In this document: in pieces, positions 1 through 64,000 of the stretch
How the letters are laid out: every line of letters begins with the position of its first letter
Numbering within the stretch: position 1 is the first letter of the stretch
Assembly: GCA_965219995.1 (NCBI GenBank)
Contig: CBDCOX010000002.1
Location: 2,784,001 to 2,848,000 of the forward strand
Direction: 5' to 3'
DNA length: 64,000 nucleotides
Source: Candidatus Latescibacterota bacterium
GTDB lineage: Bacteria > Latescibacterota > UBA2968 > GCA-2709665
The notes under the pieces: generated by a model
Told to the model about the DNA's origin: nothing
Database searches by the model: none
What the model saw: the letters and a program-made list of their open reading frames with translations, nothing else
Program-made: the position numbers and the translations under genes

Positions 1-108
1 TATTACGCGGGGTGCAATCTGAAGACGAATTTCAATCTGTTCGAAGGCGGTGACAACGGCGAGGGGATGCACATCGCCGTGGCCACGATGGAAAAAGACC
101 GGTTATGA
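1..108 (+). CDS. 3' end of an upstream gene (partial; possibly a beta-propeller glycosidase-like protein)
   Basis: Frame 1 reads YYAGCNLKTNFNLFEGGDNGEGMHIAVATMEKDRL*; its TGA (106-108) overlaps the ATG at 105 (ATGA coupling). Confidence 0.55.
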   Translation, partial: YYAGCNLKTNFNLFEGGDNGEGMHIAVATMEKDRL

Positions 109-1046
109 CGCTTCCGGAAGAATCGATGTGCCAACGTAAAATACAGGCGACGGAGATTGACACCGGAATATCGGGTACAATCCGCACGTCCATAGATTTC
201 CTCGACTCTGACGAAATCTTCCACGTTCCGGACCGGAACAGCCGGACGAAATGGAATGGGCCGTGGTGGCACATGGCGGCGCTGTTCGAGACGGGTGAGT
301 CCGGACGAATTCCGGAATCGGCCGTCACCAGGGCGTTGAGACTCCTGAAAGACGGCGCCTGGCCCAGGTTCGTCATCAAGCCGGACGATGGGCCGCAATG
401 CGGCTCCGACCGGACGAAAATGGACTGTTGCCACTGTGAGTTGGCCGTATTTTACATGATACTCGCGTCCTGTGGCTGCAACGTGGATGCCGAACTACCC
501 TGGATTCGGGGGTGGTTTCTGCGTCACCAGTTGCCGGACGGCGGGTTGAATTGCTCCCCGGATGCCTATCGCGGCTCGAGGAAGAGCTCGATTGTCTCGA
601 CGCTTCCGCCGCTGGAAGCCGTTCTCTTCTTCACCAGACGAAACTACACGGATGCGGAGAGGAATTTCCTGGACGAGGGCGCGCGCTACCTGATCGAACA
701 TCGCCTCGTCTGCTCGAAGACGGTTGGCAATGTCATCGACGATGCCTGGTTGAAACCGCTGTTTCCCCGCTTCTTCGAATACGACATCCTGCGGGGCATG
801 TACTTTCTCGCGGAGTGGGCACGAAGAACGGGAGGACCGCTTCCGATTGACGTGATCGAATGGGGCCTTGGCCGGCTCCGTCGACACATGGACGCTGGCG
901 GAGTCGTCGTCGGTAGACATATCAACGATGGCAGCGGCGGATGGAATGGCAGCACGTTCTCGCTGATGGCGTCGACAGGCGCCGTCGGTACCGTTTCGCC
1001 ATACCTGACGAGGCAGCTGGACGTCGTGTTAAAGGCGGTGAGATAG
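105..1046 (+). CDS. Prenyltransferase/squalene-cyclase-like alpha-barrel protein of unknown function
   Basis: 313 aa; QLPDGGLNC (QxxDGG repeat-like) and FPRFFEYDILRG motifs. Confidence 0.65.
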   Translation: MTLPEESMCQRKIQATEIDTGISGTIRTSIDFLDSDEIFHVPDRNSRTKWNGPWWHMAALFETGESGRIPESAVTRALRLLKDGAWPRFVIKPDDGPQCGSDRTKMDCCHCELAVFYMILASCGCNVDAELPWIRGWFLRHQLPDGGLNCSPDAYRGSRKSSIVSTLPPLEAVLFFTRRNYTDAERNFLDEGARYLIEHRLVCSKTVGNVIDDAWLKPLFPRFFEYDILRGMYFLAEWARRTGGPLPIDVIEWGLGRLRRHMDAGGVVVGRHINDGSGGWNGSTFSLMASTGAVGTVSPYLTRQLDVVLKAVR

Positions 1047-1049
1047 AGC

Positions 1050-1424
1050 AGCATTCAGTTGTCAGTTGTCGGCCGTCAGCCAGAAGCAAAAGCGAAAACC
1101 AGCTCACACGGAGACACGAAGACGCAAAGAACGGCAAATGTCGGCCGAAGTCCGGTAACGAAATTGCCAGGCGATAAATACGCGTTCCGGCTGGCGGACC
1201 TATCCCCCCTGCCTGCCGAAAAACCACCGGCAGGCAGGGACCCTTTCCTAAAGGAAAGGGAAACGAGCGTCACGTGATAGGATCCCACTTTCCCCCTTCC
1301 TTTAGGAAGGGGGTCAGGGGGTAGGTCTCGATGGCGGTTAGACGGGAGAGATTGTCTGCCCTGTGCGGTTTCATATCTTGCCAGAGGCATAACGGCAGAA
1401 CCAATCGGGCAAGGATTTCATCTA
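1050..1424. repeat. Composite intergenic repeat, copy 1 (heptamer run + 41-nt module + nested cruciform + 61-nt hairpin module)
   Basis: 1090-1130 matches 15481-15521 (2 mismatches in 41); 1364-1424 matches 15739-15799 (6 mismatches in 61). Confidence 0.8.
1197..1327. repeat. REP-like cruciform palindrome with three internal hairpins
   Basis: Outer arms GACCTATCCCCC...GGGGGTAGGTC; inner CCTGCCTGCCG-N9-CGGCAGGCAGG, CCCTTTCCTAAAGGAAAGGG and CCCCCTTCCTTTAGGAAGGGGG. Confidence 0.75.
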
Positions 1425-1443
1425 TCGAAAACAGGAGAATCCC

Positions 1444-1860
1444 ATGGAAGTCAACAGGGTCGTCCCCTTTTTCGCCGTGAAAGAAATGCAGAAGTCGCTG
1501 GCGTTCTATCTCGACGGACTCGGCTTCGAGCTGGAGGGCAAGTGGGTCAAAGAAGGCGTAATCAGGTGGTGCAGCCTGCGGATCGGCAACGCCGAATTGA
1601 TGCTCCAGGAATTCAGGACCGAAGGCCACGATTCACGGCAATTCAGCGAGAACAAAGGCGAAGGCGTCTCGCTGTTCTTCTTCTGCGACGACGCGGTTGC
1701 ATACTACCGGGACGTCCGGTCGCGGGGCGTCGACGCTTCCGAGCCGCAGGTGGGAAACGGGATGTGGGTCACGTCCCTGGCCGATCCCGACGGATATAGC
1801 CTGTACTTTCAAAGCGCCACGGATGTGCCCGAGGAGACGAGACTATCGGAAGTGGAATGA
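1444..1860 (+). CDS. VOC/glyoxalase/bleomycin-resistance family protein
   Basis: 138 aa; SLAFYLDGLGFE and DPDGY motifs; AGGAG RBS. Confidence 0.9.
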   Translation: MEVNRVVPFFAVKEMQKSLAFYLDGLGFELEGKWVKEGVIRWCSLRIGNAELMLQEFRTEGHDSRQFSENKGEGVSLFFFCDDAVAYYRDVRSRGVDASEPQVGNGMWVTSLADPDGYSLYFQSATDVPEETRLSEVE

Positions 1861-1942
1861 ATGTCGAGGAGTTACACACCGAAGTGAGCGGCCGTAGCCT
1901 TGCCGAACGGAGCGAGAGGCGATTGAAGTGGGACAATCGGGG

Positions 1943-3181
1943 ATGACCGACGGGGAACTGGAAACGAAGGCGATCAGGATCCAGTCCGTGGTGGAGGACA
2001 ACGTGGTGCAGCACCACGGCATGGTGCCCATGCTCGTTCGCGCCTGCGACTATCAGTTGCCGTCCGAGGATGACTATCGCGGCGCGTACCGCCACCGGCA
2101 CCTCCTGGGAAAGACCGAGGCGGAGGTCGGCATCGCCCCCATGCACGTCTGGCGCGCGTGGGAGAATACGCCCACGGACACCGCGTGGTATCTTGGCGCA
2201 ATGAGTTACCGGTACCGATGCGATGGCAACCCGAACGTCCTGGCAATCTGCAGGCGCACCTTCGGGGGTCTGAAGTATATCCATGGGCTCGGCGTCGAGA
2301 AGGGCGAAAGGGGGTTCATGTGCAAACCGTACGGCGGTGTGTACAGCAATCAGGCATCGGGCGACCAGGTGCAATGTATTCTGGTCGGGCTGGCCGCGTA
2401 CCGGCCCATTGCGCCGCCCGAAGACCTCGCCGCTATCGACGAGATCCTCGTGGACATGGCCGATTTCGACATCAAATGGAATTACGTCTCCCCCCATGGC
2501 TATTTCGGACATACCTACGAGTCTCTCGTAGAGTCTATTCTGGGTGAGAACTGGACCAATGCCGCGTGGTCCTACGCCATCATCCACACCCCCCTGCTGT
2601 ACCTGGCCTGGCAGGCCGCGGGACATCCGAAGTACCTCCGCGAGATCCACCGCTGGTACGAGGCCTGCGATACGAGCATCAGGTTCGAGCGCCCCACGGG
2701 CAGGATCACCGGCAGCCAGGGATGGCGCACGCTTTACCTGCCGGCGCTGTTGATGGCGTTCGATCCGGCGAACCACGAATTGTGGCGAAGCCTGATGCTG
2801 CAGACCTACGATATGGTTCGATCGGGCGTGCTGGAAGACGGGACGCAGGCTTACCAATGGAATTTCGACGTGGAAAGCGGCGAACGCGAACTCCTTCCCG
2901 CCAGTCTGTGGGGGGCGGGTCCCGCCGCGACCGGCAGGTCGGGCATCTTCGCCAGGGCCTGCGTCGCGGCGCAGCCGTGGTTTCCGGACGAGGACATGGC
3001 GTCCACCGCCCGGCATATTCTTGAGAATCTCGATTTGGATACATTCCGGTTTATCATGCCGCTGAATGAAAACCAGCCGGTGCCGCCTGAATGGAGGGTG
3101 GAGACCGGGCTGCTTGACATGGACAGCCTGACCGGATGGCTTTGGGGCTACTGGGAGGGCCGGTGGCGCGGGTACTGGTAA
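1943..3181 (+). CDS. Hypothetical protein, probably an alpha/alpha-barrel enzyme
   Basis: Long ORF with coding-like composition, rich in Trp/Tyr helices; alternative GTG start at 1928. Confidence 0.7.
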   Translation: MTDGELETKAIRIQSVVEDNVVQHHGMVPMLVRACDYQLPSEDDYRGAYRHRHLLGKTEAEVGIAPMHVWRAWENTPTDTAWYLGAMSYRYRCDGNPNVLAICRRTFGGLKYIHGLGVEKGERGFMCKPYGGVYSNQASGDQVQCILVGLAAYRPIAPPEDLAAIDEILVDMADFDIKWNYVSPHGYFGHTYESLVESILGENWTNAAWSYAIIHTPLLYLAWQAAGHPKYLREIHRWYEACDTSIRFERPTGRITGSQGWRTLYLPALLMAFDPANHELWRSLMLQTYDMVRSGVLEDGTQAYQWNFDVESGERELLPASLWGAGPAATGRSGIFARACVAAQPWFPDEDMASTARHILENLDLDTFRFIMPLNENQPVPPEWRVETGLLDMDSLTGWLWGYWEGRWRGYW

Positions 3182-3293
3182 GTTGATCGAAATGTAGAGC
3201 CGACTCTTCGCCCTCAAGAGACCGACCGATCTGCGCGAAGCCGCTGATCACTCGCCTGGAGTTTGGATACGGATCCGGGCACGGGAGGTTCAA

Positions 3294-5396
3294 ATGAAAC
3301 CGCGGAAGATACAGCGAATCGCCTTCCTGCAGGACTACAGGAACCGGCCGGAGTCGCTTGTGGACGAGATTCCGGAGGTGGCCGGCCTGGGTTACCACGA
3401 GGTTACCGTGGCGGCAGTGATCGGCCACGAAGAGGCGGTAGCGGAGGTGGCCGGAAAAGCGGAGGAATATGGCCTCGAGGTCTCCACGTTCACCGGATTC
3501 ATGAAATACGCCTACCAGCATCTGGACGAGCATCCCGAGCAGAAGGCCGTGTTCAGCAAGGATGCGGACCACGAGGAACTGGGAAACCTGCCGGCCGTGT
3601 GGGGGTGTCCGTATAACAGGGTGTTCCAGAAGCGGTACCTCGATTTCCTGGAAAGGCTGGCCGAGATACCGAATCTCACGGAAGTGTGGGTGAACGACGA
3701 AGCCTATTTCGGCAGGGAAATCGATCTTCTGGCGTGCTACTGCAAGACCTGCCAGGCGGACTGGGATGACGAAGTCGGCGGGAGGATCCCCATGCCGCCG
3801 TTCAGCGACATGGACGAGAAGGCGCGGCTGGTGACCTGGCGGTTCCGGCGCTGGAACGAAGTACACGGAAAAATGAAAACGGCCCTGAACCGGAATCGCC
3901 GGATCCGGGCGGTATTTCAGAGCGGCCCGCAGCCCTTCTGGGACATCAACCCCTGGATATGCGGTATGGACATCGACGGAATGGTCGAAGCCATCGACGG
4001 CCTCGCAGTCGACGCCTATTACACCTGCGTGCTGCCGGCGGTGGGCAGCGGCCTGTTCACACCGCCCGAGATTTTCCTGAGCGAGTGCTGTCGATTCATC
4101 CGGGGGATGACGCTGGGAGAGGACAAGGTGAGCGTGATGCTGGGGCAGGGGATGTCGCACCCTGAATTCCACAGGCCGCTGGACGAAAGGGACGGATGGT
4201 GGCAGGCCGTGGTTCCGCCGGCCCTGGGCGTGGATCGCGTGACGGCCTATACGTACCGCCTTCAGCGAGCGTCTCCCATGCACCGGACCTTCCAGGAGGC
4301 GTTTCGTCTGGACCCCCATTTCGAACGCACCGAGCCCGTTGTTTCCGTAGCCGTCGTGGACAGCCTGGAAACCCAGTGTTACGACGAGTCCTTACCCGCC
4401 AGGGGCCGCGAGAACTGGCGCATGAGCCGGATGTTCTCCATGGGACAGATGGCCGCCCACTACGGTCTGTCCCATGGGTATCTGCCCTCGTCGAAACTCG
4501 TCCCCGAACATCTGGAACGATATCCGGCGGTGGTGCTGCCCAATGTCTCCTGCCTGTCCACCGACCAAAGAGAAGCGCTCCGTGCGTATGTACAGGACGG
4601 CGGTACGCTGGTGGCGGCGGGGGAAACGGCGACCGGGGACGAAATGGGACGCCCTTCGGACCTGTCGTTTCTCAATGAAGTATTCGGAATTTCGTCGTGT
4701 ACACCCGGCGGGAGTTCCCGCATCTTTGCGGCCGTGAGCGACCACGCGGCGTTCGAAGACCTTCCATGGCCGGATGAGAAAACCGCGTGGGACCCGTGGA
4801 AGGGCGGCAACCGACCTGTGCTCGGGCTGGACCTGGCGGTGGACGTCACATCGGAAGGCGAAGCGGATGTGCTGGCGGTGTTCGAGGAAGCGGGATCCCC
4901 GACCTCGCGTCCCGCCGTCACATTGAAACGCTTCGGCAGGGGGAACGCCGTATTCCTGGCGGGCATCCCGTCTCGATGGATGGATCTCAGGCCGGCGGGC
5001 ACCACGGTTCTCAGCTTTTCCCGCCAGGTGCTGGCGCAGTTGATCCTGTCGCTGGTGGGAGAGAGGTTGCCTGTGGTCGCGAAGGGATTTCCACCACGGG
5101 TGCCGCTGCAGGAGGCCAGACCTCTGGATATTCGATGGAAGCCGACCGTGGAAATCATGCCCTCGGTGGGCGAAGACCTGATCCTGGTGACGGTGCCATC
5201 CTATTTCAGGGAGCCCGGCGCATTCCGGATCGAAGCGAGGCTGCCGGACGGCAAACAGTGCGCCGAAGTGAGGGAACTGGTGTCGGATCAGCCGGTGGCG
5301 GCAACGAGACGGGACGGGCGATCGGTGGAAATCGACGTCAACCTGACCACCGAGGATTTCCTGAAGGTATATGCATTCACCCTCGCCCCGGCCTAA
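3294..5396 (+). CDS. GH42-like TIM-barrel glycoside hydrolase with a C-terminal trimerization/class I GAT-like domain
   Basis: 700 aa; NDEA, CYCKTC Cys motif, LPNVSCLS...LRAYVQDGGTLVA; GGAGG RBS. Confidence 0.75.
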   Translation: MKPRKIQRIAFLQDYRNRPESLVDEIPEVAGLGYHEVTVAAVIGHEEAVAEVAGKAEEYGLEVSTFTGFMKYAYQHLDEHPEQKAVFSKDADHEELGNLPAVWGCPYNRVFQKRYLDFLERLAEIPNLTEVWVNDEAYFGREIDLLACYCKTCQADWDDEVGGRIPMPPFSDMDEKARLVTWRFRRWNEVHGKMKTALNRNRRIRAVFQSGPQPFWDINPWICGMDIDGMVEAIDGLAVDAYYTCVLPAVGSGLFTPPEIFLSECCRFIRGMTLGEDKVSVMLGQGMSHPEFHRPLDERDGWWQAVVPPALGVDRVTAYTYRLQRASPMHRTFQEAFRLDPHFERTEPVVSVAVVDSLETQCYDESLPARGRENWRMSRMFSMGQMAAHYGLSHGYLPSSKLVPEHLERYPAVVLPNVSCLSTDQREALRAYVQDGGTLVAAGETATGDEMGRPSDLSFLNEVFGISSCTPGGSSRIFAAVSDHAAFEDLPWPDEKTAWDPWKGGNRPVLGLDLAVDVTSEGEADVLAVFEEAGSPTSRPAVTLKRFGRGNAVFLAGIPSRWMDLRPAGTTVLSFSRQVLAQLILSLVGERLPVVAKGFPPRVPLQEARPLDIRWKPTVEIMPSVGEDLILVTVPSYFREPGAFRIEARLPDGKQCAEVRELVSDQPVAATRRDGRSVEIDVNLTTEDFLKVYAFTLAPA

Positions 5397-5443
5397 TCGG
5401 ACGGACGCGCCGACACCATTTTGTGCAACGTTAGCTATCGCAA

Positions 5444-5878
5444 TCAGGAACGATTGATTCGCGATCGGATGCAGGCGTCCACACCGTATTTTCCGGCGCC
5501 GACCAGCAGGAACATCACCGCGATAGCCAGGTAGAGAAGCGCCATCTCCTTCCTGCCGAACGGGTCTGCTGCGTGCACGCCGAACGCGGCCACCAGCATG
5601 GTGAATCCCATCAGCGCCGTGCCCGGCCGCGTCAGCAGTCCCAGCGCCAGCATCAGCCCGCCTCCGAACTCCCCGAACGCGGCCGCCCAGGCGAAGAACT
5701 CCGGAAGGGGAAATCCCAGCTTTGCCGTACCGGCCACCAGTCCGGGGGACGGCGGTATCTTCCCGATGCCGTGCCCGAATGCCATACTCAGCCCGGCAAT
5801 AACCCTCAGGATTGCCAGTCCCAGATTCGCCTTGTCGGACTCAATCTCCGCACCGCCAAACAACAGTTCCCTGTACAT
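5444..5878 (-). CDS. DoxX family membrane protein
   Basis: 144 aa, 4 TM; HGIGK, EFGGGLMLALGLLTRP and GAGKYGVD motifs. Confidence 0.9.
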   Translation of the reverse strand: MYRELLFGGAEIESDKANLGLAILRVIAGLSMAFGHGIGKIPPSPGLVAGTAKLGFPLPEFFAWAAAFGEFGGGLMLALGLLTRPGTALMGFTMLVAAFGVHAADPFGRKEMALLYLAIAVMFLLVGAGKYGVDACIRSRINRS

Positions 5879-6161
5879 ACGTGTTCTCCCGTTTTTCGAT
5901 TACGGTTAATCGTGGATGGCTTGTCCGGTCTCCCCAGGCTGCCAACCACCGCGCCGATCTTGTTGCTCTTTGCACCCCATAAGCTTACCTTACACCTGAA
6001 GTGACTTCCCCCAATGCATCCCCTTTTCAGATGCTCCAGGCGCAGTTGAGACCCACTCGATCTTCCAACCACAATACCGATAGTCAGTATCGTCAAAGAG
6101 ACGACGCGGTGCGGCTCAGTCTGCTGGGAACCGCCCGTAATTCGACGTCGACGACGATTCA

Positions 6162-6190
6162 AGTATAGTACATAACCCTTTGAAAAGCAA
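6162..6190 (-). promoter_or_regulatory. Putative sigma70 promoter towards doxX
   Basis: Minus strand TTGCTT-N17-TATACT. Confidence 0.5.
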
Positions 6191-6269
6191 GATCGGTCGA
6201 GTGCCGTTCCCTTGCCGGGCAAGGCGCCGCGTCAACTCGGCCTTTGTCAGCATAAAAGGAGAAAAGCGC

Positions 6270-7430
6270 ATGAAGATTACCGACGTGAAAGTCCTGCCCA
6301 TCGATCGATATCTCTTTGTCCAGGTGCATACCGATGAGGGGATCGTGGGGCTGGGAGAGTCGGGCGCCTGGGGCTACCTGGAAGCCTCCGGCGAGGTGGT
6401 CAAGAGCTTCAGGGAATACCTGATCGGAAAGGACCCCCTGCGCATCGAACACCACTGGCAGGTCCTGTACCGGTGTACGCACTTTCGGGGCGCCGCGATC
6501 ATGGGCGCCCTGAGCGCGGTGGACATCGCCCTCTGGGATATTGCGGGCAAACATTTCGGGGTGCCGTGCTACCAGCTTCTGGGCGGCAGGTGCCGGGACA
6601 AGGCACGGGTCTACGGCCACGTCATCGGGAGCACCAAGGAGGAGCTTTTGAGAGGCTGCGTGCAGGCCAGGGCGGAGGGATATACAGCCGTTGGCCACCT
6701 GACGCCCTTTCTGGATGAGTCACGGAATGTCCCCTATTACAAGACCCATACGGACAAGATTCAGGACGCGATTCAGACGGTGGCGGCGTACCGCGAGGCG
6801 GTCGGCGACGAGGTGGACCTGTGCATCGAGATCCACCGGCGGCTGGACCCGGCAGAAGCCATCGTGTTGGGCAGGGCTATCGAACCCTATCGCCCGTTTT
6901 TCTACGAGGATCCAATCCGGCCCGACAATCTGGACGCCATGGCCGAAGTCGCAAAGAAAATCGCGGTCCCCATCGCCACCGGCGAGCGAATCCACACGAT
7001 CTACGAATTCGAAATGCTTCTTACGCGCAACGCGGTCCAGTATGTACGACCGGACGTCTGCATGGCCGGCGGCATCACCCATTGCAAGAAGATCGCGGCC
7101 CTCGCCGAGGCGCACTACGTGGACGTGGTGCCGCACAATCCGCTCAGCCCGGTGAGCACGGCCGCCTGCGTCCAGCTCGCCGCGTGCATCCCGAATTTCG
7201 CACTGCAGGAATACCCGAGGGGTGAAGGCGAGCCGCCGAAGAGCGAAATCGTGTCGGGCACGCTCACGCTGGACGACGGATTCCTGATCATCCCCGATGC
7301 TCCGGGAATCGGCGTGGAACTCGCGGAAGGCGCCGCGGAGAAATACCCGTTCCTCTCGCACCGACCGTTGCTGGATGAGGGGATGATGGTCACCAGGCTG
7401 CACGTCGACGGGTCCGTGGTCGACCAGTAG
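6270..7430 (+). CDS. Galactonate dehydratase-like enzyme (mandelate racemase/enolase superfamily)
   Basis: SAVDIALWDIAGK, EIHRRL, FYEDPIRP, ATGERI, GGITHCKKIAALAEA and PHNPLSP motifs; AAGGAG RBS before ATG 6270. Confidence 0.9.
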   Translation: MKITDVKVLPIDRYLFVQVHTDEGIVGLGESGAWGYLEASGEVVKSFREYLIGKDPLRIEHHWQVLYRCTHFRGAAIMGALSAVDIALWDIAGKHFGVPCYQLLGGRCRDKARVYGHVIGSTKEELLRGCVQARAEGYTAVGHLTPFLDESRNVPYYKTHTDKIQDAIQTVAAYREAVGDEVDLCIEIHRRLDPAEAIVLGRAIEPYRPFFYEDPIRPDNLDAMAEVAKKIAVPIATGERIHTIYEFEMLLTRNAVQYVRPDVCMAGGITHCKKIAALAEAHYVDVVPHNPLSPVSTAACVQLAACIPNFALQEYPRGEGEPPKSEIVSGTLTLDDGFLIIPDAPGIGVELAEGAAEKYPFLSHRPLLDEGMMVTRLHVDGSVVDQ

Positions 7431-7513
7431 GTCGTCGCATCTGAACGAATGATCGGAGAACCGGTAATATCTCATCCCAAACGCGTGATATCTGAATCAC
7501 AGGAGGACTCACC

Positions 7514-8308
7514 ATGCTCGCGGGGATCTCAGACGAACAGTGGGCGCAGTTTGAGAATGAAGGGTACGTACGACTTGGAAAGGTGATGGACGACGACGAA
7601 CTGGCGGGCCTGCAGCGGCGCATAGACGACATCATGCTCGGCAACGTCAAGGTCCACGATCAGATGTTTATGCAGCTGGACAGCGAGACGGGCGACTATT
7701 CGGAGAAGCGGATCACAACGAGAGGGCACCAGGTATCGACGTTGAACTATCGAAAGATCCAGGACCTGGAGTTCGACCCGCTGTTCCTGTCCTACATTCA
7801 GAAACCGGTTTTCCGCGACATCTGCGCGAGGGCCTACGGTCCCGAGACGCCGATATCCTGCTATCGGGCCATGTTTATGAACAAGCCGGCGGGGAAGGGT
7901 ACAACACTACCCTGGCACCAGGACCGGTTCAGCATTCTCGACACGGATCCGATCGTAACCGTGTGGACGGCGCTGGATCGGGTGTCGGTTGAGAACGGCT
8001 GCGTAGGGATCGTGCCCGGGTCCCACCGGGGCACTTTCGAGCAGGACGACTCCGCCAGCTTCGCCTTTCTGACCGACGATCAGGCCACCGCCGTTCTGGA
8101 AAGGGAAGCGCATGAGTACCTGGAAATGGAGGCGGGGGAAGCGGCACTGTTACATAACTGGCTGCTCCACGGATCGGGCGTGAACCGGACCGACGCCTCC
8201 CGCCGCGGGTTCAGCTGCTGTTACATGGACGCCGCCACAAGGTCCGACCATGGGACCACCTTCTCAATCATCTTCGGCGAGGGCGCCCTGACCCCCGGAA
8301 CACTCTAA
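7514..8308 (+). CDS. Phytanoyl-CoA dioxygenase (PhyH) family Fe(II)/2-oxoglutarate dioxygenase
   Basis: WHQD, VWTALD, ENGC..VPGSH and LHGSGVNRT..RR motifs. Confidence 0.9.
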   Translation: MLAGISDEQWAQFENEGYVRLGKVMDDDELAGLQRRIDDIMLGNVKVHDQMFMQLDSETGDYSEKRITTRGHQVSTLNYRKIQDLEFDPLFLSYIQKPVFRDICARAYGPETPISCYRAMFMNKPAGKGTTLPWHQDRFSILDTDPIVTVWTALDRVSVENGCVGIVPGSHRGTFEQDDSASFAFLTDDQATAVLEREAHEYLEMEAGEAALLHNWLLHGSGVNRTDASRRGFSCCYMDAATRSDHGTTFSIIFGEGALTPGTL

Positions 8309-8346
8309 GTCATCCGGCCGATCCCCACCATCAGAGGAATTCAGAA

Positions 8347-10362
8347 GTGGACGCTGTTTCGGCGAAAACGCCCGAATGCGCGGGTTCGGCGTCGAACGAG
8401 AAGACCGCCGAGAGAGATGGTCTGACGCCGCGCGCGTTCGGAATCGGCCTCATCCTGTGCGTACTCATGTGCGTGGGTCTCACCTACAACCGCATGATCA
8501 CCCAGGGCTCCTTCATTGGCGGCGGGTACTACATGGACCGGGGCGCGCTGATTGTTCTGTTCGTCCTGGTCCTGGCCGTGAATCCGCTGCTGGGCGTGAT
8601 CAGGAACCGGTTCGCCCTGACGCGTGGCGAATTGCTCGCCATCTACACCATGTTTCTCATCCTCCTGCCCGCGTGGGTGATGACCAAGCCGGTGATCCTC
8701 TATACGACCGGCGTCACCTACCACGCGACGCCGGAGTTGCGTCACATCGAGGCCGTTCCCCCCCACCTGCTGCCATGGCTGGTGCCGCAGGGCGCCGAGA
8801 CGGTCAAAAAACTCTACGAAGGACTTCCCAGGGGAGGTTCGATCCCGTGGCTGGGATGGGTTCTGCCCCTGTGGAGCTGGGGGTCGTTCCTTATCGTGCT
8901 CTTCATCGTGCTGATTTGCCTGGGCGTGCTGATGCGGAGGCAATGGGAGGAACACGAACGGTTCGCGTTCCCCCTGATGCAGGTGCCGCTCGCGATGCTG
9001 GAGTCCGGAAAGGGCCGGATCGCGCCTGTTTTCCGCAGCCGGCTGCTGGCCGCCGGGTTCGCGATCCCGTCTCTGGTCGGCACACTACGGGGGCTCCGGT
9101 ATTACTTTCCAAACATTCCCGTCATCAACCTGGGCACGCACGTTCGCATCTTCCGGCGGACGATGGTACTGCCCTTCAAGGTCCATTTCCTTGTACTCGC
9201 ATATTCCTATTTCATCAATCTGGACGTGAGTCTCAGCCTGTGGGTGATAAACCTGGTTACCAAGGTGATTCGCGGCGCACTGGCGATGGTTGGCGCGGGC
9301 CAGACCTGGGGCGTGTCCGGTGTCGTGGGACGTTACAGTTCCCAGGGATCCGAATTTCTGGCGTTGATGGGGATGGGGTATATCCTCGCGCTGGCCGCGT
9401 ACAGCCTGTACGTTGCCAGGGGCCACCTCCAGCAGGTATGGGAGCAGGTCCGCGGCCGCCCCTCGCGCCTGCGAGACTCGGACGAAATCGTCTCCTACCG
9501 GTCGGCCGTGCTCGGCGTTGTTCTGGGTCTGAGTTACCTTGGACTGTGGCTCTATCAGGCGGGAATTTCGCCGCCGCTGGTTCTGTTTCTTCTTGTTTCC
9601 AGTCTCATCGTCTTCTTTGTGATGGCGCGGATTGTGAGCGAAACGGGATTTGTCGCGACCTACTCCCCCCTCAATCCGTCCGAGTTCGTGGTGTGCGCGG
9701 TGGGCTCCTCGGCGTTCGGTCCGACGGGCCTGGCCACGCTGGGGATCAGCTACGTGTGGACGATGACGCGCAGAAATACATTGATGCCGCACGCCATGGG
9801 CGCGTTGCGGCTTGCGCGCGAAATCGGAAGGAAGCGGGGGCTTGTCTGGGCAATGGGAGCGGCGCTGGTCCTGGGGCTCGTCGCCACGGGCTACACGACG
9901 TTGAGTTTCGGGTATACCCACGGCGGCGTGAACATCGACTATCCGTGGTTCAGCAACGTGAACGACGCAGCTTCGCCGTTCGACGAATTTATCGGACGCC
10001 GGCTGCTGGAACCCAGCCCGGTCTTCACGATGGGTTTCCTCTATACGGCCCTGGGTACCGGGGTTGCCGCCCTGCTGATTCTGCTCAGGATGCGTCTGCC
10101 CTGGTGGCCGTTCCATCCGGCCGCGCTGCCTTTGAGTACGGTGTGGTACATGGACTGGTTCGGATTCAGCGTGTTCCTGGCGTGGGGCATCAAGGCGATC
10201 ATTCTGCGGGTAGGCGGTGCGGACCTCTACCGAAAGACGCGTCCGTTCTTTATCGGGATGATCCTGGGCGAGGTCATCTGCTCGGGAGGTTGGTCGGTGG
10301 TAAGCGCCTTTACGGGACGGCTGAAAACCTGGCCATTCATGGGCTACTGGAGTTCGTCGTAA
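8347..10362 (+). CDS. DUF6785/DUF6784-like polytopic membrane protein (putative transporter), paralog 1
   Basis: 671 aa, many TM segments; EHERFAFP, WWPFHP and WGIK..ILRVGG..LYRK.RPFFIG motifs. Confidence 0.8.
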   Translation: MDAVSAKTPECAGSASNEKTAERDGLTPRAFGIGLILCVLMCVGLTYNRMITQGSFIGGGYYMDRGALIVLFVLVLAVNPLLGVIRNRFALTRGELLAIYTMFLILLPAWVMTKPVILYTTGVTYHATPELRHIEAVPPHLLPWLVPQGAETVKKLYEGLPRGGSIPWLGWVLPLWSWGSFLIVLFIVLICLGVLMRRQWEEHERFAFPLMQVPLAMLESGKGRIAPVFRSRLLAAGFAIPSLVGTLRGLRYYFPNIPVINLGTHVRIFRRTMVLPFKVHFLVLAYSYFINLDVSLSLWVINLVTKVIRGALAMVGAGQTWGVSGVVGRYSSQGSEFLALMGMGYILALAAYSLYVARGHLQQVWEQVRGRPSRLRDSDEIVSYRSAVLGVVLGLSYLGLWLYQAGISPPLVLFLLVSSLIVFFVMARIVSETGFVATYSPLNPSEFVVCAVGSSAFGPTGLATLGISYVWTMTRRNTLMPHAMGALRLAREIGRKRGLVWAMGAALVLGLVATGYTTLSFGYTHGGVNIDYPWFSNVNDAASPFDEFIGRRLLEPSPVFTMGFLYTALGTGVAALLILLRMRLPWWPFHPAALPLSTVWYMDWFGFSVFLAWGIKAIILRVGGADLYRKTRPFFIGMILGEVICSGGWSVVSAFTGRLKTWPFMGYWSSS

Positions 10363-10443
10363 TTCGCCCGCGGTGCGGATGCGGATCGGGCAACCCGGCG
10401 TACGAAGAATTATACCCAGGCCATACCTTTAAGGGAGAATGCA

Positions 10444-12465
10444 ATGTCAGAACGCGACCGGAAACTCCGCCGTGCCGCGCTGCTGCTCTTTCCGGATGCC
10501 GTGCTGAACGAGGAGACGCTCGACCGGATTGTCCGGGAAGGGTTCACCGACGTGGGCGCGGGCGTCACGGTCACGCCGGCGATAAAACAACAGGGCTTCA
10601 CGCTGGAACAGTCGGAGGGACTCGCCCGGATGTGCGAGGAACGGAACCTGGGATTCATCGCCTTCACCGGGTACATCAAGTATCAGGAACATCTGTTGGC
10701 GGAAGAACCCCACCGGCTGATGTATATGGTCGGCGATGACGGGGTCCTGGACCTGGACGGGCTTCCGGTCCGGTATCTGTGTCCTTTTCGGCCCGAGAAC
10801 AAGAGCCACTACCTCACCCTGCTGATGGAAATCTGCAACTGGCCTGCGGTGCGGGAAATCCACCTCAACGACGAAGCATGCCTCGGGTTCGGAGACGGCA
10901 CAATCGGCTGTTACTGCGCGTTCTGCGAGTCTGAATTCAGCAGACGGACCGGCGTCATGCCTCCCCGGGTTGCGGATTGGGATGACCCGTTGTGGTATAC
11001 ATGGCTGGAAAACCGCTTTGAAAACTGGGACGCGGTGCACTCAGAGTTTCGAAGCGCCATCAAAGACGTCCGTCCCGACGTGGTTGTGGGCATCCAGCAC
11101 AGTCCCGCCATCCCCGAGCGGAACTACAATGCCTGGCAGACGGCCATCCGCCTCGCCCGCGACGCGCGTTCACAGGACGTAATCGCCACGGACCCCTATC
11201 ATTTCAATCACGACGATCTCATTCTGCACCGGCCGCATCGCAGGATCCTCTCGGAGACCACGAGAAGCCTGATGGGCGCGTGCATGGGCCGGCAGGTGGA
11301 TATCTATCCCCAGGGCTTCATGCCGCCGGCACAGGCGGTGCCGATGGGCAGGCAGGACGGTCTGCTCGCCGGCGTGGTGCCGTTCGCGCTGGGCGCAGAC
11401 CTGGTGATGCCGTTCACTTACGAGCAGATGAAGATCATCCCGGGATTCTTCGAAGCGTTCGACGAGACCCGGCGCCTCTTGCCGGTGTTCGCGTCACATC
11501 GTCCTTACAGCTTCGCCACGATGCTGATGCCCCAGCAGTCCGAAATCACCGGCCACTACGAGTCGAATTGGGGACACGAGGGGTTGATTCAGATGGTCGA
11601 TATGGTCTATCGGACCGGATTGCCGTGGCGATGGTTCTGGGACGAGCGCCTGGACGACGCTGGCGACCAGCTCACGGGACCGGTGATCCTGCCCGAGGCG
11701 CATTGCCTCACACAGTCCCAGCTCGATTGTATCAACGCGGTTGCGGAACGCGGAGAGGGTCTCCTGTGGGTTGGCAACCGGCCGACCGCTCCATGGCCGG
11801 GCAATGGTCCGTGCAAACTGCCCTTTGAAATTGAGTCGGGCGCCTTTGAAGTCGACCTCTTGCGCAACCATCCGCTTACAGAGGACCTGGAACATCCCGT
11901 GATCCTGGCGACCCGGGTGGAAGGCGGGCATCCGGACGGGCAGGTGCTGGGGACCGTGGATGGCGAGCCGGCCCTGGTGCTGGTCGAGGAAGGGTCCCGG
12001 CGGGAGGCCTGGCTGGCGGGCATGCCTGCCGTGAAATATACGGGAGCCGTACCCGGCATGTCTTTTCTGGAGGAGACGTCCAACGTTGCGTTGCTGAGGA
12101 GACTGATCTTCTGGGCGGCCGGCCGAAGGCCCCTGGCGCGGCTGACTCCCTTCCCGCCCGTGGACGATTACCGAACGCTGCGGCCGACCGACCGGAGGGC
12201 TGTGCCCACCATCGAGTTGCTTCCAATGTTCGATGGTGACGATACCCTGCTCGCTATCGTCTTTCCATATACGCCGGTAAGGAGCCAGACAGCGCTGGAG
12301 ATCGTCCTTCCCGAAGGAAGAAGCGCGCAAGACGTCAACGAGATCTGGTCGGGCGCAAACTGGAACGACCGCGTGATATCGGCGAAAGACGGAACGATGC
12401 GGATACCCCTCGATATTCCCGGCGACTGCGACCTCCTGGCAATACACATACAGTTCGCAGGTTGA
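10444..12465 (+). CDS. GH42-like glycoside hydrolase, paralog of 3294-5396
   Basis: Shares FTG(Y/F)xKY, NDEA, CYCxxC, WxxVH and PT(I/V)E(L/I)xP with the 3294 protein. Confidence 0.7.
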   Translation: MSERDRKLRRAALLLFPDAVLNEETLDRIVREGFTDVGAGVTVTPAIKQQGFTLEQSEGLARMCEERNLGFIAFTGYIKYQEHLLAEEPHRLMYMVGDDGVLDLDGLPVRYLCPFRPENKSHYLTLLMEICNWPAVREIHLNDEACLGFGDGTIGCYCAFCESEFSRRTGVMPPRVADWDDPLWYTWLENRFENWDAVHSEFRSAIKDVRPDVVVGIQHSPAIPERNYNAWQTAIRLARDARSQDVIATDPYHFNHDDLILHRPHRRILSETTRSLMGACMGRQVDIYPQGFMPPAQAVPMGRQDGLLAGVVPFALGADLVMPFTYEQMKIIPGFFEAFDETRRLLPVFASHRPYSFATMLMPQQSEITGHYESNWGHEGLIQMVDMVYRTGLPWRWFWDERLDDAGDQLTGPVILPEAHCLTQSQLDCINAVAERGEGLLWVGNRPTAPWPGNGPCKLPFEIESGAFEVDLLRNHPLTEDLEHPVILATRVEGGHPDGQVLGTVDGEPALVLVEEGSRREAWLAGMPAVKYTGAVPGMSFLEETSNVALLRRLIFWAAGRRPLARLTPFPPVDDYRTLRPTDRRAVPTIELLPMFDGDDTLLAIVFPYTPVRSQTALEIVLPEGRSAQDVNEIWSGANWNDRVISAKDGTMRIPLDIPGDCDLLAIHIQFAG

Positions 12466-12500
12466 ATGCTTTCAAGCCGCAGTCCGGAGGTGCCCAACGA

Positions 12501-14480
12501 ATGGCTCAGGCAGCCCGAGTGGTCACGTCGGATGTCCGAAAAACGGCCGGGTCGACCGAAGACGGTCTGTCGTGCCGGGCGTTCCTGATCGGACTGGGGT
12601 TGTGCGCCCTTCTGGGGGTCTGGCTGACGTACAACCGGATGGTGGTCCAGGGGCCGTTTATGGGCTGGTACTTCCTGGACCGGGGCGTGCTGTTCGTCTT
12701 TTTCTGTCTGGCTGTACTGATCAACCCCCTGCTCGGTCTGCTGAAACGCCGCTTCGCCCTGGGCCGGGGCGAGTTGCTGGCCATCTACGCGATGCTGCTG
12801 CTCCTGATGCCCGCATGGGCGATGTGCAAGGCATTGCTCGGGTTCATGACCGGCGTCACCTACTACGCCTCCCCGGAGATGCGCCACCTGGAGGCCGTCC
12901 TGCCCTATTCGCTGCCGTGGCTGGCGGTCCTGGACGCCGAGCCGGTCAGGTGGCTGTACGAAGGCCTGCCGAAGGGAGGTTCCGTCCCCTGGTGGGCGTG
13001 GGTGGTCCCTCTATGGAGTTGGGGTTCGTTCCTGGTCGCGCTGTTTGTGGTACTGGGCTGTGTGGCCGTCATCCTGAGAAAGCAGTGGGAGGAACACGAA
13101 CGGTTCGCCTTCCCGATCATGCAGGTCCCCCTCGCGATGGGCGAGCGTGGAGAAGGTCTGATGGGACCGCTGTTCCGTGGCCGGATGATGTGGTCGGGTT
13201 TTGCGGTTCCGTTCGGCATCGGCTCCATCAACGCACTGCACAGCTATTTCCACACGCTGCCCCGGATAAGCCTGCGGGCGATGATCTGGGTCTTCAGGCG
13301 CGCGATTCCGCTGTCGATAAGGCTCAACTTCGCGCTTCTCGGCTATGCGTATTTCGTGAACCTGGACGTGAGTCTCAGCATCTGGCTCCTCAATGTCATC
13401 GCCAAATGCATCAACGGCGCGTTCGTCATGCTGGGCGCGGAACGATACGGCGTATCCGGGATGGTGGGACGCCACAGCTCCCAGGGCTCGGAACTCCTGG
13501 CGTTTATGGGAATGGGGTACATGCTGGCCCTGGCCGGGTACAGCCTTTGGATTGCCCGGGGGCATTTGAAGGCTGTCTGGGCAAAGACGCTGGGTCGCGG
13601 TTCGAGCCTGGACGATTCGGTGGAGGTGCTCCCCTATCGCACGGCGGTGGCTTGTGTGTTCGTGGGGACGCTGTATCTGGGATGCTGGCTATACCAGGCC
13701 GGGCTGCCGCCGCATGTGATCGCCATGCTGTTTGCGGCCTGCTTTGTCGTCTTTCTCGTACTCGCGCGGATCGTGAGCGAAACCGGCTATGCCGCAACCT
13801 ATTCTCCGCTGAATCCGTCCGAGTTTGTGGTCTGTGCGGTCGGGTCCTCGGCCTTCGGTCCCACGGGGCTGGTTACGAACGGACTGAATTACGTATGGAC
13901 GATGACGCGGCTGAATACGATGATGCCCCGTGCTTCCGCGGCGCTCCGGCTGGCGGGGGAAATGGGAAAAACCCGAGGCCTGATATGGGCGTTGGGCGCG
14001 GCCCTGGCCGTGGGTCTGGTCGTCGCCAGCCATACGACGCTGGATCTCGGATACGCCCACGGCGGACGAAACCTCGACTACTGGTTCCGCGACGTGAACG
14101 ACGCCGCCCTGCCGTTCGACGAATACGTGGGACGCCGCCTGCTGGATCCGAGCCCGGTCTTCTACGGGGGATTTGCATATACAGGATTGGGTCTCGGCAT
14201 TGCCGTGCTGCTCATGGTCCTGCGAATGCGCCTGCCTTGGTGGCCCCTGCACCCGGTGGCGTTGCCGGTCAGTACGATCTGGATGACGGAGCACTACTAT
14301 TTCAGCGTTTTTCTGGCCTGGGGGATCAAAGCGCTGGTGATGAAGTTCGGCGGGGCTTCCCTGTACCGGAAAACCAGGCCGTTCTTTATCGGGATTATCG
14401 TGGGTGAGGCGGTTTGTTTGGGAATGTGGAGCATTATTGACTATTTTACAGGGAAAGTCGGAAATATATCCCTGCTCTAA
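12501..14480 (+). CDS. DUF6785/DUF6784-like polytopic membrane protein, paralog 2
   Basis: Same motifs as paralog 1; GGAGG upstream of ATG 12501. Confidence 0.8.
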   Translation: MAQAARVVTSDVRKTAGSTEDGLSCRAFLIGLGLCALLGVWLTYNRMVVQGPFMGWYFLDRGVLFVFFCLAVLINPLLGLLKRRFALGRGELLAIYAMLLLLMPAWAMCKALLGFMTGVTYYASPEMRHLEAVLPYSLPWLAVLDAEPVRWLYEGLPKGGSVPWWAWVVPLWSWGSFLVALFVVLGCVAVILRKQWEEHERFAFPIMQVPLAMGERGEGLMGPLFRGRMMWSGFAVPFGIGSINALHSYFHTLPRISLRAMIWVFRRAIPLSIRLNFALLGYAYFVNLDVSLSIWLLNVIAKCINGAFVMLGAERYGVSGMVGRHSSQGSELLAFMGMGYMLALAGYSLWIARGHLKAVWAKTLGRGSSLDDSVEVLPYRTAVACVFVGTLYLGCWLYQAGLPPHVIAMLFAACFVVFLVLARIVSETGYAATYSPLNPSEFVVCAVGSSAFGPTGLVTNGLNYVWTMTRLNTMMPRASAALRLAGEMGKTRGLIWALGAALAVGLVVASHTTLDLGYAHGGRNLDYWFRDVNDAALPFDEYVGRRLLDPSPVFYGGFAYTGLGLGIAVLLMVLRMRLPWWPLHPVALPVSTIWMTEHYYFSVFLAWGIKALVMKFGGASLYRKTRPFFIGIIVGEAVCLGMWSIIDYFTGKVGNISLL

Positions 14481-14541
14481 TGACTGAAACGTCCATCTTT
14501 GATCGATCGAACGATCACTTTTTTTGTAAGGAGTCAAGACC

Positions 14542-15420
14542 ATGCTTTCCGGAGAACAGATTGATTTCTACCGTACCAACGGCTATCTGGGGGTGGAGGA
14601 CGTTCTCTCCCGCGACGAGGTCGAGGAACTTTGCCGGGTGACCGACGCGTTTGTCGAAGCGTCGAGGCAGGTCACCGAAACCGACAGCGTATTCGACCTG
14701 GAACCGGGCCATACGCCCGAATTCCCCCAGTTGCGCCGTCTCATAGACCCGTCAAAGCAGCACGACGCGTATGCCCGGGGCCTGCGCCACGAGAAGATAC
14801 TCGACATAACCGCACAACTCATCGGGCCCGGTATTCGGACGAATGGGGACAAGCTCAATATGAAATCCGCGGAGGTGGGCAGCCCCGTGGAATGGCACCA
14901 GGACTGGGCGTTCTACCCCCACACCAACGACGACCTGCTGGCCGTCGGCGTCGCGATAGACGATATGACCCTCGAGAACGGCTGCCTGCTTGTCGTGCCA
15001 GGGTCTCACAAGGGGCGCATCCACGACCACCACCTCAACGGTCGCTTTGCAGGGGCCGTTACCGAGCTTGATTTCACCGGCGAAGGCGCGGTCCCGATCG
15101 AACTCAAGGCCGGCGGCATTTCCATCCACCACGTCCGGACGCTTCACGCATCCGCCCCGAACACTTCCGGCAAGCCACGGCGTCTTCTGCTATTTATGTA
15201 TTGCGCGGTTGATGCATTTCCGCTGGTTCAACCGATCAATACCTGGGAGGAGTTCAACGGCAAGATTCTTCGCGGGGAACCCACACGCGAACCGCGCATG
15301 GTCAGCGTCCCGGTGCGGGTCCCGCTTCCTCCGGCGGAACGCACCGGATCCATATATGAAATTCAGACCATCCTCGAGGAGAGTAAGATGACCCCTGTCG
15401 AAGCCGGCGCCGGAAATTGA
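14542..15420 (+). CDS. Phytanoyl-CoA dioxygenase (PhyH) family protein
   Basis: KLNMK, WHQDWAFYPHTNDDLLAVG, ENGCL.VVPGSH and LHASAPN..RR motifs. Confidence 0.9.
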   Translation: MLSGEQIDFYRTNGYLGVEDVLSRDEVEELCRVTDAFVEASRQVTETDSVFDLEPGHTPEFPQLRRLIDPSKQHDAYARGLRHEKILDITAQLIGPGIRTNGDKLNMKSAEVGSPVEWHQDWAFYPHTNDDLLAVGVAIDDMTLENGCLLVVPGSHKGRIHDHHLNGRFAGAVTELDFTGEGAVPIELKAGGISIHHVRTLHASAPNTSGKPRRLLLFMYCAVDAFPLVQPINTWEEFNGKILRGEPTREPRMVSVPVRVPLPPAERTGSIYEIQTILEESKMTPVEAGAGN

Positions 15421-15467
15421 ACCCGCACGGTGCTCTCACAGAGAGGCTGGGCTGCCCATGAGTGATT

Positions 15468-15925
15468 AGCCGTCAGAATGAAGCGAAAATCAGCTCACAC
15501 GGAGACACGAAGACACAAAGAGAACCCGGAAGGCGGGGAGACGTTAGGCGTAAGAGGGGAGAGGAAATGAGTGCCCTAAAGGCGGGGAGACGTTAGACGG
15601 GAGATGATATCAGTGCCCAATGGTGTTTCTTGTCGTTACGATTACGGTAGAGAAACAGGCACGGTTAGCGTGAAAACACTGTGGTAACATTATCATCTAC
15701 CGTCTACCCTCTTACGTCTCACCGCTTTTCTTGCCCGATGCGGTTTCATTTCTCGCCGGAGGCATAAAGGTAGAACCAATCGGGCAAGGATGTCATCTAA
15801 CGTCTTACGTCTCACGTCTCTCCGGTTTTATTGCCCCGTGCGGGTTCATCGATTGCCGGAGGCAAAAAGGAAGAACCAAACAGGCAATAATGTCTTCTAA
15901 CCTCTCACGTCTAACGTCTTACCCC
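15468..15925. repeat. Composite intergenic repeat, copy 2, with tandem 100-nt hairpin units and heptamer runs
   Basis: Modules shared with 1050-1424; units at 15731 and 15831 with 100-nt period; AGACGTT/AGGCGTA heptamers on the left, complementary TCTAACG/TCTTACG/TCTCACG on the right. Confidence 0.8.
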
Positions 15926-15944
15926 CGGAAAGGGGGTTAGGTCG

Positions 15945-17867
15945 GTGGCGGAGTACACACGAGACGGACTGACGGGCAGGGCTTTTCTGATCGGCCTCGT
16001 CCTCTGCCTCGGTCTGGCACTGGCCATCCCGTACAACCGCATGGTGATCCAGGGCACCTCGCTGCACTATTATTTCGTGGACCGGGGCATCCTGTTTGTT
16101 TTTCTGTTTCTTATCCTCATCTGTAACGTCGTCCTCAAGCCGGCGCGCTCGCTGAAGCGAGGAGAACTCCTGTGCATCTTTTCGATGTTGCTGGTGTCCA
16201 TGCCCGCCCTGTGGATGGTCAAGTGGCTCATCGCCTTCCTCACCGGTGCAACCTACTACGCCTCTCCGGAGCGTCCAGACCTCGAGGCGGTGCTGCCCCA
16301 TATTTTGCCGTGGACGGCCCCACGTAACGCGGAGGCGGTACGAGGGTTCTACGAGGGGCTTCCGCAGCATGTTCCCCTGCCCTGGCTGGCCTGGCTGGCC
16401 CCCCTGGCGAGTTGGGGTTCTTTTTTTCTTGTATTGTTCGGAGTGCTGGTATGCATCGCCGTGATCTTTCGCAAACAGTGGGCCGAGCACGAGCGGTTTG
16501 CGTTCCCGATTCTGCAGGTGCCGCTGGAAATGGCCGAAACCGGAGACGGGCGGCTGGGTCCGCTGTTCAGGAACCGGTTGATGTGGGCGGGGTTCGCGAT
16601 TCCACTTCTGATCGGTACCATCAACGGGTTGAATCACTATTTCCATACGCTGCCCCGAATCCAGATGGGAACGATGCTCACGATCTTTCAGGGAACGACC
16701 CCGTTGCCCCTGAGGATGCACTTCGCAATTCTCGGGTATTCCTACTTTGTAAACCTGGACGTGAGCCTCAGCATCTGGCTTTTCAACGTGATCTCCAAGG
16801 TCATCAGGGGAACGCTGGCCGTTGTGGGCGCGGAGGTTACGGACGTGTCCGGGATGGTGGGCCGGTTCAGTTCGAGGGGCTCGTCGTTTCTCGCACTGAC
16901 GGGGATGGGGTATATGCTGGTGCTGGCCGCTTACAGCGCGTGGACGGCGCGGGGCCACCTGCGCGGGGTCTACGCCAGGGCGATGGGGAAGTCGGCGGCG
17001 GCCGATGATTCCGATGAAGTGATCTCCTACCGGGCGGCCGTATTCGGCACCCTGGGCGGCCTGGTTTATCTCGGGTGCTGGCTGCACCAGGCGGGAATCT
17101 CGTTCGTATTGATCCTGTTTCTGTTTTTTTCGTGTATCGTTGTCTTTTTTGTACTCTCCCGGATTGTGTGCGAGGCGGGGTTCGTGGCCACGTATTCGCC
17201 GATCAACCCCGCCGAGTTTGTGGTTTGCGCGACGGGTTCGTCGGCCTTCGGTCCGGCGGGTCTCGTAACGCTCGGGTTCGGATATGCCTGGACGATGACT
17301 CGTGTTAGCAATGTGATGCCCCGTGCGATGGGGGCGCTGTGGCTGTCGAGGACAATGAGACGCAGGCGCGGCCTGATCTGGGCGATGGGAGCGGCGATGG
17401 CGGTTGGACTGATCTGCGCGAGCGCGTTGACCCTGGACCTGGGCTACGCGCGCGGCGGACTGAACCTGGACCGGCACTTCCGTGATTATTCGCGCATTCC
17501 ATTCGATGCCTTTGTGGGTTCGCGCATGCTGGAGCCGAGTCCCGTATTCGCGAAGGGTATGGTATATACCGGACTCGGGATGGGGGTTGCGGGTCTGCTG
17601 ACCCTGCTGAGAATGCGGCTTCGATGGTGGCCGCTACACCCCGTGGCGCTGCCGTTGTGTACGATCTGGTACACGGATACGTATTTCTTCAGCGTGTTCA
17701 TGGCCTGGGCAATGAAAGCAATCGTCTTGAAATTCGGCGGCGCGACGCTCTACCGCAGGACACGGCCCCTGTTCATGGGGGTTATCCTGGGGGAGGCCAC
17801 TGGCGCGGGTGTGTGGGTCATCGTGGACTATTTCACGGGGACGATCACCAACAGGATCTTCATATAG
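15945..17867 (+). CDS. DUF6785/DUF6784-like polytopic membrane protein, paralog 3
   Basis: 640 aa; EHERFAFP, NLDVSLS, EFVVCA.GSSAFGP and WWPLHPVALP motifs. Confidence 0.8.
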   Translation: MAEYTRDGLTGRAFLIGLVLCLGLALAIPYNRMVIQGTSLHYYFVDRGILFVFLFLILICNVVLKPARSLKRGELLCIFSMLLVSMPALWMVKWLIAFLTGATYYASPERPDLEAVLPHILPWTAPRNAEAVRGFYEGLPQHVPLPWLAWLAPLASWGSFFLVLFGVLVCIAVIFRKQWAEHERFAFPILQVPLEMAETGDGRLGPLFRNRLMWAGFAIPLLIGTINGLNHYFHTLPRIQMGTMLTIFQGTTPLPLRMHFAILGYSYFVNLDVSLSIWLFNVISKVIRGTLAVVGAEVTDVSGMVGRFSSRGSSFLALTGMGYMLVLAAYSAWTARGHLRGVYARAMGKSAAADDSDEVISYRAAVFGTLGGLVYLGCWLHQAGISFVLILFLFFSCIVVFFVLSRIVCEAGFVATYSPINPAEFVVCATGSSAFGPAGLVTLGFGYAWTMTRVSNVMPRAMGALWLSRTMRRRRGLIWAMGAAMAVGLICASALTLDLGYARGGLNLDRHFRDYSRIPFDAFVGSRMLEPSPVFAKGMVYTGLGMGVAGLLTLLRMRLRWWPLHPVALPLCTIWYTDTYFFSVFMAWAMKAIVLKFGGATLYRRTRPLFMGVILGEATGAGVWVIVDYFTGTITNRIFI

Positions 17868-17894
17868 GCGGCCGTTGGCGAAATGGGAGGCACG

Positions 17895-19442
17895 ATGCAT
17901 ATTTTCGACATGAATTGCATGCTGGGACCCACGCGTACCGACCGTGAACCGTGCTTCCGGACACCCGGCGCGCTGCTGGCCGAGATGGACAGGCTGGGCA
18001 TTTCGGAAGCGCTGGTCCACGCGAGCCACGCGGAAATGGGGCACCCCGCGGACGCGAACGCCCGGGTGGTGGAGGCCACGCGTTCCCACCCGCGGCTGCA
18101 TCCCTGCTGGGCCGTGCTGCCGCCGGGCACCGGAGAACTGCCCGAGCCGCAGGAACTCGTGGCGCAGATGCGTGCGCATGGGGTGCGGGCGGCCAGGATA
18201 TTTCCCGGAGTACACGTTTTTCCATTGTTGGAACGAATCCTGCGGCCGCTGCTCAAGGCCCTCTCCGAAGCGGGAATTCCATTGATTCTGGACCAGGGAC
18301 GCACGAGCTGGAGCCAGCTTACGGACTGGCGTGCGGTGTTCGAAATCGCAGAGGCGCATCCCAAGCTGCCGCTGGTGTTGATTCGCGAAGGGGGCGCGAC
18401 CGCGAGGGCGCTGTTCGGAGTTTGGGACGCGTTTCCCAACATCCACATCGAAGCGTCCTACATCCAGGAGTCGCGGATCGTGGAGGAAATTTCAGACCGG
18501 TTCGGCCACCATCGGCTGTTGTTCGGGACCGGGATGCCCGCCTGGGACCCGGGAGGACCGATGGGCCTCCTCGAGGGGGCCCGGATTTCACAGCCTCAGC
18601 GGGCCGATATCGCCGGAAACACCCTCCGGCGGCTGCTGGGCCTCCCGGAGCGGAGAGCCGGTACGGCGCCGGCCTGGCCCTGCGGCGCGGGCGGCTTCCG
18701 CGTGTTCGACGTTCACGGCCACCTGGGCAGATTTCATTCGAAGTACCACCGCGACTGGTCGGCCGATCAGATGGTGTCGCGCATGGATGAAGTGGGCGTG
18801 GAGCGGTTTGCGGTCAGCCACTTTCTGGCGATCGGCGCCGACTACCGCGAGGGAAACACGCGGATCGGCAGAGGCGTTGCGGCCTTTCCGGACAGGCTCG
18901 TGGGATACGCGGTCTACAATCCGAATTACGAATCCGAGATGGCCGATGAGATGGCGCGCGGGTTCGACCAGCTGGGTTGTTCGGGTATCAAACTGCACTG
19001 CACGCTTCACGACACCTCGACCGAGGACCCGCGCTACCGTCTCGCGTTTCAGACGGCGCACGATCGGAACTGTCCCATGCTGTGCCATGTCAACCGCGGA
19101 CCGTCTCCTGCCTTCCTGATGGATACGCTCGCGGCGTTCCCGAACGCGAAGTTCATTTACGCGCATATCGGCGGTGGCACTCGCGAGGAACTGAAGCCCT
19201 TTCTCGACGTCGCCCACGAGCGGCCGAATCTGTTTTTCGATCTGGGGTACTCGAAGATGGCTCGCGGCACCCTCGCCTGGCTCGTCGAACACGCGCCGCC
19301 CGCACAGATCCTGTACGGATCGGACCATCCCGTCAACGGGTTTACGTACCAGCTCGGGCGAGTGCTCTACGCCGACATTCCCGACGTGTTGAAGCGCATG
19401 ATCCTGTGGGACAACGCGGCCAGGATCTTCGGCGTGCAGTGA
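17895..19442 (+). CDS. Tandem two-domain amidohydrolase (Amidohydro_2-like)
   Basis: Domain 1 begins IFDMNCMLG and ends LLFGTGMP; domain 2 has DVHGH, GIKLH, YAHIGG and YGSDHP; GGAGG RBS before ATG 17895. Confidence 0.85.
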   Translation: MHIFDMNCMLGPTRTDREPCFRTPGALLAEMDRLGISEALVHASHAEMGHPADANARVVEATRSHPRLHPCWAVLPPGTGELPEPQELVAQMRAHGVRAARIFPGVHVFPLLERILRPLLKALSEAGIPLILDQGRTSWSQLTDWRAVFEIAEAHPKLPLVLIREGGATARALFGVWDAFPNIHIEASYIQESRIVEEISDRFGHHRLLFGTGMPAWDPGGPMGLLEGARISQPQRADIAGNTLRRLLGLPERRAGTAPAWPCGAGGFRVFDVHGHLGRFHSKYHRDWSADQMVSRMDEVGVERFAVSHFLAIGADYREGNTRIGRGVAAFPDRLVGYAVYNPNYESEMADEMARGFDQLGCSGIKLHCTLHDTSTEDPRYRLAFQTAHDRNCPMLCHVNRGPSPAFLMDTLAAFPNAKFIYAHIGGGTREELKPFLDVAHERPNLFFDLGYSKMARGTLAWLVEHAPPAQILYGSDHPVNGFTYQLGRVLYADIPDVLKRMILWDNAARIFGVQ

Positions 19443-19475
19443 TGGATTATTGAGAAAACATGGAGGTCGACAATC

Positions 19476-21188
19476 ATGAGAATCGGTATTCTGACACACA
19501 CTCCCGATCTTTCGGACTATGTCGCCGAGATCTTCGCGACCTGGGGGCTTGCCGCGTTCGACCGGATCGGCGAGGACCGGGTGGAGACCCTGGATCCGGA
19601 GACGAGCCCCGTACTGGTCTGCCCCGCAGGCGAAAGGGATGAACGTACGCAGGCGTCGCTGATCGGCTACGCGCGGCGCGGCGGCACCGTCGTGACGTTT
19701 TTGCCCGGAGACATACTCGCAGACGCCGCGGGGCTGGTTCGCGAAAGCGCCAGATCGGCGCCGCTGCGGCTGCGCCTCGTGCGATATCCGGCGGCCGGGG
19801 TTTCAGGAGAGGACTTCCCGGTTGTGGGAGACGCCGCGCATTACGCGGTACGTTCCGAAGCCGCGTCGGGTGTCGCTTATCTGTACAATCCCGACGCTTT
19901 CGAGGGGGAATCGGCGGGTGTCGTCGAAACCCCTGTTGGCGAGGGGCGCATCCTGGCCTTTGCCTTTGACCTGCCAGCGTGCGTATTCATCCTGCGGCAG
20001 GGCGATCCGGATCAGGTCGAGAGGGCCGTGGGCGGCAACGTGCGGGCCGACGCCATAGGCATCGACCTGGGTCCGGCCGACAGCGGCCTGATGCCGTTTG
20101 CCGATCTGCTGGCGCGGTGGCTGGTGGAACTGGTCTGCCGGTTCGTTCCCACGCCCGTCCCCCTGCTCTGGCACCTGCCTGGCGAGGCCGCCGCCCTTGT
20201 GCTTTATTCAGGAGACGAGGACGGGGCGGAGATTTCCGCGACGGAGCAGGAATTCCGGGATGTATCGGCGGCCGGCGCGCGCATGAGTCTCTACATCATT
20301 CCGATCGGGACGGATTCGACCGCCGAGGACGTCCAGCGGTACCGTCAGAATCACGACGTGGGTCCGCATCCGAATCTCCGGGCAATGGACGGCCGGTCGA
20401 TCGAGGACCGCGTCGCGGAATTCGAACGGCAGATCCGGCTGTTCGAAGAGATGTACGGTTTCAAGCCGACGAGCGTCCGCAACCACTGTCTTTCCTGGGC
20501 GGGATACCTCGAACTGGTGGAAGCGGAGGCGCGGCTGGGCATCCGGATGGACGCGAACTACCTGTGTTCGGCCTATATGCGGGACCGGTGCAGCGGACCG
20601 TACCACCTGAGAGGGGCGGCCATGCCCATGCGGTTCTGCCACCCGGACGGCCGCCTGGTTGACGTCATCCAGCAGCACACCCACCTTTCGGATGACGTCT
20701 GGTTCCAGGAAAGCGCCCCCAAATCCTTCCACTATTCCCCGGAGATGTACGGCGTACTCGCGGACCGCATCCTCAGCGACAGCGCCACCCGCTTCCACGT
20801 GCCGTACGGCGTGATCCTGCATCCCGGGAACTGGGTGCGATATTCCAGACCGCATGGCCTGGTCCTGCTGGAAAAGGCCGCGGAACGAGACGTTCCCGTG
20901 TGGTCTTACGACCAGTGGTGCGATTTCTGGCTCCTTCGGGACCGGTGGCGTATGGAGAGCATCTCCTGGCAGGACCATACGCTGAAATTCGCGGTCACGG
21001 GGCCGCCGGACGACGGGAATCTGCGCTGGTTGATTCCCTGCGCGTACAACGGCAGAATGCTTGAAGAAGTGTCGGTAAACGGTGTACCGGTACCAGTTAA
21101 CGCCGTCATCCGGTACGGGCAGCGCGTCATTCTGGCGTCGCCCGGCGCGGGCACGGAACATTGCGAGATAGAAGCGGCATACCACTGA
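19476..21188 (+). CDS. Polysaccharide deacetylase-like (NodB-type fold) protein with an N-terminal GAT-like domain
   Basis: SGDED, HDVGPHP, SVRNH and ILHP motifs. Confidence 0.65.
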   Translation: MRIGILTHTPDLSDYVAEIFATWGLAAFDRIGEDRVETLDPETSPVLVCPAGERDERTQASLIGYARRGGTVVTFLPGDILADAAGLVRESARSAPLRLRLVRYPAAGVSGEDFPVVGDAAHYAVRSEAASGVAYLYNPDAFEGESAGVVETPVGEGRILAFAFDLPACVFILRQGDPDQVERAVGGNVRADAIGIDLGPADSGLMPFADLLARWLVELVCRFVPTPVPLLWHLPGEAAALVLYSGDEDGAEISATEQEFRDVSAAGARMSLYIIPIGTDSTAEDVQRYRQNHDVGPHPNLRAMDGRSIEDRVAEFERQIRLFEEMYGFKPTSVRNHCLSWAGYLELVEAEARLGIRMDANYLCSAYMRDRCSGPYHLRGAAMPMRFCHPDGRLVDVIQQHTHLSDDVWFQESAPKSFHYSPEMYGVLADRILSDSATRFHVPYGVILHPGNWVRYSRPHGLVLLEKAAERDVPVWSYDQWCDFWLLRDRWRMESISWQDHTLKFAVTGPPDDGNLRWLIPCAYNGRMLEEVSVNGVPVPVNAVIRYGQRVILASPGAGTEHCEIEAAYH

Positions 21189-21268
21189 CAAGCAGCGACG
21201 CGGACTCAGGCCCACCGCGAGGAGGGTTTGCGACGAAGCAGAATACCGCCGTGTGAAGGAGGTGCAGG

Positions 21269-21910
21269 ATGCAGAAGCTGGTCTTCCTGGGCATTGGATC
21301 CAACAACTCGGACATTCTGGACGCCGTACTGGAAATCAATGCCGTGAAGCCGACCTATGACGTGCTGGGATACGTGACGCGGGACGGCAATCCCCTGAAG
21401 AAGGGCGGTCTGAAACACATGGGCGATTTCGACATGGTCCGTACCCTGCCGGAGGACGTGCAGATCACCGGGTTTACGTTCGGCCCGGGGAGTTACCATC
21501 ACTGGCCGGGTACGGTGGCGGGGCTGGGCCTGTCGCGGGACCGGTTCGCCACCATTGTCCATCCCCACGCGTTCGTTTCGCCGCAGAGTACGGTCGGAAT
21601 GGGGTCGGTTGTCCTGGCGGGGACGACGGTGGGCGCGTTCGTAGCCATCGGCGACCACGTGATTATCCTGCAGAACGTGGGACTGTCGCACGATGACGTG
21701 ATCGAGGATTATTCCTGCCTGGCGGTGGGGGTGAGCTTTTCGGGAAGCGTACGGGTGGGTCGGAACTGTTTCCTGGGAACGAACTCGACGATCATCGGCG
21801 CAACGATCGGCGAGGGAAGCATGGTGGGCGCCGGCGCGCTGATCCGCCACGACGTGCCGGCGGGTGAGGTCTGGGTGGGCAATCCGGGAAGGTTCTTGAG
21901 AAAGGTGTGA
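21269..21910 (+). CDS. NeuD/PglD family sugar O-/N-acetyltransferase (hexapeptide repeat)
   Basis: TIVHPHA, SHDDVI and GAGALIRHDVP...VGNP motifs. Confidence 0.9.
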   Translation: MQKLVFLGIGSNNSDILDAVLEINAVKPTYDVLGYVTRDGNPLKKGGLKHMGDFDMVRTLPEDVQITGFTFGPGSYHHWPGTVAGLGLSRDRFATIVHPHAFVSPQSTVGMGSVVLAGTTVGAFVAIGDHVIILQNVGLSHDDVIEDYSCLAVGVSFSGSVRVGRNCFLGTNSTIIGATIGEGSMVGAGALIRHDVPAGEVWVGNPGRFLRKV

Positions 21911-21917
21911 CGGCACC

Positions 21918-22583
21918 TCACCATCGCCAGACGCGGTTAACGGGTTTCTCGCCGATCACAATATTGAAATTCGCGATTAATTCTCCAATTTCCGATCCGG
22001 GCAGCGGCTTGAACGGAACTGCCAGCAGATCGTGCGAAGCACGGCCGGACCTCCGGAATATGGAGTCCCTCTGGTTGTCAGGGTTGCCCTTTACGTACAT
22101 CTGCGTCGTCAGAACACGGCGGCCGCTCCGGTTAATCGCAAAATGGATGTGCGCAGCCCGTGCCCCCGAATACCTGACAGGCTTGATCGTCCGAAAGCGG
22201 TATTCCCCCGTGGACCCGGTTTCGAATCGGCCGAAACCCTGAAAGTTCCGGTCCCGCCTGTTTCTCCCCCGGGCTTCGGTATGCAAATAGACGCCGTTAC
22301 TGTCCACCTGCCAGATCTCTACAACGGCATTCTTAACGGGCTTCCCGCCTATATCGACGACGCGCCCGGTCAGATGCGTGATTTCTCCCACGGCCGGCGT
22401 TATCGCGTCGTTAATGATCAGAAGATCGTTATCGACGTCCAGCGGCAGCCGGTCCGGATAGAAGGGACCCTCGGTCTGCCACGGAGTTCGCGCGAGTTGC
22501 TCGGCAAACGCCCCCGGCGTTACAAAAACCACGGCGCCCAACGCGCCCGCCTGGCACAGAAAACGCCTGCGATCAATCGCCAT
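21918..22583 (-). CDS. Intradiol ring-cleavage dioxygenase (protocatechuate 3,4-dioxygenase-like) with Tat signal
   Basis: DRRRFL Tat motif; EGPFYP, VEIWQ.D.NGVY, FRTIKP..Y and RAAHIH iron-ligand motifs. Confidence 0.9.
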   Translation of the reverse strand: MAIDRRRFLCQAGALGAVVFVTPGAFAEQLARTPWQTEGPFYPDRLPLDVDNDLLIINDAITPAVGEITHLTGRVVDIGGKPVKNAVVEIWQVDSNGVYLHTEARGRNRRDRNFQGFGRFETGSTGEYRFRTIKPVRYSGARAAHIHFAINRSGRRVLTTQMYVKGNPDNQRDSIFRRSGRASHDLLAVPFKPLPGSEIGELIANFNIVIGEKPVNRVWRW

Positions 22584-22640
22584 CACGGCCTCCCTACGAG
22601 ATAATCTTCCTTTCGGTTGCCGCCCCCAGGACCCCACGTT

Positions 22641-23891
22641 TTAGTGATTGTAAATCAGGTTCAGTTCGACGAAACTGTCTCTCCGGCTCGCGAAGGACAG
22701 ATCCGCCGCGTCAACGTCCAGAAGGGCAATCGCCTCGAGGTGCAGAGAGAACCGGTCGGAAAGCCGCCGGTTGAATTCGAACGTTAACACCCGCGTGGTC
22801 GTGTCGATATCGTTCATCATGCTGCCGAGCACTTCGGTGCTCTGGATGTCGTTGAATGCAAGGCGGGCGGCAATGAAGACGTCGTTCTGAAAGATATTCG
22901 TCGCATTCCGGCCGCGTCCGTCGTAATTCCATTCCCCGATCAGGCTCAGATCCACCGCCGATCCGATTACGGAATAGAACGTATATTCGCCGCCCATCGT
23001 AGCCGCAACGTACTCCATCTCCACGCCGCGGCGGTCCCGCGCGCCGGCGCGGCCGAGCGCCTCGATCTTGAACAGCCAGGATCCGGCCGTCAATTGGGCG
23101 TCCAGTCCGACCTGCCGGATCCGCTCGTATTGGGGCAACAGGACCGGCAGCCCCTTTCGGTCGACACCCGGCATCAACAGAGGATCCCGGCTGTTGCCGT
23201 CGAATGCGCTGATTCCAACGTCCATATTTCCGGCACTGCGGCTGTAGCGCGCGGCAACGTCCGGATGCCACCGCCCGGCGTCGCTTTCGTACGACACCCG
23301 CTCATTGTCTATAAGGTACGGGAACCGCAAGCGGCCGGAGCGCCCCGGAAAGGTGCGGGCGCGGTGGAAGGTCATTCCGAACAGTTCCACCGCCCCCCAG
23401 TCGCCTGACAACGTGAGATGGGCCATGGGCTGGCCCAGCGTGGGCTCTTTGTACGGGTGTTCCACAAGGTCGATCTGGTTGACGATATTCACCAGGCGGC
23501 GCGATTCGGTCACGCCCCAGAACACCCTGTCGACGCCCAGACGCAGTTCCCATTCCTGGTTGCGGACCTCGCCGAAGAGCAGGAGATAAGCCTCCCGCAG
23601 ATCGGCATGGGTGCGCTGTCCATCCCCGGCATCGAGACGAAAGAACGGCGCCAGAGTGAGACTTCTGCCCCGGACGTCTTCAACGAAGATCCTTGGTTCA
23701 GCAACAAAGCCACTGCCGTGTGCGCGCTGACCGGAATAGGCGCCCGACTCTGGAAACCATCGGCTCTCGACACTCAGCCGCCCGGACCACTCAAGCGTTT
23801 CGATCTGGGCAATGGCGTTGCCGGTAAACAATGGCGCGAGGATCAAGGCGACGATAGCCGGCACGCAGCGGAGTACGATTCGGTTTGGCAT
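22641..23891 (-). CDS. Outer-membrane beta-barrel-like protein associated with MMPL/LolA-like genes
   Basis: Signal peptide; DLREAY and VFWGVTE..LV.IVNQ.D motifs; aromatic C-terminal strand; start overlaps the upstream stop. Confidence 0.75.
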   Translation of the reverse strand: MPNRIVLRCVPAIVALILAPLFTGNAIAQIETLEWSGRLSVESRWFPESGAYSGQRAHGSGFVAEPRIFVEDVRGRSLTLAPFFRLDAGDGQRTHADLREAYLLLFGEVRNQEWELRLGVDRVFWGVTESRRLVNIVNQIDLVEHPYKEPTLGQPMAHLTLSGDWGAVELFGMTFHRARTFPGRSGRLRFPYLIDNERVSYESDAGRWHPDVAARYSRSAGNMDVGISAFDGNSRDPLLMPGVDRKGLPVLLPQYERIRQVGLDAQLTAGSWLFKIEALGRAGARDRRGVEMEYVAATMGGEYTFYSVIGSAVDLSLIGEWNYDGRGRNATNIFQNDVFIAARLAFNDIQSTEVLGSMMNDIDTTTRVLTFEFNRRLSDRFSLHLEAIALLDVDAADLSFASRRDSFVELNLIYNH

Positions 23892-24718
23892 CAGCGTACC
23901 CGCTTCAGCCCGGTTTTTCTGAAATCCCTGTCCTGGAGATCGGTACCGAACTGATAGTCCGTCCAGGTCAGCACGGTGCTCTTTCCGGTCAGATGATTGA
24001 CCATGGTCATCACGCCGGCGCGCCAGTAACGATCCAGGTGCTGCTGGTAGTCCTCCAGTGTGAGCGTCTTCAGATGGGCGTTCCTGCGGTCGTAGTACTC
24101 GACCTTCCAGACGCGAAGCTCGTCTTTGTCGCGCCACACCACCTGTCGGCTGTAGCCCGACTTCCTGTCGGTCGACATACGTTCCGTAACCGTACAGGAC
24201 AGATCGCCGCAGGGCTCGTCGCGGAGATAGCGGTAGGTGAATTTCTCCACGGCCTGGGCGGTCATATCTTCATAGGCGAACTCGCTGCCCATAAAGGAAC
24301 CGGAGCGGTTCGAGGAACTGATGCGCTTGACGCGTTTCAGAGCCGGCAGGTAAAGCCACTGATCGTCCGCGCTCTCCCGGTGCCCGTGAACAAGCAAAGC
24401 CGTTCCCCTGACGTCGCGCGGCTCGTCGAACACAAACAGGCTCTTGTCGCCGTCTTCCTGTACCTCCAGCACCCTTACGCGGAGTTGCCTCCGGCTTTCC
24501 TGTCCGTGCCTGTTGCGGAGCACCATGACCTGCCGCGCCGTGAAGTTGCCGAAGCCTTCCTCCAGGGCGCTGGCCTTCCTGGCAATGTCCAAACCGATAT
24601 CCTCGGGCGTCGCACTCTCGGAATGAGCCGGCGCTGCCAGGCAGACACATGTGACGACACGTAGCGCGTGCGCAAGGAACGGGAACATGCAGCCTGCGGG
24701 AAGACGTGGGAAAATCAT
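23891..24718 (-). CDS. Outer membrane lipoprotein-sorting protein (LolA-like)
   Basis: DDQWLYLPALKRVKRIS and FMGSEFAYED motifs. Confidence 0.9.
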   Translation of the reverse strand: MIFPRLPAGCMFPFLAHALRVVTCVCLAAPAHSESATPEDIGLDIARKASALEEGFGNFTARQVMVLRNRHGQESRRQLRVRVLEVQEDGDKSLFVFDEPRDVRGTALLVHGHRESADDQWLYLPALKRVKRISSSNRSGSFMGSEFAYEDMTAQAVEKFTYRYLRDEPCGDLSCTVTERMSTDRKSGYSRQVVWRDKDELRVWKVEYYDRRNAHLKTLTLEDYQQHLDRYWRAGVMTMVNHLTGKSTVLTWTDYQFGTDLQDRDFRKTGLKRVR

Positions 24719-24848
24719 GAATGTCTCCGATCAATGGGATGTAACGAGAAAATCCCGCCCGTTAGAATCTCAATCCGCCAGCAACTACAGGCTGTTGGGA
24801 ATTTTGCCTTTTCCCGGCACTGTACTAACAGAGAGAAAATTCCGGGAA

Positions 24849-27140
24849 CTATGTTTTCCTTCTGTCAATCGCCATCAACAATGGGGGAAGAAGCAGAAAA
24901 TCGGCAACCAGCGCGAAGATGATCGTGATCGTGACCAGAAGGCCGAGCGCCCAACTCACCTGGAACCCCGACGTTGCGAATACCAGAAAGCCCGCCGACA
25001 GAACCGTAGTGGTTGTCCATAAAGCATGGCCCACGGTGCGGAACGAGTACCGAACGGCTTCAGGCGCGGCGTGACCCTCGCGTCGGGCCTTAAGGTACTT
25101 GCTCAGAAAGTGGATCGTATCGTCCACGACAATCCCGAAAACCACGGCGATGACGACCGATGACGCGATGCCCACGTTGCCCACGAGATATCCCCACAGC
25201 CCGAAACTCATGATCGCCGGGATGAAATTAGGCAGAAGACTCAGGAGCCCGATCCGTACGCTCTTGAAGATCCAGATCAGAATAAACGAAATAAGCGCCA
25301 TGGCCAGAATTGTCCCTCGAAGCATGCTCTTGATGTTCCGCAGCGACAGGTGCGCAAACACAATGCTCAGCCCCGATGCCTCCTGGGTGAAACCGGGCGC
25401 GTTCGTGCGAAGCCAGACCTGTGCGCGTTCATCGAGTTCGCGCAGGTCCCGAGACCATGCGTTTCTGGTGGTGACGACCATGCGCGTCGCGGATTTGGCG
25501 ACGTCGATGCGATCGTTGAGATCGCTTCCGAAGGGCAGCGACAGTTCGTATAGCAACAGGTACTGCGCGGCGAGCTCAGGGTCTTCTGGCAGACGATGAA
25601 AAGCCGGGTCGTCGCCGTGCATGTTCATGTTCAGCCGTTTCATGATGTCCGAAAACACCTGGACGTGAGTCACCTCGGGTTGCTGCCTGTACCACCCGGC
25701 GAAAGCATCGATCCGGCGCAGATATTCCGGGTCGGTGATGCCGCCGTCCCGTCCTGCGTTCAATGAATACTCCAGTTTGTCCAAACCGGTCAGATTCTCG
25801 ATGATAAAGTCCGTATCGCGGCGGAACTCGTAACGGTCATCGAAATATTGAGCCATGTTGTCGCTCAATTCAATGCGGGAAACGCCCAGGACGAGCACGG
25901 CGACAACCAGTACGAGGGCGACCAGCAGGAATCTGCTCCTGGCGATCACGAAGTCGGCGAAACGGTCGAGAAAATGGGTATCGCGAGGACCTCGGGCGGA
26001 CACACGCAACGGCAGGATGGATAACAGGGCGGGCAGCAGGGTGACTGAAAACACGAAAGCACACAAGACACCGAACGCAACGTAGTTACCCAATGTATGG
26101 AAAGGCGGTGAATCCGACGCATTCAGGCTGAGGAACCCCACCGCGGTTGTGACGGAGGTAATGAATACCGGATGGACGTTGATCCGGAATGACTCGACGA
26201 TTGCCGCATTTCTCTCCAGGCCGCGCCTCATGCCAAGCAAAACACTCGTGACGATATGTATGGCGTCCGCCATGGCGATCACCATGACGATAATGGGTAT
26301 TCCCGCGTTCGTGGGGCTGAACACAACGCGGCTCCAGCCGGCGAACCCCACGGTGGTATTGACGACGAACACGATCACGGCAACGATGGCCAACGTGCCG
26401 GAGACCGAGCGCAGAAGGACAATCGTTGCGCCTATAATTATCACAAACACGATCGGCGTGAGGGTCCGCATGTCATCCTGCGTGGCGTCGGAAAAGGTCC
26501 TGTTCATGACGACGTCGCCCGTGACGTGGTAGGCGAACTGCGGATGCCGGACCCGGGCCTGGTTCAGAAGCGAAGCCAGATAGTCGGTAATTTCAACGAC
26601 GGCCCGATCCGGATTCTCCGGAAGGACGAAGTTTATGACGACACCAGCCGTACGACCGTCATGGGAAACCAGGCGGCCGGCGATTTCGACGGCGTTCAGC
26701 GCGGTCTTTTCGATTCGCGCCAGATCGGCGTCACTCAGCCCCTGCGCATCCTCCACAAGAGGCGCTACGACAAGTTCATCCTCGAACGCCTCGCTGTGGG
26801 TATAGTTGGTGAGGGAGTTGACGCGGCTGGAGTACGGGGCGCGCCACGCGGAATCGGTCATATCCACAACCGCGCCGAGACCTTCGCGCGTGAACACGGA
26901 GCCCTCTTCGGGGGTAATGGCAATCAATGCCGCGTTGGACGTGGAGTACGTGTTCTCTAACTCATCGAAAGCGAGGAGCTGCGGATTGTCTTCGCTGAAG
27001 AGTACGCGGTAGTCGTTTGTCACCGTGATGAAACGAGCACCGGCCGTCATGGCGGCCATGAGCAGCGTCGCCAGCACGAGCACAATCCACCGGTAGCGCA
27101 GAATGGCATCTACGTATCGGTCCATGAGCACAATAGTCAT
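24849..27140 (-). CDS. MMPL/RND family transporter
   Basis: About 763 aa with two repeats of TM bundle + periplasmic domain; GIVVDDTIHF and TSVTTAVGF motifs. Confidence 0.92.
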   Translation of the reverse strand: MTIVLMDRYVDAILRYRWIVLVLATLLMAAMTAGARFITVTNDYRVLFSEDNPQLLAFDELENTYSTSNAALIAITPEEGSVFTREGLGAVVDMTDSAWRAPYSSRVNSLTNYTHSEAFEDELVVAPLVEDAQGLSDADLARIEKTALNAVEIAGRLVSHDGRTAGVVINFVLPENPDRAVVEITDYLASLLNQARVRHPQFAYHVTGDVVMNRTFSDATQDDMRTLTPIVFVIIIGATIVLLRSVSGTLAIVAVIVFVVNTTVGFAGWSRVVFSPTNAGIPIIVMVIAMADAIHIVTSVLLGMRRGLERNAAIVESFRINVHPVFITSVTTAVGFLSLNASDSPPFHTLGNYVAFGVLCAFVFSVTLLPALLSILPLRVSARGPRDTHFLDRFADFVIARSRFLLVALVLVVAVLVLGVSRIELSDNMAQYFDDRYEFRRDTDFIIENLTGLDKLEYSLNAGRDGGITDPEYLRRIDAFAGWYRQQPEVTHVQVFSDIMKRLNMNMHGDDPAFHRLPEDPELAAQYLLLYELSLPFGSDLNDRIDVAKSATRMVVTTRNAWSRDLRELDERAQVWLRTNAPGFTQEASGLSIVFAHLSLRNIKSMLRGTILAMALISFILIWIFKSVRIGLLSLLPNFIPAIMSFGLWGYLVGNVGIASSVVIAVVFGIVVDDTIHFLSKYLKARREGHAAPEAVRYSFRTVGHALWTTTTVLSAGFLVFATSGFQVSWALGLLVTITIIFALVADFLLLPPLLMAIDRRKT

Positions 27141-27300
27141 CGCCGCTCCCATTCCTGTCCGGAAGCGGCGATGACCTGACCGTCATTTGCGGACGACAGC
27201 GTCAACTCCGGTAGATTCAGAGGCATTCGTTCCATTCTGGTTGAATTCTACTGCTACCCATTCGCCGTCGAAGGGCTGTTTTCCCAGGCGCAGGCATCGC

Positions 27301-28470
27301 TCAATACGGGCTTGACTTCGATGACTGGACGTGATCGGGCATCCTGTAGCTCATTCCGCCCAGGCCGGCCTCATCGTACACCGAAATCTCGAGCATCTGG
27401 GTGAAATTTTCCGATCGGATCGATTGCTTGCTTTTCAGCAGATGCTGAAAGCGCTGCTTCAGCCGATATGCCAGAAGTACGCCGAATGTATTGGTTTTTG
27501 GAAACCGCAACTGGTCCGCCAGCTTGTTTCCGATCAGGGACCTTGAAAGGCGGTAGGCCAGGGCCTTCACGTCTCGCTGTTCGTCGGGGTCCTCGATACC
27601 CGCCGTCAGCGGAATGGCCTCGACCAGGGCGTTCGCCATCGTTGCCGAATCGTGATCCGGTTCCGGCTCGCACATCAGCGCGATTTTGAATATCTCCCTT
27701 GCGTGCGCTTCATCGGTAAAGAGGATGGACTCGGGCACACCCATCACGTGACCGGCGTACCGCCAGATCCGAATGATGCTGTCTCTTTCCTCCCGGTTGA
27801 ATACAGCCCCCACGGAAGTCGAGTGTTGCAGCAGTCGCATGGAGAAGACGGTCATCGCGAAACCCAGGTGCGCCGCGCTTAACGGCATGCCCCACGCTCC
27901 GGTATTCCACTCATCGGAATGCGCCAGCAGGTGCCTCACCCGTGCGTGGACGAACCGAAGTCGCATGGACAACTTCCATCCGTCGCCGTCTCTCCGCAAG
28001 CCCCCCGGGAAGAACAGTTCCAGGAGATGGCGGTTATTCTGCATCAGGCGCCTTCGTGCGGTCGAACGGTTCAACACGCGCCCGGTCGTCGCGAAAGACT
28101 TCGCGATCATGGTCGCAAAACCCTCGATCAGTGTGCCCGTAACGAATCCGACAAGCATATTTGTGGTATTCAGATGAAAGGCGCGCATGCCGGATCGGAA
28201 GGACTCGTAGTCGAACCAGGGAGGATCTTCCAGATTATCGAAGAAGTCGCGCATCGACTGAGGGGCATCGCGAAAGGCGTCGTCGTCCTGGTCGATGCCC
28301 GCCTTGATGAACCGGTGCAGTTCCTGCGGAGGCGCGGACGCGACGTCATCCATTACCGGATCGAGCGCCGGGTCGCCGACGGTGGTGTGTCGGATATAGT
28401 TGTCCGCAAGCGCCTGATCGTATTGGCGTGCTTTCGGGTAGCCGTCTATATATGAGGAAGGTACCGTTAA
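27301..28470 (-). CDS. MpaB/Lcp-like (DUF2236) oxygenase; probable non-canonical start upstream of the first ATG (28353)
   Basis: RLRFVHARVR, WGMPLS and WRYAGHVMGVPE motifs; frame stays open 5' of 28353 (LTVPSSYIDGY...HTTVGDP); AAGGAGA at 28487-28481. Confidence 0.75.
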   Translation of the reverse strand, partial: LTVPSSYIDGYPKARQYDQALADNYIRHTTVGDPALDPVMDDVASAPPQELHRFIKAGIDQDDDAFRDAPQSMRDFFDNLEDPPWFDYESFRSGMRAFHLNTTNMLVGFVTGTLIEGFATMIAKSFATTGRVLNRSTARRRLMQNNRHLLELFFPGGLRRDGDGWKLSMRLRFVHARVRHLLAHSDEWNTGAWGMPLSAAHLGFAMTVFSMRLLQHSTSVGAVFNREERDSIIRIWRYAGHVMGVPESILFTDEAHAREIFKIALMCEPEPDHDSATMANALVEAIPLTAGIEDPDEQRDVKALAYRLSRSLIGNKLADQLRFPKTNTFGVLLAYRLKQRFQHLLKSKQSIRSENFTQMLEISVYDEAGLGGMSYRMPDHVQSSKSSPY

Positions 28471-28569
28471 GATGCCGATATCTCCTTACGATGTCCTCAA
28501 GGTGTACCTGAACCAGCTGGCAGAATTGCCCTTTTTATCCTCAAGCCGCCGACCCGCTGGTTCAACCAC

Positions 28570-28746
28570 GTGTCCTGTCCCAAAAACACCTCACCGTTCT
28601 TCCGCAGATTCATCCCGTCTCGTTGCGTTGCTTGTGCTGAGCTTGTCGAAGTACCATCGCTTGCCGACCGTGCCGGGTCGGTGGCGCCTCGCGAGACGGG
28701 CGACTCTGCGTCCGAATTCAGACTACTTATTTCTGGGAAAGAACAC
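28570..28746 (+). mobile_element. MITE-like element, copy 1
   Basis: Imperfect terminal inverted repeats GTGTCCTGTCCCAAAAA / ATTTCTGGGAAAGAACAC; inverted homolog at 30305-30466; no transposase. Confidence 0.75.
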
Positions 28747-29006
28747 CAGCAATCACTTAATCTAATACTAAAACACTAAAATATAGCGGCCGATTGCTGC
28801 AAAGTCAACAGCATTCATACGATCAATTCGCCTGGTTTCGGCCATGTACCGTACCCTGGTCCGATGGCGTCGCAGGCAGACGGGATCGCACTGACGTCGT
28901 TTGTCAATCGCTATTCCGGTACACGGAAAACCGGGTCTAAGTCGAAAGAGAACCCCCGGTTACAAGGCGTGTATTTTCTATATTTAGTCTAATCCAAAAT
29001 TAAATC

Positions 29007-29035
29007 TTGACATAGACTGATATGTGCGTTATTTT
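29007..29035 (+). promoter_or_regulatory. Sigma70 promoter of the AAA ATPase gene (probably a leaderless mRNA)
   Basis: TTGACA-N17-TATTTT ending 5 nt before ATG 29041; no SD sequence. Confidence 0.65.
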
Positions 29036-29040
29036 TCGGT

Positions 29041-30228
29041 ATGATCACACGCGATCTGACGCCGAGACTTGAGACGTCCGCACGCACATTCCCCTCCATT
29101 ACCCTTACCGGCCCACGGCAAAGTGGAAAAACGACGCTTTGCAGGACCATATTTCCCGATCACCGATACACATCCCTCGAGTCTCCGGACGTTCGTGCAT
29201 TCGCGGTGGAAGATCCGCGAGGATTTCTGGACCAGTTTCCGGACGGCGCCATCATAGACGAGGTGCAGCGCGCACCCGCCCTGCTTTCCTACCTGCAGGG
29301 GATGATCGACGATGATCCGGCGCCAGGACGCTGGGTCCTGACGGGATCGCAGAACCTCTCCCTTCTCGAGTCAGTCAGCCAGTCATTGTCCGGAAGGACC
29401 GCGGTGTACGATCTGTTGCCGCTTACACGGGTGGAAGTCGAGCGGTTTCCCGCGTTTCCCGAGAGTCTTGAAGATGCTCTCTTTGCAGGCTCATACCCCC
29501 GTATATTCGACCGTGGTATGGATCCATCCGAATGGATCCGTTCTTATATCGCCACCTATATCGAACGCGACGTGAGAACCATCATTAACGTGGGAGATCT
29601 CGCGACATTCCAGCGATTTCTCGAATTGTGCGCCGGACGTACGGCTCAGTTGCTCAACCTTTCCGCGCTTGCAGACGACTGCGGGATATCCCAGCCAAGC
29701 GCAAGAGCCTGGCTAAGCATACTTGAAACCAGCTTTATCACCTTCAGGCTGCCGGCGTTCCACGCCAATCTTCGCAAGCGCCTCGTAAAAATGCCCAAAC
29801 TGCACTTCTACGACACGGGGCTTGTCTGCTGGCTGCTCGGTATCCGCACCCCTGAACAGTTAAGGAATCATCCTCTCCGTGGCCCGATTTTCGAGACCTG
29901 GGTCGTCTCGGAGATTGCAAAACACAGAAATAACATGGGCGAAACGGGTGGTATGTCCTTTTACCGGGACCGGAACGGGGCCGAGGCGGACCTCATCATC
30001 CAGCACCCATCCGGCATTGCGCTTGTGGAGTCCAAATCCGCGGAAACGGCGTCGTCGAACCTGTTTGACAGCGTAGGCCGCGTCCAGAAGCACCTCAGCG
30101 CGTTACCCTTGCCGAACTCCCTCTTTATCGCGTACGGTGGCAGACAGCACCAGCGCCGGGCGCGAGGCAGCCTGATTCCGTGGCGCAACATCCACGAAGC
30201 GGCGTTCCTGGACGACCGTTCAGGTTAA
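29041..30228 (+). CDS. AAA+ ATPase with C-terminal DUF4143 domain
   Basis: GPRQSGKTT, IIDEVQ, LTGSQN, ESLSGR-like QSLSGR, KMPKLHFYDTGL, FETWV and EADL..VESK motifs. Confidence 0.92.
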   Translation: MITRDLTPRLETSARTFPSITLTGPRQSGKTTLCRTIFPDHRYTSLESPDVRAFAVEDPRGFLDQFPDGAIIDEVQRAPALLSYLQGMIDDDPAPGRWVLTGSQNLSLLESVSQSLSGRTAVYDLLPLTRVEVERFPAFPESLEDALFAGSYPRIFDRGMDPSEWIRSYIATYIERDVRTIINVGDLATFQRFLELCAGRTAQLLNLSALADDCGISQPSARAWLSILETSFITFRLPAFHANLRKRLVKMPKLHFYDTGLVCWLLGIRTPEQLRNHPLRGPIFETWVVSEIAKHRNNMGETGGMSFYRDRNGAEADLIIQHPSGIALVESKSAETASSNLFDSVGRVQKHLSALPLPNSLFIAYGGRQHQRRARGSLIPWRNIHEAAFLDDRSG

Positions 30229-30304
30229 ATCATCCGAAAAACGGTTGTATTGATTGTATTTGATGACGAGCAACGACACTCAGATGGACCGGGGTGCGCG
30301 TCTA

Positions 30305-30466
30305 TTGTTCTGTCCCGGAAATAAGTTGCCTAAATTCGGCCGTCGAGTCGCCCGACTCGCAAGGCGCCAGAGCGCAGGCGACCTGGCCAGGTCGGCGAGC
30401 GAAGGCAACGCTGCGAGACGGGATGAATCGGCGGAAGAATGGTGAGGTATTTTTGGGACAGGACAC
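30305..30466 (-). mobile_element. MITE-like element, copy 2 (inverted relative to copy 1)
   Basis: Reverse complement reads GTGTCCTGTCCCAAAAATACCTCACCATTCTTCCGCCGATTCATCCCGTCTCG...ACTTATTTCCGGGACAGAACA, colinear with 28570-28746. Confidence 0.75.
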
Positions 30467-31541
30467 TGATCCAATCATTGAGATCGCCTCCCGAAAATTC
30501 GATCTCGGCGCCTGCCGTCGTACGTCCCGCCTGACCGGCGGCGTCCTCAACGAGGTGTACCTTGCAGAGACGTCGCGCGGCGATTTCGTGATAAGGGTGA
30601 ATCGCGTCAGACGGTCCATGGACGAGATCGAGCGGCTCTCGGACTTCCTCTTACACCTCGACCGGAGCGGAATTCCAGTGGACGGGTTTGTTCGGACGGC
30701 CGGCGGACAGGTCGCCGTGGCCTTCGATGACGAACTTCTGTCTGTGCATCGATGTCTCCCGGGAACGGTTTACCCTTCTCCGGCGGATCTGACGGACAGC
30801 CAGGCGGCGAACATGATGAGGTTCCTCGCGGACTACCACTCCGCGGCGGGTCGATACCGCACAAATGGGGGGCTCGCGATCCGGAATGAATCGGTGCCGG
30901 TCATCTACACCGACGATCCGGCCCTCCTGAAAGGACGTTTCGAAAGCCTCCCGCAACCCACCCCGGTCGTAGAATCCGCCGTCAATGGCGCAATCGAACG
31001 GCTGGCTGGGTTCTTTTCCTCCGGACGATACCAGGAACTCCCACGGACCTGGATCCACGGCGATTACAGGTCCTGCAACGTGGCGTTCAATAGAGACCGG
31101 TTGTGCGGGCTGTTCGACTGGGACCTGCTATGCGACGGACCCCGGTTGTGGGACGTTGTGGTTGCGTCCAGCAACCTGGCCAGGATGGCTGGAGGGTCTC
31201 CTTCCCGCCAACCGGAAGCGTGGCGTCCCGGATTCGTTCGTCATCTCGCAGCCTACCGGAAGGAAGCACAGCGGCACGGGGCGGACATTACTGAGGCCGA
31301 TATCAGGTCCATTCCACACCTTCTGGCCGCTGATGCGCTTCTTAACGGCGTATATTTCGCGTTGTACCTGAGGAAACTGCCCCTGAAGCCCGGCGAGACC
31401 GGCCACCAGCGCCGTCAGCGGTCGGAAAGGCTGTTGTCGGAGTCCATCGACGACCTCGAAACGATCGACAGTCTGATCGGCGACGGGACGCATGCGTTCA
31501 CTTTAGCCTGTCTGGACGCGGCTGAATATGGCGAAACGTGA
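30423..31541 (+). CDS. APH/homoserine kinase type II-like phosphotransferase
   Basis: GGVLNEVY, VIRV, WIHGDYRSCN and LFDWD motifs; start lies inside MITE copy 2. Confidence 0.8.
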   Translation: MNRRKNGEVFLGQDTDPIIEIASRKFDLGACRRTSRLTGGVLNEVYLAETSRGDFVIRVNRVRRSMDEIERLSDFLLHLDRSGIPVDGFVRTAGGQVAVAFDDELLSVHRCLPGTVYPSPADLTDSQAANMMRFLADYHSAAGRYRTNGGLAIRNESVPVIYTDDPALLKGRFESLPQPTPVVESAVNGAIERLAGFFSSGRYQELPRTWIHGDYRSCNVAFNRDRLCGLFDWDLLCDGPRLWDVVVASSNLARMAGGSPSRQPEAWRPGFVRHLAAYRKEAQRHGADITEADIRSIPHLLAADALLNGVYFALYLRKLPLKPGETGHQRRQRSERLLSESIDDLETIDSLIGDGTHAFTLACLDAAEYGET

Positions 31542-31629
31542 TAGGCTATTTCAAAATTGAATTTTAGTTTGGACTGTTTTCCGCGCCAGGCATGACCCAT
31601 TGCACAGAATGTGTACCGGAAAGGTAGAT

Positions 31630-32898
31630 ATGGATCTGGATCGGGTTGTCACGCGACTGGGAATCCAGCAGAGCCGGGAGGTCCTCAAGCCGGTATGGGA
31701 GGTCTCCCAGCGCGCGATGCCGGGCGGTGAGCTGCCTTTTCTTTCACCTGGTTATGTGAGAGAGGCCTGCGGTGGCATCTATCTGCCGGAAGAAATCGTG
31801 CAGGCTGCCGTCGCCGCTGCGGCCCGTGTCGCGGCAAGCCCCGCAATGCGCTCCCTGGCCTGGCACTGCCACTGGTGTCTCTACAACGTGGACGGATATC
31901 CCAGCCGTCAGGCCGATCACTGGCCGAGTCTGGCCGGCCCGCTCGGGGAGCTGTCAGGTTTCTTCTACCTGCTGGTTCTGCTGTCACGCTTTCCTGAGAT
32001 GCGAGCGTTACACCGGGCGCACGAAATTCCCGAGCGGGTCGTGCGCGACAGCATGGATCAGATTTACCTGAGAGGCGTAACGTGCAGCGAAATCTTCGGC
32101 CGGTGGGGCCTGGACGGACACGCGGCCCGCTGGCTGGCCAATTTCCTCCGCGGCGACATCTACGCCCTGGGCCGCCTCGAACACCAGTTCAACGTGATGA
32201 ACGACCCGTTTCGCGTCTATCGCCACCGGGAGTCGTCCATGGTCGTCGCGCTGAGCGAAGACGACGTCTCCTATCGCCCGGACGGCCAGCGGCAACGGGG
32301 CGGAGATCCGCCGGCGGCGTGGACCTCCCGGCTCCTGGTCACAAGAGACAAGATCGCCGGTCACCCCGTCCTCCCCACCGGCTGCGCCATTGAAGAGTTG
32401 GTGACGCTCGACGCGGCCGACTGGGTTCCTGTCCTTCAGCGCGGCGATCCCGTGCTTTATTTTCACATTCCAGGCGGAATCCCGCTGGAGCATGCCGCGT
32501 GTGGAGAATCGTTCAGGGCGGCAATGGACTTCTTTCCCCGGCATTTTCCCGATCGCCCGTACAAAGCATTCTTCTGCGGCTCCTGGTTGCTGGACACGCA
32601 GTTGGAAGACTGGCTGCCGGCGGGGTCAAATCTGGTGCGTTTCCTGCGGGAGTTCTACCTGGTGCCCGGCGGCATTTCCAAACGGTCCATTCTGCAGACG
32701 GTGTTCGGGACCGCGGCCGACGATCTGAGCAGGGCGCCCGTCGACACGTCGCTCCAGCGGGCAATGCTGAAACATGTTTCGCTGGGCAGGCCGATCGATC
32801 CCCGGGCCGGAAAATGCTTTATGTTCCCCGAAGACCTGGACTGGGGTCGACAGGTTTACCGAACGTCGAAGTTTCCACGGCATCTGGTCGGTGAATGA
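31630..32898 (+). CDS. Acyltransferase-domain protein (DUF5596 + GNAT-like C-terminal domain)
   Basis: YALGRLEH, HIPGG.PL, CGSWLLD.QL, SNLVRF and TSLQRA motifs. Confidence 0.8.
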   Translation: MDLDRVVTRLGIQQSREVLKPVWEVSQRAMPGGELPFLSPGYVREACGGIYLPEEIVQAAVAAAARVAASPAMRSLAWHCHWCLYNVDGYPSRQADHWPSLAGPLGELSGFFYLLVLLSRFPEMRALHRAHEIPERVVRDSMDQIYLRGVTCSEIFGRWGLDGHAARWLANFLRGDIYALGRLEHQFNVMNDPFRVYRHRESSMVVALSEDDVSYRPDGQRQRGGDPPAAWTSRLLVTRDKIAGHPVLPTGCAIEELVTLDAADWVPVLQRGDPVLYFHIPGGIPLEHAACGESFRAAMDFFPRHFPDRPYKAFFCGSWLLDTQLEDWLPAGSNLVRFLREFYLVPGGISKRSILQTVFGTAADDLSRAPVDTSLQRAMLKHVSLGRPIDPRAGKCFMFPEDLDWGRQVYRTSKFPRHLVGE

Positions 32899-33006
32899 TT
32901 CGAAATACGCGTCGGATTCGGGGAGAGAACGCAACGCTGTCATTCGGTCACAAGGGCCGGACGCGGCCCGGATGGACTCTATCAACGGGCTGATAAGGAG
33001 GTCGAC

Positions 33007-34137
33007 ATGGAGCGGTTCGGACAGCTCGAACTGGACTACCTGGCGAAAGTAATCGCCAGCGGGACGCTGAACAGCAAGACAGGCAAGTTCACGTCGCAAT
33101 TGGAGGAGCGATTTGCAAAGTGGGTGGGCGCCGAATACGCCGTGGCGATGAACAGCGCGATGAGCGTGCTGCACACCGCTGTGGCGGCCTCGGGCGTTGG
33201 ACCGGGCGTGGAGGTGATATGCGACCCGGTGGTCCACTTCGGGGGCGCGGCGGTGATGTACCACAACGGGGTGCCGGTATTCTGCGATATTTTCGAGGAT
33301 AGCTGGAATATGGATCCCGAATCGCTGGAGGCGTCCATCACGGAACACACGGGCGCCGTCATCTGCACGCCGATGTGGGGCAATCCGCCGGACTACGACG
33401 GGATTCTCCGGGTGGCGGACAGGTACGGCCTGCCCGTGATCGAAGACGTGGCGCATGGGGTCGGGGGTTCGTACCGCGGCAGGCCCCTGGGAACGCTTGG
33501 GGCGATCGGATCGTACAGCTTTCAGGAGGCCAAACACCTCACCAGCGGCGACGGCGGCATGGCGGTGACCGACCGTCCCGAAATGCTGCAGAAGATGCTC
33601 GAGATGAGGATCATCAAGACGTCGCTCGGCTGGAATTATCGCATGACGGAACTACAGGCCGGTGTGATGCTGGCGCAGATGGACCGGGCCGATGACATCA
33701 TCGCGGCGCATCACAGGGCCGGGGCGCTCTACCGCGAGGCCGCGAAGGAATCCCCCTGGCTCGTTCCCCAGCGCGTGGACGAGGGATGCGTCAACGCATA
33801 TCACGCCGTTGCCTTTCGGTTCGAAGGCGACAGCGTGGGAATTCCGGTGGAACGTTTCCAGAAGTCCATGGCCGAGCACGGATGTCCGGTCTCGATCGGG
33901 TACAAGCGACGTTCTGCCGCTGAGGATCCGATTTTCACGGAGGTCCTCGCCTATGGGAAAGGGTGTCCCATCCGGTGCCCCCATTACGGAGGCCAGGCGC
34001 GCTACGGACCAGGCGTGACGCCCGTGGCCGACCGCGCGGTCCCCCGCATGGTGGTGATGCCGATGGATGTGTATACACCGGGGAAGACCGAGGAGTACGC
34101 GGAACGGATCCAGGCGGGGTTGAGCGCGCTTGCGTGA
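33007..34137 (+). CDS. DegT/DnrJ/EryC1/StrS PLP-dependent aminotransferase
   Basis: VIEDVAH, SFQEAKHLTSGDGG (PLP lysine) and GWNYRMTELQA motifs. Confidence 0.93.
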   Translation: MERFGQLELDYLAKVIASGTLNSKTGKFTSQLEERFAKWVGAEYAVAMNSAMSVLHTAVAASGVGPGVEVICDPVVHFGGAAVMYHNGVPVFCDIFEDSWNMDPESLEASITEHTGAVICTPMWGNPPDYDGILRVADRYGLPVIEDVAHGVGGSYRGRPLGTLGAIGSYSFQEAKHLTSGDGGMAVTDRPEMLQKMLEMRIIKTSLGWNYRMTELQAGVMLAQMDRADDIIAAHHRAGALYREAAKESPWLVPQRVDEGCVNAYHAVAFRFEGDSVGIPVERFQKSMAEHGCPVSIGYKRRSAAEDPIFTEVLAYGKGCPIRCPHYGGQARYGPGVTPVADRAVPRMVVMPMDVYTPGKTEEYAERIQAGLSALA

Positions 34138-34219
34138 TCGATGGGCGAGGGTTTCCAGTTCTGGATCGGTTCCATTACTTGGGGGGAACCGGCAGCCACG
34201 ACGGATCGCGCTCCGAGAT

Positions 34220-35137
34220 CTACTGATAAATCCTTTCCAGGTTGAAATTTCCAATGTCCTCCGACTCGACTGCACGGATGATCTGTTCCCGGGTCGAACC
34301 GACAAATGTAAACGGACGGGATAATCGTACGAGGAGTGCGAACCGGTACATCTCCATGTCTATCTCACCATATCCCTCCAGTATATGATCTCGCGTCCAT
34401 GACAGCCCGAAGCGCATGCCCCAGCACTCCCAGTTTGTGAAGTCCCACATTGGCCAGCCTACACCGATTTCCTCCACGTCGACAAACCCGGCGACTTTCG
34501 GCTTCGAACGATCAAAGACGATGATATTGCTGAAGTGGGTATCCGTAAAACACAGCGTCCTGATCAATTCTCCGGGAATGGACGCAGCGTATTTCTCAAA
34601 CAATCGCCGGTATTTTCTTTCGAAATCCTTATCGATCAACTCCGCCTCACGAAGCTGCCCGACGAAATCCTCCATGCGCTGATACGCGCCGGCTCTGGTG
34701 TGCTTGAAAATATACTCCGGGATCGGCGCGGCCACGTTTACGTCGTGCAAGCGGCGCAGCGCCCGGCCCAGCTCCCGACAGAGCGCGTGGCTCTTCTCTC
34801 CCGGTCCTTCTCTTCCGATGATCTCGGATGATGGCACCGCCTCGATCCAGGATATCAGCAGACAGCCGTTCGGAAAATCCGAATCGGGTTCAATCGTTGC
34901 CTCTACGTGCGGACACGGCACGCCCCCCTTGCGCATCTGCTCGTACGCCCATTTCTGCCGAAGAAGCGGGATTGGACTGTTCTCGATTCGAAGTAGATGC
35001 CGTCGCCCTGACTTGCACGTCACCAACAGGTCATCTCGTTCGTCTTTTACAGGCGCAACGGAGACAACAGGAGATTTGTCGATGGACTCGATCAGGTCCC
35101 GCAGTTTGGAATTGAGACCGCTTTGGGGGGATGTCAT
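34220..35137 (-). CDS. Aminoglycoside phosphotransferase-like kinase
   Basis: GVPCP, LGRALRRLH, CFTDTHFSNI and GFVDVE motifs. Confidence 0.75.
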   Translation of the reverse strand: MTSPQSGLNSKLRDLIESIDKSPVVSVAPVKDERDDLLVTCKSGRRHLLRIENSPIPLLRQKWAYEQMRKGGVPCPHVEATIEPDSDFPNGCLLISWIEAVPSSEIIGREGPGEKSHALCRELGRALRRLHDVNVAAPIPEYIFKHTRAGAYQRMEDFVGQLREAELIDKDFERKYRRLFEKYAASIPGELIRTLCFTDTHFSNIIVFDRSKPKVAGFVDVEEIGVGWPMWDFTNWECWGMRFGLSWTRDHILEGYGEIDMEMYRFALLVRLSRPFTFVGSTREQIIRAVESEDIGNFNLERIYQ

Positions 35138-35365
35138 TGCGGGTCTTTGCGAAGTGATTCGGTGCCCGGCGAGTTCACAAGGGATGTGGTTCGGCGAATA
35201 CCGCCGTTTCCGTCTCGAGTGGATCGGCGTTCAAAACGGACGACAAGAGAACATACGTCTCCGGGCAGGCCAATCGATCCCGACACCGGGAAATGACTGA
35301 TGTTTCAGCACGCTCCAGCAACGGATCGGCGGACCATTGAAAGTCGAGATGCCGCACCGTTGTGT

Positions 35366-36226
35366 TCAATGACCGTGCACTTCTTCCATTCCGTGAACGG
35401 CGCTGGATTCAACGAAATAGAGGGCGTAGGCCAGACCGATTCCCACAAGAAGCGCTGCAATGAGTTTGCCGCGGTCGTGGCTGTGGAAATGGATCTCGGG
35501 CAGCAGATCGCTCAAAGCAATGCACAGGAACGCGCCGGCGGCAAATGCAAGCACATAGCCGACGACCGAGCCATCGTCCGGGCCGAGAAGTCCCACGCCC
35601 CAGAAACTGGCAAGAGCGACAATCGGACACAGTGAAGCAAACGCGACGTTCGCCGCCGCGCGCGCGCGCGCGCCGTGGCCCGCGAACTTCATCATGCCGA
35701 TGATGGAATACGCATCCAGCGGCTTGTGAAGCACGATGGCGAGGAAAACACCGAGCGCGGGCAGCGCCCCTCCGTCTTCATGCGGCGAACTCACCCGCAT
35801 GCTGGTGCCCAGGGCGACGCCTTCTGTTACGGTATGTACCCCGAGGCCCATGGCGACCCCGAACATGCTTCGCGTCTGCGCGCCTGAATGTCCGTGGTCG
35901 TGATGGTCGTACAGTTCGCCCGCCTCGGTACTGAAGTCGTGCTGATGGAAATGGAAGATGCGCAGCAGGAATATCATCAGGATCATGCCGAAGACCACCC
36001 ACGCCACGGCTCTTTCAACATTTCCGGGTCCGCTGATCCGTTCCAGACTGTGAGGGAAGAGATGGTACATGGCGATTCCCAGGATAAAACCCGCCACGAG
36101 GCTCATCAGGACCTGTATCCGCGTATGGGTCATGGATCCCAGAACGGCCAGTCTCCCGCCGATGAAGGAAACGGCAAAGATACCGAGTGAATATCCGAAA
36201 ATGATCAATAACCCGTCGTAATCCAC
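35366..36226 (-). CDS. ZIP family divalent metal transporter
   Basis: His-rich loop HFHQH..DHHDHGH; HTVTEGVALG, LHKPLD and SDLLPEIH motifs. Confidence 0.92.
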   Translation of the reverse strand: MDYDGLLIIFGYSLGIFAVSFIGGRLAVLGSMTHTRIQVLMSLVAGFILGIAMYHLFPHSLERISGPGNVERAVAWVVFGMILMIFLLRIFHFHQHDFSTEAGELYDHHDHGHSGAQTRSMFGVAMGLGVHTVTEGVALGTSMRVSSPHEDGGALPALGVFLAIVLHKPLDAYSIIGMMKFAGHGARARAAANVAFASLCPIVALASFWGVGLLGPDDGSVVGYVLAFAAGAFLCIALSDLLPEIHFHSHDRGKLIAALLVGIGLAYALYFVESSAVHGMEEVHGH

Positions 36227-36459
36227 AATAACCTCACCTCAATTTTCCCGGGGAAGCCGCACTGTCCTCTCCGGCACGTGTGCCCGCGCACGTGCCCTGG
36301 CGGCGACTCAATTTGGCCGGATGCCAGACCGGAAACTCCCTCAAGTAACCCCGTGGTCGCACAAACCGTTTCTTCAATAGGAATTGTTCGGGGGCAACCC
36401 ATGATTTCCGCCCCGGATTGCCCCCGAAGAATCCATGTCCCGCGACGACCGAAAGGATT

Positions 36460-36948
36460 TCAGAAGAACCACATCAGAAGTATAATGGCGCTCAGCCCAC
36501 CCAGCATGAACCCCCCTATGCTGACCGCGCCCGACGCCAGTGAATAGTCGGCGATACGAAACGTCTGATCGCCCAGAGTGAAGAGTACCTCGGTACGGTT
36601 GATCTCCCCGTCGACGAATCGTTTCAGTGCCTCTTCCGCGCTGTGGGCTTCTTTCACCGAGACCATGGCCACCAGAATCATCGTCGCCGCGGACGCGAGG
36701 GTTCCGATCGCAAAAATTAGCAGTGTCGTGAGGGCCACCCAGTGGTAGGCCGCGTCCTCGGTTCCCGAAGGAGAACTCATGAATCCGATAATCAGCGCGG
36801 CGCCGCCCGCGTTGCCCAGCAGCAACAGGCGGGCCGACTCGGTAATCAGCCTGAACATCGTACCGCGCCGCATGTGGACGACCTTGTAGAGTTCGCGCAA
36901 CCACTCTTCGCCGATTTCTTCAACGGTAAACTCATCCACCTTTTTCAA
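36460..36948 (-). CDS. Hypothetical membrane protein (about 3 TM)
   Basis: 162 aa; LLLGNAGGAALIIG helix; starts 3 nt after the upstream stop. Confidence 0.7.
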   Translation of the reverse strand: MKKVDEFTVEEIGEEWLRELYKVVHMRRGTMFRLITESARLLLLGNAGGAALIIGFMSSPSGTEDAAYHWVALTTLLIFAIGTLASAATMILVAMVSVKEAHSAEEALKRFVDGEINRTEVLFTLGDQTFRIADYSLASGAVSIGGFMLGGLSAIILLMWFF

Positions 36949-36951
36949 GGG

Positions 36952-38103
36952 TCAATCTCCTCCGAGATCGATCAGCCGGACGTAGCGCGAACCTGAGTTG
37001 GTTCCGGGCTCGAACGCGAGCTTCCAATCGTCGATTGCAACCGGTCCCGACGTCAATGCCTGTTCCAGGAAGTTCTCCCGCGTCAACCTGTCGCCCATGC
37101 GCCCCAGCACCTCAACGACGAAGCGGCCGAGAATATATCCTTCGAGCGAGACCTCGTTGATGCCGTAACTCCCGTTCCCCGCCTGTTGCCTTTCCGCCGC
37201 CCCCATGGCGCGATGGAAATTGCGCACAACCTGCATGTTCGTATCTTCCGCATCGGGCATCACTTCGGAGACCAGGATTCTGTCGTTCGGCGCGTCGATT
37301 CTCTTCTTCAACTCGTATGACAGGACGAATGACAGGTTGGCCATGATGTATCTGTAGCCCAGGGAGTGCGCCAGGTTGATGATTTCAGCGTTGGAAGCAT
37401 AGGCGCCCACGATCATGATGGCTTCCAGGTCCGCCTTGGCCAGGGCGAACAGACTTGCCTGTACTGCGTGTGTATTCCTCGAAAAGGCAGTCTTCCCCAG
37501 AATGGGAATCCCCATCCCGTCGAGCACCGACTTATAGTTCCTGAGGACGGAGCGCCCGAAAGCGTCGTCCTGATAGATAATGCCGAACCGCTTCTTGCCG
37601 CGCTTCCTCAGGATGTGGTTCACCAGAACGCGGGTCTCGTCCAGATAACCGGCTCTGAGGTTTACGACGTTGGGAAACCGCCTGGCGTTGCGCAGAAACG
37701 AGGCGCCCGTAAAGGGACCCACAAAGGGAATCGTCGCCGTCTTCAGCACCGGCGCAATGCGTTTCGCCGTGGGTGTACCCACACCGCCGATGACGGCGAA
37801 CACGTCGTTTTCGGCTGCGAAACGTTCCGCGTTGGCGGCCGCCAGTTCCGGCTCGTACGCGTCGTCCAGGGAAATCAGCCTGAGAATTCTGCCGTTGACG
37901 CCGCCGCGGCGGTTCGCCTCGTGCAAGGCCGCGCGAATGCCTGCCCGATAGTTGAATCCCAACTGCCTGTTCGGCCCGGAGAAACACGCGCTTTGACCGA
38001 AGACAATCGTCGTATCGCTGACACCTTGCGCCGCGAGGGACGTCGCGACAGGCAGCAGCGCGAGCCAGAATACCAATAGCCCACTGACGATGTGTGCCGC
38101 CAT
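36952..38103 (-). CDS. Type I periplasmic binding protein (LivJ/LivK-like)
   Basis: Signal peptide; GQSACFSGP, NRRGGVNGR, DDAYEP, GGVGTPT and YQDDAFG motifs. Confidence 0.88.
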   Translation of the reverse strand: MAAHIVSGLLVFWLALLPVATSLAAQGVSDTTIVFGQSACFSGPNRQLGFNYRAGIRAALHEANRRGGVNGRILRLISLDDAYEPELAAANAERFAAENDVFAVIGGVGTPTAKRIAPVLKTATIPFVGPFTGASFLRNARRFPNVVNLRAGYLDETRVLVNHILRKRGKKRFGIIYQDDAFGRSVLRNYKSVLDGMGIPILGKTAFSRNTHAVQASLFALAKADLEAIMIVGAYASNAEIINLAHSLGYRYIMANLSFVLSYELKKRIDAPNDRILVSEVMPDAEDTNMQVVRNFHRAMGAAERQQAGNGSYGINEVSLEGYILGRFVVEVLGRMGDRLTRENFLEQALTSGPVAIDDWKLAFEPGTNSGSRYVRLIDLGGD

Positions 38104-38133
38104 TCGCTACCCTCTTCCCGAGGCGTGTCACAT

Positions 38134-39570
38134 CTACTTCGACGTGGCGCCACCCTCCCCCTTCGTTCCCGATTTGCCGGCAGCCACGTCCTGCTTCCCC
38201 TGCTTGACGGCGGCCTTCGCTTTCTTTTTCTTGCCCTGCCCCGGGGCGACCTTCGTTTTCTTCACGGATTTGACGCCTGTCATTGCCTGCGTCGTCGACC
38301 TTGCATCCTCCTCAGGGAGCACCTCCACCATCGGCTTCTCCTGCTGCTGCCGGCTGAACCGTTTGCCTCGCACAACGTGGCTATGAGAGAATATCGAAGG
38401 TGTGTCGAAAATGAGCGACCGGGGGTTGGCCACGAGCAGGTGATCGCGTTCCGCGCGCACTCTGTGAAACTGGCCGTCGAGCGTGAGTCTGTCCTCATCG
38501 ACGTTTTCGATCTTATGTATATCGGGCATTTGCGTTGATGATAACGCCATCCTGCCGGCCGCCGCGCCACCTCCGGCGGGCGGTTCCCCCAGCGCCAGGT
38601 CCGCAGGCGTGAATCCGTCTCCCACGCCGTCGATCATGTTGATATCGATGGCAGACTGATTGGCCGGGTTGACCGCCGCCAGGCTTGCCTCCGAGAAAAT
38701 CTGGCGCATTCGATCCCAGTAGCGCGTGATTCGAACGTGCGAGGGTTGCTTCCGGTATTCCGACAGCAGTGCGGTAAACGCTCCGGCGCTGCTTCCGGCC
38801 TGCACAATCCGCTCTTGCGCCCTCGCCTTTGCCTCCAGCACCAGCGCCTCGGCCTGTCCGCGGCTGCGGGCGATCAACTGCTCCTTCTGGCGGTTGGCGT
38901 CACTGACCGCCTTTGCACGTTCCGCGAACGCGTCGCTGACGTCTCGAAACGCGGCGATGGTTTCCTCAATCGGGCGCACGTCGACGATGTCGAGCGAAAC
39001 AAGTTCGATCCCGATCTCGCGGTTCTCGAGCCAGCCGGTAACCCGTTCGAACAACCGGCTTTGAATTATGTTTCGATTCGAGGTGAGAATCAGGTCGATG
39101 AAATTCTCGCCCAGGACGTCGATCAACTCTTCCCTGGTGTATGCGGTCAACATCGCAGTGGGATCGGAGGAAGTGAACAGGAAGTTTTTGAGATTGTCGA
39201 TCCGGTACTGAAGGGCCACGTCCACTTCGAGCAGATTCACGTCTCCGGACAATATCGTGAAGTTGACCTTGCTTCCCTCCCGGCTGGCCACCTGGAACCG
39301 GGTGACCCGCTTGACCTTGCGGAGGTGTACCTTGTCGATGAAGGGGATGCAATACCGTATTCCGGGGCTGACGTTTTCTTCGACCAACCTGCCGAATCGG
39401 AGCACAACGCCGCGTTCTTCCTTCTTGACAATGTAGAACCCGCTGGCCAGGATGCATACGACCGAGGCGACCGCCGTCCAGACCAGGATTCGCCGCTGGT
39501 GTTTCGAGTAGTAATCGAACACGGCGTAGATGATCCGCGTACTTTGCGGCAATGACGTCTGTTCACTCAT
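38134..39570 (-). CDS. HflK-like SPFH/band-7 protein with a long C-terminal extension
   Basis: ERGVVLRFG, LSGDVNLLEVDVALQYRI, DVRP...AAFRDV and ARSRGQAE motifs. Confidence 0.85.
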   Translation of the reverse strand: MSEQTSLPQSTRIIYAVFDYYSKHQRRILVWTAVASVVCILASGFYIVKKEERGVVLRFGRLVEENVSPGIRYCIPFIDKVHLRKVKRVTRFQVASREGSKVNFTILSGDVNLLEVDVALQYRIDNLKNFLFTSSDPTAMLTAYTREELIDVLGENFIDLILTSNRNIIQSRLFERVTGWLENREIGIELVSLDIVDVRPIEETIAAFRDVSDAFAERAKAVSDANRQKEQLIARSRGQAEALVLEAKARAQERIVQAGSSAGAFTALLSEYRKQPSHVRITRYWDRMRQIFSEASLAAVNPANQSAIDINMIDGVGDGFTPADLALGEPPAGGGAAAGRMALSSTQMPDIHKIENVDEDRLTLDGQFHRVRAERDHLLVANPRSLIFDTPSIFSHSHVVRGKRFSRQQQEKPMVEVLPEEDARSTTQAMTGVKSVKKTKVAPGQGKKKKAKAAVKQGKQDVAAGKSGTKGEGGATSK

Positions 39571-39588
39571 TTCAGTCGAACTCTCGGA

Positions 39589-40479
39589 TTATCGGGGTGA
39601 GGACCTGCTGTTGAGGTATTTGAAGAGCTCGTTGTCGGCCGGCAGCATCAACGTGGTGTTCCGGTCGATGATCAGATCGTAGCTGTCCAGAGCGCGGATG
39701 AAGCTGTAGAAACCCGGATCCTGCCGGTACGCCTTGCCCAGCAGCGCCATCGCCTCGGCCTCGGCCTTACCGAGAATGGCCGTTGCCTCCGCGTGGGCGT
39801 CCGCCAGCAGCTTTTCGTGTTCGTTAATGGCCAGGGCCTCGATGCGCAGGGCCATTTCCTCGCCCTCGCTGCGGTATCGGGCGGCAATGCGTGCCCGTTC
39901 CGCGATCATTCGCTGAATGACGCTCGGGCGGTTCTCCGTCGGCAGCGTGTATTCGACGATGCCTGCTTCGATCACGTCGATCCCGTAGCTTTCTCTCGCA
40001 ATTGGCGCGATTCGAGCGTGTATTTCCCGCGAAGCCTCGTTCAGGTCTTCGTGTTCCAGTCCCAGCCCGATGAAGGCGTCCAGAGATTTGTTGCTGATGA
40101 TGATCCCGCTGCTGGACAGATAGAGATCCTGCAATCGCTCGACGGCGTTCTTGCCGGTGCGGATCGCCTCCACGAAGAGAATCGGGTCCACGGTCTTCCA
40201 GAGCAGGTATCCGTCGACGCGAACGCTTTTCTGATCGTCGGTGATCAACTCGTGGGGGACGTTCGTCAGCGTATGGATGCGTCGATCCACCTTATAAATT
40301 CTGGAAATCGGGCGGGGCCACTTCACGTGCAATCCCGGTTGCCTCACCGGCGGCGAGATCCTGCCGAAGTGTGTCAATACGCCCTGTTGGGTTTCGTGGA
40401 TAATGTAGATGCTGTCGTAGACGATTGCGCCGACAACCACGGCGAGGGTCGCGGTAATCGTGGCTTTCTTGAGCGTCAT
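39589..40479 (-). CDS. HflC-like SPFH/band-7 protein
   Basis: QPGLHVKWP, LITDDQK, RMIAERARIAARYRSEGEE and DPGFYSFIRALDSY motifs. Confidence 0.88.
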   Translation of the reverse strand: MTLKKATITATLAVVVGAIVYDSIYIIHETQQGVLTHFGRISPPVRQPGLHVKWPRPISRIYKVDRRIHTLTNVPHELITDDQKSVRVDGYLLWKTVDPILFVEAIRTGKNAVERLQDLYLSSSGIIISNKSLDAFIGLGLEHEDLNEASREIHARIAPIARESYGIDVIEAGIVEYTLPTENRPSVIQRMIAERARIAARYRSEGEEMALRIEALAINEHEKLLADAHAEATAILGKAEAEAMALLGKAYRQDPGFYSFIRALDSYDLIIDRNTTLMLPADNELFKYLNSRSSPR

Positions 40480-40599
40480 TGCCTTTCCTCGTCAATTAGG
40501 GCGTGCGGGGCGCCCGGTGTCAACGGAATGTCTCTCTATGCTTTCCGGCCGGCATGCGGCTCCGCTGCAAAATGACCGGCCGGCAATGCTTCTTTGAGA

Positions 40600-42912
40600 T
40601 CACGGTTTCGACTTCGGAACGGCCTTCTTTCCGTGCCTGGGAGACGCGCCGTGGCTGGCGCCTGCGGAGTTTCTCTTCCACAGCGCGACCTTTTCGAGAC
40701 TCTTCTTGTTTGGAACGATAATCTTGGGATTGCCGGACAGCGCCGTTTCCAGTTTTTCCCGCCAAAGCATGTTCCGCAAAACGCCCGGCGCGCTTCTGAC
40801 GGCTTTGGCTACCGTTGAAATGGCATCGGCCTCGGCGGCTGAGGTCTTCACTTTCCGATAGGCCTCGCCGTCGGCCTGCTGCACCTCCCACGCCGCGTTT
40901 CCGTGCGCCTGTGGCACCAGCGATACCAGGAAACGCTGAGCGTTTACGATGATGCGCTCCCTGTCCTCCTGCGCGCTGGAAACATCCCTGAAAGCGCTCA
41001 TGGTCTCCGCCACGGGGCTGACGTCCAGCAGGTTGATCTTGACGACTTCAACGGTTTTCAGCACCGGATTCGTGAAATGTACGTCCACGTCGAAGGAATC
41101 GGTGAGGTGCTCTTCAAGCGTTTCGCGATGCACGTTCAGCAGTTTCTCGAGGTCCCTCGCGGAAATGAAGGAGCGGATATGGGCCTTCATAACGTCGGCG
41201 ATGACCTTCTGTGGATCCCCGGTCCGATAATGGTAATTATACGGGTCCTTGACCCGATACTGGACGTTGACGGTCAGGGAAAGCAGGTTGAGGTCGCCCG
41301 AGACGTACTCTTCCGGCGTTTCGCACAGGATGGACTTCACTTCCCGTACCGGCCATTTGTCGACCTTGACGAAGGGCCAGGGGGCGAGATAGCTCAAGCC
41401 CGGCTGGATGTCACGCCAGTAGACTTCGCCCAAAAGCCTGCCGTAGCCTACCGAATTGGGAGGAATGGTTGTGAATCCGCTGGCCAGGAAAAGGACGAGC
41501 AGCAGCACCCAGAGCATCTTGCCCATGGGTGTTGCGGGAGTAATGATCCCCCTGAAGCTCCGGTTGCGGGTCAGACGCTCCCAGGCCTGGCGCCAGGGCT
41601 TCGACAGGGGCCGGATGTTCAACAGCAGGTCTTCCCACCCGCTGCGGAGCGCGCCCGCACGGAAACGCCAGACGATGAGCGCGATGAGAATGAGGCCTGA
41701 CCCCCACTGAAGGATCTGTATCGTCGGGGATTCCGAGGGGCCAAGGTACACCGGTATCGTAAAACCGGTGGCAATCAGCAGGGCGTCGATCAGAATACCG
41801 AGCGCCACCGTGACGGCGATGACCGCCGCGACGTATATGGTTGCGAAACGAGCGCCGAACTGGCTGACGATAATCGCGATCGTACCCGTATTGGTGGCCG
41901 GCCCGGTCATCAGAAAAATCAGCGCGGCGCCAGGGCTGAATCCCTTGGCGACGAGGGCCGCCGCGATCGGCGTGCTCGCGGATGCGCAGATATAGAGAGG
42001 GACGCCGACCAGCACCATCACGGGATAGGAGACCCAGCGGGCGTATTCGTTCGTCATCAGATCGCCCGGTATCACCAGAAAGAGCACGCCGCCCAGGGCC
42101 ACGCCAACCAGCAGCGCGAAGAGGATGTCGTCCGCAATCTCCACGAAACCGTAGTGAAAGACGTGCTTCACCAGCTTTTTGAAGTCCAGCGCCTGATCGT
42201 CTTCCGAGGGCGAGGCCTTTTCCGCCGCGGACGCCTCCACCGCGTCGCGGTAAAAGGCAGGCTTCACCCAGGAAAGGGACTTCCATCGCCCGGCCATGGT
42301 CGCAACGTTCTTCAGCCATTGCACGAAAAGGCCCTTCAGCCGCGAAAAGCTGACGTAGCAGTCGTCAGTTTCGGGAATGAGGGGTTCGTGCGAACCGTGG
42401 TCATGGTCGTGATCGTGGTCGTGCCCGTGATCATGGTCATGGTCATGCCCATGTCCGTCGTGGCTGTGGTCCGACGCGGTTTCTTCAGGGTCGTTGCGTA
42501 TCAGGCCGATACAGAAGATGCCGGCGACGACTGCCGTGATGAAACTGATGACCGGCCGGACGACCGCGGCGACGAATCCGAAGAAGGCGTTTGTGACCAG
42601 GATCGAGTCCGCCCCCGTCTCCGGAGCGGTTATCAGGAAAGACATGCAGGACGAACGGGACGCACCCTTCCGCCGCATCTCGGCGACCACGGGGACAACG
42701 GAACAACTGCACAAAGGCACGGGTACGCCGACGGCCGAACTCACCGCAACGGATTTCAGGCTGTCGTCCTTGAGCCACCGGAGGATGGCCTCACGGGAGA
42801 TGAATACATGGATGACGCCCGACAGGAACAGGCCCAGCAGCAGCATGGGCGCCAGCAACAGGGACGACATCCAGAGAAAGTCGAAAAAACTGATCAGGGT
42901 CTGCTGTACCAC
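40600..42912 (-). CDS. Fusion of a DUF318/SO_0444-type metal permease (His-rich loop) with an HflK-like SPFH domain
   Basis: PLCSCSVVP, APETGADS, (HD)n tract, YICASASTP and GPATN in the N-terminal part; VSGDLNLL..VQYRV and AFRDVSSAQED in the C-terminal part. Confidence 0.85.
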   Translation of the reverse strand: MVQQTLISFFDFLWMSSLLLAPMLLLGLFLSGVIHVFISREAILRWLKDDSLKSVAVSSAVGVPVPLCSCSVVPVVAEMRRKGASRSSCMSFLITAPETGADSILVTNAFFGFVAAVVRPVISFITAVVAGIFCIGLIRNDPEETASDHSHDGHGHDHDHDHGHDHDHDHDHGSHEPLIPETDDCYVSFSRLKGLFVQWLKNVATMAGRWKSLSWVKPAFYRDAVEASAAEKASPSEDDQALDFKKLVKHVFHYGFVEIADDILFALLVGVALGGVLFLVIPGDLMTNEYARWVSYPVMVLVGVPLYICASASTPIAAALVAKGFSPGAALIFLMTGPATNTGTIAIIVSQFGARFATIYVAAVIAVTVALGILIDALLIATGFTIPVYLGPSESPTIQILQWGSGLILIALIVWRFRAGALRSGWEDLLLNIRPLSKPWRQAWERLTRNRSFRGIITPATPMGKMLWVLLLVLFLASGFTTIPPNSVGYGRLLGEVYWRDIQPGLSYLAPWPFVKVDKWPVREVKSILCETPEEYVSGDLNLLSLTVNVQYRVKDPYNYHYRTGDPQKVIADVMKAHIRSFISARDLEKLLNVHRETLEEHLTDSFDVDVHFTNPVLKTVEVVKINLLDVSPVAETMSAFRDVSSAQEDRERIIVNAQRFLVSLVPQAHGNAAWEVQQADGEAYRKVKTSAAEADAISTVAKAVRSAPGVLRNMLWREKLETALSGNPKIIVPNKKSLEKVALWKRNSAGASHGASPRHGKKAVPKSKP

Positions 42913-43037
42913 GCAATCGCCTCCACCGCATTGGGTGATGCAAGGGGACGCCTGGCAGGCGTTTCGGAAACCGGGAACGGGAGGCGCCGATCACAACGAC
43001 ACGCGAGCAGCTTCGTCGACAGGCCCGTTCACTGATG

Positions 43038-43068
43038 AAAAAGCCCGCTCCCCTTCAGGGAACAGGGC
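43038..43068 (-). terminator. Hairpin + U-tract at the 5' end of the permease leader (terminator or 5' stabiliser)
   Basis: Minus strand GCCCTGTTCCCT-GAA-GGGGAGCGGGC followed by TTTTT. Confidence 0.45.
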
Positions 43069-43070
43069 GG

Positions 43071-43101
43071 CAATAATAGTGATTATTGAATGTCAAGTCA
43101 A
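43071..43101 (-). promoter_or_regulatory. Sigma70 promoter overlapped by a Fur/Zur-like palindrome
   Basis: TTGACT-N17-TATTAT (43101-43073); perfect 7-4-7 inverted repeat CAATAAT-AGTG-ATTATTG at 43071-43088. Confidence 0.65.
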
Positions 43102-43168
43102 GGGCTACGTAGGTTATTATGTGCGTATTATTAATATAGTATATTTCGTCGCCGCTGCAAGGGAAGAT

Positions 43169-43360
43169 ATGCATATGGACGCACTCCGGTTTGTCAGGTC
43201 CGGCGGTCCATCGGCGGAAGGCCGCTCACGGTGTTATGCGACCATTCAGGCTGCCCTCGATGACCGGAGCGGGAGCGATACTCTGACATTGGCACAGGGT
43301 CCGTTTCACGGTCCGCCAGACACGGGGTCGCAGCCGGCCCGGCTCGTACTTCTGACATAG
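43169..43360 (+). pseudogene. Truncated N-terminal remnant of a right-handed beta-helix (pectin-lyase fold) gene
   Basis: YATIQAALD..GSDTLTLAQGPF cap motif, then runs into the antisense strand of the GNAT gene and stops after 63 aa. Confidence 0.45.
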
Positions 43361-44142
43361 CGCGGTCGGTTGTGTATCGGGCGGAACCCGACCCTGCCAT
43401 ATACCCTTTCGGCAACGCTTCCGGCCGCCACTTCAAGTCCGGTCCATCGATTGCCCATCTCCCGGGAGTCCGCGACCGCACGCGCGGTCAAACCGGACGC
43501 CACGCCCCTGCGGCGGTATTCCGGCAGCGTGCCGACGAAGTCCACGCAACCCACGCCGTATTCCGTGTAGAGCAAGGCGGTTCCCGCCGGCTTTCCATCC
43601 ACGGTTGCGAGGTAGAGCCGTACTGCGGGAATGTCGAGCACCCTTCGGCCCAGTACGCCTACGTCGGCCGGAAAATCGAAGCTGCGGCACATGGTGTCCG
43701 CCCAGATTCCGTACCGGCCCGGTACCGGTTCTTCGATCCGAACGGATTCCGGAACGACGGGCTGTGCTGCCCGGTCGCAACGCATCGCCACGGCCTGCAT
43801 GGCAAGACTGAAACCGCGTCGTTCCAGACGTTCGGCAAGATCTGAGGGCCGGTCCAGGGGCGACAGGGTAAACGCGCATTCAAAGTCCCTCTCCCGGAAG
43901 TAGTCAAGGGCGCTGTCGATCAATGTATCCACCCCCGTCTCCGGCACGTCTATCTGTACGACACGATGCAGCATGGGCACTTTGACGTCATCGTGGCTGA
44001 ACGCAGTGGCCCCTCCCAGGTCGTGGCTGTCGCACCAGCGTGCACGGAAGCCGACCCAGAGTCTTTCGAAAATTTCCGTGAACCGGTCAGGCACGGGACT
44101 TGAAACCCTCCGGGAATCTGTTACGTTTCGTGGCGCCGGCAC
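43306..44142 (-). CDS. GNAT family N-acetyltransferase
   Basis: VGTLPEYRRRGVAS acetyl-CoA motif; VYGRVGF; start uncertain. Confidence 0.85.
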   Translation of the reverse strand: MPAPRNVTDSRRVSSPVPDRFTEIFERLWVGFRARWCDSHDLGGATAFSHDDVKVPMLHRVVQIDVPETGVDTLIDSALDYFRERDFECAFTLSPLDRPSDLAERLERRGFSLAMQAVAMRCDRAAQPVVPESVRIEEPVPGRYGIWADTMCRSFDFPADVGVLGRRVLDIPAVRLYLATVDGKPAGTALLYTEYGVGCVDFVGTLPEYRRRGVASGLTARAVADSREMGNRWTGLEVAAGSVAERVYGRVGFRPIHNRPRYVRSTSRAGCDPVSGGP

Positions 44143-44374
44143 AATCGTGATGGCTTGCTCTCGATTGACTACCTGTCGAATTCAAACCGGACGTCCTTTG
44201 CGTTCGCCTGCCACATTTGTATATTGTCTTGCCTCTGGAAGCGGGTTGGCCAGCCGGGAATTGCAACTTCCCGCCCTGTGTTCCGTCTTAATGGTCGTAT
44301 CGGACGATCGGTCCGCCGTGGCGGACGACTTCGCCGGCTCCTTATAACATCTGCGGAAAACGAGGTCTTGCAAA

Positions 44375-45364
44375 ATGAGGTTTATCGTAACCGGCAGCAA
44401 CGGCTTCATCGGCCAGAATTCATGCCGCCGCCTGGCCGCACTTGGACACGAAGTCATCGGTGTGGACGATCTGTCTTCCGGGACCCCTCCCAACGGCGTG
44501 AACGGCGTACATTACCACAACCGCAGCGTCGTGGATGCGGATTGGCTCGTGGGACTCCTGAAAGACACGGTCCCGGACGCGGTCCTTCACCTGGCGGCAA
44601 AGCCGAGGGTCCCGTATTCGGTGCGGAATCCGCTGCGCAGCGCCGAGGCGAACGCGATGGGAACGCTGTCTGTTCTCAGCGGGATTCTAAAGGCTGAACT
44701 GGCAGAGAAAACCCGGCTGGTTTTCGCCAGCAGCAGCGCGGTTTTCGGCGACGCGACGGCCCTCCCGACCCCGGAGACATACCCCTCGAATCCACAGTCG
44801 CCGTACGCGCTGGCAAAGCTTCAGGGCGAGCAGTGGTGCGACCTGTTTCATCGATTGTACGGCCTGGACGTGGTGAGCCTGCGGTATTTCAATGTGTTCG
44901 GACCCGGCGCGCTGTACGGGGGCGCCTATTCCACGGTCCTGTCGGCCTGGCCCTACCATCTCTTCGTAGATCCTTCCAACCGGCCCTTCCTGGAGGGCGA
45001 CGGAACCCAGACACGGGACTTCTGCTTTGTCGACAACGTCGTCGAGGCGAATATCGCCGCGGCCACCCGGGAACGCGGCTTCGCGGCGGACGTTCTGAAC
45101 GTGGGACAGGGCGAGGCCCACACCCTGCTTGAGGTCAAGGGAATTCTGGAGGAAGTTGCCGGCAGGAAGCTCAATCTTGAACGCCGGCCGCCCCGTGTTG
45201 GCGACGTTGCCCACACCCTGGCCGACATCAGGCGCACGCGGTTGGAACTCGGGTTCGAACCGTCGACCGACTTCACCACCCAGGTCGAACGAACGGCGAT
45301 ATGGTTCCGTGACTGTTATCCGAAGGGGCGTTCGAAAGGTCAGCGTGGCAAGGGGAGCGGATGA
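44375..45364 (+). CDS. NAD-dependent epimerase/dehydratase (UDP-sugar 4-epimerase-like)
   Basis: TGSNGFIG, ASSSAVFG, YALAK, LRYFNVFGP and GDGTQTRDF motifs. Confidence 0.93.
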   Translation: MRFIVTGSNGFIGQNSCRRLAALGHEVIGVDDLSSGTPPNGVNGVHYHNRSVVDADWLVGLLKDTVPDAVLHLAAKPRVPYSVRNPLRSAEANAMGTLSVLSGILKAELAEKTRLVFASSSAVFGDATALPTPETYPSNPQSPYALAKLQGEQWCDLFHRLYGLDVVSLRYFNVFGPGALYGGAYSTVLSAWPYHLFVDPSNRPFLEGDGTQTRDFCFVDNVVEANIAAATRERGFAADVLNVGQGEAHTLLEVKGILEEVAGRKLNLERRPPRVGDVAHTLADIRRTRLELGFEPSTDFTTQVERTAIWFRDCYPKGRSKGQRGKGSG

Positions 45365-45414
45365 AGTCGCCGCGATCGCCTGAAAGTGGAAACCAGAAGC
45401 TCGGGCTGGAAGAT

Positions 45415-45491
45415 TGGTGGGCGATACTGGATTCGAACCAGTGACCTCCTGCTTGTAAGGCAGGCGCTCTAACCGGCTGAGCTAACCGCCC
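45415..45491 (-). tRNA. tRNA-Val (anticodon TAC), CCA encoded
   Basis: GGGCGGTTAGCTCAGCCGGTTAGAGCG-CCTGC-CTTACAA-GCAGG-AGGTCACTGGTTCGAATCCAGTATCGCCCACCA. Confidence 0.97.
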
Positions 45492-45793
45492 ACGGACTTG
45501 CCGGACGCCTCGTCGGGCGGTTTTCTCGATTCGCCCAGCAGCAGGCCGAGCGGGATCAGCACGCAATAGCCGATTACCAGCAGAATGGGCGCAAGCGTGA
45601 GTGACAGGAAACCGTCGACCGGGGGTTGGGACAGGCAAAGGTAACCAATCAGTATTGTCAGTACCCCCGCCCCCAGGAAGGTCCAGTTCCTGCGGGTATA
45701 TGGCAGCGGACTCCCGGCCGGCTCCCGCCGCTGTGTCTGAGCCCTGCGTCCGGTGCGGCCGCGAGGGCGTCGTCCTGGATTGCGCGTCGGCAT
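45482..45793 (-). CDS. Small two-TM membrane protein (DUF3098-like)
   Basis: RRNWTFLGAGVLTILIGY...GFLSLTLAPILLVIGY; stop codon lies inside the tRNA gene. Confidence 0.7.
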   Translation of the reverse strand: MPTRNPGRRPRGRTGRRAQTQRREPAGSPLPYTRRNWTFLGAGVLTILIGYLCLSQPPVDGFLSLTLAPILLVIGYCVLIPLGLLLGESRKPPDEASGKSVGG

Positions 45794-45814
45794 CCGATTA
45801 ACCCGTGTGGTCGA

Positions 45815-46168
45815 TTACGTGGCTCGTTTCTCCGCAATCCTCGCGGCCCGGCCCTGCAGCTCGCGCAGGTAGGTAATGCGGTTCCTGCGGACCTTACCGC
45901 TACGAATCCGCTCGACTTTCGCAACCCGCGGTGAGTGGAGTGGGAAAATCCTTTCAACGCCCACACCGCCCACCACCATCTTTCGTACGGTAAAGGTCTC
46001 GTGGATCCCGTGGCCCCGACGCTGGATCACCACGCCTTCGAACAACTGCGTGCGCTCCTTCTCGCCTTCCACCACCCGCACGTGCACCCGCACGGTGTCC
46101 CCGGCCCCGAATGCCGGCACGTCGGACTTGATCTGTTCCTCCGATAACGATCTCAACAACGCATCCAT
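45815..46168 (-). CDS. rplS: 50S ribosomal protein L19
   Basis: [29 protein letters not shown] and [11 protein letters not shown] motifs. Confidence 0.97.
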
Positions 46169-46257
46169 GGCAACACTCCTGAAACGATGAAATTCGCCTG
46201 TCGAAAACCTGACGCCGGTATCCATTCTGAATGCGCGGCGGAAACCCTGCCAGGGGA

Positions 46258-46995
46258 TTATCTCCCGTGCCCGCCGGCATTGTGGCCTCCTGCGCCGGAA
46301 CTTTCGTCTGACACTCTGACATTGTAAAGGTCCGGGCGCCGTTTCCGGGTCCGTTCTACCGCCGCGTCGTGCCGCCATCTGGCAATCTGCCGATGGTCGC
46401 CGCTCAACAGAACATCCGGAACCCGCAGCCCTTCGAACTCCCTCGGCCTCGTATACCACGGGCAATCCAGAAGTCCGTTCTGAAACGAATCCTCCAGAGC
46501 GGATTCCGCATCTCCCATCGACCCCGGGATCAGTCGAACGATCGCATCCGTCAACGCCAGCGCGGGCAATTCGCCGCCGCTCAAGACGTAATCGCCAACA
46601 GATATCTCTTCGGTCACGTACAGTTCGCGAACGCGTTCGTCGATACCCCGGTACCGTCCGCACAAAAACACCAGATTCGGCGCAAGGGATAGCCGGTTCA
46701 CCGTCTTCTGATCCAGCCGCTTCCCCTCCGGCGTCAGAAAAATCACGTGCCCCAGGGGCCGCCCGGCCTCCTGAATGGCCCCCAGCGCTCGCGCGATCGG
46801 TCCCGCCATGTACACCATGCCCGCGCCGCCGCCGTAGGGCGTGTCGTCCACCGTACGATGTGCGTCGTCGGCAAAATCCCGCAGATCGTGCGCAACGACC
46901 TTAACCAGACCCGACCGGATCGCACGACCCGTAATGCCGTACGTAACGACGTCGCGGATCAAATCCGGAAAAATGGTGAGGAAGTCGATATGCAT
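46258..46995 (-). CDS. trmD: tRNA (guanine37-N1)-methyltransferase
   Basis: [22 protein letters not shown] and [11 protein letters not shown] motifs. Confidence 0.97.
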
Positions 46996-47024
46996 TGGTC
47001 GCATCGCGGCGGCTCGCGCGTACT

Positions 47025-47555
47025 TTAATTGAGGAGTCCTTCCACGTTCTTCACGACCAGACGCCCGCCCGCCAGATCGACCCGAACCAGGTCCCTTGCG
47101 GCGGGTACCAGAACCTCCGTCCCATCTTCCCTGCTGATCACGTACAGATCGTTTCCCGGGTGGGAAATGACATCCTTCACATTTCCGATTTTCGCGCCTG
47201 CTTCCGTCTCCGCATTCAGCCCCACGATCTCAAACACGTAGAACGTGTCTTCAGGAAGCCGATACACCTGGTCGGCGGAGACCAGCAACTCGCTTCCCCG
47301 CAACGGCGCGACCGCCTCGGGCGTATCGATACCCGCGAACTTGATGGCCATCCGCCGCCCGTAGGTCCGCACATGATCGATCCCGAGTGTCAACCGACTC
47401 CCATCGGGTTTTTGGAGCAGGGATTCGGCGAGTTCCTGAAACCGTTCCGGAAAATCCGTCAGGGGATGCAGAAACGCCTCGCCCCCGAGGCCCCTCGGTT
47501 TCAGAACCCTGCCGATGGCGACGAATCGTCCCCCGCCTGCCGGATTCCTGGACAA
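47025..47555 (-). CDS. rimM: Ribosome maturation factor RimM
   Basis: IGRVLKPRGLGGE and FYVFEIVGL motifs; position between rpsP and trmD. Confidence 0.93.
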   Translation of the reverse strand: MSRNPAGGGRFVAIGRVLKPRGLGGEAFLHPLTDFPERFQELAESLLQKPDGSRLTLGIDHVRTYGRRMAIKFAGIDTPEAVAPLRGSELLVSADQVYRLPEDTFYVFEIVGLNAETEAGAKIGNVKDVISHPGNDLYVISREDGTEVLVPAARDLVRVDLAGGRLVVKNVEGLLN

Positions 47556-47558
47556 GGA

Positions 47559-47864
47559 CTACTCCTCGACTTCAGGATCCACGCCGTCCGTCTCGTCCGA
47601 ATCCGCCGCGGACCCGTCGCCTTCGTCCAGAATCCCCTGCTGTCGAAACAGGCTCATCACGGTTCCTGACGGCACTGCGCCCAGGTCCAGCCAGTGGCGC
47701 GCCCGCTCGGCATTCAAGCTCACGATCTGCGGACTCTCCGTTGGATCGTAATACCCCAGGCTTTCAATGAACCGACCGTCCCTGGGGGACCGGCTGTCCG
47801 CGACCACGACCCTGTAAAACGGCGCGTTCCTTGCGCCCTTGCGGGTCAATCGAATCCTTACCAA
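47559..47864 (-). CDS. rpsP: 30S ribosomal protein S16
   Basis: [35 protein letters not shown]; TTG start with GGAGG RBS. Confidence 0.97.
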
Positions 47865-47931
47865 AATCCATCCTCCCGATCTGAGAACCAACTGCCCGAG
47901 TTCTTTTGCTTTGTGGATCACTGTCTGCACT

Positions 47932-49260
47932 TCATCCCGAAAACGGCACCCCAGCCCCGCGGCCGTTCTTCTCCATCCGCGTCATCCGTTTCATCATCTT
48001 GCGCATCATCCCGAACTGCTTGATCAGCCTGTTGACTTCCTGGATGCTGCACCCGCTCCCCTTTGCAATGCGCCGGCGCCTGCTGCCGTTCAGAATCCGG
48101 GGACTTGCCCGTTCCTGCTTCGTCATCGACAGGATGATCGCTTCCGTATGCGCGAACGCGTCTTCATCCACCTGCATGCCCTTCATTGCCTTTCCGGCGC
48201 CTGGAATAAGGTCCATCAACTGGTTCAACGGTCCCATCCTGCGAACCTGGTCCAGTTGCTGTAGAAAGTCATCGAACGTAAATGCGGCGTTCCGAAGCTT
48301 TTTCTCCAGCTTCTCCGCCTGTTTCACATCCACAGCGTCCTGAGCACGTTCCACCAGCGTCACCACGTCGCCCATACCCAGAATCCGGGACGCCATCCGA
48401 TCCGGATGGAACGGCTCGATTCCTTCCATCTTTTCGCTGACGCCCGCGTACTTGATGGGCACGCCCGTGACTTCACGAATGGATAGCGCCGCACCACCCC
48501 GCGTATCGCTATCGAGACGCGTGAGTACCACTCCCGTAAATGTGAGCTGCTCGTAAAACGCCGTCGCCGCCGAGACCGCGTCCTGCCCCGTCATCCCGTC
48601 CGCCACAAACAGAATCTCACCCGGCGAGACCGTATCGCTTATTCGCTTCAACTCCCCCATCCGGTCGTCGTCCACGTGCAGGCGGCCGGCCGTATCCAGA
48701 ATCACCGGGTCCATCCCGTCCGCCCGCGCCGCGCCCAGGGCATCGGCGCAAATCACCACCGGATCGGTCCCCCCCGCCGCGGTGTGGACGGGAACGTCTA
48801 TCGACGCACCGAGTACGCATAGCTGGTCGATCGCGGCGGGCCGGTATACGTCGGCGGCCACGAGAAGCGGCCGCCTTCCCTTCGCTTTCAGGAGCCGGGC
48901 GAGCTTGGCGCACAGCGTTGTCTTGCCCGACCCCTGGAGACCGACAACCATGACCACGTTGGGCGCCGGTCCGGGCAGATTCAACTCCTGATGCTCGTCT
49001 CCCAGGAGGTGGATCAGCTCATCGTGCACGACCTTGACGACCTGCTGGCCGGGTGTTATGCTCCGCAAGACCTCCCGTCCAATCGCCCGCTCCCGGACTC
49101 GGGCGATAAACGTCCTCGCGACCTTATAGTTGACGTCCGCCTCCAGAAGGGCGCGACGTACGTCTCTCAGCGCTTCGTCGATATCGGCTTCGGCCAGCAT
49201 GCCGCGGCCGCGAAGCTTCCTGAAAACCCCTTCGAGCTTTTGAGTGAGATGATCGAACAT
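47932..49260 (-). CDS. ffh: Signal recognition particle protein
   Basis: [36 protein letters not shown] and an M domain. Confidence 0.98.
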
Positions 49261-49304
49261 GGGGCGAACCTGACGTTCATTCTCAAATGGGACGCAAAAC
49301 TCTA

Positions 49305-49333
49305 AAAATACGGGAAGACAGGTTTTTACGCAA
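49305..49333 (-). promoter_or_regulatory. Putative sigma70 promoter for ffh
   Basis: TTGCGT-N17-TATTTT on the minus strand. Confidence 0.45.
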
Positions 49334-49516
49334 CAAAAAACGCCAGAATCGAGCCTTGCGGAGAGCCGGCCAAAATGCCGAATCAACCCGCGGTCTCCAG
49401 CCGAGGTACGCCCTGGAGTCGAGTACGCATCACGGGAACGACGTTGTGGTCCGTCCCGCTGGCCCGGCTTTCCCGGTGTTCGCCCGATTAACGGACCGCT
49501 GGAGCCCGCTGTTGTT

Positions 49517-50182
49517 CTATGGCAGTCCCGCGAGTGCCGCCCGTCTTAGCGCAGCGACATTTGCGGCCACCTTGCCATTCCGGAAAGCGGCCGATCCCGC
49601 CACGAGTACTTGCGCACCTGCAGCAACTGCCCGGCCTGCGTTTTCTACCCCGATTCCGCCGTCGATTTCAATCTCCACGTCCATGCCCTGACGCATAACC
49701 TCCGCCCTCAATCTCCGGACCTTTTCGAGTGACTCCGGCATAAATGCCTGACCGCCGAATCCGGGTTCCACCGACATGACCAGCGCAAGGTCCAGCGACG
49801 GCAGCAGGGGATATAACGCCTCCACGGGTGTTGCCGGCTTCACCGTGGCGCCGGGCCTCATGCCCATCTCCCGGATTGCGCCCAGCAGGGTTGGCAAATC
49901 CGCGTTGACCTCTACGTGTACGGTACAGATATCGGCGCCGCTATCCGCGAAATCCCTCAGGTACCGGCCGGGATCGGCAATCATGAGATGCACGTCCAGG
50001 GTCAACGTCGTCGCTTTTCGAATCGCTTCCACAACCATTGGACCGAACGTGATATTCGGCACAAAATGGCCGTCCATCACATCCAGATGGATATACTCCG
50101 CACCCGCGGCTTCCACCGCCCGAATCTCGCGTTCCAACGCGACAAAATCAGCTGCCAGAAATGACGGAGCGATTTTGACCAT
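49517..50182 (-). CDS. rpe: Ribulose-phosphate 3-epimerase
   Basis: HLDVMDGHFVPNITFG, MSVEPGFGGQ and IEIDGG motifs. Confidence 0.97.
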   Translation of the reverse strand: MVKIAPSFLAADFVALEREIRAVEAAGAEYIHLDVMDGHFVPNITFGPMVVEAIRKATTLTLDVHLMIADPGRYLRDFADSGADICTVHVEVNADLPTLLGAIREMGMRPGATVKPATPVEALYPLLPSLDLALVMSVEPGFGGQAFMPESLEKVRRLRAEVMRQGMDVEIEIDGGIGVENAGRAVAAGAQVLVAGSAAFRNGKVAANVAALRRAALAGLP

Positions 50183-50263
50183 AAAAAAACTCCACTTTTC
50201 AGCAACCGGCGTCCGTGAGGCGGGGCATGCAAATGGAAACCAATGCGGGACAGCGGCCCGACG

Positions 50264-50998
50264 CTACAATTTACTCACCACCAGCCGCACACGCGTTCCC
50301 TGCTTCACCTCTTCTCCGAACTCCGGAATATGCCGGATCACCACGTTCAACAGGTGCTGCGTGCTGAATTCATAGCGAATTTCCCGCACCTTCAGCCCGG
50401 CCTCCTCCAACGCCGCCCGGGCGGTCTCCAGCGGCATGCCCACCAGATTCGGCATCGGGACCATCTCACCCGGAGGCCCGTTGCTGATCGTTACCGAAAC
50501 GGGGGTGCCGCTCCGTACCTGTTGTCCGGGCGGGGGATCCTGGCCGATGATCAATCCCTCCCTGACAACTTCTGACGCATCCTCGAGTGTATCTCCCATG
50601 GCCAGACCCGCCTGTGCAATCCACAACTGCGCCTGGCGCAGCGACTTTTCCGTGAGGTCCGGTACTTCGTAGAGCCGGACCCCCAGACTCGGAACCGCAT
50701 AAACCGTTCGGTTGATTTTCACTTTCGAATAGGCACGCGGATTCTGTCGCACCAGCTTGCCTTCGGCAACGGATGTGTCCCATCGGCCGGGCTGCAGCTT
50801 CAACCTGAGCCCCCGTTGAGACAGCGTCAGTCTGGCATCTTCGGGCGACAGATCGACGATATCGGGGACCTCAACACGCTGGCCGGCCCGAACCAGACGG
50901 GGCATAATGAACCGATCGAGCAGGATCAGGCCCACGATACCCGTGATTACCGCGCAGCCCGCGAACAGTCCTGCCTCCCGCAGAATCCTCTTGACCAT
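50264..50998 (-). CDS. PASTA domain-containing membrane protein (3 PASTA repeats)
   Basis: N-terminal TM then VPDIV, VPDL and MPNLVG repeats. Confidence 0.88.
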   Translation of the reverse strand: MVKRILREAGLFAGCAVITGIVGLILLDRFIMPRLVRAGQRVEVPDIVDLSPEDARLTLSQRGLRLKLQPGRWDTSVAEGKLVRQNPRAYSKVKINRTVYAVPSLGVRLYEVPDLTEKSLRQAQLWIAQAGLAMGDTLEDASEVVREGLIIGQDPPPGQQVRSGTPVSVTISNGPPGEMVPMPNLVGMPLETARAALEEAGLKVREIRYEFSTQHLLNVVIRHIPEFGEEVKQGTRVRLVVSKL

Positions 50999-51122
50999 CC
51001 TTCTCGCAATCCGTCTCTGGAAAAACCAAAAAACCGCGCTCTATGTCAGGATCTTAACCCTCCGGACGATGCACGGTTCAAAAATAGGACAAGGTCCCGC
51101 CGGTGTCAAGGTCGCGCGCCAA

Positions 51123-51938
51123 TCAATTTCCCACCGTAAGAGAAACCCTGTGCGACAGTCCAAGTACGGTGTGGTACAGGGTCGCATAGTCGATCCGGAA
51201 GCCCCTGTGAATCACACCTGCCCCCACAGACAATCGCTCGGCCCTTGCCCCGACGCCCATCCGCAGCATAACCCGGCGGGCGGGTTTGTATTCCGCCCCC
51301 GCGCTCACCCCCGTTTGCCGTCCGGCCTCCTTACGAACATCCACGAGCAGCGCCAGATTCGGCAGGATCTGAAACCCGGCGCCCGCCGTGCCGCCCTGGC
51401 CCAGCACATCCACCCACGCCCCACCCGCATTCCATGCCGCCAGCCCCAGGGTGACCTTGGGCCTCACGAGGATCTTCGCACCCAGGTCGAATGCCGTCCA
51501 CCCCCGGTCCGCGCCGCCGGCAACCGACAGCCGCATGCGCCGGATTCTCACCCCGAGCCCCAGCCGGGATGCCAGCCGGATGCCGAATGTCAGACCGGCT
51601 GTACGCTCCCTGTACAGGCTGAAGCCGTACTCCTGATAACCAAGGCCGACCGCCGTCCGGCCCGTCGACGCGACCGTCCCGATCGCATGGGCATCCAGCA
51701 CCGCCATGCCGAACGGCCGCTCATAGCCTCCCGTGATACTGACGCCCTCGCCCCAGGCTACCGCGCCCGCATTCCAGAAGACGCCTTCGACCCCTTCAGC
51801 CCGACCCACAAACGTGTCCCCCAATCCGCCGGACCGGGCGCCCACCGCCTGAAACTCGAATGCTGCGGCAGCGGGCACAGGCATCAGGGCAATGCAGGAG
51901 AGCACGCCGCGCGCCGCGTTTTTCAGAAATGGCTTCAT
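51123..51938 (-). CDS. Outer-membrane beta-barrel protein (PorV/PorQ-like)
   Basis: Signal peptide; GARSGGLG, FWNAGA and H..LG.SHRVSL C-terminus. Confidence 0.65.
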   Translation of the reverse strand: MKPFLKNAARGVLSCIALMPVPAAAAFEFQAVGARSGGLGDTFVGRAEGVEGVFWNAGAVAWGEGVSITGGYERPFGMAVLDAHAIGTVASTGRTAVGLGYQEYGFSLYRERTAGLTFGIRLASRLGLGVRIRRMRLSVAGGADRGWTAFDLGAKILVRPKVTLGLAAWNAGGAWVDVLGQGGTAGAGFQILPNLALLVDVRKEAGRQTGVSAGAEYKPARRVMLRMGVGARAERLSVGAGVIHRGFRIDYATLYHTVLGLSHRVSLTVGN

Positions 51939-52002
51939 TCTGTCCGTACACAATCCGCAACCCCTGTGCCCGGCGCTGCCGTATTCTGAAATATTCGACT
52001 AT

Positions 52003-52021
52003 ATTAAATATTATCATTATC
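52003..52021 (-). promoter_or_regulatory. Fur-box-like site
   Basis: GATAATGATAATATTTAAT, 15/19 match to the E. coli Fur consensus GATAATGATAATCATTATC. Confidence 0.45.
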
Positions 52022-52195
52022 TTGTGAAAATCCGCCTCATGTCGCCCGTCGAGCGTAAGTCCGGGGAAACGCCATGGCGAACGTTACAGTCCACCCGGTA
52101 ATTGTCGTCCGGAAATGGACAGAAAAGCCCGCGGGCAATTGCCCACGGGCGAAATTGAAATAGACCGCACTACCCGGCGGCGTTATATTTAGCGC

Positions 52196-53149
52196 GTGAT
52201 CATGTCAATGAACAACGGCTGGACCTATCACAACCTCGTTCAGCGCGAAGCCGAAGGGGAAACCGTCCTTCAATTCTACCTCCGGCGTTACCCTCATTCC
52301 TCCGCGGAAGCCTGGCGGCAACGGATCCTGTGCGGCGACGTGCGGGTGAATGACCGGCCGGTCTCGCCCGATACACCGCTTGCGGCGGGTCAGCGGCTCA
52401 CCTACCGCAGGAGGCCGTGGCGGGAACCGGACGCCCCCTGTTCGTTCGCGCTGCTCTACGAGGATGAGCACCTGATTGCCGTCGCCAAACCCTCCGGCCT
52501 GCCCGTGCTGGCAGGCGGCCGGCATCTCCGGAACACCCTGCTCGCCCGGGTTCGGGAACGCTATTCTGAGACTCCGGGGCCCGCGCCTCTCCATCGCCTT
52601 GGCCGGGGGACGTCGGGCGTCGTCCTGTTCGCGCGTTCCGATACGGCGAGACGACATCTATCGGAGGACTTTCGAAACCGGCGGATATGCAAGATCTACC
52701 GCACACTGGTTGCCGGCACCGAAGTACCCGACCGGTTTACAGTGGATGTGCCCATCGGGCGGATTCCCTATGCCCCGACCGGAACCCTCTTCGCGGCAAC
52801 CGGCGCGGGCAAGCCGGCCAGGACGATATGCCGCGTTCTCAACCGTGATTCCGATGCCAATCGGAGCCTGGTCCGTGTCAATCTCGTCAGCGGCCGCGCC
52901 CATCAGATCCGGATCCACCTCGCTGCCGCCGGACATCCTCTGATTGACGACCCTCTCTATCGCGCCGGCGGCCTGCCGGTCATTACGCCCGATGGGAACC
53001 GCGCTCCGCTCCCTGGCGACACCGGGTACCACCTTCACGCGCACCAACTCCGATTCATCCATCCGGCCACGCGCCGGCGCGTTCTCCTCACCTGCCCGCC
53101 CCCTCCGAACCTCCGCACGCCTGAAGAGAACAAGGAAACGCCCCGATAG
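52196..53149 (+). CDS. RluA/RluD family pseudouridine synthase
   Basis: S4-like N-terminus; KPSGL, HRLGRGTSG (Gly where the family has the catalytic Asp of HRLD), GRAHQIRIH and LHA motifs. Confidence 0.9.
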   Translation: MIMSMNNGWTYHNLVQREAEGETVLQFYLRRYPHSSAEAWRQRILCGDVRVNDRPVSPDTPLAAGQRLTYRRRPWREPDAPCSFALLYEDEHLIAVAKPSGLPVLAGGRHLRNTLLARVRERYSETPGPAPLHRLGRGTSGVVLFARSDTARRHLSEDFRNRRICKIYRTLVAGTEVPDRFTVDVPIGRIPYAPTGTLFAATGAGKPARTICRVLNRDSDANRSLVRVNLVSGRAHQIRIHLAAAGHPLIDDPLYRAGGLPVITPDGNRAPLPGDTGYHLHAHQLRFIHPATRRRVLLTCPPPPNLRTPEENKETPR

Positions 53150-53155
53150 TAAGGC

Positions 53156-53294
53156 AAATTGCCACAAAAGCAACTATCCTGTTACCGGGCGTATAGCCGA
53201 AAGACAGGGAAATTTCCGCATCGTCACGGCGTTACGACACACGCCGTTTCGCACCGATTCCTCTTGTGCCTTTTGTGCTTTTTGTGGCCAATTT
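53156..53294. repeat. Imperfect inverted repeat with GCCACAAAA/TTTTGTGGC modules between convergent genes
   Basis: AAATTGCCACAAAAGCA ... CTTGTGCCTTTTGTGCTTTTTGTGGCCAATTT. Confidence 0.5.
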
Positions 53295-53320
53295 ATCGGT
53301 TGTCGTTTTTCGAATTGAGA

Positions 53321-54103
53321 CTATTCCCTGATTCTGGTCGACTCATCGGTACGCGCCTGCTCAATGTGTCTGCCGGTGAAGCCGACGGCAAATCGCAGGT
53401 CTGCGCCGCGCAGGTCTGCATTCCGGAGGTTGGCTTTGTATAGATCGGTGTTTTGCATTCGGGCCTTGACGAGGCTCGCGCACCGCAGGTCGGCCTGCAT
53501 CAGGTCGGCATTCCGCAGCCTTGCGCTTCGCAGATCGGCGCTCCTGAGGTCCACGCCCTGAAGGTTCGCACCCTCGAGGTTCGCGCTTCTCAGATTGGCG
53601 CCGCGCAGGTCCGCGTTGAGAAGATTGGCGTCCTGGAGGCGCGCCTTCCGCAGATCGGCTCCGTGAAGCGTGGCATCGCGAAGGTTGGCGCCACGCAGTG
53701 TGGCGTCCCGAAGCCGGGCCCCGGAAAGTTCGGCATTCGTCAGGTCGGCGAGTTCCAGGTCCGCGGGCGCGAGTCCGGCGTCTCTGAGGTTTGCGCCGCG
53801 GAACAGGGCTCCCTGGAGGCGGGCGCCGGAGAGGTCTGCGTCCCGGAGGTTTGCATCGCGGAAGTTGGCCTCGTAAAGCCTGGCGCGCTGGAGATTGGCG
53901 CCGTGCAGGACCGCGTTCTGGAACCGTGCGCCGCTAAGGATGGCTTCGCTCAGGTCGGCGCTTTCGAGCCTCGCGCCCTGGAGCTCCGCACGGTTCAGAT
54001 TCACGCCGGACAATCTGGCCCGTTCTCCTGTTGCTCCTTCGGAATCGATCCACGCCCGGTGCCGGTCGATGACAAGACGGAGCTCAGCGGGTGACATTGG
54101 CAT
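53321..54103 (-). CDS. Pentapeptide repeat protein
   Basis: Long run of A(D/N/R)Lxx repeats after an HRAW...GERARL N-terminus. Confidence 0.93.
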   Translation of the reverse strand: MPMSPAELRLVIDRHRAWIDSEGATGERARLSGVNLNRAELQGARLESADLSEAILSGARFQNAVLHGANLQRARLYEANFRDANLRDADLSGARLQGALFRGANLRDAGLAPADLELADLTNAELSGARLRDATLRGANLRDATLHGADLRKARLQDANLLNADLRGANLRSANLEGANLQGVDLRSADLRSARLRNADLMQADLRCASLVKARMQNTDLYKANLRNADLRGADLRFAVGFTGRHIEQARTDESTRIRE

Positions 54104-54107
54104 TATT

Positions 54108-54677
54108 TCATCCCTTGCCGGTCTCGTGGATATCAGATTCGGTAACGACCAGGTCCATCGAGATGTCGCGAGGGTCGGCCGGCAGACGATCGACGAGCTG
54201 GAAGTCGAACGCCAGGCCGATTCTGATCGCAGGAGTCAGCGAAAGGAAGCGGTCGTAGTACCCCGCGCCGAATCCGATGCGATTTCCTGTGCGGTCGAAG
54301 GCCAGACCGGGAACGACAATAACGTCAAAGGCGCCAGGTGGTACGACGGATCCCGTCTCGCCGGACGGTTCCATAAGGCCCAGGGTCGAGGGCTTTAATT
54401 CCGCGAGGCCTCGAATCTCCCGGTGGACCAGCATGCGGTTCGGCAACGCAACGGGTACCGCGACCCGCTTGCCGCCTCCCAGGGCGGACTCGATGAGCGA
54501 ATGGGTGCGGACTTCGTTCCTTACCGAGACGTAACTCGCCAGACATCCCGCCCGGCGGTAGGCTTCCTGGCCGACCAGGCGCGCGATGACGTGTTCACTC
54601 CTGGCGCGGACTTCCTCCGGCGTCAGCCCGGACCGTTGTCTCTTCATGGAATCTCGAAATTTCTCTTTGGGCTGCAT
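54108..54677 (-). CDS. 5-formyltetrahydrofolate cyclo-ligase
   Basis: VPGLAFDRTGNRIGFGAGYYDRFL motif. Confidence 0.95.
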   Translation of the reverse strand: MQPKEKFRDSMKRQRSGLTPEEVRARSEHVIARLVGQEAYRRAGCLASYVSVRNEVRTHSLIESALGGGKRVAVPVALPNRMLVHREIRGLAELKPSTLGLMEPSGETGSVVPPGAFDVIVVPGLAFDRTGNRIGFGAGYYDRFLSLTPAIRIGLAFDFQLVDRLPADPRDISMDLVVTESDIHETGKG

Positions 54678-54723
54678 CGGTGCCGCTCCGCCTCAAGCGT
54701 TGTACTCAATCCATGGGATCATA

Positions 54724-54752
54724 ACTATACTTCCGGGGTGACGGGTTGTCAA
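54724..54752 (-). promoter_or_regulatory. Sigma70 promoter for the cyclo-ligase/pentapeptide operon
   Basis: TTGACA-N17-TATAGT. Confidence 0.65.
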
Positions 54753-54818
54753 GGCGCGAGCGCGTTCGCTGAAGGGTGTTGCCGGTCTCGGCCGGCGCGG
54801 TCGGACGGAAAAGTTCCC

Positions 54819-54847
54819 TTGACTTTGACCGTGTGGAATTTTACATT
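54819..54847 (+). promoter_or_regulatory. Sigma70 promoter for the uppS operon
   Basis: TTGACT-N17-TACATT. Confidence 0.6.
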
Positions 54848-54896
54848 TACAAATGCCGATTTATTAGGTAATAACGGCAAATTTGGAGACGGAATC

Positions 54897-55724
54897 TTGG
54901 ATCGCCACGACGTCGAAATGCAGAGCAGATTGAAGTCAGACGACAACCTGCCCAGGCACGTTGCCATCATCATGGACGGGAATGGTCGCTGGGCGCAGAT
55001 GCATGGCCTCGTCAGGACTCAGGGGCACCGTTCCGCGCGAAAAGTCGTGCGCGACATCGTGCGGGCTTGCGGCGAACTGGGAATCGATATTCTCACTTTG
55101 TTTGCGTTCGGCACGGACAATTGGCGGCGTCCGTGGGCAGAAGTCCTGTCGTTAATGCAATTGTTGCGTGACGTTGCGGTTGAGGAACTGAAGGAACTCC
55201 TCGAAAACAACGTACGTCTGATTGCTACCGGAGATACGGACCGCCTGGCCAGGCAGGCGAGGCAGGCGATGAAATACGCCATGTTCAGGACAGCGGAAAA
55301 CACCGGGCTGACGCTGAATCTGGCCATGAGTTACGACGGTCGCGGCGATATTCTTCAGGCCGTCAGACGCATCGCCAACGAGGTCGATCGGGGAAGGTTA
55401 AGCAGCGATGAAATCGACGGAAGCCTGTTTTCCCGGATGCTTTACACCGTCGACCTGCCCGATCCCGATTTGCTGATCCGCACGAGCGGAGAGTTTCGTC
55501 TGAGTAATTTCATGCTGTGGCAATGCGCGTACACGGAGTTCTGGTTCACGCCGGTCCTGTGGCCCGATTTCAGGCGCGAACATCTGTACGAAGCCATTCG
55601 GGCGTATCAGTCCAGGGAACGCCGTTTTGGAAAGACCAGCGCACAGGTCCGGTCTACGGTGGTCGGCGCCGGGAACGGGCGAGCGGAACGGATCGGCGCG
55701 ACGACGGGCGCGAAGCCTGCATAA
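54897..55724 (+). CDS. uppS: Undecaprenyl diphosphate synthase (start TTG 54897 or ATG 54918)
   Basis: HVAIIMDGNGRWA, DPDLLIRTSGEFRLSNFMLWQ and RERRFG motifs. Confidence 0.96.
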   Translation: MDRHDVEMQSRLKSDDNLPRHVAIIMDGNGRWAQMHGLVRTQGHRSARKVVRDIVRACGELGIDILTLFAFGTDNWRRPWAEVLSLMQLLRDVAVEELKELLENNVRLIATGDTDRLARQARQAMKYAMFRTAENTGLTLNLAMSYDGRGDILQAVRRIANEVDRGRLSSDEIDGSLFSRMLYTVDLPDPDLLIRTSGEFRLSNFMLWQCAYTEFWFTPVLWPDFRREHLYEAIRAYQSRERRFGKTSAQVRSTVVGAGNGRAERIGATTGAKPA

Positions 55725-55760
55725 CGGTTTCACGCCAACTCTCGCTTCCGTCAAGCAGGG

Positions 55761-56591
55761 GTGGATTTGGCGGTACGGTCGAATTTGCTTCACCGGATCT
55801 CTGCGGCGGCGGTCTTCGGGCCGCTTTTTCTGGTACTGTTCTGGGTTGGCGGCATACCGCTCCTGGTCGGTGTGTGCGCGGTGGCCGGGCTTGGGACATG
55901 GGAATATTGCCGGATGCAGAAAAATCGGGGGCTGCATCCCTGGACGGGCGTCGGGGTTGCGGCCTCTTTGGTTTGGTGCCTTTGGCTGTACTGGTTCGAA
56001 GAGCGACTCTGGCCGATTCCGACCGTGCTGATTCCGGTTGTTCTGCTGACCCTGGCATTCAGGCAGAGGGCGGGGCGATTTCGGCTTGCCGACGCCGAAG
56101 CGACCTTTGTCGGTACATGCTATGTTGGATTGCTTCCCGCTTTTGCGCTGTTGGTCCGGAACTACTCCGGCTTCCGTTCCGGCGAAACCGGCGCCGCCGG
56201 GTTTGCCGTTCTGGTACTTCTGGGAATCTGGGGCACGGACATTCTTGCCTATTTCTCGGGGCGTCTCCGGGGCAAGCGACATCCTTTCCCGAAGATCAGC
56301 CCGGGCAAGACGGGCGCGGGTTTCGCGGGAGGAATCGTCGGAGCAGTCGCGGTTATGTCCGTTGGCGGCCACGTCTTGACGTTGTACGCGCCAGCGGAGG
56401 GGATCGTACTGGGAATCGTGGTGGGATTCAGCGCGTTCTGGGGAGATCTGGTCGAGTCGATGATCAAGAGGAACGCGGGGGTCAAGGACGCCTCGGCCCT
56501 GATTCCCGGACACGGCGGCGTGCTGGACAGATTCGACAGTTTTCTGTTCGTGTACCCGGCGGTGTATTTTTACCTGCTCGTCCTGTATTAA
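55761..56591 (+). CDS. cdsA: Phosphatidate cytidylyltransferase
   Basis: ISPGKT, GDLVESMIKR.AGVKD and PGHGGVLDRFDS motifs. Confidence 0.95.
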   Translation: MDLAVRSNLLHRISAAAVFGPLFLVLFWVGGIPLLVGVCAVAGLGTWEYCRMQKNRGLHPWTGVGVAASLVWCLWLYWFEERLWPIPTVLIPVVLLTLAFRQRAGRFRLADAEATFVGTCYVGLLPAFALLVRNYSGFRSGETGAAGFAVLVLLGIWGTDILAYFSGRLRGKRHPFPKISPGKTGAGFAGGIVGAVAVMSVGGHVLTLYAPAEGIVLGIVVGFSAFWGDLVESMIKRNAGVKDASALIPGHGGVLDRFDSFLFVYPAVYFYLLVLY

Positions 56592-56653
56592 CCCTCCGTA
56601 CATTCCGGGAACCTGAGATTACGTTCACCCGTTGACAGGAACGGGACCTGGGT

Positions 56654-57811
56654 ATGAAGCGAGTTGCACTGCTGGGGTCCACGGGATCGATCGGAACCAG
56701 TACGCTGGATGTACTGGCTGGCCTGCCGGACAGGTTCGAAGTGGAATCCCTCAGCGCAGGACGCAATATCAATCTGCTATGCGGGCAGGTGAGGCGTTTC
56801 CGGCCGAAGCGGGTCTGCGTGGCGGACGAGAACGCGACAGACGCCGGCGAAAGGCCCGAGTTGCAGGGCGTTGAGGTGTTGCACGGTCCTGACGGACTCA
56901 TCGCATTGGCAACGGACGCCAACGTGGATCTGGTAATCAACGGGCTGGTTGCGGGCGTCGGATTGCGGCCGACGCTGGCGGCGGTCGAGGCCGGAAAGGA
57001 CGTCGCCATCGCGAATAAGGAATCACTGGTTGTAGCGGGGCACCTGATCACGGAACTCGCGGCGCGGAACGGCGTGCGTTTGATTCCGCTGGATAGCGAA
57101 CTGACTCCCCTGTGGCAGAGCCTGCAGGAAGTCCCTCAGCAGCAGGTGGCACGCATCGTACTTTCCGCCTCCGGGGGACCGTTTTTCGAGATGTCACTGG
57201 ACGAGATGGCCCGCGCGACACCCGACGACGCCCTGCGTCATCCGACGTGGCGAATGGGTCCGAAAATCACGATCGATTCCGCAACATTGATGAACAAGGG
57301 TTTCGAGGTGATCGAGTCCCGCTGGTTTCTCGGGCTCGATATCGAACAGATCGACGTGGTGATCCACCGTCAGTCGGTCGTGCATTGCCTGGTGGAATTC
57401 CTAGACGGAAGCCTGACCGCGCATTTGAGCCGGCCCGACATGCGGCTGCCGATTCAGCAGGCGCTGACCCATCCGGACCGGCTGCCGACGGCTGTGTCTT
57501 CGCTGGACCTGGTGTCCACGGGTTCCCTGAGCTTTCACGCGCCGGACCTGGAGCGGTTTCCATGCCTTGCGATTGCATATGACGTGGGACGCGCGGGCGG
57601 TACGGCGGCAGCGGTGCTGAACGCGGCCAACGAGATCGGTGTGTATTCCTTTCTGTCAGGGCGAATCGGATTTCTGGATGTCCCGGACGTCGTACGCCGG
57701 ACCCTGGATGCGCATGTCAACGCATCGGGCTCGAAACTTGATGCGGTATTGGAAGCGGACCGCTGGGGGCGGGAAAAGGCAAGGGAGGTCGTCGCGCGCC
57801 TGGCGAAATAA
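56654..57811 (+). CDS. dxr: 1-deoxy-D-xylulose 5-phosphate reductoisomerase
   Basis: LGSTGSIG, ANKESLV, ASGGPF, HPTWRMGPKITIDSATLMNKG and LNAANE motifs. Confidence 0.96.
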   Translation: MKRVALLGSTGSIGTSTLDVLAGLPDRFEVESLSAGRNINLLCGQVRRFRPKRVCVADENATDAGERPELQGVEVLHGPDGLIALATDANVDLVINGLVAGVGLRPTLAAVEAGKDVAIANKESLVVAGHLITELAARNGVRLIPLDSELTPLWQSLQEVPQQQVARIVLSASGGPFFEMSLDEMARATPDDALRHPTWRMGPKITIDSATLMNKGFEVIESRWFLGLDIEQIDVVIHRQSVVHCLVEFLDGSLTAHLSRPDMRLPIQQALTHPDRLPTAVSSLDLVSTGSLSFHAPDLERFPCLAIAYDVGRAGGTAAAVLNAANEIGVYSFLSGRIGFLDVPDVVRRTLDAHVNASGSKLDAVLEADRWGREKAREVVARLAK

Positions 57812-57937
57812 ACCCGAAGACTCCTCGCCGGGACCGGAGTGCCGCGCGGACGGCCATCGCACGGATCGCCGTTCCCGGTAATCGATCCGGCTCCACCGAC
57901 CCGGAGTGAGGGGAATTCCCTACAGGAGTTCAGCGCT

Positions 57938-59245
57938 TTGGAATTTCTGGAAACCATCTTCTATTTCATACTCGTACTCGGTGTGCTGGTTTTCGTGCAC
58001 GAATTCGGACATTTCGTGGTGGCCAAGAAGTCCGGGGTTCGCGTGGAACAGTTCTCGCTGGGATTTCCTCCCAAGGCGTTTGGGATTACGGTTGGCGAGA
58101 CCGAGTACTGCATTTCCTGGCTGCCCCTGGGCGGGTACGTGAAAGTCGCCGGAATGTCGGACTTTGGCAGCGCGGAGGTCAGGCAGGAGCCCTGGGAATT
58201 TCAGTCGAAACCCAGGGGAATCCAGATGGCGGTTTTCATCGCCGGGCCCATCATGAATTTCCTGCTGGGATTCCTGATCATTCTTGGGCTGCGTCTTTCG
58301 CTGGGGGACTATGTTCTGCAGACGACGAAGGTTGGCAGGATCGAGGCGACGTCTCCGTTTTATGAAGCGGGCCTGCGCTCGAACGACCGCATCCTCTCAG
58401 TGAATGGGACACCCGTGGAAGACTGGGGCGGGCTGATGGATGCATACAACGCGACTGGCGACGGCGACGTTGCCCTGGAAGTGGCTCGCGACGAGGGCGT
58501 GGTGTTCCTTGTGGCCACAACCGATAAAGGGCAGGAGCCGGGGTTCGATCCTTTCCTGCCCCCCGTTGCCGGATCGGTGATGCCCGGGTACCCTGCCGAC
58601 AAAGGGGGCATGGCGCCCGGCGACCGCGTGCTTTCGATCGCCGGCGAATCGGTGAGCGGATGGGACGAGATGAGGCGGAAAATCTCCGCAAGGCCGGGGC
58701 AGGAGACTGAGATCCGCTGGTTGCGCGGCGACGTGGAAGTCGCGGCCCGAGTCGTGCCTAAGCCGCAACGGGGAGAGGGGCGAACCATCGGCGTGATTGG
58801 CATCGGACCGTCCCTCGAGCCCAGCGCGAGGGTGCCGGTGACCCTTGGCGCCGCCATCGAGCGCAGCGGAAGGGATCTGGTGGGATATACCACGCTTATC
58901 TTCACGTTGATCAAGCGTCTGGTCATGGGAGAGGTATCCGGAGGAATGATCGCGGGACCGGTAGGCATTGCCCAGATGGCGGGGAGCAAGGCGCGGCAGG
59001 GTTGGGAGGCGCTGCTCGATTTCATGGCAATGTTGAGCATTAACCTCGCCGTCCTGAACCTGTTGCCGATACCCGCGCTGGACGGGGGCCACCTGATGAT
59101 CCTGAGCGTGGAAGCCATATCGCGGCGCTCGCTTTCCACGCGGCAGAAGGAGCGCCTCCAGCAGATCGGTTTCGTGTTCCTGCTCGGACTCATGGTGTAC
59201 GTGACCTTTGGCGACATCGGCCGGATCTGGGGGCTGTTCTATTGA
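57938..59245 (+). CDS. rseP: RIP metalloprotease RseP with two PDZ domains
   Basis: HEFGH, PLGGYV and NLLPIPALDGG motifs; AGGAG before TTG 57938. Confidence 0.95.
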   Translation: MEFLETIFYFILVLGVLVFVHEFGHFVVAKKSGVRVEQFSLGFPPKAFGITVGETEYCISWLPLGGYVKVAGMSDFGSAEVRQEPWEFQSKPRGIQMAVFIAGPIMNFLLGFLIILGLRLSLGDYVLQTTKVGRIEATSPFYEAGLRSNDRILSVNGTPVEDWGGLMDAYNATGDGDVALEVARDEGVVFLVATTDKGQEPGFDPFLPPVAGSVMPGYPADKGGMAPGDRVLSIAGESVSGWDEMRRKISARPGQETEIRWLRGDVEVAARVVPKPQRGEGRTIGVIGIGPSLEPSARVPVTLGAAIERSGRDLVGYTTLIFTLIKRLVMGEVSGGMIAGPVGIAQMAGSKARQGWEALLDFMAMLSINLAVLNLLPIPALDGGHLMILSVEAISRRSLSTRQKERLQQIGFVFLLGLMVYVTFGDIGRIWGLFY

Positions 59246-59281
59246 CACGAATGAAGTGAAGTGTATCCGTAACGCTGAGAG

Positions 59282-59320
59282 AATGAAGCCGGGTTCGAAA
59301 ACCCGGCTTCATTTTTTTTT
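59282..59320 (+). terminator. Intrinsic terminator after rseP
   Basis: AATGAAGCCGGGTT-CGAA-AACCCGGCTTCATT followed by a T-run. Confidence 0.8.
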
Positions 59321-59671
59321 GCGCACGTCGCGCCTGACCGCGGTTTCTCTCTTCCCGGTCTTCTTCCATCGTACGAAAACGCTGTCGGCTTTCAGCGACT
59401 CCATGACAGTGCCGGCCAGGAGTTCCAACGCTTCGGGGTCCGTCTTCCAGGCCGCAGTCAGGCGTTCCAGGTCTTTCTCGGTAAATCGGACTCCCTGAAG
59501 TACGGCCTTTCGCTTGATGGCCAGGCTGTCGGGCTGTTCCGCGTACCGATGATGCAGTTGGATGACTTCCACGACAACGCGCGCCAGTTGTCGTTCGTCG
59601 AGTTCGGATCCACTCCGGGACGTGCACGCCAGCAGGCCCGGGAACAGGAGCGTGTATAGTACCGGTTTCAT
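59309..59671 (-). CDS. Hypothetical lipoprotein
   Basis: MKPVLYTLLFPGLLA-C lipobox followed by a helical domain. Confidence 0.6.
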   Translation of the reverse strand: MKPVLYTLLFPGLLACTSRSGSELDERQLARVVVEVIQLHHRYAEQPDSLAIKRKAVLQGVRFTEKDLERLTAAWKTDPEALELLAGTVMESLKADSVFVRWKKTGKRETAVRRDVRKKK

Positions 59672-59959
59672 TGCGGAAAAGATATCCGGACGCTGCGGGA
59701 GGGTCAAGGCCAATCAACCAGCAACATCATGGTGTGGGGGAGGACGGTAAGGAAGGGAATCCGCGCCGTCCTGTGAGCGCTGCCGTAACGATGGGACCGG
59801 TGCGGGAGGCGCCCTTCCACAATATCTGGTATCCGCTGTCGCCTGTACTTCTCCATTCCCACCACATTTACCTCTCGGGCGTCGTCGCGACGAAATGTGT
59901 GAATGTGGTCACGGGCTTGTTTTTTTTAGAGATAAGCAGAAAAATCGGTTAGAAATCCC

Positions 59960-59988
59960 TTGACTTTTATATGTCGAGGCCCTAATTT
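59960..59988 (+). promoter_or_regulatory. Promoter of the dcw (mraZ) operon
   Basis: TTGACT-N17-TAATTT immediately upstream of the MraZ boxes. Confidence 0.65.
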
Positions 59989-59990
59989 TG

Positions 59991-60016
59991 GTGGTGGAAA
60001 GTGGTGGAAAGTGGTG
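59991..60016 (+). promoter_or_regulatory. MraZ binding repeats
   Basis: GTGGTGGAAA GTGGTGGAAA GTGGTG with 10-nt period, upstream of mraZ. Confidence 0.8.
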
Positions 60017-60189
60017 CATCAGGGAAGATTTGGCAGACTGCGAGAATTTCGCTTGAGCAGAATGAGCCCCGGCACGATAGTCGGGGCTTTTCTCCCGATC
60101 CGGTTCCCGGACAGAGCGAATTCGAAACGCCTTTGTCGCCCCCGCGGATCCTGGCGCCACAGGGCCTCCCAATACTCCGAGTGACGCAC

Positions 60190-60645
60190 ATGCCTGACGA
60201 AATGCCGCTGTTCATCGGAGAATACGAGGAAATTCCCGTCGACAACAAGGGCCGGCTGATTGTCCCCGCCGCCATTCGCCGGGTTTTGCCTACGCATGTC
60301 ACTTCGCTTGTCATCGCAAGGTGGTTTGACGGCTGCCTGGCCGGATTCGATCCCGTAGGTTGGCAGCAGGTCCTGCAGCAGATACGGGACGGGAGCCATA
60401 AGGGCAGGGTGAAGCGGCAGATCGCCCGCTGGGTTATGGGGGGAGCGGCGGAGACCAGAATTGACCGGCAGGGTCGTCTGCTGGTTCCGCGAAAGCTGCT
60501 CGATACGGCGGAAATCGCGGATCGCGCGACGCTCAGTGGGGTGGGCAACAGGATAGAAATCTGGAATCCGGCGCGATACAGCGACGATATGAGTGATGTC
60601 GGCCAGAACCTGGAAGAATTCGCGGAAGACCTCGACATTCTCTGA
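60190..60645 (+). CDS. mraZ: Transcriptional regulator MraZ
   Basis: VDNKGRLIVP, IDRQGRLLVP and GVGNRIEIW motifs. Confidence 0.95.
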   Translation: MPDEMPLFIGEYEEIPVDNKGRLIVPAAIRRVLPTHVTSLVIARWFDGCLAGFDPVGWQQVLQQIRDGSHKGRVKRQIARWVMGGAAETRIDRQGRLLVPRKLLDTAEIADRATLSGVGNRIEIWNPARYSDDMSDVGQNLEEFAEDLDIL

Positions 60646-61585
60646 GTCAGGGCTCGGGGCCGAGGAATTTCACACGCCGGTTATGGCGCCGGAAACGGCC
60701 GGCCGGATCGTTAACGACCCGAACGGCATTTACGTAGACGGGACAGTGGGCGGCGGCGGCCATGCCGAGCATTTGCTGTCGCGGATGGGACGGCAGGGAC
60801 GACTGATCGGGTTGGACCGGGATCCGGAGGCGATCGCGGCCGCTTCCAGTCGCCTGCGCAGGTTTTCCGAGCAGGTGGAATTCGTCCGTACACCTTTCAG
60901 CGAACTGCCGCGGGTTCTGGACGATCTCGGCGTGAAACGGATTTCGGGGGCGCTCTTCGACCTCGGGGTGTCTTCGCATCAGATAGAGGAGCCCTCCCGC
61001 GGCTTCAGTTATCTTCGAAACGGACCGCTGGATATGCGGATGGGGCCCGATGCCGTTCGATCCGCACGGGCGGTCGTGAATACGTATCCCCTCGAAGAAT
61101 TGACCCGGATTTTCATGGAATTCGGCGAGGAGCGTGCGGCGGGCCGGATTGCGCGGGCAATATGCCGGCGGCGGGACCGGAAACCGGTTGAAGAAACATT
61201 GGAATTGGCCGCTCTCATTGCGGAAAGCGCGCGTGGACACCGGACCAGAAAAGCCATGGCCAGGATCTTCCAGTCGATACGCATGGAAGTCAACGGTGAG
61301 ATGGAGCAGCTGCGGGAGACCCTCGATTCGACCATCGGGAGGCTGGTGCAGGGCGGACGGATGGGCGTTCTGTCCTATCACTCGCTGGAAGACCGCGCGG
61401 TGAAGACGGCGTTTCGTTCGGCAGCCCGGGGTTGTGTTTGCCCGCCGAATCTTCCGGTTTGCGGATGCGGACGAGTGCCGCAGATCCATGTCCTGGCACC
61501 TGGCGGCATTCGACCGGAACCGGATGAGCAACGGCGAAACCCGAGGTCCAGGAGCGCCACGCTGCGGATCGCCGAGAGACTGTGA
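60596..61585 (+). CDS. rsmH: 16S rRNA (cytosine1402-N4)-methyltransferase
   Basis: HTPVM, DGTVGGGGH, DLGVSS, GPLDMRM, HSLEDR and NPRSRSA motifs; start uncertain. Confidence 0.95.
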   Translation: MSARTWKNSRKTSTFSESGLGAEEFHTPVMAPETAGRIVNDPNGIYVDGTVGGGGHAEHLLSRMGRQGRLIGLDRDPEAIAAASSRLRRFSEQVEFVRTPFSELPRVLDDLGVKRISGALFDLGVSSHQIEEPSRGFSYLRNGPLDMRMGPDAVRSARAVVNTYPLEELTRIFMEFGEERAAGRIARAICRRRDRKPVEETLELAALIAESARGHRTRKAMARIFQSIRMEVNGEMEQLRETLDSTIGRLVQGGRMGVLSYHSLEDRAVKTAFRSAARGCVCPPNLPVCGCGRVPQIHVLAPGGIRPEPDEQRRNPRSRSATLRIAERL

Positions 61586-61616
61586 AGCCGGGCGTTCGGA
61601 ATAAGAAAAGCCGCGT

Positions 61617-61949
61617 ATGAACACGAATACCGAAGGTAAGACGACGGGGGGGTATCGATACGTCCTCCTCGCCGTGGTGATGATGGTTGCGGGCCTTCTG
61701 GGTTACCTGTGGGCACAGGCACAGACCGTAAGGCAGGGAGACGAGATCGCGCGGCTTCGAACCGCGCATCAGCAGTTGCTCCGTCATCAGGAGCGTCTCC
61801 GGGCAGAAATCTCGGGACTCCGAAAAAGCAGCCGAATCCGGAAAATCGCTACGGTTAAACTCGGGATGGTGTTTCCACAGGGTCCGCCTCAAAACCTGTA
61901 CCTGGACGGACAACCCGGCCGCCAGGCGCTTTCCGGCCACAAAAAATGA
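61617..61949 (+). CDS. ftsL: Cell division protein FtsL-like
   Basis: TM + coiled coil + RIRKIA..KLGM; position between rsmH and the PBP gene. Confidence 0.8.
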   Translation: MNTNTEGKTTGGYRYVLLAVVMMVAGLLGYLWAQAQTVRQGDEIARLRTAHQQLLRHQERLRAEISGLRKSSRIRKIATVKLGMVFPQGPPQNLYLDGQPGRQALSGHKK

Positions 61950-61952
61950 ACC

Positions 61953-64000
61953 ATGCGGATTGAAGTGCGCCATATTCGCCGGTTGAGAGCGATCTGCCTG
62001 CTGGGCGGTATCTTCGTACTGGTCCTGGTCTACAGATTGACCGCGCTTCAGGTCTGGACGGGCGACTTCTACAGCGCACGGGCAAAAAGGCAGCACGAAA
62101 AGCCGACGGTGTTGCAGGCGAGCCGCGGTCGAATTCTGGACCGGCAGGGCCGGGTGCTCGCGACAAACCTCGAGGCCCAATCGTTCTTTGTCAACAGAGT
62201 AGCCGAACTGGACAGCCTCCGATCCATCGCGGTGCGATTTTCCGGAAGCGATGGCGAGCAGAACGCCGCCCTCCTGCGACGGCTGAAGAAGAGGCAGTTC
62301 GTCTGGCTGGCTCGAAAGGTCTTAAGCGACCCGCGGCAGGATCCGTTGCCGAAAGGGGTTGGCCGGATTGTCGAGATGAAGCGAACCTATCCGATGGCTG
62401 AGCTTGGTGGGCAGATTCTGGGGTACACCGACATCGACAACCTGGGAATCGAGGGCGTCGAACTGGCTAGCAACTCGCTTCTGCAGGGCAAACACGGAGA
62501 CATGACGTCCAGGCGGGACGCGCGCGGTGAGGCGCTGGGCGCCCTGGGTGTCGTACGCAGAATGCCCGAGGACGGCGAGGATGTCATGTTGACCCTGGAC
62601 GTCGATTACCAGTCGATCGTGGAGGAGGAGCTGGCCGCCGCCGTAACGGAATTCCAGGCGGTGCACGGAATGGCGATCGTCACTTCGCCCCGGACAGGTG
62701 AAATCCTGGCGATGGCCAATGTGCCGCTGTACGATCCCAATCATTTCGGGAAATACGATGCGGCGGTCCGGCGCAACCGCGCGGTAACCGATCTCTTCGA
62801 GCCCGGATCGACGTTCAAGGCGTTCACTGTCGCGGGCGCGCTACAGGAAGGCCTCTGGCGCCGCGAAGATCGGATCTTCTGTGAGTTCGGCCGACTGCAG
62901 ATTCCCGGCGGAGTGATCCGGGACACCCATCCTTGCGGGTGGTTGACGGTACAGCAGGTCGTGGAAGAATCCAGCAACATCGGTACCGTGAAAATCGCCC
63001 GAAAACTGAAACAGGCGGGATTGTACGAATATGTCAGGCTGTTCGGATTCGGTACCAAGACTGCCGTGGATCTGCCGGGTGAAGTACCGGGAAACGTCAA
63101 GAAACCGACACGTTGGTCGGGAAGAACGCTGGCATCGATGGCGATCGGACAGGAAATCGGCGTGACGGCGTTACAGATGGCGATGGCATACGGCGCAATC
63201 GCAAACGGCGGTCGTTTGATGGCGCCGCAAATCTATCGCCGCCGTTCTCCGGACGGCGCCTGGATGTCCGAGCGACCCAATGTGCTGCGCGAGGTCGTTT
63301 CCGAGGAGACGGCAAGGAACGTCGCCGAAATCCTTGAGGGGGTCGTGCTGCGAGGCACGGGCGCAAACGCGGGGGTGCCCGGCTATCGCGTTGCCGGCAA
63401 AACGGGCACCGCGCAGCGGGCAAGAGAAGGCGGGAGGGGCTATGATCCGCATCGGTATATTTCCTCATTTGTCGGATTTCTGCCGGTCGAGCGTGCCGAA
63501 TTCGTGTGTATCGTGGTTGTTGACAGTCCGAAGGGAACTTACTGGGGCAGCAAGGTGGCGGCACCCGTCTTCAGGCGGATCATGAAACGTATCCTGAGTC
63601 TGCGCGACACGGAAATGCGACATCGAGCAGTCATTGAAGCCCGCGAGAGGGAAGATGCGGAAACATCCGCACCGGTCCTGGCGGGACTGCCCGCGAACGT
63701 AGCGAAACGGGTGATGGACCGGCAGGGCTTCAATCCGACGCGGGTTCACGCGGGTGCGACATCGTCGGTAAAGTCACAGGTCCTGTCGACTGAAATCAGG
63801 GAATCCCAGCGGGCGACTGCTTCGGTGGATTCGGCGAAGACCGATGAGTCCGTAGCAATGCCCGATGTTGTGGGGGTTCCCCTGCGCCAGGCTGTGGTAC
63901 AGTTGACCTCTTCGGGGTTGGTGGTAAGCGCCTCGGGTAGCGGAAGCGTCGTTTCGCAGAGTCCCGGCGCCGGGATGCTGGTTGCCCGCGGCACGGCCTG
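61953..64000 (+). CDS. ftsI: Class B penicillin-binding protein FtsI/PBP3 with C-terminal PASTA (runs off the window)
   Basis: Own translation from ATG 61953: MRIEVRH..TM..RGRILDRQG; EPGSTFK, SSN and KTGTAQ motifs. Confidence 0.93.
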   Translation, partial: MRIEVRHIRRLRAICLLGGIFVLVLVYRLTALQVWTGDFYSARAKRQHEKPTVLQASRGRILDRQGRVLATNLEAQSFFVNRVAELDSLRSIAVRFSGSDGEQNAALLRRLKKRQFVWLARKVLSDPRQDPLPKGVGRIVEMKRTYPMAELGGQILGYTDIDNLGIEGVELASNSLLQGKHGDMTSRRDARGEALGALGVVRRMPEDGEDVMLTLDVDYQSIVEEELAAAVTEFQAVHGMAIVTSPRTGEILAMANVPLYDPNHFGKYDAAVRRNRAVTDLFEPGSTFKAFTVAGALQEGLWRREDRIFCEFGRLQIPGGVIRDTHPCGWLTVQQVVEESSNIGTVKIARKLKQAGLYEYVRLFGFGTKTAVDLPGEVPGNVKKPTRWSGRTLASMAIGQEIGVTALQMAMAYGAIANGGRLMAPQIYRRRSPDGAWMSERPNVLREVVSEETARNVAEILEGVVLRGTGANAGVPGYRVAGKTGTAQRAREGGRGYDPHRYISSFVGFLPVERAEFVCIVVVDSPKGTYWGSKVAAPVFRRIMKRILSLRDTEMRHRAVIEAREREDAETSAPVLAGLPANVAKRVMDRQGFNPTRVHAGATSSVKSQVLSTEIRESQRATASVDSAKTDESVAMPDVVGVPLRQAVVQLTSSGLVVSASGSGSVVSQSPGAGMLVARGTA

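Follow-up and report, generated by a model that had tools for sequence, protein, structure and literature searches.

The analysed stretch of a Candidatus Latescibacterota genome (hereafter the window; 64,000 nt, C2:2784001-2848000) carries a set of six genes at positions 35366-42912, all read as open reading frames on the minus strand. Reading frames and domain profiles bore out the gene content given in an earlier note on this DNA, which had described six co-oriented minus-strand genes and His-rich tracts in both transporters; such tracts are present in A (approximately residues 147-176) and in F. The frames of all six genes are intact in the window, and the intergenic gaps, in the order A to F, are 120, 18, 30, 3, and 233 nt. 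The genes and the features upstream of them are as follows.

40600-42912, minus strand: gene A, SO_0444/ArsP_1-type permease fused to an HflK-like SPFH domain, 770 aa
39589-40479, minus strand: gene B, HflC-like SPFH protein
38134-39570, minus strand: gene C, HflK-like SPFH protein
36952-38103, minus strand: gene D, secreted periplasmic binding protein of type I (LivJ fold)
36460-36948, minus strand: gene E, protein of 162 aa with three long helices and no family match, always directly 3' of D
35366-36226, minus strand: gene F, ZIP-family transporter with a His-rich loop, a lineage-variable companion
43073-43101, minus strand: promoter-like site TTGACT-17-TATTAT, matching at 10 of 12 positions
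43071-43088, no strand: 7-4-7 inverted repeat CAATAAT-CACT-ATTATTG, overlapping the -10 element, candidate operator
43044-43066, minus strand: terminator-like hairpin and T-run at the 5' end of the roughly 155-nt leader

The first gene of the set encodes two domains. Profile searches assigned residues 10-375 of A to ArsP_1 (153.7 bits) and residues 502-658 to Band_7 (49 bits), and a basic linker followed by one transmembrane helix connects the permease to the SPFH domain. The permease half has a CSC motif and a His/Asp-rich loop, and A passed the NCBIfam model NF033936 ('SO_0444 family Cu/Zn efflux transporter') with 322.4 bits against a cut-off of 300, the match spanning residues 18-415 of the protein and positions 6-349 of the 351 in the model. 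Residues 470-737 aligned to residues 87-347 of HflK (7vhp_E, E = 1.2e-15); the score of the SPFH domain against the hflK model TIGR01933 was 133.9, under the cut-off of 159.4. Both PF03773 and PF01145 were found in 116 of the 120 best homologues of A (60-100% identity), and the best homologues were named from MAGs of Gemmatimonadota, Latescibacteria, Opitutae, and Gammaproteobacteria. One homologue, P0018, is listed with a Zip domain; this is probably its long His-rich loop, because the protein aligns end to end with A. A tblastn search of a plasmid collection with A gave no match at E ≤ 1e-20.

Band_7 domains were likewise found in B and C, both of which begin with hydrophobic segments; a hydrophobic segment also precedes the SPFH domain of A. 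B passed the HflC model TIGR01932 (157.4, cut-off 134.4), and C barely passed the HflK model TIGR01933 (164.7, cut-off 159.4). Conserved features of C include an N-terminal STRxIYAxFD motif and a His-bearing C-terminal tail. D adopts the Peripla_BP_6 fold (153.3 bits), with 4kv7_A as the nearest solved structure (E = 2.3e-42), and according to both profile and structure matches it resembles amino-acid binders, not metal binders; its alignment showed no His/Cys cluster and no evident metal-binding residues. No ABC permease or ATPase partner gene for D was present in the cassette of the window, nor between A and E in 24 further loci described below. A complex prediction for D with residues 40-420 of C scored 0.00 ('no answer'), which is uninformative either way. 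E matched no Pfam or NCBIfam family, the NfeD model included. Its structure model consists of three long helices (mean pLDDT 71.9) and gave no match at E ≤ 0.001 in a fold search of the PDB, while the Atlas returned unnamed clusters only. We propose that the conserved parts of E lie on the cytoplasmic side of the membrane. F matched Pfam Zip with 73.4 bits (gathering score 35.1) and scored 31.2 against the ZupT model NF003243, whose cut-off is 252.

The three SPFH genes of the cassette come in addition to a canonical hflKC locus. The earlier note had asked whether such a separate locus exists, and an adjacent, better-scoring hflK/hflC pair (278.2 and 217.5 bits) was found at C2:1.336 Mb. The cassette proteins are 24-32% identical to this pair, with B at 32% to the canonical HflC and C at 31% to the canonical HflK. 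No ftsH or hflX lies in the window, as had been noted: the single ftsH of the genome is located at C2:435512, and hflX, also far from the cassette, at C2:5080618.

Genes A to E form a fixed cassette. The fused permease-SPFH gene was found in 33 of 50 metagenome loci. Wherever a fused locus had 4.3 kb or more of downstream sequence (24 loci), A-B-C-D-E shared one strand and a constant order, in line with the synteny anticipated for the neighbourhoods of such fusions. None of B, C, D, or E occurred in any of 10 loci with an unfused permease and 2.3 kb or more of downstream sequence. Across the 24 cassette loci protein identity ranges from 48 to 96%, and stops and starts overlap or abut in many of them. 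A ZIP gene was present in only 8 of the 24, which makes F a variable companion outside the core, although the earlier note had included it in the system. Among 41 relatives, E was found in 16/16 genomes with the full fused gene and in 0/13 with an unfused or truncated one. Truncated fusions, all lacking E, were seen in 5 of 15 genomes of the genus, and across the phylum the distribution of E was patchy (28 of 168 genomes). E was not found in 401 sampled Gammaproteobacteria, a sample that does not imply absence from the class. Related genomes and loci do not represent independent counts, and several loci are near-duplicates. Contigs from RNA libraries of relatives at 90-96% identity bridge the A/B and B/C junctions; this is weak evidence for expression because DNA can occur in such libraries, and the contigs leave some bins uncovered, including 42956-43200.

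The partnership of this type of SPFH domain with a metal transporter recurs in three transporter families. We took the best 150 representatives of the SPFH domain of A, 64 of which were at least 490 aa long. These long proteins carried ArsP_1 (34), a CDF membrane domain (18), or a P-type ATPase (11) in front of the SPFH domain, and one had nothing N-terminal. All four ATPase fusions tested were of the heavy-metal P1B type, and the HflK cut-off was passed by the HflK domains of three of the four P1B fusions and of all four CDF fusions. A CDF-SPFH fusion was sought in 168 genomes of the phylum to which the window belongs, where canonical HflK alone matched; an ATPase-HflK fusion was sought in 401 Pseudomonadota, with none at E ≤ 1e-150, a threshold too strict to be informative.

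Regulation of the cassette was examined through its promoter region and leader. The region contains four promoter-like sites and its shuffled versions 3.6 ± 2.3, which leaves the site upstream of A without significance on its own; the same -35 and -10 elements are kept at the same position in genus relatives L019-L027. The suggestion that a palindrome overlaps the promoter stands in so far as a perfect palindrome covers the -10 element, but its sequence is not conserved across the genus, where the same place holds another palindrome (TGATAGTCAGTATCA type) or none. The palindrome had been likened to a Fur-family operator, a likeness not upheld by comparison with the Zur box of the same genome, a 10-4-10 repeat that lies at the znuC promoter and recurs after zur and near the second Fur paralogue. 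Mismatches number 0, 2, and 3 in these three genuine boxes; at the cassette promoter the closest match has 6/20 and sits in another register. A matrix built from the operators of the genus found no other metal gene; its best other site lies at window position 6078, before an enolase-superfamily/PhyH pair. No operators shared between znu and cassette promoters were seen by eye in L037, L039, L043, and L048. The leader hairpin and T-run are kept in some relatives and deleted in others. A riboswitch or other leader RNA was considered and rejected, with no Rfam family at E ≤ 1 in 42880-43200 and a leader folding z of -0.13, no better than shuffles; across the window, only a tRNA reached its Rfam gathering score.

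The cassette shares with the E. coli HflK/HflC-FtsH complex (7vhp, 7wi3, 9cz1/9cz2) the combination of HflK-type and HflC-type SPFH proteins, which alternate in E. coli, and the arrangement of an N-terminal membrane helix followed by a periplasm-facing SPFH domain. It differs in having a third paralogue and a permease fused to one of the three, in residing in a genome that also holds a separate canonical pair, in having no ftsH or hflX nearby, in its two extra obligate genes D and E, and in the longer His-bearing tail of C. In stomatin/NfeD-type pairs, an SPFH protein goes with a small membrane partner. The cassette resembles them in encoding SPFH proteins together with a small multi-helix membrane protein, although E matches no NfeD model, lacks a soluble C-terminal domain, and has no fold match. 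A shares the paired-cysteine motif and two-repeat ArsP_1 architecture with Shewanella oneidensis SO_0444 (NF033936). SO_0444 is a stand-alone protein encoded beside a ZntR-like regulator, whereas A is fused to an SPFH domain and has no MerR-type regulator beside it. The efflux annotation of this family goes back to the fitness of a Shewanella SO_0444 mutant, which showed that the gene was needed for growth under Zn or Cu stress.

A published parallel is found in Pseudomonas aeruginosa. According to four papers, PA2434-PA2439 comprises three HflK/C-family genes, PA2437-2439, and the P-type ATPase gene hmtA; loss of znuA induces these four genes 5.6-14.4-fold, Zn depletion raises their products at the protein level, and Zur binds the PA2439 promoter (PMC4542158, PMC11761036, PMC8531726, PMC9431628). 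These papers treat HmtA as an importer and read PA2437-2439 as FtsH modulators, and no mechanism study of these SPFH genes was found in the literature consulted. The two loci share three SPFH genes, a transition-metal transporter, and a link to zinc homeostasis, a likeness at the level of published gene descriptions; the P. aeruginosa transporter is described as a separate P1B ATPase, whereas that of the cassette is a fused ArsP_1 permease. The ATPase-HflK fusions suggest the same partnership as in PA2434-PA2439. The fusion cassette is widespread but unstudied. The claim of novelty made in the earlier note must be qualified, since the Zur-bound combination of three HflK/C-family genes with a metal ATPase is already in print as gene lists.

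The genomic neighbours of the cassette supported the proposed link to metal homeostasis. Of 17 cassette loci with annotated flanks, 7 adjoin parts of heavy-metal RND systems and 4 have znuA/B/C genes nearby; a P1B ATPase and a CDF protein occur at one locus each. The cassette lies between znuA and znuC-znuB in L037, and znu genes adjoin it in L039, L043, and L048. Close unfused permeases adjoin TonB-dependent receptors (L007, L058), Nramp and ZIP (L062), or ZIP (L074). The neighbours of the cassette are in conflict, being importers at some loci and exporters at others. The uptake role originally assigned to the locus is not established, as the permease scores in a Cu/Zn efflux family and the same SPFH type also occurs on CDF and P1B-ATPase proteins. 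We give export from the cytoplasm to a ring-covered periplasm nearly an even chance, since SO_0444, CDF, and P1B pumps behave thus as families. Import under zinc shortage is a serious possibility, if short of an even one, to judge from the P. aeruginosa parallel and from znuABC, ZIP, and TonB receptors as neighbours. Some other direction of transport seems unlikely.

Taken as a whole, we consider it somewhat more probable than its negation that the cassette encodes a metal-homeostasis device made of an A-B-C ring, a tethered metal permease, and the companions D and E. A, B, and C would form their own inner-membrane SPFH ring of the HflK/HflC type, which would face the periplasm and be distinct from the housekeeping HflKC-FtsH complex. 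The HflK-like subunit A would hold a covalently tethered transition-metal permease, with zinc as its most likely and copper as a possible substrate, and D, with its secreted binding-protein fold, and the small membrane protein E would be obligate companions of the ring. Neighbours would be exchangeable, with ZIP in the window and znuABC or heavy-metal RND pumps elsewhere, and one promoter, overlapped by a palindromic operator, would transcribe the whole unit. The tie of the SPFH set to a metal permease is given by the conserved covalent fusion and the fixed synteny. We infer that the three SPFH proteins co-assemble and that FtsH is excluded from their ring, and we infer likewise the metal transported and the regulation of the unit.

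The same genes could instead serve uptake during metal shortage, with D passing its substrate to the permease and ZIP importing alongside within an SPFH microdomain. This reading, which we hold to be rather improbable, would account for the znu genes enclosing or adjoining the cassette at four loci, the ZIP gene in the window operon and in a third of the cassette loci, and the receptors, Nramp, and ZIP beside unfused permeases. Binding proteins normally serve importers, and the P. aeruginosa locus is Zur-bound and induced by zinc depletion, with HmtA called an importer. Yet the permease passes an efflux model whose founder protects against Zn and Cu, a homologue is induced by Cd and Cu excess, and the same SPFH type sits on pumps of the CDF and P1B families, whose usual direction is export. 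Heavy-metal RND efflux parts adjoin 7 of the 17 loci, the window operator departs from the genome's own Zur box, and the affinities of D are with amino-acid binders.

It appears unlikely that the cassette is just another HflK/HflC set modulating FtsH, with the fusion bringing the permease to the protease for regulated turnover or quality control. B, C, and most of the P1B and CDF fusion domains tested do pass the HflC/HflK equivalog cut-offs, the single FtsH could serve both sets, and the P. aeruginosa papers favour this role for PA2437-2439. Against it, a much better-scoring canonical pair is already present, the SPFH domain of A falls under the HflK cut-off, D and E are always in the cassette and play no part in the HflKC-FtsH system as it is known, and the cassette is distant from ftsH and hflX. 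It is very improbable that the genes are chance neighbours or a decaying remnant with no joint function. The truncated fusions without E in the genus and the patchy distribution in the phylum might be taken in that sense, but order and strand are fixed in all 24 loci across a wide range of protein identity, stops and starts overlap or abut in many of them, and the frames in the window are intact.

A further reading takes the ring for a periplasmic metal chamber. Pumps of three unrelated families (SO_0444-type, CDF, and P1B), tethered to an HflK/HflC-like dome, would release scarce zinc or copper into the small volume of periplasm underneath it, and soluble D, perhaps with the His-bearing tail of C, would receive the metal before it leaks through porins. 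This idea is speculative and on balance unlikely; it would explain why importers lie beside the cassette in some genomes and periplasmic efflux pumps in others. If it is true, the ring would serve as an extracytoplasmic compartment in which metal is handed over or stored.

The roles of bacterial SPFH rings are largely open, and FtsH is their sole well-understood client. A natural, conserved covalent fusion names a client other than FtsH, namely a metal transporter, and suggests that SPFH rings can hold metal transporters and not the FtsH protease alone. The fusion thereby offers a direct biochemical handle on what such a ring holds. Further, it allows PA2437-2439, which lie next to hmtA and have long been listed without explanation in the P. 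aeruginosa response to zinc starvation, to be read anew. If the ring controls or confines metal transport, it would add a new layer to bacterial metal homeostasis.

The cluster consists of six intact, co-oriented ORFs on the minus strand, assigned to families with Pfam and NCBIfam models and separated, from A to F, by gaps of 120, 18, 30, 3 and 233 nt. A to E are called the cassette.

Genes of the cluster
40600-42912, minus: A, permease-SPFH fusion, 770 aa
39589-40479, minus: B, HflC-like protein, 296 aa
38134-39570, minus: C, HflK-like protein, 478 aa
36952-38103, minus: D, binding protein, 383 aa
36460-36948, minus: E, predicted three-helix protein, 162 aa
35366-36226, minus: F, ZIP protein, 286 aa

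A combines the Pfam domains ArsP_1 (residues 10-375) and Band_7 (residues 502-658); its score of 322.4 exceeds the cut-off (300) of the SO_0444 Cu/Zn efflux model NF033936, and its SPFH part scores 133.9 against the HflK model, below the cut-off of 159.4. A contains an invariant PLCSCSVVP motif, a second repeat, ICASASTP, and a His/Asp-rich loop; His-rich stretches also occur in F. In a sequence search of solved structures, residues 470-737 of A matched residues 87-347 of E. coli HflK (7vhp_E, E = 1.2e-15), and the permease part matched none. B is HflC-like (157.4, cut-off 134.4), C is HflK-like (164.7, cut-off 159.4) and D is a Peripla_BP_6 binding protein (Pfam). E matched no family among the Pfam and NCBIfam models; F scores as a ZIP protein (73.4, cut-off 35.1) and fails as a ZupT equivalog (NCBIfam). 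Kinase-fold, GNAT and epimerase genes neighbour the cluster in the window, whose only Rfam match at gathering score is a tRNA gene (45418-45491, minus).

Six Band_7 genes occur in the genome (5.44 Mb on two contigs), three of them in the cluster. One further gene, on the contig carrying the window (C2), encodes a long flotillin-like protein at 2.205 Mb. The remaining two, next to each other at C2:1.336 Mb, score 278.2 (HflK) and 217.5 (HflC), far above the cassette scores, so that the genome does have the separate canonical hflKC locus for which the earlier note proposed to look. FtsH is encoded by a single gene (C2:0.436 Mb), hflX lies at C2:5.08 Mb, and A is the only ArsP_1 gene; a second ZIP-family gene is found outside the window (C2:4232270-4233094). 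The SPFH domain of A shares 28% identity with canonical HflK and 24% with C, while C is 31% identical to canonical HflK and B 32% to canonical HflC. By these comparisons, the cassette SPFH proteins are distant paralogues of the canonical pair, an extra set and not the housekeeping one.

A homologue search with A in 5.8 billion proteins gave 720 matches among 8000 scored candidates. Both domains were present in 116 of the best 120 of these 720 (60-100% identity), the few named ones coming from MAGs labelled Gemmatimonadota, Latescibacteria, Opitutae and Gammaproteobacteria. An alignment of 24 fusions, used as the query of a metagenome scan, matched 50 loci, 33 of them with the fused gene. B, C, D and E follow in the same order and on the same strand in all 24 fused loci with at least 4.3 kb downstream. 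Several loci are near-duplicates, with B represented by 22 distinct sequences and E by 17; in many loci a stop codon abuts or overlaps the next start. None of ten loci with an unfused permease (430-480 aa, at least 2.3 kb downstream) has B-E. The proposed neighbourhood held for the fusion beside HflC- and HflK-like genes; ZIP is a variable companion, which follows the cassette in only 8 of the 24 loci (same strand in five, opposite strand in three).

Among 41 relatives, which are not independent counts, E occurs in all 16 genomes with the full fused gene and in none of the 13 with an unfused or truncated permease gene; in one fragmented genome E is present and the fusion undetected. Because E tracks the full fusion, is patchy in the phylum sample (28 of 168 genomes) and is absent beside truncated fusions in 5 of 15 genomes of the genus, the core is a five-gene accessory cassette, gained and lost as a unit. 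In five genus relatives (G001, G008, G010, G012 and G013) the fused gene is matched no further than residues 453-629, stop codons occur within the match or after it, and E is missing; the cassette is decaying or deleted in one third of the genus. One copy of the cassette (L052) has genes for a TrwC-type relaxase and an IS66 transposase on its flanks (4512-7697 and 20413-21999), which, together with 60-70% identity across phylum labels, suggests horizontal spread. A search of plasmid records with A gave no match at E <= 1e-20.

The SPFH domain of A (residues 455-770), searched against 1.84 billion cluster representatives, gave 3530 matches at E <= 0.001. Among the best 150 of these, 64 proteins reach 490 aa or more and have the match at the C-terminal end. 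N-terminal to it, Pfam shows ArsP_1 in 34 of the 64; 18 others have a CDF membrane domain of about 195 aa there, 11 have a P-type ATPase and one has nothing. All four ATPase fusions checked are of the heavy-metal P1B type (TIGR01525, 526-611 bits), and the HflK cut-off was passed by three of these four and by four of four CDF fusions checked. Literature searches for DUF318 with Band 7, or SPFH with cation diffusion facilitator, found no such fusions described, and titles and abstracts described no SPFH/HflK-permease fusion with zinc.

Of the companion proteins, D carries a Sec-type signal peptide; the residues conserved in its alignment are those usual for LivJ-like proteins and include no His/Cys cluster. 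Its nearest solved relative, 4kv7, is uncharacterised and labelled a 'probable Leu/Ile/Val-binding protein'. The model of E consists of three long helices; an acidic N-terminal helix (EExGEEWLRELYKV) and a loop (KEAHGAExxLKxFVDG) are conserved, both probably cytoplasmic by the positive-inside rule. C carries a conserved N-terminal motif, STRxIYAxFD, and a conserved tail past the HflK core in which H352, H369 and H396 are invariant and H377 nearly so.

Annotation of the flanks covered 17 distinct cassette loci. znuA, znuB or znuC adjoin the cassette in four (L037, L039, L043 and L048); in L037 it has znuA on one side and znuC-znuB on the other, all on one strand. Parts of heavy-metal RND pumps (AcrB-type, CusB-type barrel-sandwich and outer-membrane factor) adjoin it in seven (L029, L030, L032, L033, L038, L050 and L054). 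Other metal-related flanking genes encode a CDF protein (L038), a P1B ATPase with an HMA domain (L055) and ScsC (L048), and the flanks of L027, L031 and L056 have no metal-related gene. ZIP accompanies precisely the seven RND-adjacent cassettes and L055, eight in all, and none of the four znu-adjacent ones. Close unfused permeases neighbour TonB-dependent receptors (L007, L058), Nramp and ZIP (L062) or ZIP (L074). Sterol-methyltransferase-like, GPP34-like and cytochrome P450 genes, a trio unusual for bacteria, recur, in several loci from metagenomes or MAGs, beside the permease or the cassette (L007 10948-14057; L029 17074-19791; L043 16745-17386; L052 19250-19906; L058 12885-14876).

The promoter-like site and palindrome before the cassette were confirmed in the window, and the -35 and -10 are kept in genus relatives. 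The relatives' spacer holds a different palindrome, of TGATAGTCAGTATCA type, with 1-4 differences from the Fur-type 7-1-7 consensus; two genus relatives have no such repeat there. Of the two Fur-family genes in the genome, one directly follows znuA; a strong 10-4-10 repeat lies upstream of znuC, and copies with 2 and 3 mismatches occur elsewhere. This znuC box is not matched at the cassette promoter (6 of 20 mismatches, other register). Control by a repressor is therefore a fair inference, control by a Fur-family protein is unproven, and Zur control of the cassette in this genome is not supported. The znuC-znuB-znuA-zur operon lies outside the window, its Zur-type box before znuC (box sites C2:4159829, 4163194 and 2927294); the second copy precedes a 788-aa ORF just after zur and the third is close to the second Fur paralogue. 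A near-perfect palindrome, CGATAGTCAGTATCG (window 6078-6092), matches the relatives' operator type better than any other site in the genome; it lies in the intergenic stretch separating a DoxX gene (5444-5878, minus) from an enolase-superfamily/PhyH pair (6180-8308, plus). The runs in which the stretch was found are mostly sponge and marine metagenomes. Contigs of 90-96% relatives from two marine RNA libraries cover 23 of 30 and 22 of 30 bins and span the A/B (40048-40905) and B/C (39431-39969; 39539-39836) junctions, a weak hint of co-transcription, since DNA can occur in such libraries.

In the accessible text on published relatives, SO_0444 was required for growth under ZnSO4 or CuCl2 stress, has a ZntR-like regulator as operon partner and is annotated, with complementation, as a Cu/Zn efflux protein (PMC3219624); a Nitratiruptor member of the family was induced by Cd and Cu (PMC10092412). 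In a P. aeruginosa znuA mutant, PA2434, hmtA (PA2435) and PA2437-2439, the latter labelled 'HflC family', 'HflC' and 'HflK family', rose 5.6-14.4-fold, and the Zur site predicted at this locus was weak (PMC4542158). Zinc depletion raised the PA2438 and PA2439 proteins (PMC11761036), the PA2439 promoter is reported to bind Zur, and the Zur regulon is listed as including PA2437-2439 as FtsH modulators (PMC9431628). No mechanistic study of the PA2434-PA2439 SPFH genes was found in the literature as far as its text was available.

A putative SPFH ring dedicated to holding a transporter is the best explanation of the cassette, on the strength of the covalent link between permease and SPFH domain, the constant order of the five genes, the existence of a separate canonical hflKC pair and the recurrence of such fusions in three pump families. 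Family behaviour argues for export, and many neighbours and the P. aeruginosa data argue for a role in zinc shortage. Speculatively, the two would be reconciled if scarce metal were exported into a periplasmic space covered by the ring, to be handed over or retained there.

Follow-up and report, generated by a model that had tools for sequence, protein, structure and literature searches.

The window analysed here, a stretch of 64,000 nucleotides from a Candidatus Latescibacterota bacterium, contains an open reading frame in which a metal permease of the DUF318/SO_0444 type continues in-frame into an HflK-like SPFH domain. SPFH proteins (HflK/C, stomatin, prohibitin, flotillin and erlin) form cages that enclose patches of membrane, and it is still debated how clients are recruited to these cages and what confinement does to them. 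The locus raises two questions: is the join real, and how would a transporter that is covalently attached to a scaffold subunit be organized in the membrane? We confirm that the fusion gene is real, bacterial and widespread. For its role, the reading that we hold to be somewhat probable is a dedicated, periplasm-facing SPFH ring or cage with a tethered metal permease, which is encoded by a mobile five-gene module and acts in zinc homeostasis.

A permease and an HflK-like SPFH domain in one reading frame

The ORF list bears out the single continuous 770-aa ORF that the sequence-only reading had described: the frame begins with GTG and is uninterrupted (Table 1). Both domains named in that reading, ArsP_1/DUF318 and Band_7, are matched by Pfam on the same ORF, the former at residues 10–375 (E 7.9e-45, 153.7 bits against a cut-off of 32.3) and the latter at residues 502–658 (E 9.5e-13, 49 bits against 23.6). 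The NCBIfam model CuZnOut_SO0444 (NF033936) reaches 322.4 bits (cut-off 300) over residues 18–415 and model positions 6–349 of 351. The NCBIfam hflK model (TIGR01933) scores 133.9 bits on residues 498–738, and the domain is called HflK-like and not filed as HflK because the equivalog cut-off of 159.4 is missed. Its place in the SPFH/Band 7 family is given by the Pfam score together with an SPFH fold with coiled-coil helices in the AF2 model and in Foldseek. Relatives of the fusion are labeled in databases only as 'SO_0444 family Cu/Zn efflux transporter', an annotation that conceals the scaffold half. The literature search returned no paper on a permease-SPFH fusion, and a word search of a survey of prokaryotic SPFH proteins (PMC2636767) retrieved none of the words permease, transporter and fused.

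An assembly or frameshift artefact uniting two neighboring genes has next to no chance of explaining the long ORF. The ORF runs without a break for over 700 aa in 72 of the 80 related genome loci, all independent assemblies, so that the search for full-length homologues refutes the artefact that the sequence-only reading had wished to exclude. Among the best 120 database proteins listed, 116 carry both Pfam domains and the other four are full length with only PF03773 recorded. With the SPFH part as query, 261 database clusters are found at E ≤ 1e-10, and the 120 matches listed comprise 116 with both domains, two recorded with PF03773 alone and two with PF01145 alone. The junction (at about 41458–41766) is crossed without gaps by contigs of other runs: a 12,186-nt contig from an independent run (X1) spans 40400–42624 with 0 differences, and a 974-nt contig from an RNA library (X19) spans 41117–42087 with 87 differences. 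The linker between the two halves is also conserved. What the artefact can claim is one locus (L037, 1/80) with two ORFs of 450 and 288 aa, and a few SPFH-only proteins of ~300 aa on long contigs (P0122, P0123 and P0130; 57–71% identity), which came from a search for short proteins. An Atlas search excluding PF03773 returned nothing but plain Band_7 clusters. On the homologue loci, domain records, junction-spanning contigs and linker conservation, the artefact is ruled out. The RNA-library contigs X19 and X20 represent relatives of the fusion gene at about 91% identity; they are no proof of transcription, because such libraries may contain DNA.

The permease motifs noticed earlier are all found in the translation: CSC at residues 68–70, YICASASTP at 307–315 and GPATN at 337–341. 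The two halves (residues 61–139 and 302–380) can be aligned by eye in the translation and by their AF2 helices, with column conservation of 0.87 and 0.88. Together with the Pfam gathering score, these homologous halves place the protein in the ArsP family (PF03773, TC 2.A.119), whose members have two halves of about four helices each (PMC7176098). Five cysteines (C68, C70, C89, C185 and C309) are invariant among 69 sequences, including the C68-S69-C70 motif of the SO_0444 family; the standing of this motif comes from a preprint (bioRxiv 10.1101/2022.07.06.499078). Neither sequence nor profile searches retrieved a solved relative of the permease part, and none is present among the Foldseek matches listed, a list dominated by the SPFH part.

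The (HD)n loop, read earlier as lying between the permease halves, is located there (SDHSHDGHGHDHDHDHGHDHDHDHDHGSH, at about residues 149–177), inside the central loop 139–262. Across 69 relatives, the segment corresponding to residues 140–187 ranges from 21 to 64 residues in length and contains 4–21 His (median 12). Alternative contig joints at 42396–42447 show that the loop varies in length, and the AF2 confidence is low in this loop. A profile match between the His loop and PA4063 (E 0.016) was dismissed as a match of composition.

The linker contains 10 K/R in residues 416–455, two AF2 helices (421–448 and 462–477) and a column conservation of 0.67–0.68. The sequence-only reading had placed an extra TM after the permease and an HflK-like motif in the domain that follows; both appear in the translation, at about 462–485 and, as SAFRDVSSAQEDRE, at about 639–652. 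Residues 470–750 make up a full HflK-like SPFH domain, coiled coil included. The PDB profile search of the fused part retrieves HflK 7vhp at 2.3e-25, and Foldseek retrieves 7vhq_E HflK (E 1.3e-12, 271 columns, TM-score 0.57 on target). Chains of the E. coli cage, both HflK and HflC, lead the Foldseek matches, and the cages of QmcA, erlin, stomatin and prohibitin come next. The AF2 model of the fusion, of middling confidence (mean pLDDT 69.4, pTM 0.49), shows SPFH strands (480–554), coiled-coil helices (651–725) and a C-terminal helix. The whole HflK architecture, including the cage-building coiled-coil helices, is thus predicted by this model to be retained in the fused part. The fused domain shares 24–28% identity with other HflK-type proteins, 28% with the housekeeping HflK of the same genome; this divergence and the missed HflK equivalog cut-off (133.9 against 159.4) count against reading it as part of a ring.

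Table 1. Features of the fusion gene, its partners and its surroundings, in positions of the window.
Feature	Position	Strand	Basis
Promoter-like site TTGACT-17-TATTAT	43073..43101	-	Consensus scan
Fusion gene, 770 aa: SO_0444/ArsP-family permease, linker, TM, HflK-like SPFH	40600..42912	-	
Permease part, residues 1–415: two homologous halves and extra TM 397–415	41668..42912	-	Pfam, NCBIfam, hydropathy
His/Asp-rich (HD)n loop, residues 151–176	42385..42462	-	Translation
Linker, residues 416–485: conserved basic helix, then HflK-type TM at about 462–485	41458..41667	-	Hydropathy, charge counts
HflK-like SPFH domain, coiled-coil helices and C-terminal helix, residues 486–770	40603..41457	-	
HflC-like partner, 296 aa	39589..40479	-	TIGR01932, 157.4 bits against cut-off 134.4
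Second HflK-like partner, 478 aa	38134..39570	-	TIGR01933, 164.7 bits against cut-off 159.4
Orphan periplasmic binding protein, 383 aa, Peripla_BP_6	36952..38103	-	Pfam, E 1.7e-44
Cassette-specific membrane protein, 162 aa	36460..36948	-	AF2, cluster search
ZIP-family metal importer, looser cassette neighbor	35366..36226	-	Pfam Zip, 73.4 bits against 35.1

A five-gene cassette and its spread

The fusion gene is followed, in operon order, by genes for an HflC-like protein, a second HflK-like protein, an orphan periplasmic binding protein and a 162-aa membrane protein. The median gaps between the five genes in this order are -4, 12, 1 and -4 nt. The gap between the fusion and the HflC-like gene is 120 nt in the window, with a median of -4 nt over 71 loci. 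The sequence-only reading had noticed neither these partner genes nor the zinc genes around them.

The HflC-like partner is an HflC by its TIGR01932 score; it groups with the canonical HflC of its own genome in the tree and shows 62–96% identity among 46 relatives. The second HflK-like partner is assigned to HflK by TIGR01933 and shares 24% identity with the fused SPFH part. It has a conserved C-terminal extension, in which H352, H369, E374 and H396 are invariant, and a Lys-rich tail. Hydropathy and charge counts give both partners a short basic N-terminus and one TM. The fused SPFH, HflC-like and second HflK-like proteins each form a single clade with support of 100, and the identity of the cassette SPFH proteins to canonical ones is 24–35%.

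The binding protein has a signal-like N-terminal segment, and its closest solved chain is 4kv7 (2.3e-42). No ABC permease or ATPase is annotated among the window ORFs scanned, which leaves it an orphan. The 162-aa protein is almost confined to the cassette: a search of 1.84 billion proteins gives no more than 32 representative clusters, and the clusters that the Atlas returned are all 'hypothetical'. AF2 predicts three long helices (pLDDT 83). No Pfam or NCBIfam family, NfeD included, is matched at E ≤ 0.01, and the fold search returned generic helical bundles (Z ≤ 10.2), scores that are uninformative for long helices.

Upstream of the fusion, the promoter-like site is conserved in 8 close relatives, and an inverted repeat lies over its -10 element (palindrome CAATAATcactATTATTG); exact palindromes of 7 bp in front of the gene occur only at scattered loci. 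An Rfam scan of 34000–46000 gives one tRNA, and a second match on the strand opposite to it, far under the gathering score. The GC content is 0.56–0.63 across the cassette and its flanks, and the cassette is not set apart from the flanks by GC composition.

The 80 loci are all from metagenome-assembled genomes and carry at least eight phylum labels. The operon is intact in 68 of them and is cut by a contig end in 4 more. Seven loci lack the four partners and the SPFH domain as a block, and L037, with the permease and SPFH halves as separate ORFs, has no HflC-like gene. Retention and loss of the partners follow those of the fused SPFH domain, with the limit that an SPFH stump remains in L015 and L041 although the partners are gone. 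Permease-only and truncated forms are present among the relatives (L025, L080, L082, L015 and L041), the permease-only form of L025 being 440 aa long; since such forms persist, the permease may work without the ring, or else they are products of decay.

The cassette is far more alike between phyla than the housekeeping HflC. The cassette HflC is 64% identical to that of an alphaproteobacterial genome and 74% identical to that of an Arenicellales genome, whereas the housekeeping HflC is 41% identical to that of each. Within the phylum of the window, the cassette is present in 28 of 168 genomes and in 6 of 49 genera. From this pattern of phylum labels, sequence similarity and distribution, the five genes appear to be a mobile unit that has been transferred between bacterial phyla.

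Metal handling and the zinc-gene neighborhood

The fusion permease most likely handles Zn(II), perhaps Cu. It would export the metal from the cytoplasm, a direction adopted because the family name (SO_0444 Cu/Zn efflux) says so. Shewanella requires its family member, SO_0444, to grow when stressed by Zn or Cu, and a Zn/Cu tolerance phenotype is known for this protein only (PMC3219624). The His/Asp-rich loop also speaks for a metal substrate.

The genes around the cassette point both ways, with importers (ZIP and ZnuABC) as well as exporters (RND pumps and P-type ATPases). The gene behind the cassette in the window belongs to the ZIP family (PF02535) by its Pfam gathering score. A ZIP gene takes this place in 40 of the 72 cassette loci (median gap 108 nt), and ZnuABC lies beside the cassette in 21, never together with ZIP. 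Neither importer is found within 4 kb in 11 of the 72, two of which are cut by a contig end. Counted over the full set of 80, RND pumps are flanking genes in 22 loci and HMA P-type ATPases in 9.

This neighborhood bears on a different role, in which the module serves zinc shortage and not detoxification, and the permease supplies or recovers zinc, by import or by metalating periplasmic proteins, while being co-expressed with the importers. We regard this as possible, with more doubt than confidence. Its case is made by the adjoining, mutually exclusive importers (ZIP or ZnuABC in 61 of the 72 cassette loci), by znuA directly upstream on the same strand in 11 loci (gaps of -4 to 642 nt), and by a perfect Zur-box core 215 nt upstream in L068. 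However, the fusion passes the equivalog cut-off of the SO_0444 efflux family, and efflux pumps flank part of the loci, with RND genes in many cases immediately upstream in the same orientation. The Zur-box core is matched at 3 mismatches in 11 loci against 7.5 in shuffles, which is not significant, and L068 holds the only perfect copy. In L071–L075, moreover, the fusion has its own promoter-like site and no AT-rich box. The znuA-fusion spacers share no box on reading, and the search of palindromes, Zur cores and spacers of related loci establishes no regulator site for the cassette.

A putative SPFH ring with a tethered permease

In the arrangement that we favor, the last helix of the permease would be connected by the conserved basic linker to the TM that anchors an HflK-type SPFH protein at its N-terminus. 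The fused domain, the HflC-like protein and the second HflK-like protein would together form an HflK/HflC-type ring or cage at the periplasmic side of the inner membrane. The permease would therefore stay permanently inside the patch of membrane that this shared ring fences, or at its edge, and the ring may control the surroundings or activity of the permease. The orphan binding protein and the 162-aa protein would be fixed accessories of the assembly. The module would act in zinc homeostasis, with a ZIP or ZnuABC importer next to it and often with RND or P-type efflux pumps as well.

The SPFH part probably faces the periplasm, given the 10 K/R of the linker and the HflK/C-like N-termini of the partners with their single TM. 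A tie of the transporter to an SPFH oligomer, as the sequence-only reading had proposed, is supported: the HflK architecture, the conserved linker, the dedicated partners and their joint retention and loss fit it, with the oligomer step resting on homology and gene linkage. A more elaborate arrangement, a closed periplasmic SPFH chamber with the binding protein as its content and a permease-bearing wall that moves zinc in or out, seems to us a long shot.

The long coiled-coil and C-terminal helices also bear on the idea that the fused SPFH domain is a stomatin-like regulator of its own permease, with no hetero-oligomeric ring and with the HflC-like and HflK-like proteins as a separate pair. 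Stomatins modulate several transporters (PMC5383999 and PMC3790964), solute carriers associate with stomatin complexes (PMC13724742), and the solved entry 9zd2 is aquaporin 1 bound to stomatin. Against this, the cage-building helices are retained in the AF2 model, the partners are gone in 7 of 7 loci that lack the fused SPFH domain, and the stop of the fusion overlaps the start of the HflC-like gene in most loci, which makes a regulator of this kind unlikely.

It is also rather improbable that the SPFH part, with its partners, serves to deliver the permease to FtsH as a permanently docked substrate, the level of which is set by regulated proteolysis in the way that HflK/C acts on substrates of FtsH. 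HflK/C encircles FtsH and changes the breakdown of membrane proteins (bioRxiv 10.1101/2024.08.09.604662), and the nearest solved relatives are chains of FtsH-HflK/C complexes. However, a separate hflK-hflC pair with the housekeeping role is present elsewhere in the genome, the cassette proteins are far from the canonical ones in identity (24–35%), and no ftsH-like gene is found among the conserved flanking clusters.

Compared with known systems, the fused C-terminal part resembles the E. coli HflK/HflC cage with FtsH (7vhp, 7vhq, 7wi3, 9cz2 and 9paw) in its succession of TM, SPFH domain, coiled coil and C-terminal helix; the length matches, and the fused HflK-type gene precedes an HflC-type gene as in E. 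coli hflK-hflC. In contrast to the E. coli set, the HflK-type subunit begins with an entire multi-pass permease, and the cassette further includes a third SPFH paralogue, the binding protein and the 162-aa membrane protein. The fused domain has only 28% identity to canonical HflK, and the genome has its own housekeeping pair besides. The permease passes the equivalog cut-off of Shewanella oneidensis SO_0444 (NF033936) and shares its CSC motif, two halves and metal-related neighbors. SO_0444-type proteins are stand-alone and ~350 aa long, whereas the fusion adds an extra TM, the linker and a 300-aa SPFH scaffold.

Stomatin, MEC-2, podocin and the stomatin cup with aquaporin 1 (9zd2) likewise place an SPFH oligomer beside a transport protein, and the stomatin oligomer there encloses a membrane patch (PMC13724742). 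The stomatin-type partners are non-covalent and face the cytosol, whereas the client of the fusion is covalent and its scaffold would be of the periplasm-facing HflK/C type. The pairing of an SPFH gene with a dedicated small membrane protein in one operon recalls the SPFH-NfeD operons (QmcA-YbbJ, 8z5g), but the 162-aa protein of the cassette matches no family, NfeD included.

In this locus, evolution has joined one client to one SPFH subunit, with a defined partner set. The fusion and its four fixed partner genes therefore offer a natural handle on how cages hold their clients. The number of clients per ring, their position inside or outside and the effect of confinement on transport become directly testable, and the natural permease-only and truncated versions are ready controls. 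If the closed chamber were true, it would amount to a small metal compartment in the cell envelope, bounded by protein and passed among unrelated bacteria found in sponge metagenomes. With the cassette, bacterial zinc handling gains an unstudied component, and the cassette would exemplify a whole membrane module moving between phyla.

Architecture of the fused protein

The sequence-only reading had proposed one continuous ORF joining a metal permease to an HflK-like SPFH domain; the ORF is present in the window, and every motif quoted for it occurs in its translation. The Pfam scan suggested with that reading matches both domains, ArsP_1 at residues 10–375 (E 7.9e-45) and Band_7 at residues 502–658 (E 9.5e-13). 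With NCBIfam models, the protein scores 322.4 bits as an SO_0444 Cu/Zn efflux equivalog, above the cut-off of 300, and 133.9 bits as hflK, below the cut-off of 159.4. In the solved E. coli FtsH-HflK/C complexes, HflK matches the C-terminal 270 residues at 1.2e-15 from the single sequence and at 2.3e-25 with a profile of 69 relatives; sequence and profile searches of solved structures found no relative of the permease part.

The AlphaFold2 model (69 sequences; mean pLDDT 69.4, pTM 0.49) contains the permease helices, a disordered His/Asp loop (residues 141–173) and an additional helix (396–419) in the N-terminal part, followed by a linker composed of a long helix (421–448) and a short TM helix (462–477). 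The C-terminal part is formed by a beta-rich SPFH domain (480–554), helices up to residue 646, two long coiled-coil helices (651–725) and a C-terminal helix. In a Foldseek search of the PDB, HflK comes out on top (7vhq_E, E 1.3e-12, 271 columns), with cage subunits of HflC, QmcA, erlin, stomatin, prohibitin and flotillin below it. This anatomy and ranking indicate that the fused part is a complete HflK-type subunit and not a fragment. Hydropathy and charge delineate approximately nine hydrophobic segments, a loop (416–455) with 10 Lys/Arg and an HflK-type TM, so that the positive-inside rule predicts a cytoplasmic loop and a periplasmic SPFH part, which is the topology of HflK. The two downstream SPFH partners share this topology, each with a short basic N-terminus and a single TM. 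Column conservation reaches 0.87–0.88 for the two permease halves, against 0.79 for the coiled coil, 0.70 for the SPFH domain and 0.67 for the linker. The alternative joints in the (HD)n repeat (see the table) indicate either His-loop length variation among strains or repeat collapse in assembly.

Features of the cassette and its surroundings in the window
Feature	Position	Strand	Remarks
Fusion gene	40600..42912	minus	single 770-aa ORF, GTG start
HflC-like gene	39589..40479	minus	TIGR01932, 157.4 vs cut-off 134.4
Second HflK-like gene	38134..39570	minus	TIGR01933, 164.7 vs cut-off 159.4
Peripla_BP_6 binding protein	36952..38103	minus	Pfam
162-aa membrane protein	36460..36948	minus	no Pfam/NCBIfam family
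ZIP transporter	35366..36226	minus	after the 162-aa gene, across a longer gap
Alternative joints in the (HD)n coding repeat	42396..42447		in contigs of sequencing runs X1 and X6
Promoter-like region	43044..43101	minus	contains the site TTGACT-17-TATTAT (43073..43101)
tRNA gene	45418..45491	minus	Rfam 75.2 bits; 2.5 kb upstream of cassette
Pentapeptide-repeat protein	53321..54103	minus	Pfam 328 bits; unlinked to cassette
MMPL-family transporter	24849..27152	minus	unlinked to cassette

Integrity and spread of the five-gene cassette

The fusion is not an assembly artefact. Both Pfam domains are found in 116 of the 120 best proteins (of 2094 hits), and the remaining four are full length. The SPFH part alone as query retrieves 261 clusters at E<=1e-10; the 120 of them that were listed all come with PF03773, divided into 116 with both domains, two with PF03773 alone and two with PF01145 alone. 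When the search was limited to shorter proteins, it returned 67, of which about 48 are 54–94% identical and mostly fragments; canonical HflK comes next at 24–31%. Species-representative genomes yielded 270 stretches encoding a relative, of which 80 were kept as loci, and the ORF is unbroken over more than 700 aa in 72 of these. Run X1 supplies a contig with no differences across 40400–42624, and an RNA-library contig of a relative spans the fusion junction with zero gaps. The fusion is thus intact in 72/80 loci and in independent contigs, which confirms the original observation, and the proposed physical tie between transporter and SPFH protein is supported to the extent that sequence allows.

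The four partner genes all lie downstream of the fusion on the same strand. Searches with the cassette proteins (tblastn) recover the five-gene order in 68/80 loci, and a contig end cuts the cassette in four more. In locus L037 the fusion is split into ORFs of 450 and 288 aa and the HflC-like gene is missing. In seven of the 80 (L025, L080, L082, L066, L076, L015 and L041), neither the SPFH domain nor any of its four partners is present. ZIP follows what remains in two of these loci, a truncated fusion of 627 aa in L015 and a permease of 440 aa in L025. With start codons picked by a simple rule, the five genes are separated by median gaps of -4, 12, 1 and -4 nt, and ZIP follows after a median of 108 nt.

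Among 1.84 billion proteins, just 32 representative clusters correspond to the 162-aa protein; its predicted fold is three long helices, for which the fold search gave no informative structural match. E100, A101 and E105 are invariant and H102 nearly so, forming a KEAHxAE motif directly after the second hydrophobic helix; H69 and N46 are also invariant. The second HflK-like protein extends past the HflK core (residues ~305–420), and this extension, conserved across 72 sequences, has invariant H352, H369, E374, R375, SLIFD 385–389 and H396, followed by a poorly conserved Lys-rich tail. The extension may be a putative metal site atop the ring. The promoter-like site is kept in eight close relatives; an inverted repeat, CAATAATcactATTATTG, covers its -10 region, AT-rich palindromes lie immediately upstream, and the site is directly followed by a hairpin with a T-run (missing in loci L006 and L009). 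This region may be a candidate operator for some regulator.

The fusion and its operon are widespread. All 80 loci come from MAGs, the titles of which represent Latescibacterota, Gemmatimonadota, Acidobacteriota, Verrucomicrobiota, Pseudomonadota (Alpha and Gamma), Dadabacteria/Thermodesulfobacteriota, Nitrospinota and Spirochaetota. Runs with the DNA of the window are labelled sponge metagenome; run X5 may be its source, and run X6, from a separate study, contains pieces near-identical to the window. Further runs bear coded organism names. Within the phylum of the window, the linker-plus-SPFH part (E<=1e-40) is found in 28/168 genomes and 6/49 genera, including 12/14 genomes of its own genus, three of them truncated. 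Phylum labels are clustered on a shallow tree of 73 full-length proteins (10 changes, minimum 7). With HflC compared over identical genome pairs as a within-family control, the cassette HflC-like protein is 64% identical to that of alphaproteobacterial locus L057 and 74% to that of Arenicellales locus L035, and for the housekeeping HflC of the window's genome, the best housekeeping counterpart in either of these two genomes is 41% identical. One Defluviicoccus MAG (JAJDVM01) carries two full cassettes, L074 and L077, in different tree clades. These comparisons suggest that the whole module has been transferred between phyla.

Metal genes and a proposed ring

The neighbours of the cassette in the window are unrelated to it (GNAT, epimerase, tRNA, trmD, ffh and sugar-modifying genes). 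Across the loci, ORFs within 4 kb were clustered and their representatives scanned with Pfam. RND pumps flank 22 loci and are often accompanied by CusB-type adaptors (13 loci) and outer-membrane factors (9 loci), and HMA P-type ATPases flank 9; ZnuA flanks 20, ZnuB-type permeases 19 and ABC ATPases 24. Cassette loci carry ZIP in 40/72 cases, ZnuABC in 21/72, both in 0/72 and neither in 11/72. A contig end truncates two of these 11; for seven of the other nine (L030 and L063 left out), 16 flanking ORFs were scanned, and 13 belong to families unrelated to metal transport. Importer and exporter genes alike adjoin the module, which therefore sits in zinc-homeostasis gene clusters; a role in zinc shortage is a rival to export here. 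In loci L071–L075, the stretch that separates znuA from the ABC ATPase gene resembles, by eye, a Fur/Zur-family regulator gene on the reverse strand, and the znuA promoter has an AT-rich box (e.g. TATATTATACTATA), with none upstream of the fusion itself.

The cassette SPFH proteins are a second set, distinct from the housekeeping pair. Canonical hflK (278 bits) and hflC are located elsewhere in the genome, which has six Band_7 genes in total and the fusion as its only ArsP_1 gene. Identity to canonical HflK is 28% for the fused SPFH part and 31% for the second HflK-like protein, which share 24% with each other. A tree of 44 SPFH sequences places the fused domains, the HflK-like and the HflC-like proteins of 12 genomes in one clade each, with support of 100 and on long stems; the method was quick, and meeting long branches are a risk. 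FtsH-mediated turnover, in which this second set would act, is a rival explanation.

HflK and HflC are described as alternating in a periplasm-facing cage that encloses a membrane patch (7vhp, 7vhq, 9cz2; bioRxiv 10.1101/2024.08.09.604662), stomatin cups as delimiting isolated microdomains and associating with carriers (PMC13724742), and SO_0444 as guarding Shewanella against zinc and copper (PMC3219624). From this knowledge, the fusion anatomy and the gene linkage, we infer a mechanism in which all three SPFH proteins of the cassette (fused, HflC-like and second HflK-like) would assemble into one ring, and each fused subunit would hold its permease in or at the enclosed membrane patch, where it would move zinc, perhaps copper. 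Co-assembly of the three proteins is probable, zinc is the somewhat favored metal, and export is an even call as the direction. Strict linkage ties the binding protein and the 162-aa protein to the rest of the cassette; regulation of the permease in cis, with no ring, is the rival to co-assembly.

Judged by titles and abstracts, none of the papers listed in the literature searches describes a permease-SPFH fusion, and no paper was found on HflK and zinc in sponge symbionts; the words permease, transporter and fused are absent from a 2009 survey of prokaryotic SPFH proteins (PMC2636767). Public annotation names the fusions only as 'SO_0444 family Cu/Zn efflux transporter', apart from one JGI name that gives both halves. 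What is new here is an SPFH scaffold with its client attached covalently and with a dedicated operon, a system that is real and unstudied.
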